Source of the DNA: a virus | Lineage: Duplodnaviria; Heunggongvirae; Uroviricota; Caudoviricetes | Length of the DNA: 26,470 nucleotides | Strand: one strand, 5' to 3' | Virus record (IMG/VR): IMGVR_UViG_2802429219_000004 | Shown: one piece after another, positions 1 through 26,470 of the stretch | Layout: the number at the start of each line of letters is the position of its first letter | How positions within the stretch are numbered: position 1 is the first letter of the stretch | The notes under the pieces: model-generated | What the model was told of the DNA's origin: nothing | Databases searched by the model: none | What the model saw: only the letters and a program-made list of their open reading frames with translations | Translations under genes and position numbers: made by a program

Positions 1-1638
1 CACTTTTACCTTCACGCCGTCGGTGACGGACTGAACCTCCACGCTGACCGGATTGCCACTTCCGTCAACCAGGCTTATCAGCGTGGTACCGGAGGATGGC
101 AGCGTGATTTCACGGTCGAGCGTCAGCGTCCGGGTCTGGCTGTTCACCGCCAGCACGCGCCCGCCAATGCTGATCCCCGCATAGTCATCATCGCAGATTT
201 CAATAACATCACCCGGTACATGGCGCAGCCCTTCTGCGCCCACGCTGAAGTCCACGGTCTGCGTTTCCAGCAGCTCCGTTTTAATCAGCCACAGCCCGGC
301 GCGGTGTGCCTGCCCCCGGCTGGTACAGCCAAAAGCATCCATTTTCGTGACGTTACGACCGTAACGGGCAATGGCCTGCGTGTCCTCCACAAGCTCTGTC
401 GCCGTCTCCCAGCCGTTATCCGGGTCAATCCAGTTCACCTCAACGGCATTATGGCGGTCCTTCAGGGCGCTGAAGCTGTAGCGGAACGGCGCGCCATCAT
501 CCGGCATCACCACATTACTGCGGTTATAGGTCCACACCTTATCGGACGGTCGGTCCTGCACGAACGTCAGCGTCTGCCCGTTCCATACCGGCATACAGCG
601 CATCGCCGAGCAGAAATCACTGAGCACATCCCACGCCTTGCGCTGTGTGGTCAGGTATGCATTACAGGTGATGCGTGGCTCCGTGCCGCCAAAGCCGTCC
701 GGCACTGACTGGTCGCAATTCTGGCCGATGACATACAGCGCCCATTTATCCACATCCGCCGCACCAAGACGTTTTCCCATGCCGTAGCGCGGATGGGTCA
801 GCATATCCCACAGACACCAGGCCATGTTGTTGCTGTATGCCGGTTTTAACGTTCCATCCCAGATACCGCTGTATTGCCGCGTCTGCGGGTTATAGTTCGA
901 CGGCACCTGCAGAATGCGCCCGCGAAGATGATAATTACGGCTCACCTGCTGACTGCCGAACTGTTCCGAGTCCACCTGCACGCCGACCAGTGCCGTGTTC
1001 GGGTAGCACTGTTTCACATCGATGATTTCGGTGTATGACGACCAGAGCGTTTTGTTCTGCAGCTGGTCTGTGGTGCTGTCCGGCGTCATCCTGCGCATCC
1101 GGATATTAAACGGGCGCGGCGGCAGGTTACCCACCACCACCGAGGCCAGATACTGTGAGGTGGTTTTGCCTTTAATGGTGATGTCTTTTTCCGTCACCCA
1201 GCCACCGTTACGTTGTATCTGAACCAGCAGGCGGACTTCCGACGGATTCCGGTCCCCCTTTGAGGTGGTTTCCACCAGTGCCTGCACGCCGAAGGTAAAA
1301 CGCAGTCGGTCAATGTTTGCCGACGTGATGGTCCGGGTGATCGGCGTGTCGTATTTCACTTCCGTACCCAGCACCGTCTCGGAGCCGGAGGATTCAAATC
1401 CCTCCGGCGGTGTCTGCTCCTGCTCACCGGCCCGGAACACCACCGTGACGCCGGAGATGTTGGTATTCCCCTCAGTGTCCAGCACTGGCGTACTGTTCAG
1501 CAGCACGCTTTTTAATCCATCCACCGGACCTTCAATCGGCCCTTCGCTGATGGCATCAATCACACTCAGCAGTTGCGTGGACTTCAGGTTGTCCTTCGCT
1601 TCGCGCGGGGTATGCCCCTTACTGCTTCCTTTGCCCAT
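1..1638 (-). CDS. J: Tail tip / host-specificity protein J, N-terminal part; 3' end lies beyond the window start
   Basis: Hand translation of the minus strand from ATG at 1638..1636 gives MGKGSSKGHTPREAKD, matching my recollection of the lambda J N-terminus. The frame appears open to the window edge (not fully translated; no ORF-track entry because there is no stop in-window). Position immediately downstream of I fits lambda gene order. Confidence 0.8.
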   Translation of the reverse strand, partial: MGKGSSKGHTPREAKDNLKSTQLLSVIDAISEGPIEGPVDGLKSVLLNSTPVLDTEGNTNISGVTVVFRAGEQEQTPPEGFESSGSETVLGTEVKYDTPITRTITSANIDRLRFTFGVQALVETTSKGDRNPSEVRLLVQIQRNGGWVTEKDITIKGKTTSQYLASVVVGNLPPRPFNIRMRRMTPDSTTDQLQNKTLWSSYTEIIDVKQCYPNTALVGVQVDSEQFGSQQVSRNYHLRGRILQVPSNYNPQTRQYSGIWDGTLKPAYSNNMAWCLWDMLTHPRYGMGKRLGAADVDKWALYVIGQNCDQSVPDGFGGTEPRITCNAYLTTQRKAWDVLSDFCSAMRCMPVWNGQTLTFVQDRPSDKVWTYNRSNVVMPDDGAPFRYSFSALKDRHNAVEVNWIDPDNGWETATELVEDTQAIARYGRNVTKMDAFGCTSRGQAHRAGLWLIKTELLETQTVDFSVGAEGLRHVPGDVIEICDDDYAGISIGGRVLAVNSQTRTLTLDREITLPSSGTTLISLVDGSGNPVSVEVQSVTDGVKVKV

Positions 1639-1698
1639 TCGTCATACTCCATAAACGACAAAACCGCCCGGAGGCGGTTTCACATGAAATATTTTGCA

Positions 1699-2346
1699 TC
1701 AGCGGCCAATCACCACAACCTGACCACCGTCCCCTTCATCTGCCGTGCTGATCTCCTGAGAAACCACACGAGACCCCACGCGCATTTCACCGTACAGAAC
1801 AGGCAGAACATTGCCCTGGGCAACCATGTTATCCAGTGATGAGAAATAGGTGTTCTGCTTACCGTTATCCGTGCTGGTCGCTGTGGGCGTCCGGGCTTTC
1901 GGTGCCAGCATCTGGGCCACACCACCCAGGATCATACTGGCCCCTGCCGCATACATGCCCGATACAGCCGCGGCACCCAGCCAGCCCACAGGGTTCCACC
2001 ATGCCACCGCAATCAGCGCCGCCCCCAGCACCACCTGAAACACACCGCCACTTTTAGCTCCCGCCAGACGCGGCACGATGTGGATCACGGCACCATTTGC
2101 CAGCGGCTCATTAAGACGGGCAGATAATTCGGTTTCACCTGCATCACGCCCGGCAATGCGCACCTGATACCAGCCGTCATTCAGTTTCTGACGAAACGCC
2201 GGGAGCTGTGTGGACAACGCCCGGATGGCTTCAGCCCCCGTTTTTACACGAAGGTCGATGCGGCGGCCAAATCGTTGTAAATCCCCGTAAAGGCAGATGC
2301 GTGCCATGCCCGGTGACGCCAGAGGGAGTGTGTGCGTCGCTGCCAT
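1699..2346 (-). CDS. I: Tail assembly protein I (lambda gpI-like)
   Basis: 215-aa ORF with ATG at 2346 preceded by a purine-rich SD. Hydrophobic Gly/Ala-rich middle and size close to lambda I (223 aa). Overlaps the 3' end of K by about 100 nt as in lambda. Confidence 0.85.
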   Translation of the reverse strand: MAATHTLPLASPGMARICLYGDLQRFGRRIDLRVKTGAEAIRALSTQLPAFRQKLNDGWYQVRIAGRDAGETELSARLNEPLANGAVIHIVPRLAGAKSGGVFQVVLGAALIAVAWWNPVGWLGAAAVSGMYAAGASMILGGVAQMLAPKARTPTATSTDNGKQNTYFSSLDNMVAQGNVLPVLYGEMRVGSRVVSQEISTADEGDGGQVVVIGR

Positions 2347-2987
2347 TTGTCGGTATACCTCTCTCGTTTGCTCAGTTGTTCAGGAATATGGTGCAACAGC
2401 TCACCGTCGCCGCAGTAAATGGCGGCATGATTCGGCACCGATGAACCAAAACAGCACAGCAGCACATCGCCCGGCTGCGCCGCTGACAACGGCACCTGAT
2501 ACAGCCCTGTGGCCTCCAGATTATCCAGATAGAGATTCTGGCCGTTACACCACCAGTCATCCTCACGATGAAAGTCCGGCATCTCAATCCCCGCCAGATG
2601 ATAAGCATCCCGGAACAGCGTGTAACAGTCCGTCGCCCCGTGCTCAAAGCGCCGCCCGGTAAGATGCGGCACACAGCGGAATTTATGAATCTCACCCCGG
2701 CAGACCAGCCACCATGGCAAATCGCTCTGCACCTGCAGCCGCCTGTCAGCCTCACTCAGCCAGGGCAGGCCACCGGGGTGGCTGTGGACCAGCGCCACAA
2801 TCTCACCCTGCATCTCTGCCCGCAGCCAGTCCTCCGGCGACATCCGGAAATACGCCTCCGGCTCACCGGAGATATTCACGCAGGGAAAATATCTTTCCCC
2901 TTCCGGCGTTCTCACCACGAAGCCGCACGACTCCGCTGGCGCACATCGCCGGGCGTGCGCCAGAATCGCTGATTCTGTCTCTGTCAT
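2244..2987 (-). CDS. K: Tail assembly protein K (JAB/MPN plus NlpC/P60-like)
   Basis: ORF 2244..3029 trimmed to the ATG at 2987 (MTETES...), 5 nt after the L stop. Contains an HSHPGG JAMM-like motif and a downstream Cys/His segment (DCYTL, HLAG). Lambda K is annotated shorter, so the start could instead be the internal Met near 2843. Confidence 0.8.
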   Translation of the reverse strand: MTETESAILAHARRCAPAESCGFVVRTPEGERYFPCVNISGEPEAYFRMSPEDWLRAEMQGEIVALVHSHPGGLPWLSEADRRLQVQSDLPWWLVCRGEIHKFRCVPHLTGRRFEHGATDCYTLFRDAYHLAGIEMPDFHREDDWWCNGQNLYLDNLEATGLYQVPLSAAQPGDVLLCCFGSSVPNHAAIYCGDGELLHHIPEQLSKRERYTDKWQRRTHSLWRHRAWHASAFTGIYNDLAAASTFV

Positions 2988-2991
2988 GGGA

Positions 2992-3690
2992 TTACTGCGA
3001 AAGTTTGTTAATGGAAAGGAAGCCGCCAAAGTTGCCGACGTTATTGCGAAACTTACAGCCGCTCAGGCATTTGCTGCATTTATCCTTCGTGATATCGGAC
3101 GTCGGCTGGTCATATTCATCCGCGACAGCCGGACCATGATAACCGCACTCATCACCGCGATAGGTCCAGGTGCAGGTGTTGGCCAGCATGATGCGCCCCG
3201 GAAAAACAGCACCATCCGTTTCCGTCGGTGTGGAGAGCACAAAGGAGGCACTGACCGCACTCAGTTCGCTGCACTGCTCGATGCGCCAGCGGCTGATCAC
3301 CTCCTGCTCCGGATCGGCGTCGCTGTTTCCGTTGACGAAGTTCACCGCATCCAGAAAACGGGCGTAAACCTTACGCCTGACCACCGTTCCGCCGACCAGA
3401 CTCTGCAGGTCTTCCACCATCCCGGTGACCATGCCGTGCAGGTTAGAGACCGTCAGTGTCGGACGGGCAGCACTACCCTTACCGTTCAGTTCAAATCCCG
3501 TCCCCTGAATAGGGTATACCTGATACTGCCGCCCCTGCCAGGTGACCGGCTCACCTTTTTCGTTCTGCTCATTACAGAAAAAATAACGTTCACCACCGAC
3601 CTCTGTCAGATCGATTTCCCAGAGCACCACCTGGGCTGACTGAGTAAGGCGTGTCGTCTCATGATGTGTTTCCTGTGGAATATCCTGCAT
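2992..3690 (-). CDS. L: Minor tail protein L
   Basis: 232-aa ORF beginning MQDIPQETHHE, with a C-terminal Cys cluster (CSKCLSGCKF). Same length as lambda L and in the expected position between M and K. Confidence 0.9.
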   Translation of the reverse strand: MQDIPQETHHETTRLTQSAQVVLWEIDLTEVGGERYFFCNEQNEKGEPVTWQGRQYQVYPIQGTGFELNGKGSAARPTLTVSNLHGMVTGMVEDLQSLVGGTVVRRKVYARFLDAVNFVNGNSDADPEQEVISRWRIEQCSELSAVSASFVLSTPTETDGAVFPGRIMLANTCTWTYRGDECGYHGPAVADEYDQPTSDITKDKCSKCLSGCKFRNNVGNFGGFLSINKLSQ

Positions 3691-3699
3691 CAGGGCCTC

Positions 3700-4029
3700 C
3701 TATGCCACGACCTGTTCAAAATCTGCCGTTATGGTTACCCACAGCGCCCCCACGCTTGCCGACCATTTACGACAAACCACCCTGATCGGCTTCCAGTCAT
3801 AAGGTGGCGTCCACTGAAATGCGCGGACGCCACCGTGCCGTTCCAGAAAGGCTTTTAAAGATGGGTGTTCACATTTACGAACACGTATCGTCACGCTGTA
3901 AGTCGACAACTGGTTATTCAGTCCCGCCGCACGACGCTGTTCATAACCATCGCCCAGCTTCACTGTCACCACTTTCGGCTCTGATACCACATTCATATCC
4001 GGGCGCACTTTCCAGTGAAACGTCTCCAT
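3700..4029 (-). CDS. M: Minor tail protein M
   Basis: 109-aa ORF, same size as lambda M. Its ATG shares one nucleotide with the H stop codon (TAATG), indicating translational coupling. Confidence 0.9.
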   Translation of the reverse strand: METFHWKVRPDMNVVSEPKVVTVKLGDGYEQRRAAGLNNQLSTYSVTIRVRKCEHPSLKAFLERHGGVRAFQWTPPYDWKPIRVVCRKWSASVGALWVTITADFEQVVA

Positions 4030-7000
4030 TACCGATATGCTCCACTTAACCGACCACCATCACGGGCCTGCTGTTGCATAAAGTCCGCTGCCGCTTTTTT
4101 CCCAAGGTCATAAACCACCTTCAGGGCAGCCGGACCTATCTGCCCGTTCGTGCCATCGTTATTGATCTCGATGTTGTACTGCGGGGCAAACATCGCCATA
4201 CCTGAACCACCAATATCCGCCACAACCCCCAGCTTACCGTCAGCACCACGACGCAGTGGCAGAATGGCTTCAGGCCCAGCTTCCCCCATCACACCCGCGC
4301 CTTTTGCAAAAGCAAAAAACGTCGGACGGTTAACCACCGTGCCACTGTAGCGACTCAAATCAGCCGACTGATAAACACCGCCATCAGCATTAGCTACAAA
4401 ATCAAAAGGCAGCGCGGAAGCAATGCCTTTTACCGCTTTCATTAAAGCTATCTGAGCCATGATTCTGGACATATCTGACAGCACAGAAGAGGTGAAGGAT
4501 TTGAAATTGAGTTTGCCTGTAGTACAGAATGTCGCCAGCCAGTCACTCATGCTACTGAACGCAGACGTGAACAACTGTTCCACTGTCCCGGCTGTGTTAT
4601 CCGCATTCTCAGTGACATTCTGGAGTGCACGCAGGACTCCGTTTTTCCAGTCACCCTGAGCAATTTCAAGCTGTTGCCAGTAACGGCGATTCTCATTCAG
4701 TTGTCGGTTCAGGCTCTCCGTCAGCGCCTGCTCGGCCTTTCTGTAGTCATCCGTGTTATATGTCCCTTTCTGCTCACTATCCCGCCTCAACTGCTCCAGC
4801 TGTTGCTGGTATTTCTGGCGAAGACTCAGTTGTACCTGATATCGCTGCCGCTGCTGATCACCCATACCCACCGTGGCGATATCCAGGTCATGTTGCTGAC
4901 GCTGAGCGCGCTCTTCTTCAGCCAGTTGACTGGTCAGCTGAATTGTTTTTTTCTTCAGCTCGTTGAGTGCCGTCTGTTTCTGAAGCTCCTGCTGTTTTAC
5001 ATCCAGCAGCGTCAATGCCTGAATCAGTTCATCTTTACGGGCAAGCACACTCTTTTCATCTGCCGTCAGTTTTTTCCCGTCCAGGTCGCTGATGCGCTGC
5101 TGCAGAGCCAGAAGCTGTTTATGCGCTTCTGTCATCCTGTCAGTGGCAATGCCTGCTGACTGTCTTGCAGCAGCAATCTGCCCTTCCACCTGTGCCTGTT
5201 GCTGACTGTACTGCAGCAATAACCGGGTGGCCTCATCATTACGGGTTTCGCGTGTTTTTTTCTTACCGGATGCCAGGGCTTTCTCGTAACGTTCATTTTC
5301 ACGTTGTATCGCCGCATCCCTGACAGCCTGATCGGCGTACTGCATGGCATTAATACGCGCAATTTCACGCTGATGCCGTGCTGCTTCAGTTTCATTCATC
5401 CGGTTCAGTGCAGCATTTTCAGCATTACGGCGTTTCTGTTGCTCCTGATAATTCCGCTCTGCCTGCTCTTTTGCATCCTGCAAATCCTTCTGGCGTTTTT
5501 TCTCCTGAAGATCGTTAAGACGCTGCTGATCGTATTCAACCTGAGAAGATGATGCCGTCCAGGGGAGTCTTTTCGCCCGCGACACTTTCTCCTGTAAAGC
5601 GGCAATTTGTTCATCCAGCGAGTCTTCACGACCAATATTCATGGCCGCATCCCAGAAACGACTCCACAAATCAGACAGATACTTCAGCGTACTACCAAGC
5701 GCATTGAGGTTATTATCAATATCCGCAGTACGCCGACCGGTTTCCTCTGCCAGTGCAGACATGGCTATCCGTGCAGCATCACTGGACCGTCCCTGATCCC
5801 CAAGGACACGTATCTGCTCAAGCTGAGTGGCAGTAAGAAAATGCAGCTCATTGTCCAGAGCCTTCGCGGCATTTACAGGATCATCCTTCAGCCGCTTAAA
5901 CTGATTTATGGTATCGCTGATCGACTGGCCAACCGATCGCTCCATCTGTGCGGCAGCTCTCGCCACCATACCGATATCGTTTCCACGAAATGCACCACTC
6001 CCCACCACCTGAGCCAGCGCACCGGCTGCAGCATGTTGCGTGATACCATTCCCGGAAATAGCACGACTGAGCGTCCACAGCTGCCCGGCAGTGACTCCGG
6101 CATAATGCCCCGTCAGCGACAGCTGGCGGTTAAATTCTTCCCCCTCCTTCTGACCGTCATACCAGGCTTTACCCAGACCATAGACAGCCGCGGCAATACC
6201 GCCAATAACCCCGCCAAGCATCATGCCTTTCGGTGACATCAATGTGTCTATCCACCCGGCACGGTTAGCCAGCGTTATTCCGGATCCCCTCAGCGCACCT
6301 AAATTTCCGCGGGCCAGTTCACCTATCAGAACGCCTCTCTCCTGACGGGCCGCTGCACTTTTCAGACCCAGCGAATGCGTGGCTTTTCCTGCCTGCTCCA
6401 TTTTGCGGATATACACTTCTGCAGCACTGCTTACCCCCAGCTGGGCAGCCTTAGCACGAAGCAACTCAGAAGAAGAAAGATTCTGGCGGGTTGCCTGCTC
6501 TTTAAGCTGACGGATAAACGCCACTTTCTGTCGGGTAGCCTCTTCCTCAGCCTGTGTAAGAACACGGGTTTTCGCCGTAACCTCAGAAATCAGCGCCAGA
6601 TAATCCTGCTGACCAATCCCGCCACTGTTTCTGGCCTGTCGGATCTGCTGCTGAATACGCTGTAATTCCTGCAGCCCCGCACTGGCCTGTTTCACACTGT
6701 CAATCTGACGATAAAACGCAGCAGCCGCTTTATCCTGAGCCTCCGCCAGAGCCATGGCCTGCGCCTGTTCCTCGCGCATTTTCTGGCTCAGCGCCTCCAT
6801 GCGCTGGCGGGTTTTCTCCACCTCGCGGGCCATGCGTTCATGAGCCTGTGCGTTCTTCTCCACTGTCTGCGCATGGACGGATGCGGCTGTTGCAGCCGAA
6901 GACGCCGCCTGCGTTGTCTGCCGGGCGGCCTGAGTCTGACGCTCCATAAAACGCTGCATACGGGCAGAAGACCGTTCTGCATCGCTGGCTGCACCATTCA

Positions 7001-7085
7001 GAAGGTTTTTGATACGGGGGATTTCATTTTTAAACTCTGCCGCATCAATCCCCAAATCAATGACCAGGTTGGCTATCTGGTCCAT
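4029..7085 (-). CDS. H: Tail tape measure protein H
   Basis: ORF 4029..7115 trimmed to ATG at 7085 (MDQIANLVIDLG..., with a GGAGGTG SD 7 nt upstream). Long coiled-coil, Gln/Ala/Arg-rich middle and a C-terminus ending NNDGTNGQIGPAALK as in lambda H. About 1018 aa versus 853 aa in lambda. Confidence 0.9.
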   Translation of the reverse strand: MDQIANLVIDLGIDAAEFKNEIPRIKNLLNGAASDAERSSARMQRFMERQTQAARQTTQAASSAATAASVHAQTVEKNAQAHERMAREVEKTRQRMEALSQKMREEQAQAMALAEAQDKAAAAFYRQIDSVKQASAGLQELQRIQQQIRQARNSGGIGQQDYLALISEVTAKTRVLTQAEEEATRQKVAFIRQLKEQATRQNLSSSELLRAKAAQLGVSSAAEVYIRKMEQAGKATHSLGLKSAAARQERGVLIGELARGNLGALRGSGITLANRAGWIDTLMSPKGMMLGGVIGGIAAAVYGLGKAWYDGQKEGEEFNRQLSLTGHYAGVTAGQLWTLSRAISGNGITQHAAAGALAQVVGSGAFRGNDIGMVARAAAQMERSVGQSISDTINQFKRLKDDPVNAAKALDNELHFLTATQLEQIRVLGDQGRSSDAARIAMSALAEETGRRTADIDNNLNALGSTLKYLSDLWSRFWDAAMNIGREDSLDEQIAALQEKVSRAKRLPWTASSSQVEYDQQRLNDLQEKKRQKDLQDAKEQAERNYQEQQKRRNAENAALNRMNETEAARHQREIARINAMQYADQAVRDAAIQRENERYEKALASGKKKTRETRNDEATRLLLQYSQQQAQVEGQIAAARQSAGIATDRMTEAHKQLLALQQRISDLDGKKLTADEKSVLARKDELIQALTLLDVKQQELQKQTALNELKKKTIQLTSQLAEEERAQRQQHDLDIATVGMGDQQRQRYQVQLSLRQKYQQQLEQLRRDSEQKGTYNTDDYRKAEQALTESLNRQLNENRRYWQQLEIAQGDWKNGVLRALQNVTENADNTAGTVEQLFTSAFSSMSDWLATFCTTGKLNFKSFTSSVLSDMSRIMAQIALMKAVKGIASALPFDFVANADGGVYQSADLSRYSGTVVNRPTFFAFAKGAGVMGEAGPEAILPLRRGADGKLGVVADIGGSGMAMFAPQYNIEINNDGTNGQIGPAALKVVYDLGKKAAADFMQQQARDGGRLSGAYR

Positions 7086-7781
7086 AACGCACACCTCCGG
7101 AAATACCTTCCCCAAGATGCATCAGTTCTTCGTCCGTTCGCTCCGGTATCCCGTTCTCTTCCGGTAAAAGGCTGAAATCAGCCACCGCAGCATCACTGCT
7201 GCCGGACACCATTCTCACGATCAATGCCTTCAGCGAGGCAAACTGCGCATCCATCCACACATCACTGAAGCTCTGCATCCGGAAATAATCGCCCCACTCA
7301 CCAAGCTCAGTGGCCGACATTTCCGACAGCATCCGCCGCCAGTCTGCCCGCCGGAACTCCCGGGCAAGCCGCATGACAAACTGCATTTCCCGCGTCAGGA
7401 CTTTTCCGGCGTCAGCGCCTCATGCTCATCATCCCCGGCATTATCAATGGCCCCCATACCGCTCAGCGACAGAACCATCTCCGCCCCCGCACCCAGGGCA
7501 TCATACGACCATGTTGTAATAACGGATGCGCAAAGCGTCTCTACATCCTTAGACTGATCCGCATTCCACAGTGAGCGGGAAACCAGCCAGGCATTGATAT
7601 CCATCCCCATCCGCAGAAAAGCAATCTGTCGTTCAGCCTCCGGCAGTTCTCCCTCACCGGCATCAAACTTTGCCGTTCGCTGCTGAACAAACGCCAGATA
7701 TTCAATTCTCTGCAGCCCGGACAGCTCACTGAGCACCACGGACTGTTTTTCATAATTAAACGTGCCCTGTTTCAGAAACAT
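7057..7781 (-). CDS. T: Tail assembly chaperone GT, predicted product of a -1 programmed frameshift near the end of G
   Basis: The T-frame ORF (7057..7386 in the track) is in the -1 frame relative to G, and that frame is open from 7419 downstream. G ends ...ACG CCG GAA AAG TCC TGA, so the only overlap of the two frames is 7398..7419, containing CCGGAAAAG. Arrangement mirrors lambda G/GT. Confidence 0.6.
7395..7781 (-). CDS. G: Tail assembly chaperone G
   Basis: ORF 7395..7823 trimmed to ATG at 7781 (MFLKQGTFNYEKQSVVLSELSGLQRIEYLAF), resembling the lambda G N-terminus. A GGTGGAG SD sits 6 nt upstream. Confidence 0.85.
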   Translation of the reverse strand: MFLKQGTFNYEKQSVVLSELSGLQRIEYLAFVQQRTAKFDAGEGELPEAERQIAFLRMGMDINAWLVSRSLWNADQSKDVETLCASVITTWSYDALGAGAEMVLSLSGMGAIDNAGDDEHEALTPEKS

Positions 7782-7841
7782 CATGTTCTCCACCTGCAAA
7801 AAAGCCCCGGATAACCGGGGCAAATGATGAGTATCGTCCTG

Positions 7842-8585
7842 TTAACCTGCGGCGCTGACAGTCACCGCAGCCACAGCCACAAAATTCCCGTCAGCGGTCA
7901 TGCCCACAATGCTGACACTGCCCTGCTTCACGCCTTTCACCGTGGCTACAAGCCCGTTCAGGGTCACCGTGGCAGTCTGTGGATCTGACGAATGCACACT
8001 GATCGCTTTGTCACTGGCTCCGTCAGGTTTTACTGTAAAGGTCAGCGTGGTGGTTGCTCCCACTTTTACACTGGCAGATGCCGGTGCCACCGTCAGCCCG
8101 GTAACGCTCACTGTTTCAGTGCCTTCCTCTGCCAGATACGGACGCCCCACACCGCTGATTTTCACAGTGCGGGTCATCACGTCTTTTGAGGCAATGGTTT
8201 TACCCAGTGAACTCAGCCAGCCACGGAAAACATCAACAGTACCGTTGGGATATTTGATACGAAACGCGCAGACTTCACCGGAGTCGAACAACTGAACCAG
8301 TTTTTTCTGCCCGCTGTCACCCGGACGCCAGGCCAGCGTCGCCGAAGTATCACCGACTGATTTCTGCCCCTGGGTTGTCGTTTTCCAGTCTGCATCTTCA
8401 TCATCGAGATAAGTATCATCTTCTGCATCAGCGGTCATTTCGCCAGGTTGCAGATCCTTCACCATCGCAAGACGCAGCCAGTCAGTGTCCGACAAAGGGT
8501 TCGCAAATGCGTCGCCGTTGCCGGTATACATCCAGAACGTCGTCCCCGCACCTTTCGTCTTTGCCAGTGGATTTGGTGTGGTCAT
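7842..8585 (-). CDS. V: Major tail protein V with C-terminal Ig-like domain
   Basis: ORF 7842..8660 trimmed to ATG at 8585 (MTTPNPLAKTKGAGTTFWMYTG...), preceded by AAGGAGGTG. Strong resemblance to lambda V including DEDADW and FPNGTVDVFRGW. Thr/Val-rich C-terminus typical of a Big_2-like domain. Confidence 0.9.
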   Translation of the reverse strand: MTTPNPLAKTKGAGTTFWMYTGNGDAFANPLSDTDWLRLAMVKDLQPGEMTADAEDDTYLDDEDADWKTTTQGQKSVGDTSATLAWRPGDSGQKKLVQLFDSGEVCAFRIKYPNGTVDVFRGWLSSLGKTIASKDVMTRTVKISGVGRPYLAEEGTETVSVTGLTVAPASASVKVGATTTLTFTVKPDGASDKAISVHSSDPQTATVTLNGLVATVKGVKQGSVSIVGMTADGNFVAVAAVTVSAAG

Positions 8586-8595
8586 TGCCACCTCC

Positions 8596-8997
8596 TTAAT
8601 TCGTGTACGTGATCTGGTACGTGATTTCCGCCATCGCCCAGGTGGCCATCTCATTATCACGTTGATAGTTAAAACCGAGTGGGATCAGGGTGTCGATGAG
8701 TCCGGAAAGTGCCGGTACATCATTCAGGGCCGGGAAAATGGTGCTCTCCATCCACATATCCAGCTCTGAATCCGGTGCCTGTGCCCGGATGAAGACAGCA
8801 ATATGCAGAACAGCCTGCCAGTCATCTTCATCCGTCATTTTTCCGGTGTACTGAGCATCACTCAGCCACACCGCCACGGCAGGCAGTTCCTGCGCATCAA
8901 CAAATGCCGGAAGCCCGTCAAAAAACGTGGCGCTGTCTCCACACTGTTCCCGAAGGCGTGCCAGTACGACCTGGCGGATTTGTGTATGTCGGTTCAT
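8596..8997 (-). CDS. U: Tail terminator protein U
   Basis: ORF 8596..9009 trimmed to ATG at 8997, which overlaps the Z stop (ATGA). Contains ATFFDGLPAF, AVAVWL and DSELDMWMES, like lambda U. Confidence 0.85.
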   Translation of the reverse strand: MNRHTQIRQVVLARLREQCGDSATFFDGLPAFVDAQELPAVAVWLSDAQYTGKMTDEDDWQAVLHIAVFIRAQAPDSELDMWMESTIFPALNDVPALSGLIDTLIPLGFNYQRDNEMATWAMAEITYQITYTN

Positions 8998-9584
8998 CGG
9001 GTCAGCCATAACCTCAGTTGTTGTTTCAGTGCATACCCCAGCTGTTTCGGCATTTCCGCAGCAATGATGCGGTCGCGGGCATCTTCAAATGCCTGTGTCA
9101 GCGGTCCGGACAGCGGGATTTTCACTACCTCCACAGGAAGACGATTTTTTCTTGGCCTGCCCTGATGGTCATGCCCTGTTGCAAAACGCGCTTCAGGAAG
9201 ACGCCTCAGAACATGCCAGCGGCCATTCGCCAGTTGCTGAACAAATGCCCCCCGGAAAAAGTATTTTCCCACTCTCAGTCCTTCACCAGCACGCCGCCGT
9301 GTTGTGTTCAGTTTGATGGCGGGCAGATTGCCCCGGTTAACGCGGATCCTGGCCGTCATTTTTCCTGACGGACTGGCTTTAAACACCCGGACACGCTGAC
9401 GTACCAGTTTCAGGGGGATCCCTTTCACCTGGTTATCTCCCGCAACGGTATTCCCGGCAACCTGCCGGGTGGCAACCGAGACCGCTTTCTGTGCCACACG
9501 GTTTATCGCCCATGCGCTGGCCTGTGGCACCATACGGGTATCAAGGCTGTTCAGATTGCGGATGGCATTCTCAAGCCCCTTCAT
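8994..9584 (-). CDS. Z: Tail completion protein Z
   Basis: 196-aa basic protein starting MKGLENAIRNL, ending GYALKQQLRLWLTR, with internal NGRWHV. Resembles lambda Z. Confidence 0.85.
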   Translation of the reverse strand: MKGLENAIRNLNSLDTRMVPQASAWAINRVAQKAVSVATRQVAGNTVAGDNQVKGIPLKLVRQRVRVFKASPSGKMTARIRVNRGNLPAIKLNTTRRRAGEGLRVGKYFFRGAFVQQLANGRWHVLRRLPEARFATGHDHQGRPRKNRLPVEVVKIPLSGPLTQAFEDARDRIIAAEMPKQLGYALKQQLRLWLTR

Positions 9585-9595
9585 CCCATACCTCT

Positions 9596-9871
9596 TTACT
9601 CAATAAAGATCATTGGCTTACCGTTAAAGCGTTCATGCCGTGTGACCGTCCATTGTTGTCCGTCATAAACAACGCGATCCCCGCGCCGTGGGCGGTATCC
9701 CGAAGAAAACACCACCAGAGAGACCGCAGGTCCGGACAGAGCATTCAGCTCTGCCAGTGTTTCTCCCGGGATCACAGTCATATCGACATCATTAATCGAG
9801 GCTGTCTTTCCCATCTTTCTGACCGTGATCGCATCCATACGCGCTACCAGCCGGGAAAAGGGATCAGACAT
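9596..9871 (-). CDS. Head-tail joining protein (FII-like)
   Basis: 91-aa ORF located between the head module and Z, as lambda FII is. N-terminal pattern loosely resembles FII. Assignment is mainly by position and size. Confidence 0.55.
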   Translation of the reverse strand: MSDPFSRLVARMDAITVRKMGKTASINDVDMTVIPGETLAELNALSGPAVSLVVFSSGYRPRRGDRVVYDGQQWTVTRHERFNGKPMIFIE

Positions 9872-10187
9872 TGAGTTTTACCGGCACTTCTTCTGCACTG
9901 GTTCCGGCATCTGCCCAGACAACCCCGACCAGCGGATCAGAGCCGCTGTTAGTCAGCTGAACTTTTCCGGACTTCAGATAAACCTTCTTACCCGTTTTCA
10001 TGTCATCCGTTTTCAGCTTAGGCAGCATAAACACACCTTCGGTCATGCCGTCGCCTGTTTCACCCTGTGGAATATCGGTCAGCGCCACCGCAAAAACATC
10101 ACCCACCTGCACCAGATCTCCGCTGCTGATGGCTGCACTGGCAACAATCGCCACCGTTTTTCCTTCTTCTACAAAATTCTTTGCCAT
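9864..10187 (-). CDS. Small head-module protein (DUF2190-like; possible head decoration or completion protein)
   Basis: ORF 9864..10232 trimmed to ATG at 10187 (MAKNFVEEGKTVAIV...), preceded by a GGAGA SD. Sits immediately downstream of the capsid gene. Family name is from memory and uncertain. Confidence 0.5.
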   Translation of the reverse strand: MAKNFVEEGKTVAIVASAAISSGDLVQVGDVFAVALTDIPQGETGDGMTEGVFMLPKLKTDDMKTGKKVYLKSGKVQLTNSGSDPLVGVVWADAGTSAEEVPVKLNV

Positions 10188-10273
10188 AACTGTCTCCGCA
10201 CAGCCCCGTTCAGGGGCTGATTTCAGGTACAAAAAAAGCCCTTACGGGCCATCAGAGTTGTTGTCTGCGACGT

Positions 10274-12232
10274 TTACGCCGTACATTTCACCAGACCGCG
10301 GTGATCAACTGGCGCGACACCGGCGTCAATACGCACTTTCGTTGTCACGCCATCCACACTGAAGCCCTCCATCTGATCAATATATGGCGTATCCACACCG
10401 TTGAGATAAGCCACTTCAATCGTATCGGAGCCTTTTGACGCAGCCAGGTAGAAGGTGGTCTGGCTGTTATCATCAAGACGAGGCTCTGCAATAACGGTCG
10501 CAAAATCTTTCACCGGGTTAATAATACCGGCGTTAATGTCAGCCCCCTTGACACTTGAGGAGCGAATGACCTGGTTAGCAACAGACTCCATCGCCGTCGG
10601 TACCAGTACGAACGCAGGACGAATATTCAGATGACGCTCCCCCTCTTTCTGAACGCGCATCAACTGGCGGGCTTTATCCAGCGATGCCACGTCCATTGCA
10701 GCGCTCTCCAGTACGTTTGCATGTTTCGCTTTATCGAACAGATTTACATTATCTGTGGAGATTTTCGGGTTAGACGTCAGAATGGCATAAACCAGATCGG
10801 CAATAGTGGATTTCGCCGCACGGCCCAGTTTCATCGGGACATCGGTCAGCATATTCAGATCATCATTGATAATGGCCTGACGGGTGATACTGAACAGCTC
10901 GCCATAGGTCGCCAGTGCAATAGTGGCCTGTTTATCTCCGGTGGTGACGTATTTATATTCCGCCCCTTCACGCACCTGACGCAGAGCACTGAAGCCCCCC
11001 ATACCCACACGATGGGCAATTTTAAAATCAGACAACTGACCTTTCCGCGTCCACTGTTCATAGGTTTCAGGGGCATCTTCCCAGCCCTGCAGAATGGCTT
11101 TGTTCGCAACATCCAGCAGAATATTACCGAAGTCAGACGTACTGTGTGTGAACGCCGCACCGACCATCTGCATCGGGTTATAACTGGAAACCCCAATACC
11201 CCGTTCAGTCAGTGACATACGGGCATATTCACGCAGGGTCATCCCGTTGTAGACATTATCACGTTCGGTTTTTTCAAATCCGGCACGCGCCATCAGCGCC
11301 TGGCGGATCCCGTCCCCCACAAAATTACCGTTACCGGCATAAATATGAGCCGGGGTATTTTTATTGGATGGCGTGGACTCGCGCCCCATCTCGTTCAACA
11401 GCTTTTCGCGGGCCTGCTCCAGCGAACATTCAGGATCGGCAAGACACTGAGCCTGCAGCGACTGATAACGCCCGCCAAACATGGCAAACAGATCATTAAT
11501 ACCGTTTACACGCGCTTTTTGCTCTGCCAGGACCTGCGCACGGATGCTGTTTTCATCCACCACGGGTGCTGCTGCCTGCACTGGCGTCCGGGAGGCTGCA
11601 GGTTCATCATCCTGTACGCGTGGAGCACTGTTGCGTGGCGGAGTAATCATGTTTCGAATGGATTCCGGCATCTTTTTAAATTCCTCTGTACGTTTTGACT
11701 GAATACATGCCATTGCCTTAACGGCTGGCGTTACCTGATCAGCAAATCCATGTGCCAGACATTCGGCACCGGACATCCAGGTCTCATCCGCCAGCATGGC
11801 AGCAATTTCATCGGTGGTTTTCCCGGTTTTCTGTGCATAAGCGGGTAACAGAACCGCCTCAACTTTATCGAGCAGGTCGGCATAGGTGCGCATGTCCTCC
11901 GCATTACCGCCCGTAAAGCCAAATGGTTTATGAATCATCATGAAGGTGTTTTCCGGCATAATGACCGGGTTTCCCACCATCGCAATGACCGACGCCATTG
12001 ACGCCGCCATACCGTCGACATAAACGGTAATGGACGCACCATGTGTTTTCAGCGCATTAAAAATGGCGATGCCTTCAAAGACATCGCCACCCGGTGAATT
12101 AATATGGAGATTAATGTGGGTGATATCGCCCAGTGCATTCAGATCACTGATAAACTGCTTCGCTGTAACACCCCAGAAACCAATCTCGTCATAAATATAA
12201 ATATCCGCGTCACTCTGGTGACCAGCCTGCAT
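10274..12232 (-). CDS. Prohead protease (ClpP/S49-like) fused to HK97-fold major capsid protein, helper copy
   Basis: ORF 10274..12493 trimmed to ATG at 12232 (MQAGHQSDADIYIYDEIGFWG), 13 nt after the portal stop. N-terminal half has a ClpP-like SPGGDVFEGIAIFNAL motif; the C-terminal half is capsid-like. The track's longer N-terminal extension overlaps the portal gene and is rejected. Confidence 0.85.
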   Translation of the reverse strand: MQAGHQSDADIYIYDEIGFWGVTAKQFISDLNALGDITHINLHINSPGGDVFEGIAIFNALKTHGASITVYVDGMAASMASVIAMVGNPVIMPENTFMMIHKPFGFTGGNAEDMRTYADLLDKVEAVLLPAYAQKTGKTTDEIAAMLADETWMSGAECLAHGFADQVTPAVKAMACIQSKRTEEFKKMPESIRNMITPPRNSAPRVQDDEPAASRTPVQAAAPVVDENSIRAQVLAEQKARVNGINDLFAMFGGRYQSLQAQCLADPECSLEQAREKLLNEMGRESTPSNKNTPAHIYAGNGNFVGDGIRQALMARAGFEKTERDNVYNGMTLREYARMSLTERGIGVSSYNPMQMVGAAFTHSTSDFGNILLDVANKAILQGWEDAPETYEQWTRKGQLSDFKIAHRVGMGGFSALRQVREGAEYKYVTTGDKQATIALATYGELFSITRQAIINDDLNMLTDVPMKLGRAAKSTIADLVYAILTSNPKISTDNVNLFDKAKHANVLESAAMDVASLDKARQLMRVQKEGERHLNIRPAFVLVPTAMESVANQVIRSSSVKGADINAGIINPVKDFATVIAEPRLDDNSQTTFYLAASKGSDTIEVAYLNGVDTPYIDQMEGFSVDGVTTKVRIDAGVAPVDHRGLVKCTA

Positions 12233-12245
12233 CCTGAACCAGGAA

Positions 12246-13754
12246 TTATTCTTCGGACTGGTCGTCGGTGTGCTGCGGCTCCTGTCGTTTCGTTGCGGCA
12301 CTGCTGCCTCCTTTATCACTGGCCGGATCGGTATCAAATACCAGATCCAGCTTGCGGTTTTCATCAATTTCGGCCTTGCGCCGACGTTTGACATCATCCG
12401 GATTACGACCACCAGCACGTACCCAGTCTGATTCTGTCGCCGCTCCACCACGAATCTGGATTTTCCAGGCCTCAGCCTCCTTAACAGGGTCAATCCACGG
12501 CATCACTGGTCCGGAATACACCGCGGTATACAGTGAAGAACGGTCAAGATCGCGGGGTAACCTGATAACACCGGATGCCACAGCCTGTTTCAGCCATGCA
12601 CGATACATCGGGCGGGTGACGGCACCAATAAACCAGTCCTGCAGGATCAGGTAGCCATCAGTAGACTCAACCAGCTCCTGACGCTGGGCGCTGTAAGTGC
12701 CGTTATAGTTGCGCGCTGTACTGGAAAAACTCAGACGACTGCCAGCCGCCACTGCACGCAACTGACCATTACGAAAAGTTTCAAGATTAGGATTGGGGCG
12801 ATCCGACTTCACCATTCCAATTTCTTCGCCGGGTTTCAGATCGTCGTAAATAATGCCTGGCTGAATGGTAAGCTCGCGTTCCTTATCCTTGCTGCCATTA
12901 CCATCCGGTTCATAGCTCTGCCCGTCGCCTTTGCGGATGTACATCCCCAGAGCAGCGGCGATCCTTGCTGCAGTCAGCTCAGAATCTTCATACTCTTTCA
13001 GGGCACTGAGGCGGATCAGCACACCGGACAACAAAGACGTCCCGCGCATCTGGTGCAGACGGCGAACAAATTTAAGATGCAGCATTCGCTCTGCATCCAC
13101 TTCTTTGGTTTCCATCTGCCGTCCGGATACGGGACGGCTTTTATACACCAGATATTTTTCGGGACGCCCCCAGTCATCAACAAACACGCCCTGATTCAGC
13201 CTGTTGCTCTCATCACTGGTCATGGGAATAAAGTCTGGCTCGAGCGCCTCCAGCCAGAAATGAACACCGGCAGAAGGCGTCAGGCTGTTTATGCGCCCGG
13301 AAACCATCTGGGCAAACACCTCACCATCGCGCAGCCAGGTACGCAGCATCAGACGTTCCAGCATCGGACGGGTAAACTGCCCGGTGACTTCCGGGCTGAC
13401 AGACCATTCACTCCATCGGGTGCGAATCTCCGCTGCCAGATCACGGGCAATGGCCCCATTGCGTAATACCGGATGTGGCTCGACAATAATCCCGTTTTTC
13501 CCCACCACCCGTTCTTCCAGCTTGTCAAATACACCAATAACCAGATCGTGGTTGTTATCAAGGTAACGGGCCTGCTCACGTAACGACACGGCCCCGTACT
13601 GGCTTAACTGGTCGGCAGTTCGGTTTTCCCGCCGGGCTTTGTGTGTCCGCGTCGTTTTTACGGCCTCATAAGCCTGGATCACCGCACGGGAACGCAGCCT
13701 TGCCGCTTTCCATCCTGGTGAAAAAACGCCAATCACATCATCAAGAATTGCCAT
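12246..13754 (-). CDS. B: Portal protein
   Basis: ORF 12246..13826 trimmed to ATG at 13754 (MAILDDVIGVFSPGWKAARLRSRAV), which overlaps the W stop (TGATG). About 502 aa, located between W and the capsid gene. Confidence 0.85.
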   Translation of the reverse strand: MAILDDVIGVFSPGWKAARLRSRAVIQAYEAVKTTRTHKARRENRTADQLSQYGAVSLREQARYLDNNHDLVIGVFDKLEERVVGKNGIIVEPHPVLRNGAIARDLAAEIRTRWSEWSVSPEVTGQFTRPMLERLMLRTWLRDGEVFAQMVSGRINSLTPSAGVHFWLEALEPDFIPMTSDESNRLNQGVFVDDWGRPEKYLVYKSRPVSGRQMETKEVDAERMLHLKFVRRLHQMRGTSLLSGVLIRLSALKEYEDSELTAARIAAALGMYIRKGDGQSYEPDGNGSKDKERELTIQPGIIYDDLKPGEEIGMVKSDRPNPNLETFRNGQLRAVAAGSRLSFSSTARNYNGTYSAQRQELVESTDGYLILQDWFIGAVTRPMYRAWLKQAVASGVIRLPRDLDRSSLYTAVYSGPVMPWIDPVKEAEAWKIQIRGGAATESDWVRAGGRNPDDVKRRRKAEIDENRKLDLVFDTDPASDKGGSSAATKRQEPQHTDDQSEE

Positions 13755-13966
13755 CAGAACCTCGCCAGCCGGTACCCGGGATGCCCCCGTCGTCGTGTAA
13801 TCAGAGCCGCAAGGCGGCGCTCCCACTCCTGCCGTCCCTGCCGGATCTCAGATAAGTTTTCCATGGTCATCTGCTGACCATTAAAAGTGACGGATTTTCC
13901 GTCCAGCACCGCCATTTCAGCTTCCGTATAACGCTGAATCATGGCTTCAATATCATTCTGATTCAT
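13754..13966 (-). CDS. W: Head-tail connector / DNA stabilisation protein (gpW-like)
   Basis: About 70-aa ORF ending RRRGHPGYRLARF, like the lambda W C-terminus. Its ATG at 13966 overlaps the terL stop (ATGA). Lies between terL and portal as in lambda. Confidence 0.7.
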   Translation of the reverse strand: MNQNDIEAMIQRYTEAEMAVLDGKSVTFNGQQMTMENLSEIRQGRQEWERRLAALITRRRGHPGYRLARF

Positions 13967-15075
13967 AACCATCCTCCGGAAGTCAGCCAGGGGTTAACAT
14001 CGTCAGTTACTGTTTTCTTCCGTTTTTGTTTTTTAACAGGCGTGGGTACCGGTTCCGGTGAGGGTGACGGTTCGGTACTGTCCGGGACACACTCCAGCCA
14101 GGTTTCCCGGCTCGCCCACTCCGGTGCATCCGGCCAGCGGATCTTTTCGTATCCATGCAGAATGACCAGCGCCTCGGCATACACCATCAGGTCAAAAGCT
14201 TCGTTGGCACCGCGACCCGGCTTACTCCATTTCCCGTCACTGCTCCGCTCTTCATACGTCAGTTCGTCGTAAAACCAGCTCCCCAGCCAGTCAGGGAAAT
14301 GCACATAGCCTGGACCTGGCGAGTCACGCCATAACGCGTTATTCACCCGGTCTTTCAGGGCATCCGTCTGAAGAAGCCAGAGCGGCACATCACCTGCGGC
14401 CTGCGCCCGGCGGCCCGTTCGTCCGGTGTTATCAGGGAATGTACGGCTGATCAGTTTTGCGCGCCGGATGCTGTCGCCCTTAAACAGGTAAATACGTTTA
14501 CCAAGGCCATCACGACGGCAACGACGCCAGAATTTATAGGCATTATCAGTGACCCCGTCTTCACCGCCGGAGTCCACCGCCATTGCCATCAGTCGCATTT
14601 GTTGAGAAGGATCGGAGGCCAGCGGCCAGCTTTTATGAAAAACATCCGTCAGCAGGACATCCCAGTCTTCCGGATAGCTGGCCGGATCAATTCGCTGGCT
14701 CTCCCCGTCGCAGTCACTGCGCAATGACTGCGTGATGTTGTAACGATCAATAATCCAGCGTTCGCCACGGCTGCCATAGCCCGTTACCTGAACCACAAAA
14801 CGGCGATGACGTCCCGCCTGCACATCCACTGTCGCCACAAGGAAATTAACGCCATCCGGAACACTGCGGGAAGGAACTGGCTCTGCCCGCTGCTCAAGCA
14901 GTTCACTTTTTCGTTGCTCCATGCTGGCACGAGGAAGATAAGGCAATCCCCAGTCGGTGTTGATAACCGCCCTGAGTGTTTCTTCGCTTCCTGTCGCTTC
15001 ATACTCCTGTTCTGCAGTCAGTAATTTGTAAACCAGTTGCGCCCAGGTCTGATACGCAGCAGCTGGCCCTTCCAT
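13963..15075 (-). CDS. A: Terminase large subunit (gpA-like), C-terminal segment of a gene split by island insertion
   Basis: 370-aa ORF directly upstream of W and portal. Resembles the lambda gpA C-terminal half (WIIDRY, GPGYVHFP, NEAFDLMVYAEAL). It begins exactly at the CATCCAG core; its first residues MEGPAAAYQTW continue in register from the ...ASFWM end of the fragment at 25811..26380. Confidence 0.8.
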   Translation of the reverse strand: MEGPAAAYQTWAQLVYKLLTAEQEYEATGSEETLRAVINTDWGLPYLPRASMEQRKSELLEQRAEPVPSRSVPDGVNFLVATVDVQAGRHRRFVVQVTGYGSRGERWIIDRYNITQSLRSDCDGESQRIDPASYPEDWDVLLTDVFHKSWPLASDPSQQMRLMAMAVDSGGEDGVTDNAYKFWRRCRRDGLGKRIYLFKGDSIRRAKLISRTFPDNTGRTGRRAQAAGDVPLWLLQTDALKDRVNNALWRDSPGPGYVHFPDWLGSWFYDELTYEERSSDGKWSKPGRGANEAFDLMVYAEALVILHGYEKIRWPDAPEWASRETWLECVPDSTEPSPSPEPVPTPVKKQKRKKTVTDDVNPWLTSGGWL

Positions 15076-15082
15076 CCAGGAA
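15073..15082. repeat. Left attachment-site core (attL): CATCCAG followed by GAA
   Basis: CATCCAG at 15073..15079 is identical to 25814..25820. Flanking bases are partly conserved (CCCT upstream, AA downstream). Sits exactly at the break point of the terL reading frame. Confidence 0.65.
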
Positions 15083-15384
15083 GAAGTAAATAAAAGGTAA
15101 CTAAATGATTATAAGGTACTATTGAGTTATGCCCCCTACAACATAGTCCCAGATTTAGTACCTGCTTAAGCGATAAAAAAGCAAAAAAGGAAGCAATATT
15201 AATTATTGCCGCTATGCATGATCACAATGACAAATCAGAGGCGGAATTCCGCTCTCGGAACTCACATATGAGAAACGATATTTCTTCCACCGATACCCTT
15301 TATTTGGGTATCGCAAGTAAGCCCCAAAATCTGGGTGTTACTCTTACTACCCAAACTACGGGTAGTTTCCGTAATTTCATGGTC

Positions 15385-15404
15385 GAGTTGCAGATCTGCA
15401 ACTC
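15385..15404. promoter_or_regulatory. Perfect 20-bp palindrome GAGTTGCAGATCTGCAACTC in the island arm next to attL
   Basis: Exact reverse-complement symmetry read from the sequence. Lies in the roughly 370-bp non-coding arm between orf95 and the attL core. Candidate protein-binding site; function unknown. Confidence 0.4.
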
Positions 15405-15449
15405 ACCCACCAGCCAACGCACTTTTGCGCTATCAGGAATATCAACAAA

Positions 15450-15737
15450 TTACCGCCGCAACCATTCCGGCTTCTTCCACTGATAAGTATTTTTCGCGCT
15501 CTCCCTCCGTTGTTGAGAACGGCGACGGTATGCCAGCAACTCAAGGACTCTGGTTCGTATGTTGCGCATATCCACGCCGTTAAGCTCAATACCGTCACGG
15601 CGCATCACCTCAGCCACCACACGCGCGTAATTTTCAGCGGTGACTGTATCCGGCTGCGCGGCCTGTTCGTCAGCCAACTGGCTAATTCCACCAGCACAGC
15701 GGATTAATCGCAGTATTTCAGATTCGGTCATTATCAT
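15450..15737 (-). CDS. Hypothetical protein (95 aa), translationally coupled to terS
   Basis: ATG at 15737 overlaps the terS stop (ATGA). N-terminus SEILRLIRCAGGISQL weakly resembles the N-terminus of lambda gpA as I remember it. Function unknown. Confidence 0.5.
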   Translation of the reverse strand: MIMTESEILRLIRCAGGISQLADEQAAQPDTVTAENYARVVAEVMRRDGIELNGVDMRNIRTRVLELLAYRRRSQQRRESAKNTYQWKKPEWLRR

Positions 15738-16219
15738 GCCTGTTTTGCGACCTCATTCACTACGTCATTTTTTACCATCCGGCTGATAATCTGATTACAC
15801 AAATCGTCAATAATTGACTGCACTCTGTTTACTGCCATCGGTTTAAGCCCAACATCACGTGCCAGAATACTGGGGAGTTTTTCCAGTTCCTCGCTTACGA
15901 TTTCTCCCCATATAGCCATCTCTTTTCGCACATCATCGGCGGGTATGAGTTGCGCCGTTTCCTGTTCGAACTTGAGGCGCTCACGTTCGGACTGATACCA
16001 GGCCTTACGGTCGTGTGGCTCCATTTCTTCCAGTGATGCCGGAACGGGAAGATCAAGAAAACAGGTCAGAATGTCAGTCACCCGATAGAGTTTCAGCTTG
16101 TCATGTCCTCCGGCTGGCTGGATATTTTTCAGCCTTGCCGCCGCAGTCTGGCGACATATTCCCGCTATCGCCGCCAGCTGGTTAATGTTCAGCATCAGAT
16201 TTTTCAGTTCCCGATCCAT
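15734..16219 (-). CDS. Terminase small subunit (Nu1-like), island-encoded
   Basis: ORF 15734..16276 trimmed to ATG at 16219 (MDRELKNLMLNINQLAAIAGICRQTAAARL), with a GGAG SD 6 nt upstream. N-terminal HTH resembles lambda Nu1 (NKKQLADIFGASIRTIQNW). Lies immediately downstream of cos-like repeat 1, as Nu1 follows cos in lambda. Confidence 0.75.
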   Translation of the reverse strand: MDRELKNLMLNINQLAAIAGICRQTAAARLKNIQPAGGHDKLKLYRVTDILTCFLDLPVPASLEEMEPHDRKAWYQSERERLKFEQETAQLIPADDVRKEMAIWGEIVSEELEKLPSILARDVGLKPMAVNRVQSIIDDLCNQIISRMVKNDVVNEVAKQA

Positions 16220-16372
16220 ACCCGCTCCAGAATGTTTTAAAAATGCATCTTGCAAATATCTTTTAAAAAAGGTCAAAAAACGCGCTGCATGTTGAACACA
16301 AAATAAGCAAAATTAACATACCAAAAATAAAAACACTTAAAATTCAATATAATAGAAAGATGATGATGACGA

Positions 16373-16445
16373 ATGAAAATGCAAAAACTAGCCTTTTTCC
16401 GCGCCGCTCCCGCCCCGTGGCAGGTCACTACACCGGGAGGACCCG
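16373..16445 (-). other. cos-like element, copy 1 (cosQ/cosN-like), upstream of island terS
   Basis: Minus-strand reading ATGGGTCCTCCCGGTG...CACGGGGCGGGAGCGTCGCGG resembles lambda cosQ (GGGTCCTTTCCGGTG) and cosN (GGGCGGCGACCT, then CGCGG), with 34 versus 35 nt spacing. 70/73 identical to copy 2 at 18908..18980. Confidence 0.55.
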
Positions 16446-16470
16446 TAAAAAAAGGCGGCTATCGCCGCCC
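16446..16470 (-). terminator. Intrinsic terminator after the island capsid gene
   Basis: Hairpin GGCGGC-tatc-GCCGCC (16454..16469) followed on the minus strand by a run of 7 T, starting a few nt after the capsid stop codon at 16477. Confidence 0.6.
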
Positions 16471-16476
16471 TTGTTG

Positions 16477-18390
16477 TCATGCTCCACTCGATTTCAGTAA
16501 TCCGCGATAGTCGAGGGCCGCGACACCTGCATCTATGCGCACCTTCCAGGCGACGCCATCAACAGTAAATCCCTCCTGCTCCTCAAGATATGGCGTATCA
16601 ATACCATCAAGATAAGCGACCTCTATCGTGTCCATCCCCTTCGCCGCTGCCACATACCACTCCTTGTTATTGGCTTTATCAAGACGCGGCTCGACGATAA
16701 CCTCTGCCATATCTTTCACCGCGTTAATGATGCCGGGGTTCTGATTGATAGTGCCTCCACCATCAATCGGAAAGAGTGATGACGATGACAGAATGGCGCG
16801 ATGTGCGGCAGACTCCAGCGCAGCAGGGACCAGAACAAAAGCGGGGGTAATATTCAGGGAGTCGCCGTTGGCATCCTCCTGTAATCGCATCAGCTTACGG
16901 GCTTCGTTAAGCCCCTCCATGTCCATATCCTTCGCAATAAGATTTTTATGATCGGCATGGAATAACGCTTTACCATCCGTAAATTTGCCGTTGCTGGTTA
17001 ACAGAAGATAAACCAGATTACCTACTGTTCTGGCGGCCGCACGCCCCATCGCCATGGGGATTGTAGTTAACTGGGTCAGGTCATCGTTGATAATGGCCTG
17101 ACGGGTAACAGAAAAAATATTACCGTATGTGGCCAGCGCAATAGGTACACCTTTATCGCTGGTGGTGATGTATTTATATTCCGCACCTTCCGGTACTTTA
17201 TCCAGCTTTGAAAAACCATTCAGACCAACGCGCTTTGCTTCATGAAAGTTTGAAAGCGATCCGGTACGCGTCCATTTCTGGAACGTTTCGCCGCTGTCCT
17301 GCCAGCCTTTCAGCACTGACTTTTCAGCACCACCAGCCAGAATATGAGAAAAATCGCTGCTGCTGTGTGTGAAAGCTGCATTAACGACCTGCGAGCGATT
17401 TAAAAAACTGCCAACACTGATACCACGATCAGTTAGTGATGCCTGGGCCATTTCAAAAAGGCTCATCATCGCATAAGGATTTCCCCGCTCTGGGCGTTCA
17501 TACCCGAGACGAGAATAAAGCCCCTGACGAATTGCATCGCCTGTTATGTTCCCGTTACCGGCATAAATATGAGTCGGGATATTTTTATTGGATGGCGTGG
17601 ACTCGCGCCCCAGCTCGTTCAACAACTTTTCACGGGCCATCTCCGGTGTACATGATGCATCCTCCAGGCACGCCATTTTGATCCCGTCGTAACGACTGCC
17701 GAACAGGCTAAACACTTCACTTATTCCGTTGATGCGCTTCTGTTCATTACCAGCAATATTGGCTGCTCCCTGTGGCGGGATAATCATTCCTTTAATGGTT
17801 TCCGGCATGTGTGAAAAATCTCCTGTGCGTTTCGATTCAATTCGCGCCATTGCTGTGACAGATGGCAACAATTCATCAGCAAAACCGTGCTTAAGGCATT
17901 CTTTCCCGTCCATCCAGGTTTCATCTTCCAGCATGGCGGTAATTTCCTGTGCTGATTTGCCCGTTTTTCTGGCATAAGCAGGGACTAACACGGTTTCCAC
18001 CTTATCCAGCAAATCAGCATAATCACGCATATCACCAGCATTTCCGCCAGAGATACCCCACGGCTTATGTATCATCATCATGGCGTTTTCCGGCATCACA
18101 ACACGATCGCCAGCCATTGCGACAACCGAAGCCATTGAAGCCGCAACACCATCGATATAAACCGTAATTTCTGCCGGATGATTCCGTAACAGGTTATAGA
18201 TGGCGATGCCTTCAAACACGTCACCACCTGGCGAATGGATCCGCAGGTCGATATGTGAGACATCGCCCAGGGCTTTCAGGTCTTCCGCAAACTTCTTCGC
18301 GGTAATACCGAAGCCGCCAATTTCTTCATAGATGGATATTTCTGCCGCTCCGCGAACACCCAGCGCCTTAATGGTGTACCAGTGATTCAT
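16477..18390 (-). CDS. Prohead protease (ClpP/S49-like) fused to major capsid protein, island paralog
   Basis: 637-aa ORF with ATG at 18390. Has the same SPGGDVFEGIAIYNLL protease motif and capsid C-terminus (TIEVAYLDGIDTPY) as the helper gene at 10274..12232, but is diverged elsewhere. Confidence 0.85.
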   Translation of the reverse strand: MNHWYTIKALGVRGAAEISIYEEIGGFGITAKKFAEDLKALGDVSHIDLRIHSPGGDVFEGIAIYNLLRNHPAEITVYIDGVAASMASVVAMAGDRVVMPENAMMMIHKPWGISGGNAGDMRDYADLLDKVETVLVPAYARKTGKSAQEITAMLEDETWMDGKECLKHGFADELLPSVTAMARIESKRTGDFSHMPETIKGMIIPPQGAANIAGNEQKRINGISEVFSLFGSRYDGIKMACLEDASCTPEMAREKLLNELGRESTPSNKNIPTHIYAGNGNITGDAIRQGLYSRLGYERPERGNPYAMMSLFEMAQASLTDRGISVGSFLNRSQVVNAAFTHSSSDFSHILAGGAEKSVLKGWQDSGETFQKWTRTGSLSNFHEAKRVGLNGFSKLDKVPEGAEYKYITTSDKGVPIALATYGNIFSVTRQAIINDDLTQLTTIPMAMGRAAARTVGNLVYLLLTSNGKFTDGKALFHADHKNLIAKDMDMEGLNEARKLMRLQEDANGDSLNITPAFVLVPAALESAAHRAILSSSSLFPIDGGGTINQNPGIINAVKDMAEVIVEPRLDKANNKEWYVAAAKGMDTIEVAYLDGIDTPYLEEQEGFTVDGVAWKVRIDAGVAALDYRGLLKSSGA

Positions 18391-18596
18391 TGCTCACCCC
18401 CAGATGCAAAACCATTCTTATCAAGCCACGCGTTAACTGCGTGTCTGACAATCTGCGCCGCACCTGGTAATGGTTGGTCAGGATGATGATTTATGTGGTC
18501 GATCCTGTACTGCTTAAGGCGCATAACGGTCTGCGCATCCAGATGAACGGAACCACCTTTTACCTCGCCTGTGTTCAGGTCGTTAATACAATTCAC
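18387..18596 (-). CDS. Hypothetical small protein (69 aa), translationally coupled to the island capsid gene
   Basis: GTG start at 18596 preceded by AAGAGGAAG. Its stop overlaps the capsid ATG (ATGA). Predicted strand-helix-helix pattern (SVHLDAQTVMRLKQYRIDH...AAQIVRHAVNAWLDKNG) suggests a ribbon-helix-helix fold. The helper has no equivalent gene upstream of its capsid gene. Confidence 0.5.
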   Translation of the reverse strand: MNCINDLNTGEVKGGSVHLDAQTVMRLKQYRIDHINHHPDQPLPGAAQIVRHAVNAWLDKNGFASGGEQ

Positions 18597-18696
18597 AGTA
18601 ACTTCCTCTTACTGACTAAACTGCGCGCATTATTGATCGATAAAAGTGGTAGATAAACATATTTCTATCATAAAAATAGATTAATCAGATTCAGAC

Positions 18697-18721
18697 ACAA
18701 AAAAGCCGGAGAGAATCCGGC
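18697..18721 (-). terminator. Intrinsic terminator between cos-like copy 2 and the small-protein/capsid operon
   Basis: Hairpin GCCGGA-gagaa-TCCGGC (18705..18721) followed on the minus strand by TTTTTTGTG. Confidence 0.5.
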
Positions 18722-18907
18722 ATAAATATCCCGCCATCTGAACACGTTTTGCACAGGCAACTCCATCTGGCAGGTGAAAAACCAATTTATTTATATATTT
18801 CAATTAATTGCAAACTGGTCTAATGACAGGGAGAAAAAAATATTGTACAGGTGAAAACAGAAATAATTTTTAATTATCAATAAATTATCACACATGCTGC
18901 CGCCGCC

Positions 18908-18980
18908 ATGAAAATGCAAAAACCAGCCTTTTTCCGCGACGCTCCCGCCCCGTGGCAGGTCACTACACCGGGAGGACCCA
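18908..18980 (-). other. cos-like element, copy 2
   Basis: 70/73 identical to copy 1, same orientation, 2535 bp away. Directly follows the ssb terminator. Sequence flanking the 73-bp core differs from copy 1. Confidence 0.55.
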
Positions 18981-19003
18981 TAAAAAAGCCGGATTGCTCC
19001 GGC
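18981..19003 (-). terminator. Intrinsic terminator after ssb
   Basis: Hairpin GCCGGA-ttgc-TCCGGC (18988..19003) followed on the minus strand by TTTTTTA, downstream of the ssb stop at 19020. Confidence 0.6.
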
Positions 19004-19019
19004 TTCTGTTACTCGTTGC

Positions 19020-19442
19020 TTAAAACGGTATTTCATCCCCGTACGGATCATCATTTCCCGCCTGTTGTTTTGCCCTGTTCAGTGCGTCAGTGACCTGCCC
19101 CAGTTGGCCTTTTTTACCACCTGGTCGCGCCGTTCTGGCACTGATTACACTGTCTGCGATAACCTGCCAGCCCTGCCGTATTTCGCCGTTCTGGCCTGTC
19201 CACTGGTTCACCTGCATGTTACCAGCCACGCTCAGGAGTTCCCCCTTGCGGTGCTTTGCCAGCGCTTCGGCCTGCCTGCCAAATGCCAAGACGGATAACC
19301 ACATCGTCGCCGTTCCGTCATCTGCCTGGCTGCATGGCAGCGGGACCGCCATACTCGCCATTGCCATTTGTGTACCCTTGCTGGTGGTCTTTAACTGCGG
19401 GTCATTTGCCAGCCGCCCGTAAGCTGCTATCTGTGCTGTCAT
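19020..19442 (-). CDS. ssb: Single-stranded DNA-binding protein (SSB-like)
   Basis: 140-aa ORF with an OB-fold-like core (MWLSVLAFGRQAEALAKHRKGELLSVAGNMQVNQWT) and an acidic C-terminal tail ending DDPYGDEIPF, like the SSB DDDIPF tip. ATG overlaps the stop of the upstream orf81. Confidence 0.7.
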   Translation of the reverse strand: MTAQIAAYGRLANDPQLKTTSKGTQMAMASMAVPLPCSQADDGTATMWLSVLAFGRQAEALAKHRKGELLSVAGNMQVNQWTGQNGEIRQGWQVIADSVISARTARPGGKKGQLGQVTDALNRAKQQAGNDDPYGDEIPF

Positions 19443-19684
19443 GCTGTCTGCTCTCCGGACTTAATGTTGATGGTTGTCACTTCCTCCGCTTCGGCAATCT
19501 CCCGTTCGGTCAGTGTGGCAAAGTTTGCAGCTGCCGTTGTCATGAATGCGCTAATCAGTTCGGGATGTGCTTTCGCATATCCTTCCCCGGCGTTGCGGTC
19601 GATGATTTTTATCGACACCCTTAACCAGTGTTCCGTCAAATCAAGAGCGTGCGATTGTGTTTTTTTTGTGTGCTTCGCTGTCAT
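19439..19684 (-). CDS. Hypothetical protein (81 aa) between the origin and ssb
   Basis: ATG at 19684; translationally coupled to ssb. No recognisable motif. Confidence 0.45.
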   Translation of the reverse strand: MTAKHTKKTQSHALDLTEHWLRVSIKIIDRNAGEGYAKAHPELISAFMTTAAANFATLTEREIAEAEEVTTINIKSGEQTA

Positions 19685-19735
19685 AGGCTTTATCTCACAG
19701 CAATAAATTAAAATTTTTGTATTTTAACTCTTCAT

Positions 19736-19958
19736 CTGTTCACCTTTTTATATTTTCCCTTTCAATTCAAAATGTTAAGTGGTGAACAGTTTCACAAAAA
19801 CTATTCACCGACTGTTCACCACTGTTCACCCTTAAAGATCGATAAATAATCAAAAAGGTGAACAGTGAATAGTTTAGTGAACAGTTCATAAATAACTGTT
19901 CACCCTATAATATACTGATATAAAAGATATTTATGACAGGGTGAACAGTGGTGAACAG
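19736..19958. repeat. Putative replication origin: iteron array of GTGAACAG in AT-rich DNA
   Basis: Nine perfect 8-mers in both orientations: GTGAACAG at 19782, 19858, 19877, 19941, 19951 and CTGTTCAC at 19736, 19812, 19822, 19896, often extended to GGTGAACAGT. Lies immediately 3' of the primase/helicase gene, as in SaPI/PICI origins. Confidence 0.65.
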
Positions 19959-19971
19959 TTATTCCATAAGT

Positions 19972-21831
19972 TTAATTTTTGCTATCGTCATTAGTGACCG
20001 ATACACATGATGGCATCCAGTCTTCTGATTCCTCCGTCAGGGTCACGTTTGAACGCAAACCGTGCTTCGTTTTCCGTTTCATATACTCCCTGCCATATTC
20101 CGCCATTGCCCCCGGCATATCTTTACCGAAGCGCGTCAGTGTTACAGGTTTACCAAACCCATGTGCCCTCATATAAGCCAGATAGGCATGATAGAGATAC
20201 CTGCGTGGGCTGAATGGCACAATTTCAGCATTACCCACTAACAGGCCATCACACATTACCGATGCCATGAGATAGCCGCAGAAGTCCACCAGCGAATCCC
20301 CCTCTCGCTTTATCGCCAGTGCTTCTTCAGATTTCTGCTGCTCATATAACAGGCGTCTGGCTTCGTCCTGATCAGCAAATCGTGTAAGCAGATGACGAAT
20401 CACTACCGCCAACTCACCTTCTATTTTTTCCGCCAGCATCGAATCGCGTTCGTTCTCCGGTACAACTTCCGAAAAATTGAATATCACCCGACGACGTGAG
20501 ATCCCCCCGCTGCGATCACTGAATGACATGGCGTTATTGTTAACCGCCAGCACTACTGCCGGAATACGCGTTGAATAGGGGGCTTTGTGTTTCGGGTCAA
20601 TTGCCACCTTGTCACCGCCTGTAATGGCCTTAATCCCTGCCCCATCACCAGCGTAGCGGGTCATATCCGGCATGATAATCAGCGAAAAGCCAACCACTAA
20701 CGCGCGTTCCCTTGCGTCTTCCAGCGCCTTCATGCTTGCTGATACTGTATTAGCCTTACCCGCCAGCATGGTGCAAATCTCCGCCATCACGCTTTTACCG
20801 CTTCCCCCCGGCCCTGTTACCTCAATGAATAACTGCCAGTCGTACCGGTTCGCCAGCACCATGAATAATGCCGCCAGTACACGATCTGCCTTGCGGTCAT
20901 TCTCAGCCACCGAACGGCGCAACCACTTCCAGAAATTCGGCGCATGTGTTGCCAGCGTTTCCCCCTCTGCTGGTGGGCTGAACGGTAATTCACTGGCAAT
21001 TAACAACCAGTCATTTTTGTTATGCTTCCGAAAATTACCTGTCCGGGTATCAAATACCCCGTTACTGAATCCAATCAGGTTACGGGCTGTATTCCCCATC
21101 ACAGGCAAGCTTAACTTCATGGTATCGACCGCCGATTTAATGGCGTTCTGCGAATAGCTGATCTCCGCATCAATGAAAATCTGCGCCATAGCACGCTGTA
21201 ACTCTTTATCCTGTACTGGCTCCCATACAACGCCGTTGTAATGGTGAACAGTGTCAGAGTCGGCATGAATCGCCAGTTCACCGCCATAACGTGCTAGGAG
21301 GACTTCACCGCGTTGACTTGCTCCCATCTGGTTAAGCGCCAGTGATGAAGCCTTATCGTCTTTTATCCGCTCTTTTTTCTTTACAGGCAGTTCAACTACT
21401 TTTTTACTTTCTGCTAATTCCCTGCTGCTCATAACCAGACTTTCTCCGCGTTCATATTCAGCTTTCAGCCCGGCAAGGCGCGGCGACCAGTCCTCCGGCG
21501 ATTCCTTATCTGCAAAGCTCCGCCAACAACGTGCATTTTGCACACCAGCAACTGCAAGTAAGGTGGCGATCTGCGTAAGACTGCGCTCTGTGATATGTCC
21601 TGCGCAATAAATGCGTACACATTCACGACCATCATCAATGATCCGGTAGTCGGTGATGTTTTTCAGTTGCTCATCAGCCAGCACAACAGGCGGCACGTTG
21701 TCGGCAGCAATATGTTTACCTGCCCACTCCTGCCACTCTTTCGCATGGCTCCACGCATCACTACCCGCAAAGATGATTACCTCTGTCAGTCTGTCGCGTG
21801 GCTGTTTTTTTAAGTTCGGTGCAAGCTTCAT
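19972..21831 (-). CDS. Replication initiator: primase/helicase (D5-N-like plus SF3/P-loop helicase)
   Basis: 619-aa ORF with Walker A GPGGSGKS and a Walker B-like LIIMPD. Size and position (upstream of the iterons) fit a PICI/P4-type Pri-Rep. ATG overlaps the stop of the upstream 99-aa ORF. Confidence 0.8.
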   Translation of the reverse strand: MKLAPNLKKQPRDRLTEVIIFAGSDAWSHAKEWQEWAGKHIAADNVPPVVLADEQLKNITDYRIIDDGRECVRIYCAGHITERSLTQIATLLAVAGVQNARCWRSFADKESPEDWSPRLAGLKAEYERGESLVMSSRELAESKKVVELPVKKKERIKDDKASSLALNQMGASQRGEVLLARYGGELAIHADSDTVHHYNGVVWEPVQDKELQRAMAQIFIDAEISYSQNAIKSAVDTMKLSLPVMGNTARNLIGFSNGVFDTRTGNFRKHNKNDWLLIASELPFSPPAEGETLATHAPNFWKWLRRSVAENDRKADRVLAALFMVLANRYDWQLFIEVTGPGGSGKSVMAEICTMLAGKANTVSASMKALEDARERALVVGFSLIIMPDMTRYAGDGAGIKAITGGDKVAIDPKHKAPYSTRIPAVVLAVNNNAMSFSDRSGGISRRRVIFNFSEVVPENERDSMLAEKIEGELAVVIRHLLTRFADQDEARRLLYEQQKSEEALAIKREGDSLVDFCGYLMASVMCDGLLVGNAEIVPFSPRRYLYHAYLAYMRAHGFGKPVTLTRFGKDMPGAMAEYGREYMKRKTKHGLRSNVTLTEESEDWMPSCVSVTNDDSKN

Positions 21832-22127
21832 TTTTTGCCCCTGAATGCGTTAATCATGCTTTTCATTTTCTGGATATTTCCCCGCACTTTTTCCCTGCTG
21901 GTGGGTTTACTGCGGGGCGCAGCATGTACCAGGGAAAAATCACGCCGGAATTGATAAACAGGCATCACGCAATCATATTCGTAACCTTCACGGCGGTAGG
22001 TGATGCGCCGTTCTGCCACGCCTTTAATCGTTACCGTACCGCCGTAGTTATCACGGAAAATATCGCCGGGGCGGATTTCAGGCCGAGAGAAGTCACTGGC
22101 AGTAAAGCCAGAATTTTTCTTTTTCAT
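21828..22127 (-). CDS. Hypothetical protein (99 aa)
   Basis: ATG at 22127; stop overlaps the primase ATG. Basic C-terminus. Function unknown. Confidence 0.45.
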   Translation of the reverse strand: MKKKNSGFTASDFSRPEIRPGDIFRDNYGGTVTIKGVAERRITYRREGYEYDCVMPVYQFRRDFSLVHAAPRSKPTSREKVRGNIQKMKSMINAFRGKK

Positions 22128-22132
22128 GGTTT

Positions 22133-22333
22133 TTATTTTCCTGTCAGTGATTCAAGTTTTATTCCGGCACGAATACAGGCCTCAGAAAAAAAAGCCAGAG
22201 AACCAACAACCTCATTATTTCTAAGGCGGCATTGTGATTTCACTTTCCCTTTATCGAGAAATATCAAAACGCGTCCCGTATAATCTGACGGCACATTAAG
22301 AACTACAGGTAAGTGCGCTTCATAATTGTGCAT
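22133..22333 (-). CDS. Hypothetical protein (66 aa)
   Basis: ATG at 22333. Part of the same minus-strand operon leading into the primase gene. Confidence 0.4.
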   Translation of the reverse strand: MHNYEAHLPVVLNVPSDYTGRVLIFLDKGKVKSQCRLRNNEVVGSLAFFSEACIRAGIKLESLTGK

Positions 22334-22529
22334 GCTGCGCCCCCTGACGAATACAGGCAGTGAATACCATCACGCAGCCAACCGTGGATTGCTGGCGGAC
22401 TTCCTGTTCGCTGGTGGCCTCGATGTGAATCACGCGCGGTTGTGCGGTGCTCAGGGCGATAAAACGCCAGATGTATTTATTCAGGTTGTGCGAGTCCCGC
22501 CCTTGCGGGTGTGTGGTATGATTTAACAT
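22320..22529 (-). CDS. Hypothetical protein (69 aa), first gene of the replication operon
   Basis: ORF 22320..22895 trimmed to ATG at 22529 (MLNHTTHPQG...), preceded by a GAGGT SD. The track's long N-terminal extension is antisense to the plus-strand cargo gene and is rejected. Confidence 0.4.
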   Translation of the reverse strand: MLNHTTHPQGRDSHNLNKYIWRFIALSTAQPRVIHIEATSEQEVRQQSTVGCVMVFTACIRQGAQHAQL

Positions 22530-22624
22530 AGCTACCTCGATACTGTTGCTATCGTTGGTGGTTAGACGCCCTGCATGTGTTCCAGCACTGCGGGGCGTTG
22601 CGTTATTAAATGCACACGTGTTAA

Positions 22625-22669
22625 TGTGTACACCTATCGAATGAAAACATAACGCTATAGGTGTACACA
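22625..22669 (+). promoter_or_regulatory. Operator-like inverted repeat upstream of the Arc-like gene
   Basis: Perfect 13-bp inverted repeat TGTGTACACCTAT (22625..22637) and ATAGGTGTACACA (22657..22669), 19 bp apart. Each arm contains the palindrome GTGTACAC. The right arm abuts the ATG at 22669. Confidence 0.5.
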
Positions 22670-22863
22670 TGTCAACAATAATTAAACGCGATAAAAAACC
22701 CAAAGGGACAGGAAAGGCTCCCCCTTTCCATATGCGTATAGCTCCAGAACTGAAAGAACAGTTTGATAGCGAGGCTAATAATGATGGTGTAAGCCTTGCT
22801 AACTGGCTTAAAGAGTTAGGGCGCTCCGAACTAAAGCGGCGCGGTATCGAACCTAAGGGGTGA
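22669..22863 (+). CDS. Arc/MetJ-like ribbon-helix-helix DNA-binding protein (64 aa)
   Basis: Basic N-terminal tail, then a strand-helix-helix pattern (PPFHMRIAPELKEQFDSEANNDGVSLANWLKELGR) reminiscent of Arc/Mnt repressors. Opposite strand to the rest of the island; AT-rich. Confidence 0.55.
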   Translation: MSTIIKRDKKPKGTGKAPPFHMRIAPELKEQFDSEANNDGVSLANWLKELGRSELKRRGIEPKG

Positions 22864-22894
22864 ATTACTACTTCTATGATAGGATATATTAACA

Positions 22895-23338
22895 ATGAAG
22901 AGATTTAGAACAATATTACTGAAAATACTCGGTGCAAAAACATCCATTGCCATATTATGTGTTTTTTGTGGAGCAAGCTTTTTGTTCGGCCAATATCTTA
23001 ATGATATGAATCTATTCGCCAGCTCAGGTGCAATTATTTCAGTTTTTGGATTGTTGTATACAATCAAGTTCACAACTTTAAAAAAATTATCTAATCGCGA
23101 AGCTGAAATTAATTCACGCAGTGGCGTAACTGGCCCGCCATTGTCTGCGGAAGAATCACAAAAGATACGAGAAGAAAACTTAGCTAAAGCTCGAGTTGAG
23201 GTCAGAGAGGAAATAAAAGCTGAAGTACTCGGGGTTGGACTAACTGTTTTTGGCACCATTATATGGGCATATGGCGGATACATAAAAATTATTCCATCCC
23301 TCGTAATGTGGATAAGACATTCATTGTTGATGCAATAG
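22895..23338 (+). CDS. Small membrane protein (147 aa): two N-terminal TM helices, a charged coiled-coil segment, one C-terminal TM helix
   Basis: Hydrophobic segments ILLKILGAKTSIAILCVFCGASFLF, AIISVFGLLYTIKF and VGLTVFGTIIWAYGGYIKII flank a charged stretch SAEESQKIREENLAKARVEVREEIKAEV. Markedly low-GC sequence. Followed by a plus-strand terminator. Confidence 0.55.
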   Translation: MKRFRTILLKILGAKTSIAILCVFCGASFLFGQYLNDMNLFASSGAIISVFGLLYTIKFTTLKKLSNREAEINSRSGVTGPPLSAEESQKIREENLAKARVEVREEIKAEVLGVGLTVFGTIIWAYGGYIKIIPSLVMWIRHSLLMQ

Positions 23339-23360
23339 AGAAAAATATAAAAATAAAACT

Positions 23361-23390
23361 GGCGACCACCTCGGTCGCCTTTACTTTTAT
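23361..23390 (+). terminator. Intrinsic terminator ending the plus-strand cargo cassette
   Basis: Hairpin GGCGACC-acctc-GGTCGCC (23361..23379) followed by TTTACTTTTAT. Confidence 0.6.
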
Positions 23391-23554
23391 CTAAAGTCCA
23401 ATTGATAAAATAAAGAACTGCAGCATCTATTCCTGCAAAACTTCATGCTTTCAGGACGGCTGCTCATATGTCATTTTTTAGCAGAAGATTTTGCCTTGCT
23501 GGTGGGGAGCTTCCCGGTTAACACGATGTATCGTATAATCAGCAATGCGCGTGG

Positions 23555-24136
23555 TTACTGAATACGCTCACCAAAGTAAAACTCAGGCTGATATTCACGT
23601 ATCAGCCTTTTTTCTTCTTCCTCCAGCTCACGCTTTTTGCGCTTACATGCCTGTAGCTCCCTCCCCTTCTCGCTGGCACTTATTTGATATTGCTCTTTAC
23701 GGCGGGAAAAATCCTGTAATGCACCCCACGGGATACCATAAGCCCCCGTTTTTCTGATACCTGGTATCACATTCCTGAATACCCAGTTACTGAAACGATG
23801 GGCGAACGTGCCAGGAGTAACAGCTTTGCGACTTCTGGCGATCAGCTTGTAAAAACCAGATTCAGAAACGACGCTATGATTTGGATTTCCGCGAATACCG
23901 TAGCTTAAAGCGACGGTATTCTTCTCATCCACATCCAGAGCTTTTAGAGCATCGCGTGAGTTGCTTATTTCCAGAGCTTCACAAACATCCTTTGCAATAA
24001 ACCACGGATCGCCGTTCAGATACACCACACGAACATCCACGCCATCAAAGCGCAGAACGACAAGATCACGAATATCGCAGAATTTTTTTACTGAACGAGC
24101 GTACCCCTTGCCCGTCACGGCAATATTTTTATTCAT
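23555..24136 (-). CDS. Bro-N domain protein (antirepressor-like)
   Basis: 193-aa ORF. N-terminal segment FDGVDVRVVYLNGDPWFIAKDVCEALEI matches the Bro-N signature. Charged, coiled-coil-like C-terminus. Confidence 0.7.
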   Translation of the reverse strand: MNKNIAVTGKGYARSVKKFCDIRDLVVLRFDGVDVRVVYLNGDPWFIAKDVCEALEISNSRDALKALDVDEKNTVALSYGIRGNPNHSVVSESGFYKLIARSRKAVTPGTFAHRFSNWVFRNVIPGIRKTGAYGIPWGALQDFSRRKEQYQISASEKGRELQACKRKKRELEEEEKRLIREYQPEFYFGERIQ

Positions 24137-24154
24137 CGTTTTTTACCTCACATA

Positions 24155-24181
24155 CAAAAAACCCCGCATTGCGTGCGGGGT
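24155..24181 (-). terminator. Intrinsic terminator between alpA and the Bro-N gene
   Basis: Hairpin CCCCGCA-ttgcg-TGCGGGG (24162..24180) followed on the minus strand by TTTTTTGT. Confidence 0.55.
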
Positions 24182-24194
24182 ATGAAAGATATTA

Positions 24195-24398
24195 TTAGTG
24201 GGGATTGGCCTGTTCTCGTTGTTTATCTAACCATGCCTCTACATCTCTACGGTGCCAGGTATGCCGCCGCCCAATTCTGAACGGTTGAGGAAAACCATTA
24301 TTTTCATCTTTCCAGAAATTGATGAATGCGCTCATTGCCCCATAGCGCAAAATTTTCATTACGTCTTTAGTAAATAAAATATCTTCATTGGTATTCAT
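24195..24398 (-). CDS. alpA: AlpA-family transcriptional regulator / excisionase-like protein
   Basis: 67-aa ORF immediately downstream of int. Has the AlpA-like pattern (KDVMKILRYG...FPQPFRIGRRHTWHRRDVEAWL). GGAG SD 8 nt upstream. Confidence 0.7.
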   Translation of the reverse strand: MNTNEDILFTKDVMKILRYGAMSAFINFWKDENNGFPQPFRIGRRHTWHRRDVEAWLDKQREQANPH

Positions 24399-24410
24399 TT
24401 GCTGAACTCC

Positions 24411-25649
24411 TCAACCATTTACTATTCTCAAACCTTTCTTACCACCGGATCTATTAATTACCCCTTTTCTCGCCTCATCAAAAAAATCTCCTACCCATTG
24501 CATCATAATTTTGCGTTGTTCTAAATAAGTAGTTCTATTATAAATATCTCTTATTTTATCACCACTTTTATGTGCTAATGCAGCCTCAATAACATCAGGG
24601 TTAAAACCCTCCTCATTTAAAAGCGTACTCCACATCGAACGAAAACCGTGTAACGTTACAATCCCTTTGAACTTGCTGGCAGCAATTGGGGTATTGATAG
24701 TATTCTTTCCCATAGGAGCATCTTTTGTTCTGGAGGAAAAAAATATATAACGCCCTCTTTTTATTTCCTGCATTGTTCTTAGGATTCTAATAGCCTGTGA
24801 TGAGAGAGGCACAACATGTTCACGATGGCATTTCATTTTATGCGCGGGGATAATCCACAAGCCAGAATCAAAATCAATCTCGGACCACTCTGCTTTAATC
24901 GCCTCACCTGGCCTGACCATTGTCAATATCTGGAATAAAAGTGCATTGTGAGCTATTTGATACTTATGAGGCACACTATCCCACCAACTCAGAAATTCAG
25001 GCAATCTTTCAACAGGTAGTGCAGCTAATGATTTATTTTTCTTTCCTGTGAATGCAGTTTTTATCTTAAGTAATGGATTCGTTTTCAATGCTCCACAATT
25101 TACAGCGTAATTCATAATTTCATTTAATCTTGATATTAATTTTTTTTGCAACGCATTCTTATCGGATACGGCATCCAGAGCATTAATAGCTACTGGCGCT
25201 GTAATTTTCTCTATGCTGTACTTACCAAAGAAAGGAACAAGATATTTGTATACTTCATATTCGATATTATACAGCGTAGGTTTCCGCAATTCCGATCCCT
25301 TTTTAAAAGCGATCCATGCATTAGCAACAGCTTCAAATGTTTGTAGATTTTTTAGTGACATCTCAATTTTACGATTTTTCTTCTCTGTCACTGGATCAAC
25401 TCCACGTGCAATCATTCGCCGAAGTTCATCACGTACTTCCCGTGCTTCCGCGAGTGAGAATTCAGGAAAACGCCCTATCGTGTATGTCTGCCGTTTCTTC
25501 GTTATCGGATGGCTATAACGGAAACGCCACACTTTCCCACCAGCTTTACTCACATTCAGCAATAAACCGAACCCATCATAAACGGCATAGTCCTTTTCAC
25601 GTGGTTTCATTCCCTTAACTTCAGTCACAGTTAATGGCTTTACCGGCAT
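24411..25649 (-). CDS. int: Tyrosine integrase, P4 / CP4-57 type
   Basis: 412-aa ORF. N-terminal arm-binding-type region (LTVTEVKGMKPREKDYAVYDGFGLLLNVSKAGGKVWRFRY) and C-terminal catalytic region with HGFRSMWSTLL and a downstream His/Tyr. Start lies about 160 bp from the attR core. Confidence 0.9.
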   Translation of the reverse strand: MPVKPLTVTEVKGMKPREKDYAVYDGFGLLLNVSKAGGKVWRFRYSHPITKKRQTYTIGRFPEFSLAEAREVRDELRRMIARGVDPVTEKKNRKIEMSLKNLQTFEAVANAWIAFKKGSELRKPTLYNIEYEVYKYLVPFFGKYSIEKITAPVAINALDAVSDKNALQKKLISRLNEIMNYAVNCGALKTNPLLKIKTAFTGKKNKSLAALPVERLPEFLSWWDSVPHKYQIAHNALLFQILTMVRPGEAIKAEWSEIDFDSGLWIIPAHKMKCHREHVVPLSSQAIRILRTMQEIKRGRYIFFSSRTKDAPMGKNTINTPIAASKFKGIVTLHGFRSMWSTLLNEEGFNPDVIEAALAHKSGDKIRDIYNRTTYLEQRKIMMQWVGDFFDEARKGVINRSGGKKGLRIVNG

Positions 25650-25810
25650 CTATCGCCCTCATTTTTTAGTCCGTCATGTAGTCCTTTCAAGTCGATAACA
25701 AGCGATAAACTAACTCATTATCAAGTAAAGAGAGGAAACACAAAAAATCACAACTCATTGAAAAGACTACAAAACGACACCAGAACATAAAAACAGGTAA
25801 GAAATGTACC

Positions 25811-26380
25811 CTACATCCAGAAACTGGCGATACGGGAGCGGCGCGGTTCACCGGAAACGTTGCCGTTACGATCAATGACCTGACCTTCACGCAACCAGAC
25901 TCCTGCACTATTGAGCTCACGCTTTTTCTCCGCAGTGATAATGCCGCTGCAGTGCGGGCAAAGTAGATACGCCGCCTCACTGGCTTTAAAGGGATCCGGT
26001 TCATTACGGTAGCCGGTCATGGCATCCATAGCTGGCTGAAAATATTCACCGCAGTGCGGACATGGCCAGTACCAGCGGCGGCGGTCACCACGATTGTAAA
26101 GGGAAAGAATACCAGTCGTCGGTGGCGCTTCATGAGGCGACTTACGTCGCCATTTGCTGTCGCAGATGTCACGTCCCGGCGAGCTCTCCACCAGAGTCAT
26201 CCCGGCGGACATAAATGTGGTGGTACGTTTTGAGGCCAGGGAGAAACCATCACCCTCGCTGTCGATATTCTCCGGAAAACGGTCGTAATCGGTTAAGGCG
26301 ACAAACCGGTAATCCGACGACGACATAATGTTGACCGAGGGCCTGTCAACGCCACGATGTTTGACCGTTATTTGCCATTT
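25811..26380 (-). CDS. A: Terminase large subunit (gpA-like), upstream segment of the split gene; 5' end unresolved
   Basis: Frame open from the stop at 26381..26383 to TAG at 25811; first ATG at 26326. Contains WYWPCPHCGEYFQ and LLCPHCSGII, resembling the CPHCGE region of lambda gpA. Ends ...RSRIASFWM, continuing in register with MEGPAAAYQTW at 15075. Confidence 0.7.
   Translation of the reverse strand, partial: KWQITVKHRGVDRPSVNIMSSSDYRFVALTDYDRFPENIDSEGDGFSLASKRTTTFMSAGMTLVESSPGRDICDSKWRRKSPHEAPPTTGILSLYNRGDRRRWYWPCPHCGEYFQPAMDAMTGYRNEPDPFKASEAAYLLCPHCSGIITAEKKRELNSAGVWLREGQVIDRNGNVSGEPRRSRIASFWM
25814..25823. repeat. Right attachment-site core (attR): CATCCAG followed by AAA
   Basis: Identical 7-bp core to 15073..15079. 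Lies in the last codons (F-W-M) of the terL N-terminal segment, which then hits TAG immediately. Confidence 0.65.
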
Positions 26381-26470
26381 TCATGCCCGCTAAATACTTT
26401 CGTTACTGATGCTGTCCGCTTTCCACCATTTCATCATCACTGATTGGCGTTGTGTTTTTGGTCAGCACTC

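What the first reader, a model, noticed from the sequence alone, without database searches (positions are those of the whole stretch)
16373..18980. Two near-identical 73-bp cos-like elements in direct orientation, each immediately after an intrinsic terminator
Elements at 16373..16445 and 18908..18980 are 70/73 identical while their flanks are unrelated. Read on the minus strand they resemble lambda cosQ plus cosN (GGGTCCTCCCGGTG ... GGGGCGGGAGCGT CGCGG versus lambda GGGTCCTTTCCGGTG ... GGGCGGCGACCT CGCGG). Copy 1 sits just upstream of island terS, as lambda cos precedes Nu1. Copy 2 sits upstream of the island capsid operon and is followed by different sequence, including CAGGTGAAAAC repeated at 18771 and 18848. 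Two same-orientation cos sites 2.5 kb apart in a 10.7 kb element are unexpected: one may be an initiation site and the other a termination-only site, or the spacing may relate to packaging into a smaller capsid. All three differences between copies would be non-synonymous in the overlapping 43-codon ORF, arguing the conservation is at DNA/RNA level.
Basis: partly seen in the sequence, partly recalled or inferred. Interest (0 to 1): 0.75.

Follow-up and report, generated by a model that had tools for sequence, protein, structure and literature searches.

The report
Two cos packaging sites in a satellite
The two repeats are real lambda-type DNA-packaging (cos) sites of a 10.7-kb phage satellite sitting inside a prophage's terminase gene; two cos sites in such satellites are already documented, but here they are direct, bracket the satellite's capsid gene, and carry two different recognition flanks.

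Summary
The repeat is real: 16373-16452 and 18908-18987 match at 77/80 (70/73 as reported), and each follows a strong terminator hairpin. Both are lambda-type cos cores (cosQ GGGTCCT, then ACG|GGGCGGGAGCG[G/T]|CGCGG).

The genome records of phages cdtI and Tritos start exactly at the predicted nick of copy 2. The cdtI record also ends at ...CTGCCACG.

The 10,741-bp island is a PICI satellite inserted in terL of a lambdoid E. coli prophage, a helper-embedded PICI as described in 2023.

The two flanks are two different cosB regions:
- **Copy 2:** the complete cos of cdtI/Tritos/HannyBb-type phages (about 91% identity), up to the first codons of their terS, which is deleted.
- **Copy 1:** an island-specific cosB followed by the island's own TerS homologue.

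This layout recurs in about 155 E. coli genomes, on several PICI backbones and with three different capsid modules. Natural single-cos derivatives lacking the capsid gene also exist.

Two functional cos sites were already shown for the prototype EcCICFT073 (2018, 2019), there inverted and flanking rppA. I therefore call this a new variant of a known kind, of moderate interest. The "termination-only" and "small capsid" ideas are not supported.

The parts
16373..16452 (-). cos copy 1 core. cosQ GGGTCCT lies at 16444-16438. The predicted 12-nt cohesive end GGGCGGGAGCGG lies at 16415-16404, followed by CGCGGAAAAAGGCTAGTTTTTGCATTTTCAT.
16220..16372 (-). cosB-side flank of copy 1, running to the island terS start. 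It is 70% identical to the cosB of type-1 helper prophages and 89-97% identical among related islands.
15734..16219 (-). Island TerS homologue (DUF1441, 161 aa). It is 67.6% identical to helper type-1 TerS, and its C-terminal half is diverged.
15450..15737 (-). Conserved 95-aa PICI protein of unknown function, 73% identical to the last gene of EcCICFT073.
16454..16470 (-). Intrinsic terminator after the capsid gene, abutting cosQ of copy 1.
16477..18390 (-). Island ClpP-like prohead protease / major capsid protein fusion (637 aa), 56% identical to the helper's paralogue at 10274-12301.
18387..18596 (-). Small ORF (69 aa) that precedes the capsid gene in all related islands.
18705..18721 (-). 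Terminator-like hairpin that replaces the body of the deleted phage terS.
18743..18907 (-). cosB-side flank of copy 2: the complete cosB of cdtI/Tritos/HannyBb-type phages (about 91% identical). It includes two TTTTCACCTG motifs (plus strand 18771-18781 and 18848-18858), the RBS and the first ~5 codons of their terS.
18908..18987 (-). cos copy 2 core. cosQ lies at 18979-18973. The predicted cohesive end GGGCGGGAGCGT lies at 18950-18939. Position 18950 corresponds to base 1 of the cdtI and Tritos genome records.
18986..19003 (-). Intrinsic terminator after ssb, abutting cosQ of copy 2. The same terminator-cosQ junction is seen at EcCICFT073 cos1.
19020..19442 (-). Island single-strand DNA-binding protein.
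19972..21831 (-). Island D5-type primase-helicase.
24411..25649 (-). Island tyrosine integrase.
25814..25820 (-). attL core CTGGATG, the junction between the terL N-part and the island.
15073..15079 (-). attR core CTGGATG, the junction between the island and the terL C-part.
13963..15075 (-). C-terminal part of the interrupted helper terL (98.6% identical to phage cdtI TerL).
25811..26326 (-). Fragment of the N-terminal part of the interrupted helper terL (100% identical to cdtI TerL over 171 aa).

Best explanation
Both elements are lambda-type cohesive-end sites of a 10.7-kb PICI satellite that is integrated, co-oriented, inside the terL gene of a lambdoid prophage.

The shared 75-80 bp is the part read by the helper's large terminase: cosQ, the cosN nicking site with a 12-nt end GGGCGGGAGCG[G/T], and about 30 bp beyond it. 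Each core is joined to a different cosB, the part read by a small terminase.

- **Copy 2** is the whole cos of cdtI/Tritos/HannyBb-type phages, with their terS gene deleted. It should therefore be recognised directly by the TerS of a helper of that type.
- **Copy 1** has an island-specific cosB and is followed by the island's own TerS homologue. That protein would pair with helper TerL and direct it to the island.

The island thus has two entry routes into helper capsids (inferred).

The 2.5-kb interval does not matter during packaging. A lambda-type terminase cuts a downstream cos only when the head is nearly full, so concatemers of about four units (40-45 kb) would be packaged, as reported for EcCICFT073 (inferred).

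The two direct copies also form a recombination substrate, or a terminase cut-and-rejoin substrate, that removes the capsid module.

**Shown:** the sequence identities, the positions and the recurrence. **Inferred:** cleavage, TerS specificities and packaged length.
For: 1. **Match to cos.** On the minus strand both copies read ACGGGTCCTCCCGGTG...CCACG|GGGCGGGAGCG[G/T]|CGCGG, which is collinear with lambda cosQ-cosN.
2. **Helper cos.** In a genome 100% identical to window 15600-19800, the helper prophage's own cos lies just upstream of its terS and has the same core (L001 31572-31498).
3. **Phage termini.** The cdtI and Tritos records begin at GGGCGGGAGCGT, equivalent to window 18950. The cdtI record ends ...GGGTCCTTCCGGTGGGGTGGCCTGCCACG.
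4. **Same catalytic subunit.** The interrupted terL in the window is 98.6-100% identical to cdtI TerL.
5. **Copy 2 flank.** It is 90-91% identical to type-2 phage cosB as far as the terS start codon. Copy 1's flank is 70% identical to type-1 helper cosB. The two flanks are 54% identical to each other.
6. **Recurrence.** 154-158 of 5426 E. coli genomes hold the full arrangement. It occurs on PICIs at four different integration sites.
   - Two further variants, each with its own capsid module, also keep a cos-like site on each side of the module.
   - In all three variants the two flanks differ, and in variant A (this window) and variant C one of the two flanks is a clear copy of a helper cosB.
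7. **Precedent.** EcCICFT073 has two cos sites with the same cosN and different cosB. Each drives plasmid transfer, and deleting both abolishes island transfer (PMC6092414, PMC6739421).
8. **Not a generic repeat.** The element occurs once per genome at the median and is intergenic in all listed hits.
Against: - No cleavage, binding or transfer data exist for this island.
- I could not verify that the cdtI and Tritos record ends were determined experimentally. One related record (mEp460_4F5) starts 5 nt upstream of the predicted nick.
- In EcCICFT073 only one of the two cos sites is needed, and deleting the other slightly raises transfer. The second site could therefore be dispensable here too.
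- In variant-B islands the position-2 site has a degenerate cosQ (AGGTAC) and cosN, which looks like decay.
- All four sampled terL-embedded islands of this type sit in type-1 helpers, not type-2. Copy 2 has no cognate TerS in at least the genome behind L001 (one place only).
- The copies differ at base 12 of the cohesive end, although this base is polymorphic at both positions across islands.
Confidence: 0.6

Rival explanations
1. Copy 2 is a by-product of late-gene capture, that is, recombination with a cdtI-type phage at cos. It is a cleavable or dead leftover with no selected role. Copy 1 together with the island TerS is the only site that matters.
For: - In EcCICFT073 the second cos is dispensable, and removing it raises transfer.
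- PICI late zones are mosaic, and capture of helper late genes has been proposed (PMC10111431).
- Single-cos derivatives without the capsid module exist, with 100% identical TerS and 95-aa protein (L085, L100).
- The position-2 site is degenerate in variant B.
- The sampled resident helpers are type 1.
Against: - The phage terS is cleanly removed while cosB stays 90-96% conserved, including both TTTTCACCTG motifs.
- The arrangement persists in about 155 genomes on at least four backbones.
- An independent variant (C) also keeps an intact helper-type cosB at position 2, next to a different capsid module.
Confidence: 0.3
2. One reading: one copy is an initiation site and the other a termination-only site, or the 2.5-kb spacing is tuned to packaging into a smaller, island-built capsid.
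For: - The shared segment (cosQ, cosN and about 30 bp) matches what lambda needs for termination (established knowledge of lambda cos).
- The island encodes its own protease-capsid fusion, shorter than the helper's (637 against 675 aa).
Against: - Both copies have a full cosB-type flank.
- The spacing varies with the inserted genes (2439, 2535-2537, 3319-3350 bp).
- The island lacks portal, terL and scaffold genes.
- EcCICFT073's capsid gene is not needed for transfer, and that island is packaged at phage length (PMC10111431 citing PMC6092414).
Confidence: 0.08
3. The repeat encodes a small RNA or a small protein, or is a generic intergenic repeat unrelated to packaging.
For: A 45-codon plus-strand ORF overlaps each copy.
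Against: - No Rfam family matches.
- All three differences are non-synonymous, and the ORF is antisense to every neighbouring gene.
- The element occurs about once per genome and was found only at prophage or PICI cos positions in every locus inspected.
Confidence: 0.02

Closest known systems
EcCICFT073, the prototype Gram-negative cos-type PICI with cos1 and cos2 (Fillol-Salom et al. 2018 ISME J, PMC6092414; 2019 Mol Cell, PMC6739421)
   Same: - It follows the same gene order: int, regulators, Icd-like, DUF4222, primase, SSB, small ORF, capsid gene, cos, packaging-specificity gene, conserved 93-aa gene.
- It has two cos sites with helper-type cosQ/cosN and divergent cosB.
- The same terminator-cosQ junction (CCGGAG.AATCCGGCTTTTTT(T)ATGGGTCC) is seen at its cos1 and at window copy 2.
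   Different: - There the two sites are inverted, about 0.8 kb apart, and flank rppA downstream of the capsid genes (L002 10529 on the plus strand and 11339 on the minus strand). Here they are direct, 2.5 kb apart, and bracket the capsid gene.
- cosN there is the lambda type GGGCGGCGACCT.
- Its specificity factor is Rpp. Here there is no Rpp homologue, but a TerS homologue instead.
- Its capsid is lambda-E type, not a ClpP-capsid fusion.
- It is integrated in the chromosome, not in a prophage.
Helper-embedded PICIs (HE-PICIs; Tommasini, Mageeney and Williams 2023, PMC10111431)
   Same: - The satellite is integrated inside, and co-oriented with, a prophage late gene. Cognates of lambda gene A are among the reported targets.
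- It shows the four zones Integration, Bro, Replication and Late, and a late zone with a captured capsid gene.
- A nested PICI-in-PICI at the ClpP domain is also seen here (L083, L084).
   Different: - That paper discusses only a single shared cos-like 258-bp stretch for its model island and does not describe paired cos sites.
- The doubled TGTATTGC arm motif reported for HE-PICI attP is not found in this island.
- The same two-cos late module also occurs on chromosomally integrated PICIs with other integrases.
cos of lambda and its relatives, with shared cosN/cosQ but exchangeable cosB-TerS specificity (lambda versus phage 21; phages cdtI, Tritos, HannyBb, mEp460)
   Same: - The order is cosQ, about 20 bp, cosN, cosB, terS.
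- Copy 2 is about 91% identical to the cdtI/Tritos/HannyBb cos.
- Copy 1 with terS is about 75% identical to phi458/mEp460-type cos-terS.
   Different: - A phage has one cos per genome.
- At copy 2 the terS gene that should follow cosB is deleted after about 5 codons.
Capsid-forming PICIs (cf-PICIs; Alqurainy et al., bioRxiv 10.1101/2022.09.08.507074)
   Same: It is a satellite that carries its own capsid protein and its own small terminase.
   Different: cf-PICIs encode all the proteins needed for capsid production and packaging (abstract listed). This island has only the protease-capsid fusion and a TerS homologue.

Membership tests
lambda-type cos site | cosN: a G-rich 12-nt cohesive-end sequence flanked by ACG and CGCG | tested here: met
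   Both copies read ACG|GGGCGGGAGCG[G/T]|CGCGG, against lambda ACG|GGGCGGCGACCT|CGCGG.
lambda-type cos site | cosQ (GGGTCCT) about 20-30 bp upstream of cosN | tested here: met
   GGGTCCT begins 29 nt before the predicted nick in both copies.
lambda-type cos site | cosB (TerS-binding region) between cosN and terS | tested here: inconclusive
   By homology only. The copy 2 flank is 90-91% identical to phage cosB, with two TTTTCACCTG motifs. The copy 1 flank is 70% identical to helper cosB and abuts terS. TerS binding was not tested.
lambda-type cos site | Lies immediately upstream of terS-terL | tested here: not met
   Neither copy meets the full criterion. Copy 1 is followed by a terS homologue but not by terL. 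At copy 2 terS is deleted after about 5 codons.
lambda-type cos site | Cut by terminase to give cohesive virion ends | not testable with these tools
   Indirect only. The cdtI and Tritos genome records begin at the predicted nick, and the cdtI record ends at it. How those ends were determined could not be checked.
Gram-negative PICI | About 10-20 kb, bounded by att repeats, with int, AlpA-like HTH, Bro, Icd-like, primase/ori, SSB and late zone in one orientation | tested here: met
   10,741 bp with CTGGATG cores. Gene content from Pfam and RefSeq annotation.
Gram-negative PICI | Helper-induced excision, replication and high-frequency transfer | not testable with these tools
   No experimental data are available.
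Rpp-type cos PICI (EcCICFT073 group) | Encodes an Rpp protein next to the functional cos | tested here: not met
   tblastn with RppA finds nothing in the window. A DUF1441 TerS homologue occupies that position.
Rpp-type cos PICI (EcCICFT073 group) | Two cos sites with the same cosN and different cosB | tested here: met
   Cores are 93% identical and cosB sides 54%. Orientation and position differ from EcCICFT073.
HE-PICI | [quoted passage not shown] | tested here: met
   terL is split into an N-part (25811-26326) and a C-part (13963-15075). RefSeq annotates both halves as partial terminase.
HE-PICI | Doubled TGTATTGC motif at fixed distances around attP | tested here: not met
   No match near either att end. 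The only hit with 3 mismatches is at 12513, outside the island.
HE-PICI | Integrase in the 11capE integrase clade | not tested
   No phylogeny was made.
cf-PICI | Own portal, terL, head-tail connectors and capsid | tested here: not met
   Only the protease-capsid fusion and a TerS homologue lie inside the island.

The most novel reading that the evidence does not exclude
Pairs of direct cos sites define a terminase-delimited cassette in PICIs. The capsid module between them can be lost, or gained and swapped between satellites and phages that share cohesive ends, by cos-to-cos cutting and re-annealing. The two different cosB flanks would at the same time let one satellite exploit two terminase specificities. 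This would be a mechanism for the late-gene capture and the broad helper range of these satellites.
Probability: 0.15. Interest if true: 0.65.

Novelty: new variant of a known kind. Interest (0 to 1): 0.4.

Why it matters
PICIs move virulence and defence genes between enterobacteria, and cos recognition decides which phages can move them. A satellite with one helper-copied cos and one private cos plus its own TerS would have two packaging routes. That predicts a wider helper range than a single-cos island.

The same family sits inside terL of Stx2a prophages in O145:H28 (L004). There it both blocks terminase expression until it excises and carries the Stx phage's cos type.

The direct pair also explains the natural capsid-less derivatives. 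It offers a simple test: delete each cos and challenge with type-1 and type-2 helpers.

It does not overturn anything. Two cos sites and helper-embedded PICIs are both published.

Tried and rejected
- **Cross-genus survey.** I took 72 loci anchored on the island primase in other Enterobacterales. I scanned them with a cos motif and by self-BLAST for short repeats. No general duplicated-cos pattern appeared. Most repeats were att sites, and lambda-type cores occurred singly (Kluyvera L007, L013). The paired layout therefore looks confined to E. coli lineages.\n- **Virion termini in IMG/VR.** I scanned for the terminator-cosQ junction hoping for virion contigs that end at cos. The 18 hits are almost all prophage calls from isolate genomes, so they give no information on termini. 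They were still useful as extra instances.\n- **Literature on cdtI ends.** Asakura 2007 is not held.\n- **HE-PICI supplementary tables.** Searches for GpA-type site names and for strain IMT16316 found nothing.\n- **Repeat motifs in the copy 1 flank.** A search for co-varying TerS-binding repeats gave only weak candidates. I make no claim from it.\n- **Helper type from terL.** I dropped an inference that the window's helper is type 2 because its terL matches cdtI. L001 has similar terL DNA next to the island (97.3% identity over the query as a whole) but a type-1 terS.\n- **Fixed-spacing motif searches.** Two searches with a fixed spacing failed only because I had miscounted the spacer.
Full report
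**Observation**

The window holds one two-copy direct repeat at 16373-16452 and 18908-18987 (77/80 identical, 2535 bp apart). The sequence beyond it is unrelated: the cosB sides are 54% identical. A 40-nt core and a cosQ...cosN motif each hit only these two places, with none expected by chance.

Nearly all genes are on the minus strand. On that strand each copy begins right after a hairpin plus U-run. Both hairpins fold at -16.2 kcal/mol, with z = -3.5 and -4.0. The plus-strand ORF over the element is 45 codons, and all three differences are non-synonymous. No Rfam family matches anywhere in the window.

**Context**

Window 15600-19800 is 100% identical to E. coli IMT16316. RefSeq annotation of that locus and Pfam give this order on the coding strand:

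1. Prophage lysis genes, cos, terS (DUF1441) and the terL N-part
2. Island genes: int, HTH, Bro-N, Icd-like, DUF4222, primase, a hypothetical gene, SSB
3. Copy 2
4. A small ORF and the ClpP-capsid fusion gene
5. Copy 1
6. DUF1441 (TerS homologue) and a 95-aa protein
7. The terL C-part, then portal, the helper's own ClpP-capsid fusion and the tail genes

The junctions share CTGGATG, which gives a 10,741-bp insert in terL. This is the helper-embedded PICI configuration published by Tommasini et al. 2023 (PMC10111431). The doubled TGTATTGC arm motif they report is absent here.

The terL halves are 98.6-100% identical to phage cdtI TerL.

**The elements are cos sites**

On the minus strand both copies read ACGGGTCCTCCCGGTGTAGTGACCTGCCACG|GGGCGGGAGCG[G/T]|CGCGGAAAAAGGCT.GTTTTTGCATTTTCAT. 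This is collinear with lambda cosQ-cosN (lambda sequence in PMC6092414 Fig. S5).

The helper prophage's own cos, just upstream of its terS, has the same core.

The strongest evidence comes from a search with copy 2 and its flank. That search hits the very first bases of the phage cdtI and Tritos genome records. Base 1 of both corresponds to window 18950, the first G of GGGCGGGAGCGT. The cdtI record ends ...GGGTCCTTCCGGTGGGGTGGCCTGCCACG. I could not check how those termini were determined.

The 80-nt element occurs in 831 of 5426 E. coli genomes, once per genome at the median, and lies in unannotated DNA in all 40 hits listed. It is therefore not a generic repeat.

**The flanks are two different cosB regions**

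- **Copy 2.** Downstream homology to cdtI/HannyBb (about 91%) runs through the whole cosB. It then breaks into a terminator-like hairpin. I call this type 2, with TerS beginning MSNVSGIG.
- **Copy 1.** The flank aligns with the cosB of type-1 helpers (TerS beginning MDRELKNL) at 70%. It is followed by an island TerS homologue 67.6% identical to the helper's, with a diverged C-terminal half.

There is no Rpp homologue in the window.

**Recurrence**

The full arrangement is present in 154-158 E. coli genomes. It occurs on several backbones:

| Backbone | Loci |
|---|---|
| PICI embedded in prophage terL | window, L001, L005, L092, L098, L101 |
| PICI at nfeF-mug / tRNA-Ile | L081 |
| PICI at cspD-clpS (spacing 3320 bp because tail-gene fragments are inserted) | L082 |
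| tRNA-Ile2 PICI itself invaded by another HE-PICI in its ClpP domain | L083, L084 |

Two further variants keep a cos-like site on each side of a different capsid module:

- **Variant B** (O121:H19, and O145:H28 inside an Stx2a prophage). Position 1 matches the Stx2 helper's cos type. Position 2 is a degenerate site whose cosB side is only weakly type-1-like (about 60% identical to type-1 helper cosB).
- **Variant C.** It has a lambda-E-type capsid plus decoration genes. Position 2 has about 105 nt of near-identical type-1 helper cosB, then a terminator and no terS. Position 1 has an EcCICFT073-like cosQ.

Loci L085 and L100 are single-cos derivatives: SSB, then a hybrid cos made of copy 2's upstream junction and copy 1's cosB, then terS and the 95-aa gene. 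Both proteins are 100% identical to the window's. The small ORF and the capsid gene are missing. This is the product expected from recombination between the direct copies. It is equally what would result from terminase cutting at copy 1 and at the next copy 2, followed by end annealing.

Across islands the spacer between cosQ and cosN varies at position 1. Base 12 of the cohesive end is polymorphic at both positions. The near-identity seen in this window therefore reflects local homogenisation.

In other genera, PICIs with a related primase show no such pair.

**Comparison with what is known**

EcCICFT073 has two cos sites with lambda-type cosN and non-phage cosB. Each drives plasmid transfer. 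Deleting cos1 lowers island transfer, deleting cos2 slightly raises it, and deleting both abolishes it. RppA-TerS recognises the cos1 cosB. I located the two sites in CFT073: 10529 on the plus strand and 11339 on the minus strand of L002. They are inverted, about 0.8 kb apart, and flank rppA downstream of the capsid genes.

Two cos sites in a PICI are therefore not new. Several things differ here:

- The orientation is direct.
- The pair brackets the capsid module.
- A helper-copied cos is combined with a private cos plus a TerS homologue.
- The layout recurs across different capsid modules.

Searches for two-cos PICIs and for HE-PICI literature found nothing that describes this layout.

**Mechanism**

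I propose two packaging entry sites that share the TerL-read core but differ in TerS specificity.

From established lambda biology, downstream cos cleavage needs a nearly full head, and termination needs cosQ, cosN and the adjacent segment. The 2.5-kb interval would therefore be skipped.

Related phages are 44.5-47 kb. The candidate packaged lengths are:

| Route | Length |
|---|---|
| Same site to same site, 4 units | 42.96 kb |
| Copy 1 to copy 2 | 40.43 kb |
| Copy 2 to copy 1 | 45.50 kb |

These figures are arithmetic from the coordinates, not measurements.

The main rival is that copy 2 is a tolerated relic of late-gene capture. The EcCICFT073 cos2 result, the decay in variant B and the type-1 resident helpers all favour it.

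**Verdict**

The cos interpretation is strongly supported. The claim that two cos sites are unexpected is weakened by precedent, and the termination-only and small-capsid ideas are unsupported. This is a new variant of a known kind, of moderate interest.

Noticed in passing
window 26344-26470: The last 127 bases are unrelated to terL. No E. coli genome in the collection has this junction. The search that includes this stretch finds thousands of places, 1718 of them on plasmids, so it is probably the end of an insertion sequence. It truncates the terL N-part, so island excision could not restore terL in the source genome.
   Followed up: partly
window 19811-19959: A perfect 22-nt inverted repeat built from the iterated ACTGTTCACC, lying just downstream of the primase gene. 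It is probably the island's replication origin, since PICI origins are reported downstream of pri.
   Followed up: no
L004 (NZ_AP024924, O145:H28), about 3770-14190: A relative of the island without a terS gene is embedded in terL of an Stx2a-converting prophage. Its position-1 cos matches that phage's cos type (GGGCGGGCGGCG). The same island in O121:H19 (L003) sits in a helper with a different cos type.
   Followed up: partly
L085 about 5880-7340; L100 about 500-1950: Natural single-cos derivatives that lack the small ORF and the capsid gene. Their hybrid cos consists of copy 2's upstream junction and copy 1's cosB, and their TerS and 95-aa protein are identical to the window's.
   Followed up: yes
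L083 and L084, about 11350 onward: A chromosomal PICI carrying the same late module is itself interrupted, within the ClpP domain of its capsid fusion gene, by a second PICI that has its own single cos-like site. This nested configuration is already reported by Tommasini et al.
   Followed up: partly
L091 8402-13940: A deletion derivative in which helper cos and terS are followed almost directly by the island's SSB, copy 2, capsid gene, copy 1 and terS. That gives three direct cos sites within 4 kb.
   Followed up: no
window 10285-12208 versus 16491-18345: Five repeat families at 71-78% identity. They reflect two paralogous ClpP-capsid fusion genes, the helper's and the island's (56% identical at protein level).
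   Followed up: yes
window 15080-15450: About 370 bp of non-coding DNA between the 95-aa gene and attR, containing short palindromes such as TACCCGTAGTTTGGGTA and CGATACCCAAATAAAGGGTATCG. These may be integrase or excisionase arm sites. The published HE-PICI TGTATTGC motif is absent.
   Followed up: partly

What the first reader, a model, noticed from the sequence alone, without database searches (positions are those of the whole stretch)
19736..19958. Iteron-type replication origin immediately 3' of the primase/helicase gene
Nine exact copies of GTGAACAG in both orientations within about 220 bp of AT-rich DNA, directly after the primase/helicase stop codon at 19972. This is the arrangement of rep-adjacent origins in SaPIs and PICIs and supports autonomous replication of the island after excision.
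Basis: seen in the sequence. Interest (0 to 1): 0.5.

Follow-up and report, generated by a model that had tools for sequence, protein, structure and literature searches.

The report
P4-type iteron origin of a phage satellite
The repeats are real and are almost certainly the replication origin of a small phage satellite lodged inside a prophage's terminase gene, using the same 8-base protein-binding site as satellite phage P4; this is a well-described kind of origin, so it is a clean example, not a discovery.

Summary
There are nine exact GTGAACAG at 19736-19958, against about 0.007 expected by chance. The real unit is ACTGTTCACC, with 8 perfect and 3 degenerate sites in DNA of 31% GC, starting 13 bp after the stop codon of the gene at 19972-21831(-).

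TGTTCACC is the phage P4 "type I iteron". The adjacent protein ends in the P4 alpha origin-binding winged-helix domain (PDB 1KA8, E 2e-24).

The cluster consists of two inverted modules. Each has the site layout of P4 ori1 (0+ 10+ 54- 74+ 86+ 93+ against 0+ 10+ 54- 75+ 86+ 96+), and each encloses an AT-rich spacer of about 35 bp. The cluster sits where P4 has crr.

In 141 related loci the iterons lie only in the 400 bp after the stop codon. Iteron columns are conserved and spacers are not (85% against 55%). Lineages with a different C-terminal segment carry a different octamer on the same scaffold.

The experimentally validated EcCICFT073 PICI origin has the same synteny and scaffold. The host element is a 10.7-kb helper-embedded PICI splitting a lambdoid gpA gene.

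This is a new member of a known kind, of low to moderate interest. One caveat: the "primase" has no detectable active primase domain.

The parts
19857..19957 (-). Origin module A, next to the initiator stop codon. Six iterons at 19950(-), 19940(-), 19897(+), 19876(-), 19864(-) and 19857(-). Oriented like the initiator gene, the layout is 0+ 10+ 54- 74+ 86+ 93+.
   Evidence: The layout matches P4 ori1 (0+ 10+ 54- 75+ 86+ 96+). blastn gives 109 nt at 72.5% to P4 ori1.
19737..19830 (+). Origin module B, an inverted copy of module A. Five iterons at 19737(+), 19781(-), 19802(+, TATTCACC), 19813(+) and 19823(+). The outer site of the terminal pair is missing here but present in relatives such as L003.
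   Evidence: There is a perfect 22-nt inverted repeat, 19811-19832 / 19938-19959. blastn gives 121 nt at 72.7% to P4 ori1.
19905..19939 (.). AT-rich spacer of about 35 bp inside module A, lying between convergent iterons. Candidate DNA-melting site.
   Evidence: GC about 25%. Its position is conserved but its sequence is not. [quoted passage not shown]
19745..19780 (.). AT-rich spacer of about 36 bp inside module B, lying between convergent iterons. Second candidate melting site.
19831..19856 (.). Central 26-bp spacer between the two inverted modules. It holds the only GATC in the region (19837).
19685..19735 (-). Distal flank, about 20-28% GC, with a conserved A/T tract (AAATTTTAATTT) after the last iteron and just upstream of the 81-aa ORF. 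A similar A/T tract follows each P4 crr unit.
19972..21831 (-). Initiator (619 aa, annotated 'DNA primase family protein'). Toprim-like N-terminal module (aa 1 to about 125), D5_N (176-305), SF3 helicase P-loop DUF5906 (339-447) and C-terminal winged-helix origin-binding domain (511-607).
   Evidence: 1KA8, E 1.9e-24; 50% identity to P4 alpha over aa 159-609; fold of the N-terminal module.
19439..19684 (-). Conserved 81-aa ORF of unknown function (phrog_1231), immediately downstream of the origin. Same position as the 85-aa ORF in EcCICFT073.
19020..19442 (-). Island-encoded single-stranded DNA-binding protein, part of the replication module.
   Evidence: PMC10111431 places Primase, SSB and the mapped ori together.
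21828..22127 (-). DUF4222 gene whose end overlaps the initiator's start codon. Conserved upstream partner, also present in EcCICFT073.
15073..25820 (-). The whole satellite, a helper-embedded PICI of 10,741 bp between two CATCCAG cores (15073-15079 and 25814-25820). It contains the integrase 24411..25649, an AlpA-like gene 24195..24398, a Bro-N anti-repressor 23555..24136, the replication module, a capsid/protease fusion 16477..18390 and a DUF1441 TerS-like gene 15734..16276.
13963..15075 (-). Distal (nuclease-domain) fragment of the helper prophage's terminase large subunit gpA, separated from its ATPase fragment (25811 to beyond 26326) by the island.
   Evidence: GpA_nuclease profile 6-294; GpA_ATPase profile 124-247 in 25811..26326; in-silico excision restores '..IASFWMEGPAAAYQTW..'.

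Best explanation
The cluster at 19737-19957 is the replication origin of a 10.7-kb PICI-type phage satellite, and it is matched to the initiator encoded immediately upstream.

Shown:
- The repeats are the P4 type I iteron TGTTCACC.
- The adjacent protein carries the P4-alpha-type C-terminal winged-helix origin-binding domain fused to an SF3 (D5-family) helicase.
- The 11 sites form two inverted modules. Each has a tandem iteron pair, an AT-rich spacer of about 35 bp, one inverted iteron and then a tandem triplet. The site-by-site layout is that of P4 ori1.
- This scaffold is conserved after the stop codon in relatives from many Enterobacterales.
- The iterons are under stronger constraint than the spacers.
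- The octamer changes together with the C-terminal end of the initiator.

Inferred mechanism:
1. After induction of the helper prophage and expression of the island operon, initiator molecules bind the iterons through the winged-helix domain.
2. Convergent sites on either side of each AT-rich spacer position SF3 helicase rings on, or melt, that spacer. The inverted two-module design suits head-to-head loading for bidirectional theta replication, as described for P4 and for D5-family helicases.
3. The island's own SSB, encoded just downstream, coats the unwound DNA.
4. Priming is probably by host DnaG, because no active primase domain is detectable.
5. The two adjacent modules may supply in compact form the two alpha-binding loci that P4 keeps 4.5 kb apart as ori1 and crr.
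For: - Statistics of the repeat.
- Identity with P4's annotated 'ori type 1 repeat', and the positions of crr and ori1 relative to alpha.
- Initiator C-terminus matches PDB 1KA8 (P4 origin-binding domain, E 1.9e-24) and is 50% identical to P4 alpha over helicase plus origin-binding domain. P4 gp-alpha binds its origin via this wHTH (PMC4889955).
- Module layouts identical to P4 ori1 within 3 bp, and extended nucleotide alignments.
- In 141 loci, 4.94 plus 0.66 TGTTCACC per locus fall in the 0-400 bp after the stop. Only the coding-region bins at -1400 and -600 exceed 0.07 per 200-bp bin elsewhere between -6 kb and +4 kb.
- The layout is kept while the spacers diverge.
- Iteron columns are 84.7% conserved and spacer columns 55.2%, p = 9e-10.
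- Whole-set switches to TGTCTAC, TGTCC[GA]C, TGTGCAC and TCTCTAC on the same scaffold, matching changes in the C-terminal segment.
- EcCICFT073 has the same synteny (DUF4222, pri, 288-bp gap, small ORF, SSB) and the same two-module scaffold. Its pri-ori segment maintained a ts plasmid, while delta-ori and delta-pri were impaired (PMC6092414).
- There is no second iteron cluster in the island.
Against: - Nothing here measures replication or binding. Function is inferred from homology, architecture and covariation.
- Among close relatives (85% or more) the whole intergenic region is 97-99% conserved, so iterons and spacers cannot be separated there (p = 0.17).
- In P4 the cluster at this position (crr) is an accessory cis element and not the initiation site, so position alone does not prove that initiation occurs here.
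- EcCICFT073 uses TCTAC-type iterons without the 5-residue insertion seen in L009, L011 and L012. The mapping of specificity to that segment is therefore only approximate.
- No DnaA, IHF or Fis consensus sites and no sigma-70 promoter or terminator were found, so host-factor involvement is unknown.
- The initiator lacks a demonstrable primase, which leaves the priming step unexplained.
Confidence: 0.85

Rival explanations
1. The cluster is a crr-like accessory element. The initiator binds it and it is needed in cis, as crr is in P4, but replication starts at another site in the island or in the surrounding helper prophage.
For: The cluster occupies exactly the position of P4 crr, immediately 3' of the alpha-type gene. 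The P4 crr units share the pair / AT spacer / inverted-site pattern and the terminal A/T tract. The HE-PICI paper notes that the composite may be replicated passively from the helper's origin.
Against: No second iteron cluster exists anywhere in the island or within -6 to +4 kb in 141 relatives. The module layout matches ori1 more closely than crr. In EcCICFT073 the pri gene plus this region alone sufficed for plasmid maintenance (PMC6092414).
Confidence: 0.07
2. The repeats are mainly transcriptional operators. The initiator or another island regulator binds them to control read-through or expression of the downstream 81-aa, SSB and late genes, without origin function.
For: The cluster lies between co-oriented genes with no terminator, so transcription from the initiator operon must cross it. 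Iteron-binding initiators often autoregulate (general knowledge of iteron plasmids).
Against: No sigma-70-like promoter is detected on either strand. Eleven sites over 220 bp, with AT-rich spacers and the P4 ori1 layout, far exceed what an operator needs. The homologous EcCICFT073 region has demonstrated origin activity. A regulatory side-effect is not excluded and would be compatible with the main explanation.
Confidence: 0.05
3. The repeats are a packaging (cos/pac) or recombination site, or a chance low-complexity feature.
For: The region is AT-rich and repetitive, and satellites must carry the helper's packaging signals.
Against: The region has no similarity to helper DNA, whereas other island segments do (15789-16445, and a 72-nt piece at 18908-18979, match the helper's small-terminase-like gene and the DNA upstream of it). 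The att cores are at 15073 and 25814. Chance is excluded.
Confidence: 0.01

Closest known systems
Replication origin of Gram-negative PICIs, typified by EcCICFT073 (Fillol-Salom et al. 2018, ISME J, PMC6092414)
   Same: - Same synteny: DUF4222, pri-rep, a gap of about 288 bp, a small ORF, SSB.
- Same position, immediately 3' of the initiator gene.
- Same two-module scaffold of convergent iterons around AT-rich spacers (EcCICFT073: 0+ 9+ 58- 77+ 88+ 97+ | 131- 142- .. 210- 219-).
- Same initiator architecture: D5_N, DUF5906 and Pox_D5, with the same N-terminal module.

   Different: - The iteron is TGTTCACC here, against TGTCTACC/TATCTACC in EcCICFT073.
- The initiators are only 43% identical.
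- The island here is embedded in a prophage terminase gene and not in a chromosomal site.
- Origin function was tested for EcCICFT073 but not for this one.
Satellite phage P4 replicon: alpha protein with ori1 and crr (GenBank NC_001609 annotation; Yeo et al. 2002 for the origin-binding domain, PDB 1KA8)
   Same: - Identical type I iteron TGTTCACC, including the TATTCACC variant.
- Homologous helicase and C-terminal origin-binding domain (50% identity; 1KA8 E 2e-24).
- Each module has the ori1 site layout within 3 bp.
- The cluster sits where crr sits, right after the initiator gene.

   Different: - P4 has two separate loci 4.5 kb apart: one ori1 module, plus two direct crr units of a variant layout (0+ 9+ 53- 71- 84+). 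This island has a single locus with two inverted ori1-type modules.
- P4 alpha has a Zn-ribbon and a Toprim primase (Pfam). This protein does not.
- The rest of the element is not P4-like: no sid, psu, delta or cnr homologues were found.
Helper-embedded PICIs (HE-PICI; PMC10111431, NAR Genom Bioinform 2023)
   Same: - An island of about 11 kb integrated in, and co-oriented with, a lambdoid late gene. Gene A is one of the four commonly targeted genes.
- It carries its own homologues of helper late genes.
- The order of zones is int, alpA, Bro zone, replication zone, late zone.
- The ori lies downstream of pri.

   Different: That paper does not analyse the origin sequence. Whether this integrase belongs to the 11capE clade was not tested here.
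[quoted passage not shown]
   Same: General logic only: the origin lies immediately 3' of the initiator gene, with two sets of iterons around an AT-rich stretch (as summarised in PMC6092414).
   Different: The initiator family and iteron sequences are unrelated. A sequence search does match the helicase core to a Gram-positive-type 'DNA primase' structure (7OLA, E 3e-10), but there is no shared origin-binding domain.

Membership tests
Gram-negative PICI replication origin | Located immediately 3' of the pri-rep (initiator) gene | tested here: met
   The first iteron is 13 bp after the stop codon at 19972-19974. The same holds in 141 relatives.
Gram-negative PICI replication origin | [quoted passage not shown] | tested here: met
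   Two inverted modules, each with convergent iterons around a spacer of about 35 bp at about 25% GC. The scaffold is the same as in EcCICFT073.
Gram-negative PICI replication origin | Host element is a PICI: about 10-20 kb, with int, alpA and pri, unidirectional, no tail or lysis genes of its own | tested here: met
   10,741 bp. It has an integrase, an AlpA-like gene (phrog_66, E 9e-7; Pfam only weak HTH_17), an initiator, an SSB, a capsid/protease fusion and a TerS-like gene, all on the minus strand. The AlpA assignment is weak.
Gram-negative PICI replication origin | Supports initiator-dependent autonomous replication | not testable with these tools
   This was shown only for the homologous EcCICFT073 segment (PMC6092414).
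P4 alpha / ori1-crr replicon | Type I iteron TGTTCACC | tested here: met
   The annotated repeats in the P4 record read TGTTCACC or one-mismatch variants. The window has 8 perfect and 3 variant sites.
P4 alpha / ori1-crr replicon | Initiator with SF3 helicase and C-terminal winged-helix origin-binding domain (1KA8) | tested here: met
   E 1.9e-24 over aa 511-607; 50% identity over aa 159-609; D5_N, DUF5906, Pox_D5.
P4 alpha / ori1-crr replicon | Two separate cis elements: ori1, and crr about 4.5 kb away | tested here: not met
   Only one cluster is present in the island and in relatives, from -6 to +4 kb.
P4 alpha / ori1-crr replicon | N-terminal DnaG-type primase (Zn ribbon plus Toprim) in the initiator | tested here: not met
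   [not shown]
P4 alpha / ori1-crr replicon | P4-like satellite gene set (sid, psu, delta, epsilon, cnr) | tested here: not met
   None of the island ORFs matches these families in Pfam or PHROGs. The gene upstream of the initiator is DUF4222, not the DUF5375/cnr-position gene of P4.
Helper-embedded PICI (HE-PICI) | Integrated within a prophage late gene and co-oriented with it; excision restores the gene | tested here: met
   The gpA ATPase fragment ends at 25811 and the nuclease fragment begins near 15075, both on the minus strand like the island. Joining at the CATCCAG cores gives a continuous reading frame. RefSeq annotates both halves as partial terminase genes in the 99.9%-identical record.
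Helper-embedded PICI (HE-PICI) | Integrase of the 11capE clade | not tested
   Only Pfam and PHROG family assignment was done.

The most novel reading that the evidence does not exclude
The compact origin (two inverted ori1-type modules at the crr position) could be the condensed equivalent, or the ancestral form, of P4's split ori1 plus crr. P4's long-puzzling need for a second, distant cis element would then simply reflect a requirement for two alpha-binding modules, for example to load two SF3 rings head-to-head.

Two further points go with this reading:
- The wholesale iteron switches (TGTTCACC, TGTCTACC, TGTCCRC, TGTGCACC, TCTCTACC) that track the initiator's C-terminal segment would define replication-specificity groups. 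These would let several satellites coexist in one cell, and would predict cross-activation between this island and P4.
- The initiator's N-terminal module would be a decayed Toprim that no longer primes, making these satellites dependent on host DnaG, unlike P4.
Probability: 0.3. Interest if true: 0.4.

Novelty: new member of a known kind. Interest (0 to 1): 0.25.

Why it matters
It gives a confident, base-level annotation of the origin and initiator-binding sites for a very common family of E. coli satellites. Related sequence occurs in 1,854 of 5,426 complete genomes.

It ties Gram-negative PICI origins to the biochemically characterised P4 alpha / type I iteron system. This predicts which satellites could cross-activate or compete for each other's initiators.

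It also provides a natural set of matched initiator/iteron variants for studying winged-helix specificity. Practically, such rep-ori cassettes are useful as small, specific replicons for engineered PICI or P4 delivery vehicles. None of this overturns current understanding.

Tried and rejected
- **Literature search for the octamer.** A full-text search for 'TGTTCACC' returned only unrelated primer sequences. Two searches failed because 'P4' is too short a term.
- **Close relatives.** An alignment of 44 distinct intergenic sequences from relatives at 85% or more was too conserved overall (97-99%) to separate iterons from spacers (p = 0.17). I replaced it with the 72-76% group.
- **Promoter, terminator and host-factor scans.** The promoter/terminator scan of 19300-20200 found no promoter and only one weak terminator-like site, in the SSB/81-aa gene overlap (19446-19460) outside the cluster. 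No DnaA-box, IHF, Fis or 13-mer consensus was found.
- **RNA families.** Rfam at gathering thresholds found nothing in the window, including the C4/isrK RNAs reported for some PICIs.
- **N-terminal module.** The single-sequence AlphaFold model was unusable (pLDDT 48), so I redid it with a 42-sequence alignment. The profile search against PDB sequences gave only non-significant Cas2 hits (E 0.07). hhalign against the P4 alpha Toprim region was negative.
- **Wing insertion hypothesis.** I proposed that a 5-residue insertion in the wing-like segment sets TCTAC specificity. EcCICFT073 weakens this, because it has TCTAC iterons without the insertion.
- **Terminase check.** tblastn of the CFT073 helper TerL against the window gave no hit. 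Contiguity of gpA was shown instead by Pfam profile coordinates and in-silico excision.
- **First CFT073 fetch.** It returned the helper prophage and not the PICI.
- **Packaging site.** This alternative was rejected because the region shares nothing with the helper.

Full report
**1. Observation**

The window contains 11 exact GTGAACAG, against 0.78 expected from dinucleotide shuffles; no shuffle reached 11. Nine lie at 19736-19958, five on the + strand and four on the - strand. From base composition, 0.007 would be expected in 223 bp, and no other 8-mer in the window clusters comparably.

The ORF 19972..21831(-) ends with its stop codon at 19972-19974, 13 bp from the nearest repeat. The intergenic region 19685-19971 is 31% GC and the inter-repeat spacers are 23% GC, against 51% for the window.

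Aligning the copies with their flanks shows that the conserved unit is ACTGTTCACC. Read as TGTTCACC there are eight perfect sites and three degenerate ones: TGTTCACT at 19876(-), TATTCACC at 19802(+) and TATTCACT at 19864(-).

**2. The neighbouring genes and the element**

The upstream ORF (619 aa) matches D5_N, DUF5906 (the SF3 helicase P-loop) and Pox_D5, and phrog_864 'DNA primase'. Downstream, in the same orientation, lie an 81-aa ORF and an SSB gene.

The window is E. coli chromosome, 99.9% identical to strain IMT16316 over this stretch. In that record's annotation the block from the integrase to a capsid/protease fusion and a DUF1441 gene sits between two partial terminase large-subunit genes of a lambdoid prophage.

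In the window:
- The gpA ATPase-domain fragment ends at 25811.
- The nuclease-domain fragment begins near 15075.
- Both junctions share a CATCCAG core, at 15073 and 25814.
- Deleting the 10,741 bp between the cores in silico gives a continuous reading frame, '..IASFWMEGPAAAYQTW..'.

The island and gpA are co-oriented on the minus strand. This is the published 'helper-embedded PICI' configuration, in which satellites related to Gram-negative PICIs integrate in lambdoid late genes A, B, C and E (PMC10111431).

**3. The repeat is the P4 type I iteron, and the protein carries the P4 origin-binding domain**

Residues 511-607 of the initiator match PDB 1KA8, deposited as 'putative P4-specific DNA primase', with E 1.9e-24. 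This is the P4 alpha origin-binding domain of Yeo et al. 2002, as cited. Residues 159-609 are 50% identical to P4 alpha.

The P4 GenBank record annotates sixteen 'ori type 1 repeats'. Extracted, they read TGTTCACC or one-mismatch variants, including TATTCACC. [quoted passage not shown]

The window's repeat is therefore the recognition sequence of a biochemically characterised homologue of the adjacent protein.

**4. Anatomy: two inverted ori1-type modules at the crr position**

In P4, crr ('cis required region') lies directly 3' of alpha, after its terminator. ori1 lies 4.5 kb away, upstream of the operon. By position, then, the window's cluster corresponds to crr.

By layout it corresponds to ori1. 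The table gives site starts with everything oriented like the initiator gene.

| Module | Layout |
|---|---|
| Window module A (19857-19957) | 0+ 10+ 54- 74+ 86+ 93+ |
| P4 ori1 | 0+ 10+ 54- 75+ 86+ 96+ |
| Window module B (19737-19830), reverse complement | 0+ 45- 65+ 76+ 86+ |
| P4 crr units | 0+ 9+ 53- 71- 84+ |

Module B has the same pattern as module A but lacks the outer site of the pair, which relatives such as L003 retain. The crr units are a variant of the pattern.

blastn aligns 121 nt and 109 nt of the window's cluster with ori1 at about 73% identity, against 62 nt with crr. A perfect 22-nt inverted repeat (19811-19832 / 19938-19959) reflects the inverted duplication.

Each module encloses an AT-rich spacer of about 35 bp between convergent iterons (19905-19939 and 19745-19780). 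Adjacent direct sites are 10-11 bp apart, about one helical turn.

**5. Comparative evidence for function**

I fetched 73 loci from species-representative genomes and 80 viral contigs encoding relatives of the initiator. In the 141 with a complete 3' end:
- TGTTCACC occurs 4.94 times per locus in the first 200 bp after the stop codon and 0.66 times in the next 200 bp.
- Between -6 kb and +4 kb only two other 200-bp bins exceed 0.07 per locus. Both lie in coding sequence: 0.37 at -1400 (a single conserved in-gene site) and 0.10 at -600.

There is therefore one cluster per element and no second ori1-like locus.

Close relatives are uninformative, because the whole gap is 97-99% conserved. In lineages at 72-76% protein identity (Raoultella, Kluyvera, Pluralibacter, Citrobacter, Klebsiella and the induced element 'phage' vB_KppS-Ant) the site layout is preserved while the spacers diverge. 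Iteron columns are 84.7% identical to the window and spacer columns 55.2% (Mann-Whitney p = 9e-10).

Other lineages keep the scaffold but replace the octamer at every site:
- TGTCTAC in L009, L011 and L012.
- TGTCC[G/A]C in Serratia.
- TGTGCAC in Proteus.
- TCTCTAC in Symbiopectobacterium.

The octamer type tracks the sequence of a short segment near the end of the 1KA8-like domain:
- '..KR[KH]TKxG[LIF][RQ][ST]N..' in all TGTTCAC loci, including P4-like proteins with a different N-terminus.
- Different 24-residue versions in the TGTCTAC and TGTCCRC loci.

EcCICFT073 uses TCTAC iterons with an uninserted but different segment. The segment is therefore a plausible specificity determinant, not a proven one.

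**6. Link to an experimentally validated origin**

I retrieved EcCICFT073 from the CFT073 chromosome. It has the same order (DUF4222, primase, 288-bp gap, 85-aa ORF, SSB). Its gap has the same two-module scaffold, built from TGTCTACC/TATCTACC (0+ 9+ 58- 77+ 88+ 97+ | 131- 142- .. 210- 219-). Its initiator is 43% identical to the window's.

Fillol-Salom et al. cloned exactly that pri-rep plus ori segment. It maintained a temperature-sensitive plasmid, while delta-ori and delta-rep derivatives were impaired. [quoted passage not shown]

The window's cluster is thus an architectural homologue of a tested origin, with a different and better characterised iteron.

**7. Mechanism**

Shown:
- Cognate-type DNA-binding domain and iterons.
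- Conserved two-module scaffold with AT-rich spacers.
- An SF3 helicase in the same polypeptide.
- An SSB gene adjacent.

Inferred: initiator molecules bind the iterons, and convergent sites bracket the AT-rich spacers where melting and helicase loading occur. The inverted arrangement would suit head-to-head loading and bidirectional replication. P4 replicates bidirectionally from ori1 (my recollection of the P4 literature, not retrieved here). A D5-family helicase-primase forms head-to-head double hexamers (title of PMC12137749).

Because P4 needs both ori1 and crr, the two adjacent modules may provide both alpha-binding loci in compact form. This is a hypothesis.

No DnaA, IHF or Fis consensus sites, promoters or terminators were found in the region. 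Transcription from the initiator operon presumably runs through the origin into the 81-aa and SSB genes.

**8. The 'primase' label**

P4 alpha has Zn_Ribbon_Prim and Toprim domains. The window protein and EcCICFT073 Pri-Rep have neither by Pfam.

The family's invariant residues include A22-G23 after strand 1 and A77-G78 after strand 3. Toprim enzymes normally have E-G and D-x-D at those places; this placement is my inference from the secondary structure, not a structural alignment. hhalign finds no similarity to the P4 Toprim region.

The module is also mosaic: 74% identity in proteins otherwise 97-100% identical. It also occurs fused to RepA/AAA_25-type helicases.

The most economical reading is a decayed or repurposed Toprim without primase activity, so priming would fall to host DnaG. 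This is tentative.

**9. Alternatives**

- **crr-like accessory element only.** Disfavoured by the absence of any second cluster and by the EcCICFT073 minimal-replicon result.
- **Purely regulatory operator.** Disfavoured by the absence of a promoter and by the ori1 architecture. A secondary regulatory effect is not excluded.
- **Packaging site.** Rejected. The region shares nothing with the helper, whereas the island's DUF1441 region and a 72-nt segment at 18908-18979 do match the helper's small-terminase-like gene and the DNA upstream of it.

**10. Verdict**

The feature belongs to a known, experimentally characterised kind (the Gram-negative PICI rep-adjacent iteron origin) in a known genomic configuration (HE-PICI).

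What this analysis adds:
- The iteron is the same as the P4 type I iteron.
- Each module has the same layout as P4 ori1.
- The design is two inverted modules at the crr position.
- Iteron type and the initiator's C-terminal segment co-vary across lineages.
- The initiator lacks a demonstrable primase.

These are useful refinements and not surprises. Novelty: new member of a known kind. Interest: 0.25.

Noticed in passing
window 15073-25820 (att cores CATCCAG at 15073-15079 and 25814-25820); gpA fragments 13963-15075(-) and 25811 to beyond 26326(-): The satellite is embedded in the terminase large-subunit gene (gpA) of a lambdoid prophage, between its ATPase and nuclease domains, and is co-oriented with it. 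In-silico excision restores the reading frame. This is the published HE-PICI configuration. In the 99.9%-identical strain IMT16316 the island's integrase is disrupted by IS1, whereas here it is intact (412 aa).
   Followed up: yes
[not shown]
   Followed up: partly
window 18908-18979 and about 16374-16445: A 72-nt island segment is 87.5% identical to helper DNA just upstream of the helper's DUF1441 (small-terminase-like) gene. The same helper segment also aligns upstream of the island's own DUF1441 gene. These could be two cos-like packaging sites in one satellite.
   Followed up: no
window 16477-18390(-) and 15734-16276(-), against the helper's 10274-12493(-): The island carries its own ClpP-protease/major-capsid fusion and its own DUF1441 TerS-like gene. 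The capsid/protease fusion is 64-69% nt identical to the helper's and the DUF1441 region about 72%. This fits late-gene capture from helpers as proposed for HE-PICIs.
   Followed up: partly
window 21243-21250(-), inside the initiator gene: A single exact TGTTCACC lies within the coding sequence and is conserved in about 52 relatives. From memory, P4 is reported to have a secondary origin (oriII) inside the alpha gene. Whether this site is anything more than coding-sequence conservation is unknown.
   Followed up: no
window 22627-22634(+) and 22660-22667(-): An inverted pair of TGTACACC (one mismatch from the iteron), 33 bp apart, lies in the regulatory (Bro/Icd-like) zone of the island. It could be an operator for a different regulator, or a chance match.
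   Followed up: no
locus L089 (IMG/VR UViG_2778261056_000007), position equivalent to window about 19830: One close relative has gained an extra 10-bp unit (GGTGAACAGT) in the triplet of module B. Iteron number therefore varies by whole-unit slippage.
   Followed up: no
window 19700-19722; the same position in L003-L012 and after each P4 crr unit: A conserved A/T tract (AAATTTTAATTT-like) follows the last iteron pair in all lineages and in P4 crr, just upstream of the small ORF. A short TGAATTT motif is also conserved inside the distal AT spacer. Their roles (bending, melting, promoter element) are unknown.
   Followed up: no
window 21828-22127(-): A DUF4222 gene overlaps the initiator's start codon, here and in EcCICFT073. 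It occupies the position that P4 gives to ORF106 (DUF5375; by my recollection this is cnr, the copy-number regulator that acts on alpha). The two are not homologous by Pfam, and a comparable regulatory role is only a guess.
   Followed up: no
E. coli genome collection: Sequence related to this replication module occurs in 1,854 of 5,426 complete E. coli genomes, with up to 10 places per genome. Satellites with this replicon type are therefore extremely common and often present in multiple copies.
   Followed up: no

What the first reader, a model, noticed from the sequence alone, without database searches (positions are those of the whole stretch)
22625..23390. Low-GC, opposite-strand cargo cassette: Arc-like regulator with palindromic operator, plus a small three-TM membrane protein
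Within an otherwise minus-strand island, two plus-strand genes (22669..22863 and 22895..23338) form an AT-rich block with their own terminator at 23361..23390. The upstream perfect 13-bp inverted repeat, with the palindrome GTGTACAC in each arm, suggests autoregulation by the RHH protein. The second product is a small membrane protein with a central charged coiled-coil segment. Position (between the Bro-N gene and the replication operon) and composition match the accessory hotspots where satellites carry anti-phage or exclusion functions. A repressor plus membrane-effector pair could be an abortive-infection, superinfection-exclusion or toxin-like module. I do not recognise it as a named system.
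Basis: inference. Interest (0 to 1): 0.7.

Follow-up and report, generated by a model that had tools for sequence, protein, structure and literature searches.

The report
Satellite repressor switch plus membrane-protein cargo
The two genes are not one system: the first is the Arc-type repressor at the on/off switch of a phage satellite, and the second is an exchangeable, uncharacterised membrane-protein gene in a slot that in sister satellites holds known anti-phage genes.

Summary
The described features are present. There are two plus-strand genes (22669..22863 and 22895..23338), a perfect 14-nt inverted repeat (22624-37 / 22657-70) and a terminator at 23361-79. The island is a helper-embedded PICI satellite inserted in a prophage terminase gene.

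Gene 1 is an Arc-family ribbon-helix-helix protein and a core satellite gene. It occurs with its upstream region in about 230-280 of 5426 E. coli genomes. The full two-gene cassette occurs in only 4.

Its two operator copies overlap the near-consensus promoter of the divergent replication operon and a conserved extended -10 element for the gene itself. Across 85 loci, operator sequence class tracks the residues that align with Arc's base-contacting Gln9 and Asn11, one to one. It is probably the satellite's immunity repressor.

Gene 2 is a three-TM inner-membrane protein with a cytoplasmic helical hairpin. It has no Pfam, PHROG, NCBIfam, PADLOC or fold relative and no conserved partner gene.

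It sits in a cargo slot that starts at the repressor's stop codon. In sister satellites that slot holds PD-T7-1, a putative AbiC protein, SWIM proteins or nothing. An anti-phage or exclusion role is plausible but untested. The "repressor plus effector module" reading is not supported.

The parts
22529..22605 (+). Candidate antisense small RNA opposite the SD and start of the Icd-like gene. It ends in a conserved GC-rich hairpin (22566-22598) followed by a T-rich tail. The putative extended -10 TGGTATGAT lies at 22514-22522. This is adjacent context for the switch. The ends are inferred.
   Evidence: The TG[GA]TATGAT element sits at a fixed position in most relatives. RNAalifold on 20 diverse copies gives 22 pairs, 16 of them with compensatory double changes. 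Frequent G-U pairs occur on the + strand only. There is no Rfam match.
22619..22627 (+). Putative extended -10 promoter element (TGtTAATGT) for the RHH/cargo transcript. It overlaps the left end of operator copy 1.
   Evidence: TGnTA[AG]nGT is conserved at this position in all 47 distinct upstream regions surveyed. Promoter function is inferred, not shown.
22624..22637 (.). Operator copy 1 (ATGTGTACACCTAT), the left arm of the inverted repeat.
22646..22675 (-). Sigma-70-like promoter of the minus-strand replication operon: -35 TTGACA (22675-22670), an 18-nt spacer, and -10 TATGTT (22651-22646). The -35 overlaps codons 1-3 of the RHH gene, and operator copy 2 fills the spacer.
   Evidence: scores 10 of 12 consensus matches. 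TGTCAA was found next to the start codon in every locus examined, and a TAnnnT hexamer lies at 17-18 nt in 45 of the 47 distinct upstream regions (L115 and L127 lack it).
22657..22670 (.). Operator copy 2 (ATAGGTGTACACAT), the right arm. It also contains the RHH gene's SD (AGGTG) and the first two bases of its ATG.
22669..22863 (+). Arc-family ribbon-helix-helix repressor (64 aa), a core gene of this PICI family.
   Evidence: Arc 1b28, E 4.4e-4, residues 12-59; helices 26-38 and 43-57, disordered basic tail; prevalence; specificity residues track operator class.
22864..23400 (.). Cargo slot (hotspot). Homology to cargo-less sister islands stops exactly at 22863.
   Evidence: the L002 and L035 alignments end at 22863. 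Searches show the alternative cargos, including PD-T7-1, putAbiC, SWIM and DUF5677.
22895..23338 (+). Cargo gene: 147-aa inner-membrane protein with N-in topology. TM1 spans about 16-35, TM2 about 40-57, a cytoplasmic helical hairpin about 58-110 with a GVTGPP turn, TM3 about 111-129, and there is a short C-terminal helix.
   Evidence: pLDDT 89.9; conserved D.N.FASSGA...G and GTxIWAYGxY motifs; no family or fold match.
23361..23390 (.). Bidirectional intrinsic terminator between the RHH/cargo unit and the convergent Bro-N/alpA unit.
   Evidence: GGCGACC...GGTCGCC with T-runs on both strands.
22320..22529 (-). Icd-like gene, the first gene of the replication operon that the switch is proposed to control.
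   Evidence: NF033153, E 6.6e-15; RefSeq annotation.
23555..24136 (-). Bro-N / anti-repressor-like gene. It forms the right border of the slot.
   Evidence: PF02498, 5e-18; phrog_2593 anti-repressor, 9e-83.

Best explanation
The region holds two functionally separate things that share one transcript. (1) Gene 1 is an Arc-type RHH repressor at the central switch of a Gram-negative PICI satellite, here a helper-embedded PICI in a prophage terminase gene. Dimers of it are proposed to bind two inverted 12-14-bp operator copies whose centres lie 35 bp apart. Copy 1 overlaps the extended -10 element and probable start site of the repressor's own promoter, which would give autoregulation. Copy 2 fills the spacer of the near-consensus, oppositely directed promoter of the Icd-like/DUF4222/primase operon, which would keep replication silent in the integrated state. 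This makes it the functional analogue of the Stl/Rpr master repressor of Gram-positive PICIs. Different satellites carry different repressor/operator specificity classes. (2) The slot that begins at the repressor's stop codon is an exchangeable cargo position. Cargo genes are always co-oriented and start 5-32 nt after the stop, so they are probably co-transcribed with the repressor and expressed while the satellite is quiescent, as lambda rexAB is with cI. In this island the cargo is a stand-alone three-TM inner-membrane protein of an uncharacterised proteobacterial family. Its most likely role is phage exclusion or abortive infection acting at the inner membrane without a partner protein. What is shown: the gene and repeat anatomy, the family assignment of gene 1, the co-variation, the hotspot, and the absence of a partner. 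What is inferred: DNA binding, the promoter assignments, co-transcription, and the anti-phage function.
For: RHH identity: PHROG 228 'Arc-like repressor' at 9e-6. The profile of 22 homologues hits P22 Arc (1b28) at E 4.4e-4 over residues 12-59 and Mnt at 0.13. The AF2 model shows a disordered basic tail, an extended segment and two helices. Core status: the upstream region plus RHH gene is found in 277 E. coli genomes by megablast and in 229 at 80% coverage or more by blastn, against 4 genomes with the whole cassette. The gene is always divergent from the Icd-like/primase operon in E. coli, Enterobacter, Providencia and Xenorhabdus islands. Operators: two inverted copies lie at fixed offsets (-45 +/-3 and -10) in all 47 distinct upstream regions. 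Six operator sequence classes map one to one onto residues 19 and 21, which align with Arc Gln9 and Asn11: PH 17/17, AQ 33/33, QR/QK 26/26, MN 4/4, TQ 3/3, IS 2/2 (using the alignment). Promoters: TTGACA-18-TATGTT on the minus strand, and both promoter-like elements are conserved. Hotspot: homology to cargo-less islands ends at 22863. Alternative cargos starting 5-32 nt after the stop include PD-T7-1 (PADLOC 7e-151; validated in PMC9519451), putAbiC (PF16872, 2.8e-16), SWIM, DUF5677, several unknown proteins, or none. PICIs are known to carry immune systems near their 5' ends (PMC11364771). Membrane protein: confident three-TM model. Its homologues stand alone next to TIR_2, DarT/NADAR and FRG genes, toxin-antitoxin modules and transposases, and on small Acinetobacter plasmids.
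Against: No experiment supports DNA binding, repression, co-transcription or any phage phenotype. [quoted passage not shown] The residue/operator correlation rests on about six or seven lineages and could partly reflect shared ancestry. A 35-bp spacing between the operator copies is unusual for a 64-aa RHH protein. Most other cargos in the slot are also uncharacterised, so guilt by location is only moderate evidence. The membrane protein matches no PADLOC model. Some distant homologues sit in unremarkable chromosomal contexts, such as Francisella near hyp genes or between LysR and HD-GYP genes.
Confidence: 0.5

Rival explanations
1. The two genes form a dedicated two-component module, either toxin-antitoxin-like or abortive-infection. 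The RHH protein would be the specific regulator or antitoxin of a toxic membrane effector.
For: The genes are adjacent and co-oriented with a 31-nt gap and no terminator between them. RHH-then-membrane-gene adjacency recurs with three different RHH classes: the window, Kluyvera L013 and the thrW-type L004. A truncated RHH remnant even precedes the membrane gene in Xenorhabdus. NCBI names some RHH homologues 'HicB family antitoxin'.
Against: The RHH gene occurs without the membrane gene in 273 of 277 close E. coli loci and with more than ten other cargos. The 64-aa protein has no extension beyond the RHH fold that could bind a toxin. The HicB Pfam score is below the family cut-off (18 versus 21 bits), and there is no hicA gene. 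Membrane-protein homologues outside Enterobacterales have no RHH neighbour. The operator brackets the replication-operon promoter, which a cassette-specific regulator would not need.
Confidence: 0.07
2. The inverted repeat works mainly as an RNA hairpin in the 5' leader of the RHH mRNA. It would sequester the SD and AUG for translational control, rather than acting as a protein operator, or would act in addition to one.
For: As RNA, 22618-22680 folds at -22.3 kcal/mol with z = -5.1 against shuffles, and arm 2 contains AGGTG and the AU of the AUG. The conserved feature across lineages is that the two copies are inverted relative to each other (9-12 of 12 positions), not that each copy is a palindrome.
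Against: The conserved TGnTAAGGT element places the likely start site at the end of arm 1, so the mRNA would lack arm 1 (inference). In the AGGTGnnCACCT class the central dinucleotides vary independently between copies. GACC/GACC occurs in two distinct upstream variants (5 loci), which would give two A-C mismatches in a hairpin. The operator class tracks the Arc-equivalent base-contacting residues one to one, which an RNA-only model does not predict.
Confidence: 0.15
3. The membrane protein serves the satellite's own life cycle. Possible roles are modulating helper lysis timing (holin or antiholin-like), interfering with the helper, or anchoring a process at the membrane, rather than defending the host.
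For: It is a small three-TM protein on a satellite that depends on helper-mediated lysis. Three of 39 family members give faint hits to a holin family, best E 0.0046 and below the family cut-off. The slot lies in the 'Bro zone', which is rich in regulatory and interference genes (PMC10111431).
Against: Only 4 of 277 close islands carry it, so it is dispensable for the life cycle. Homologues occur on small non-mobilisable Acinetobacter plasmids and in chromosomes with no satellite or phage nearby. It lacks a charged C-terminal tail and has no endolysin neighbour. If co-transcribed with the repressor, it is expressed in the quiescent rather than the induced state (inference).
Confidence: 0.15
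4. The membrane protein is an accessory gene unrelated to phages, for example involved in envelope stress, transport or signalling. It would be carried passively in a permissive insertion slot.
For: No homology to any defence family was found. Some distant homologues lie in ordinary chromosomal contexts. Fusions to extra TM segments or a zinc ribbon say nothing about function.
Against: The same slot holds PD-T7-1 and putAbiC. Several non-satellite homologues sit beside TIR_2, DarT/NADAR, FRG and PHP-ATPase genes and toxin-antitoxin modules. One family member is fused to an Mrr_cat nuclease domain.
Confidence: 0.2

Closest known systems
P22 Arc and Mnt repressors (immI region), Arc/MetJ RHH superfamily
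   Same: Small size and the beta-alpha-alpha layout. The profile aligns along the whole of Arc, with P-x-F-x-x-R in the N-terminal strand. The operators overlap promoters. The setting contains an anti-repressor-type (Bro-N) gene and possibly an antisense RNA, as the P22 sar RNA does in immI (established knowledge).
   Different: Sequence similarity is only at profile level. The operator is two 12-14-bp copies 35 bp apart, rather than one 21-bp site bound by two adjacent dimers. The protein sits in a satellite and faces a replication operon rather than ant.
Stl/Rpr master repressors of Gram-positive PICIs (SaPIs)
   Same: The position and logic match. It is a repressor gene divergent from the excision/replication operon at the satellite's switch, with int on its own side (PMC6092414).
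   Different: Stl proteins are large HTH proteins that are unrelated in fold. How this RHH protein would be inactivated by a helper phage is unknown. The Gram-negative PICI literature names only AlpA, an activator, as regulator.
Lambda cI-rexA-rexB and similar prophage morons co-transcribed with the immunity repressor
   Same: An exclusion-type gene lies directly downstream of the maintenance repressor and is therefore expressed in the quiescent state. RexB is also a roughly 144-aa polytopic inner-membrane protein (established knowledge).
   Different: There is no sequence or fold similarity, no RexA-like partner, and no tested function.
Defence hotspots of phage satellites (P4 hotspot, Rousset 2022 PMC9122126; PICI 5'/3' ends and the pri-adjacent region, PMC11364771)
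   Same: A variable cargo position is flanked by conserved core genes, and known defence genes are among the alternative cargos (PD-T7-1, putAbiC).
   Different: This slot is defined precisely by the stop codon of the RHH gene, and its cargo is placed in the repressor's operon. I did not find that precise description in the papers I could search. The membrane protein matches none of the PADLOC v2.0.0 models.
HicB antitoxins (the name NCBI gives some homologues)
   Same: A weak match to the C-terminal RHH DNA-binding part of HicB (PF05534, 18 bits).
   Different: There is no N-terminal HicA-binding domain, no hicA gene, and the score is below the Pfam cut-off. The name is a domain-level mislabel.

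Membership tests
Arc/MetJ ribbon-helix-helix repressors | Sequence or profile similarity to solved Arc-family members across the beta-alpha-alpha core | tested here: met
   The profile hits Arc 1b28 at E 4.4e-4 over residues 12-59 and Mnt at 0.13. phrog_228 'Arc-like repressor' scores 9.2e-6.
Arc/MetJ ribbon-helix-helix repressors | N-terminal strand followed by two helices joined by a G-x-S/T turn | tested here: met
   AF2 shows an extended segment at 18-25 and helices at 26-38 and 43-57. G40-V-S42 and P18, F20, R23 are conserved. The strand forms a sheet only in a dimer, which a monomer model cannot show.
Arc/MetJ ribbon-helix-helix repressors | Dimerisation and sequence-specific binding to repeated operator sites | not testable with these tools
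   The evidence is indirect: two operator copies in all 47 upstream variants, and a one-to-one match between residues 19/21 and operator class.
HicB antitoxin / type II toxin-antitoxin pair | N-terminal HicA-neutralising domain and an adjacent hicA toxin gene, with the pairing conserved across loci | tested here: not met
   The protein is only 64 aa. PF05534 scores 18 bits against a cut-off of 21. No hicA-like ORF is present. The downstream gene varies or is absent.
Gram-negative PICI / helper-embedded PICI (Tommasini 2023) | Ordered zones int-alpA, Bro, replication (primase, SSB) and late, inserted inside a prophage late gene | tested here: met
   The genes are int 24411..25649, alpA 24195..24398, Bro-N 23555..24136, primase 19972..21831, ssb 19020..19442, a protease-capsid fusion 16477..18390 and DUF1441 15734..16276. 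The terminase gpA gene is split into 13963..15075 and 25811..26326+. The zone scheme is from PMC10111431.
Satellite defence hotspot cargo | Variable gene content at a fixed position between conserved core genes, with known defence genes among the alternatives | tested here: met
   PD-T7-1 at 7e-151 and putAbiC at 2.8e-16.
Satellite defence hotspot cargo | The cargo itself protects against phage | not testable with these tools
   This needs plaque and liquid-infection assays.
Known membrane exclusion or abortive-infection proteins (RexB, SieA/SieB, Imm, HK97 gp15, AbiC/AbiP) and SLATT-type TM effectors | Detectable sequence or fold homology | tested here: not met
Holins | Small TM protein with a short loop, a charged C-terminal tail and an adjacent endolysin | tested here: not met
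   The cytoplasmic hairpin is 52 residues long, the C-terminal helix is hydrophobic, and there is no lysis gene in the island. Phage_holin_3_6 scores E 0.48 for this protein.

The most novel reading that the evidence does not exclude
The RHH protein, its two inverted operators and the adjacent antisense RNA candidate together form the missing immunity switch (master repressor) of a large group of Gram-negative PICIs. It would have at least six exchangeable specificity classes. The 147-aa protein would found a new family of stand-alone inner-membrane anti-phage (exclusion or abortive-infection) proteins spread across Proteobacteria on satellites, plasmids and defence islands.
Probability: 0.25. 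Interest if true: 0.7.

Novelty: new member of a known kind. Interest (0 to 1): 0.5.

Why it matters
There are two practical consequences. First, the founding paper on Gram-negative PICIs states that a global repressor is 'unclear' and that why these elements are controlled differently from Gram-positive ones is 'a mystery' (PMC6092414). A small Arc-type repressor sits on the replication-operon promoter, and its operator classes co-vary with its DNA-reading residues. That gives a directly testable candidate and predicts immunity groups among co-resident satellites. Second, the repressor's stop codon gives a simple sequence anchor for harvesting satellite cargo. Validated defence genes (PD-T7-1) sit there, so the many unknown genes in the slot are a short, enriched list of candidate anti-phage genes. 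That list includes this membrane protein, which is common in Shigella sonnei and E. coli assemblies and has relatives on Acinetobacter plasmids.

Tried and rejected
1. Family searches of the membrane protein against Pfam, PHROGs, NCBIfam and PADLOC, and of all 39 aligned members against Pfam and PADLOC, gave nothing consistent.
3. A search for a conserved partner gene covered 25 or more loci across Proteobacteria. None was found. The upstream ORF on Acinetobacter plasmids is a truncated DUF3800 protein.
4. An Rfam scan of the island for the C4/IsrK immunity RNAs reported in other PICIs gave no match at E of 1 or less.
5. The HicB antitoxin naming was rejected.
6. Literature searches found nothing for a PICI-associated RHH, Arc or HicB regulator, or for the protein accessions. 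Subscription-only papers are not covered.
7. The first attempt at locus retrieval with the broad alignment failed because no conserved stretch was available. It was redone with a narrower alignment.
8. I first read each operator copy as an independent 12-bp palindrome. The survey of 47 variants showed that the conserved property is the inverted relation between the two copies.
Full report
**Observation**

The window carries a lambda-like prophage late region: tail, tape-measure, capsid and portal genes, and a terminase gpA gene split into 13963..15075 and 25811..26326+. A roughly 10.7-kb island lies between the two terminase pieces.

On the minus strand the island encodes:
- integrase (24411..25649) and AlpA (24195..24398)
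- a Bro-N/anti-repressor-like protein (23555..24136)
- an Icd-like protein (22320..22529), a small protein and a DUF4222 protein
- a D5-type primase (19972..21831) and an SSB
- a ClpP-protease/major-capsid fusion and a DUF1441 protein

This is the four-zone layout of a helper-embedded PICI as described by Tommasini et al. (PMC10111431).

The repeat is perfect over 14 nt and is far beyond chance. Only the second gene is unusually AT-rich, with GC 0.372. The RHH gene has GC 0.456, against an island average of 0.46.

**Gene 1 is an Arc-family protein**

- It hits PHROG 228, 'Arc-like repressor', at 9e-6.
- A profile of 22 homologues aligns residues 12-59 with residues 2-49 of P22 Arc (E 4.4e-4) and more weakly with Mnt.
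- The AF2 model shows a disordered basic tail, an extended segment and two helices joined by G-V-S, which is the RHH layout of a monomer.
- Its match to Pfam HicB is below the family cut-off. The protein has no room for a toxin-binding domain, so the 'HicB antitoxin' label that some database entries carry is a domain-level mislabel.

**Gene 1 is a core satellite gene, not part of a cassette**

- Megablast of 22540-23420 against 5426 complete E. coli genomes finds the whole cassette in 4 genomes. The first ~320 nt, the upstream region plus the RHH gene, occur in 277.
- blastn finds 229 genomes with 80% or more of 22530-22863.
- In every island inspected the gene is divergent from the Icd-like/primase operon across a ~135-145-nt intergenic region. 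This holds for E. coli at tRNA-Pro, in capsid genes and near nfeF, and for Enterobacter, Providencia, Citrobacter/Klebsiella at thrW, Kluyvera and Xenorhabdus.

**The repeat is best read as this protein's operator at the satellite's switch**

I surveyed 80 IMG/VR loci with RHH homologues, which gave 47 distinct upstream sequences. All have two 12-mers at about -45 and -10 relative to the start codon.

The conserved property is that the two copies are inverted relative to each other, matching at 9-12 of 12 positions. The core sequence changes between lineages:
- AGGTGTACACCT
- AGGTGTGTACCT / AGGTACACACAT
- AGGTGCGTACCT / AGGTACGCACAT
- AGGTG[GA][CT]CACCT
- AGGTATAGACCT / AGGTCTATACAT
- ACGTACGTACAT
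- GTGTATGGACCT / GGGTCCATACAT

Using the Arc alignment, residues 19 and 21 correspond to Arc Gln9 and Asn11. Together with Arg13, these read the bases in the Arc-operator complex (established knowledge). In 85 loci the residue pair predicts the operator class without exception: PH 17/17, AQ 33/33, QR/QK 26/26, MN 4/4, TQ 3/3, IS 2/2. P18, F20, R23 and I24 never vary. This is what repressor-operator co-evolution looks like. The caveat is that it amounts to about six or seven independent lineages.

**What the operator controls**

The consensus scan finds a strong minus-strand promoter: TTGACA (22675-22670), an 18-nt spacer, and TATGTT (22651-22646). Its -35 overlaps codons 1-3 of the RHH gene, and TGTCAA was found next to the start codon in every locus examined. 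A TAnnnT hexamer sits at a 17-18-nt spacing in 45 of the 47 upstream variants. Operator copy 2 fills the spacer of this promoter. Copy 1 lies just downstream of its expected start site.

On the plus strand, a conserved TGnTA[AG]nGT (an extended -10; 22619-22627 in the window) abuts and overlaps copy 1.

A repressor bound to both copies would therefore shut off the replication operon and limit its own synthesis. The two promoters face each other with start sites a few bases apart (inference from the consensus elements). No transcript ends have been mapped.

[quoted passage not shown] I found no paper linking PICIs to an RHH regulator.

**The RNA rival**

As RNA the two arms would form a -22.3 kcal/mol hairpin (z = -5.1) that covers the SD and the AUG. 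Three points count against this being the main function:
- The conserved -10 element predicts a start site at the end of arm 1.
- In one operator class the central dinucleotides vary independently in the two copies, including GACC/GACC, which would put two A-C mismatches in a stem.
- An RNA-only model does not predict the match with residues 19 and 21.

I keep it as a minor rival or an additional layer.

**Gene 2 sits in a cargo slot**

Alignments to cargo-less sister islands end exactly at 22863, the RHH stop codon. Downstream of the RHH gene, different islands carry different co-oriented genes that start 5-32 nt after the stop:
- a SWIM zinc-finger protein (13 of 80 loci, plus three E. coli genomes)
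- a 67-aa protein (9 loci)
- the 147-aa membrane protein (7 loci)
- a 227-aa TM-anchored putAbiC protein (PF16872, 2.8e-16; 5 loci)
- a 454-aa PD-T7-1 homologue (PADLOC 7e-151; 5 loci)
- a 241-aa protein, a DUF5677 protein, and 176- and 180-aa proteins
- nothing (9 loci)

PD-T7-1 is an experimentally validated anti-phage gene (PMC9519451). PICIs are known to carry immune systems near their 5' ends (PMC11364771).

The tight, co-oriented spacing and the absence of a terminator before 23361 suggest that the cargo is transcribed with the repressor. It would then be expressed while the satellite is silent, in the manner of lambda cI-rexAB (inference).

**What the membrane protein is**

AF2 with a 39-sequence alignment gives pLDDT 89.9. 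The model shows:
- a basic N-terminus (five Lys/Arg in 15 residues)
- TM1 at ~16-35, a four-residue turn (NDMN) and TM2 at ~40-57
- TM2 continuing as a helix to residue 75
- a GVTGPP turn and a return helix that becomes TM3 (~111-129)
- a short C-terminal helix

By the positive-inside rule the N-terminus and the 52-residue charged hairpin are cytoplasmic.

Conservation is concentrated in D37/N39, in FASSGA...G (G45 and G52 invariant) and in G120-T-x-x-W-A-Y-G. These are glycine faces spaced seven residues apart, which suggests tight helix packing or oligomerisation (inference).

An exhaustive HMMER search of 1.8 billion representatives finds only 52 relatives. Members have no Pfam, PHROG, NCBIfam or PADLOC assignment, and the model has no significant fold neighbour. 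All database names are 'hypothetical protein', apart from one UniRef 'DUF3899' label on the Acinetobacter homologue.

**Where the family occurs**

In Enterobacterales it is found in PICIs:
- The window type is seen on many Shigella sonnei and E. coli contigs. Individual 147-aa cluster members are recorded on 519, 460 and 141 contigs.
- An 81%-identical type occurs in Kluyvera.
- A 70%-identical type is widespread at thrW, where P0010 is seen on 562 contigs.

Each of these follows an RHH gene of a different class. In Xenorhabdus the gene lies between int and alpA, preceded by a truncated RHH remnant. The island's intact RHH gene sits elsewhere, opposite the primase.

Outside Enterobacterales it stands alone:
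- on small non-mobilisable Acinetobacter plasmids, among toxin-antitoxin modules
- beside TIR_2, DarT/NADAR, FRG and PHP-ATPase genes in a Moraxellaceae genome
- near a TIR_2 gene in Aidingimonas
- next to HigB/HTH and Phd/YoeB pairs and transposases
- in some ordinary-looking chromosomal contexts

No neighbour recurs. A few members are fused to four extra TM helices, to a zinc ribbon or to a C-terminal Mrr_cat nuclease domain. The protein therefore appears to act without a dedicated partner.

**Mechanism and confidence**

I commit to the following model. The RHH protein is the satellite's immunity repressor. It controls the replication operon and itself through the two inverted operators (about 0.7-0.75). 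The position after its stop codon is an exchangeable cargo slot (about 0.9). The membrane protein is a stand-alone inner-membrane cargo whose most likely role is phage exclusion or abortive infection (about 0.4). The remainder is split between a satellite life-cycle role and a role unrelated to phages.

**Novelty and score**

The island type, the existence of PICI defence hotspots and the RHH fold are all known. Three things appear new in the literature I could search: the identification of this RHH/operator pair as a candidate master switch with specificity classes, the definition of the cargo slot by the repressor's stop codon, and the membrane-protein family itself. None of this is categorically new, and no function has been shown. 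I score interest at 0.5.

Noticed in passing
window 22514-22605 (+): A candidate ~75-nt antisense small RNA lies opposite the SD and start codon of the Icd-like gene. A conserved extended -10 (TGGTATGAT, 22514-22522) is followed by two hairpins. The second (22566-22598) is GC-rich with a T-rich tail, which is weak here and strong in relatives. RNAalifold on 20 copies gives 16 of 22 pairs with compensatory changes, and G-U pairs occur only on the plus strand. There is no Rfam match. The first ~75 nt occur in 1683 of 5426 E. coli genomes, including next to P4-type 'ash' genes.
   Followed up: partly
window 15060-15090 and 25800-25830: The island interrupts a lambda-type terminase gpA gene. The reading frame runs ...ASFWM | EGPAAAY..., with a short shared core (CTGGATG) at both junctions. 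This makes it a helper-embedded PICI of the 'A: terminase' site type, which is already described (PMC10111431). In strain IMT16316 the same island has its integrase cut by IS1.
   Followed up: partly
window 15734-16276 and 16477-18390 (-): The satellite's late zone carries its own ClpP-protease/major-capsid fusion (NF045540, 3e-272). It also carries a DUF1441 protein of the same family as the gene just upstream of the prophage's terminase gene in L001 (12923-13417). This is consistent with capture of helper late genes.
   Followed up: no
L012 5853-5924 (Xenorhabdus ishibashii): A start-less fragment encoding PELRQQLNDAVEREDMNFGYWMK*, which is homologous to residues 26-48 of the RHH protein, lies 76 nt upstream of the membrane-protein gene. 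This suggests that the cargo moved together with the 3' end of an RHH gene.
   Followed up: partly
L003 2992-3843 (Acinetobacter pittii plasmid pTCM-2 and ten similar plasmids): A 48%-identical homologue of the membrane protein follows a truncated DUF3800 ORF on small non-mobilisable plasmids. These plasmids are packed with toxin-antitoxin modules (BrnTA, RelBE, ParE).
   Followed up: partly
proteins P0065, P0028, P0020/P0021/P0023: The three-TM module occurs fused to a C-terminal Mrr_cat restriction-endonuclease-fold domain (513 aa), to an N-terminal zinc ribbon (227 aa), or to four extra N-terminal TM helices (285-300 aa).
   Followed up: no
L118 2702-4066, L108 2728-3411, L127 2712-3902 and other IMG/VR loci: The slot after the RHH stop codon holds PD-T7-1, putAbiC and DUF5677 proteins, plus several unannotated proteins (241, 180, 176, 114 and 67 aa). 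This gives a short list of further candidate anti-phage genes.
   Followed up: partly
window 23390-23555: A 165-nt non-coding stretch lies between the bidirectional terminator and the end of the Bro-N gene. A second hairpin at 23585-23608 lies inside the 3' end of Bro-N. It was not examined.
   Followed up: no
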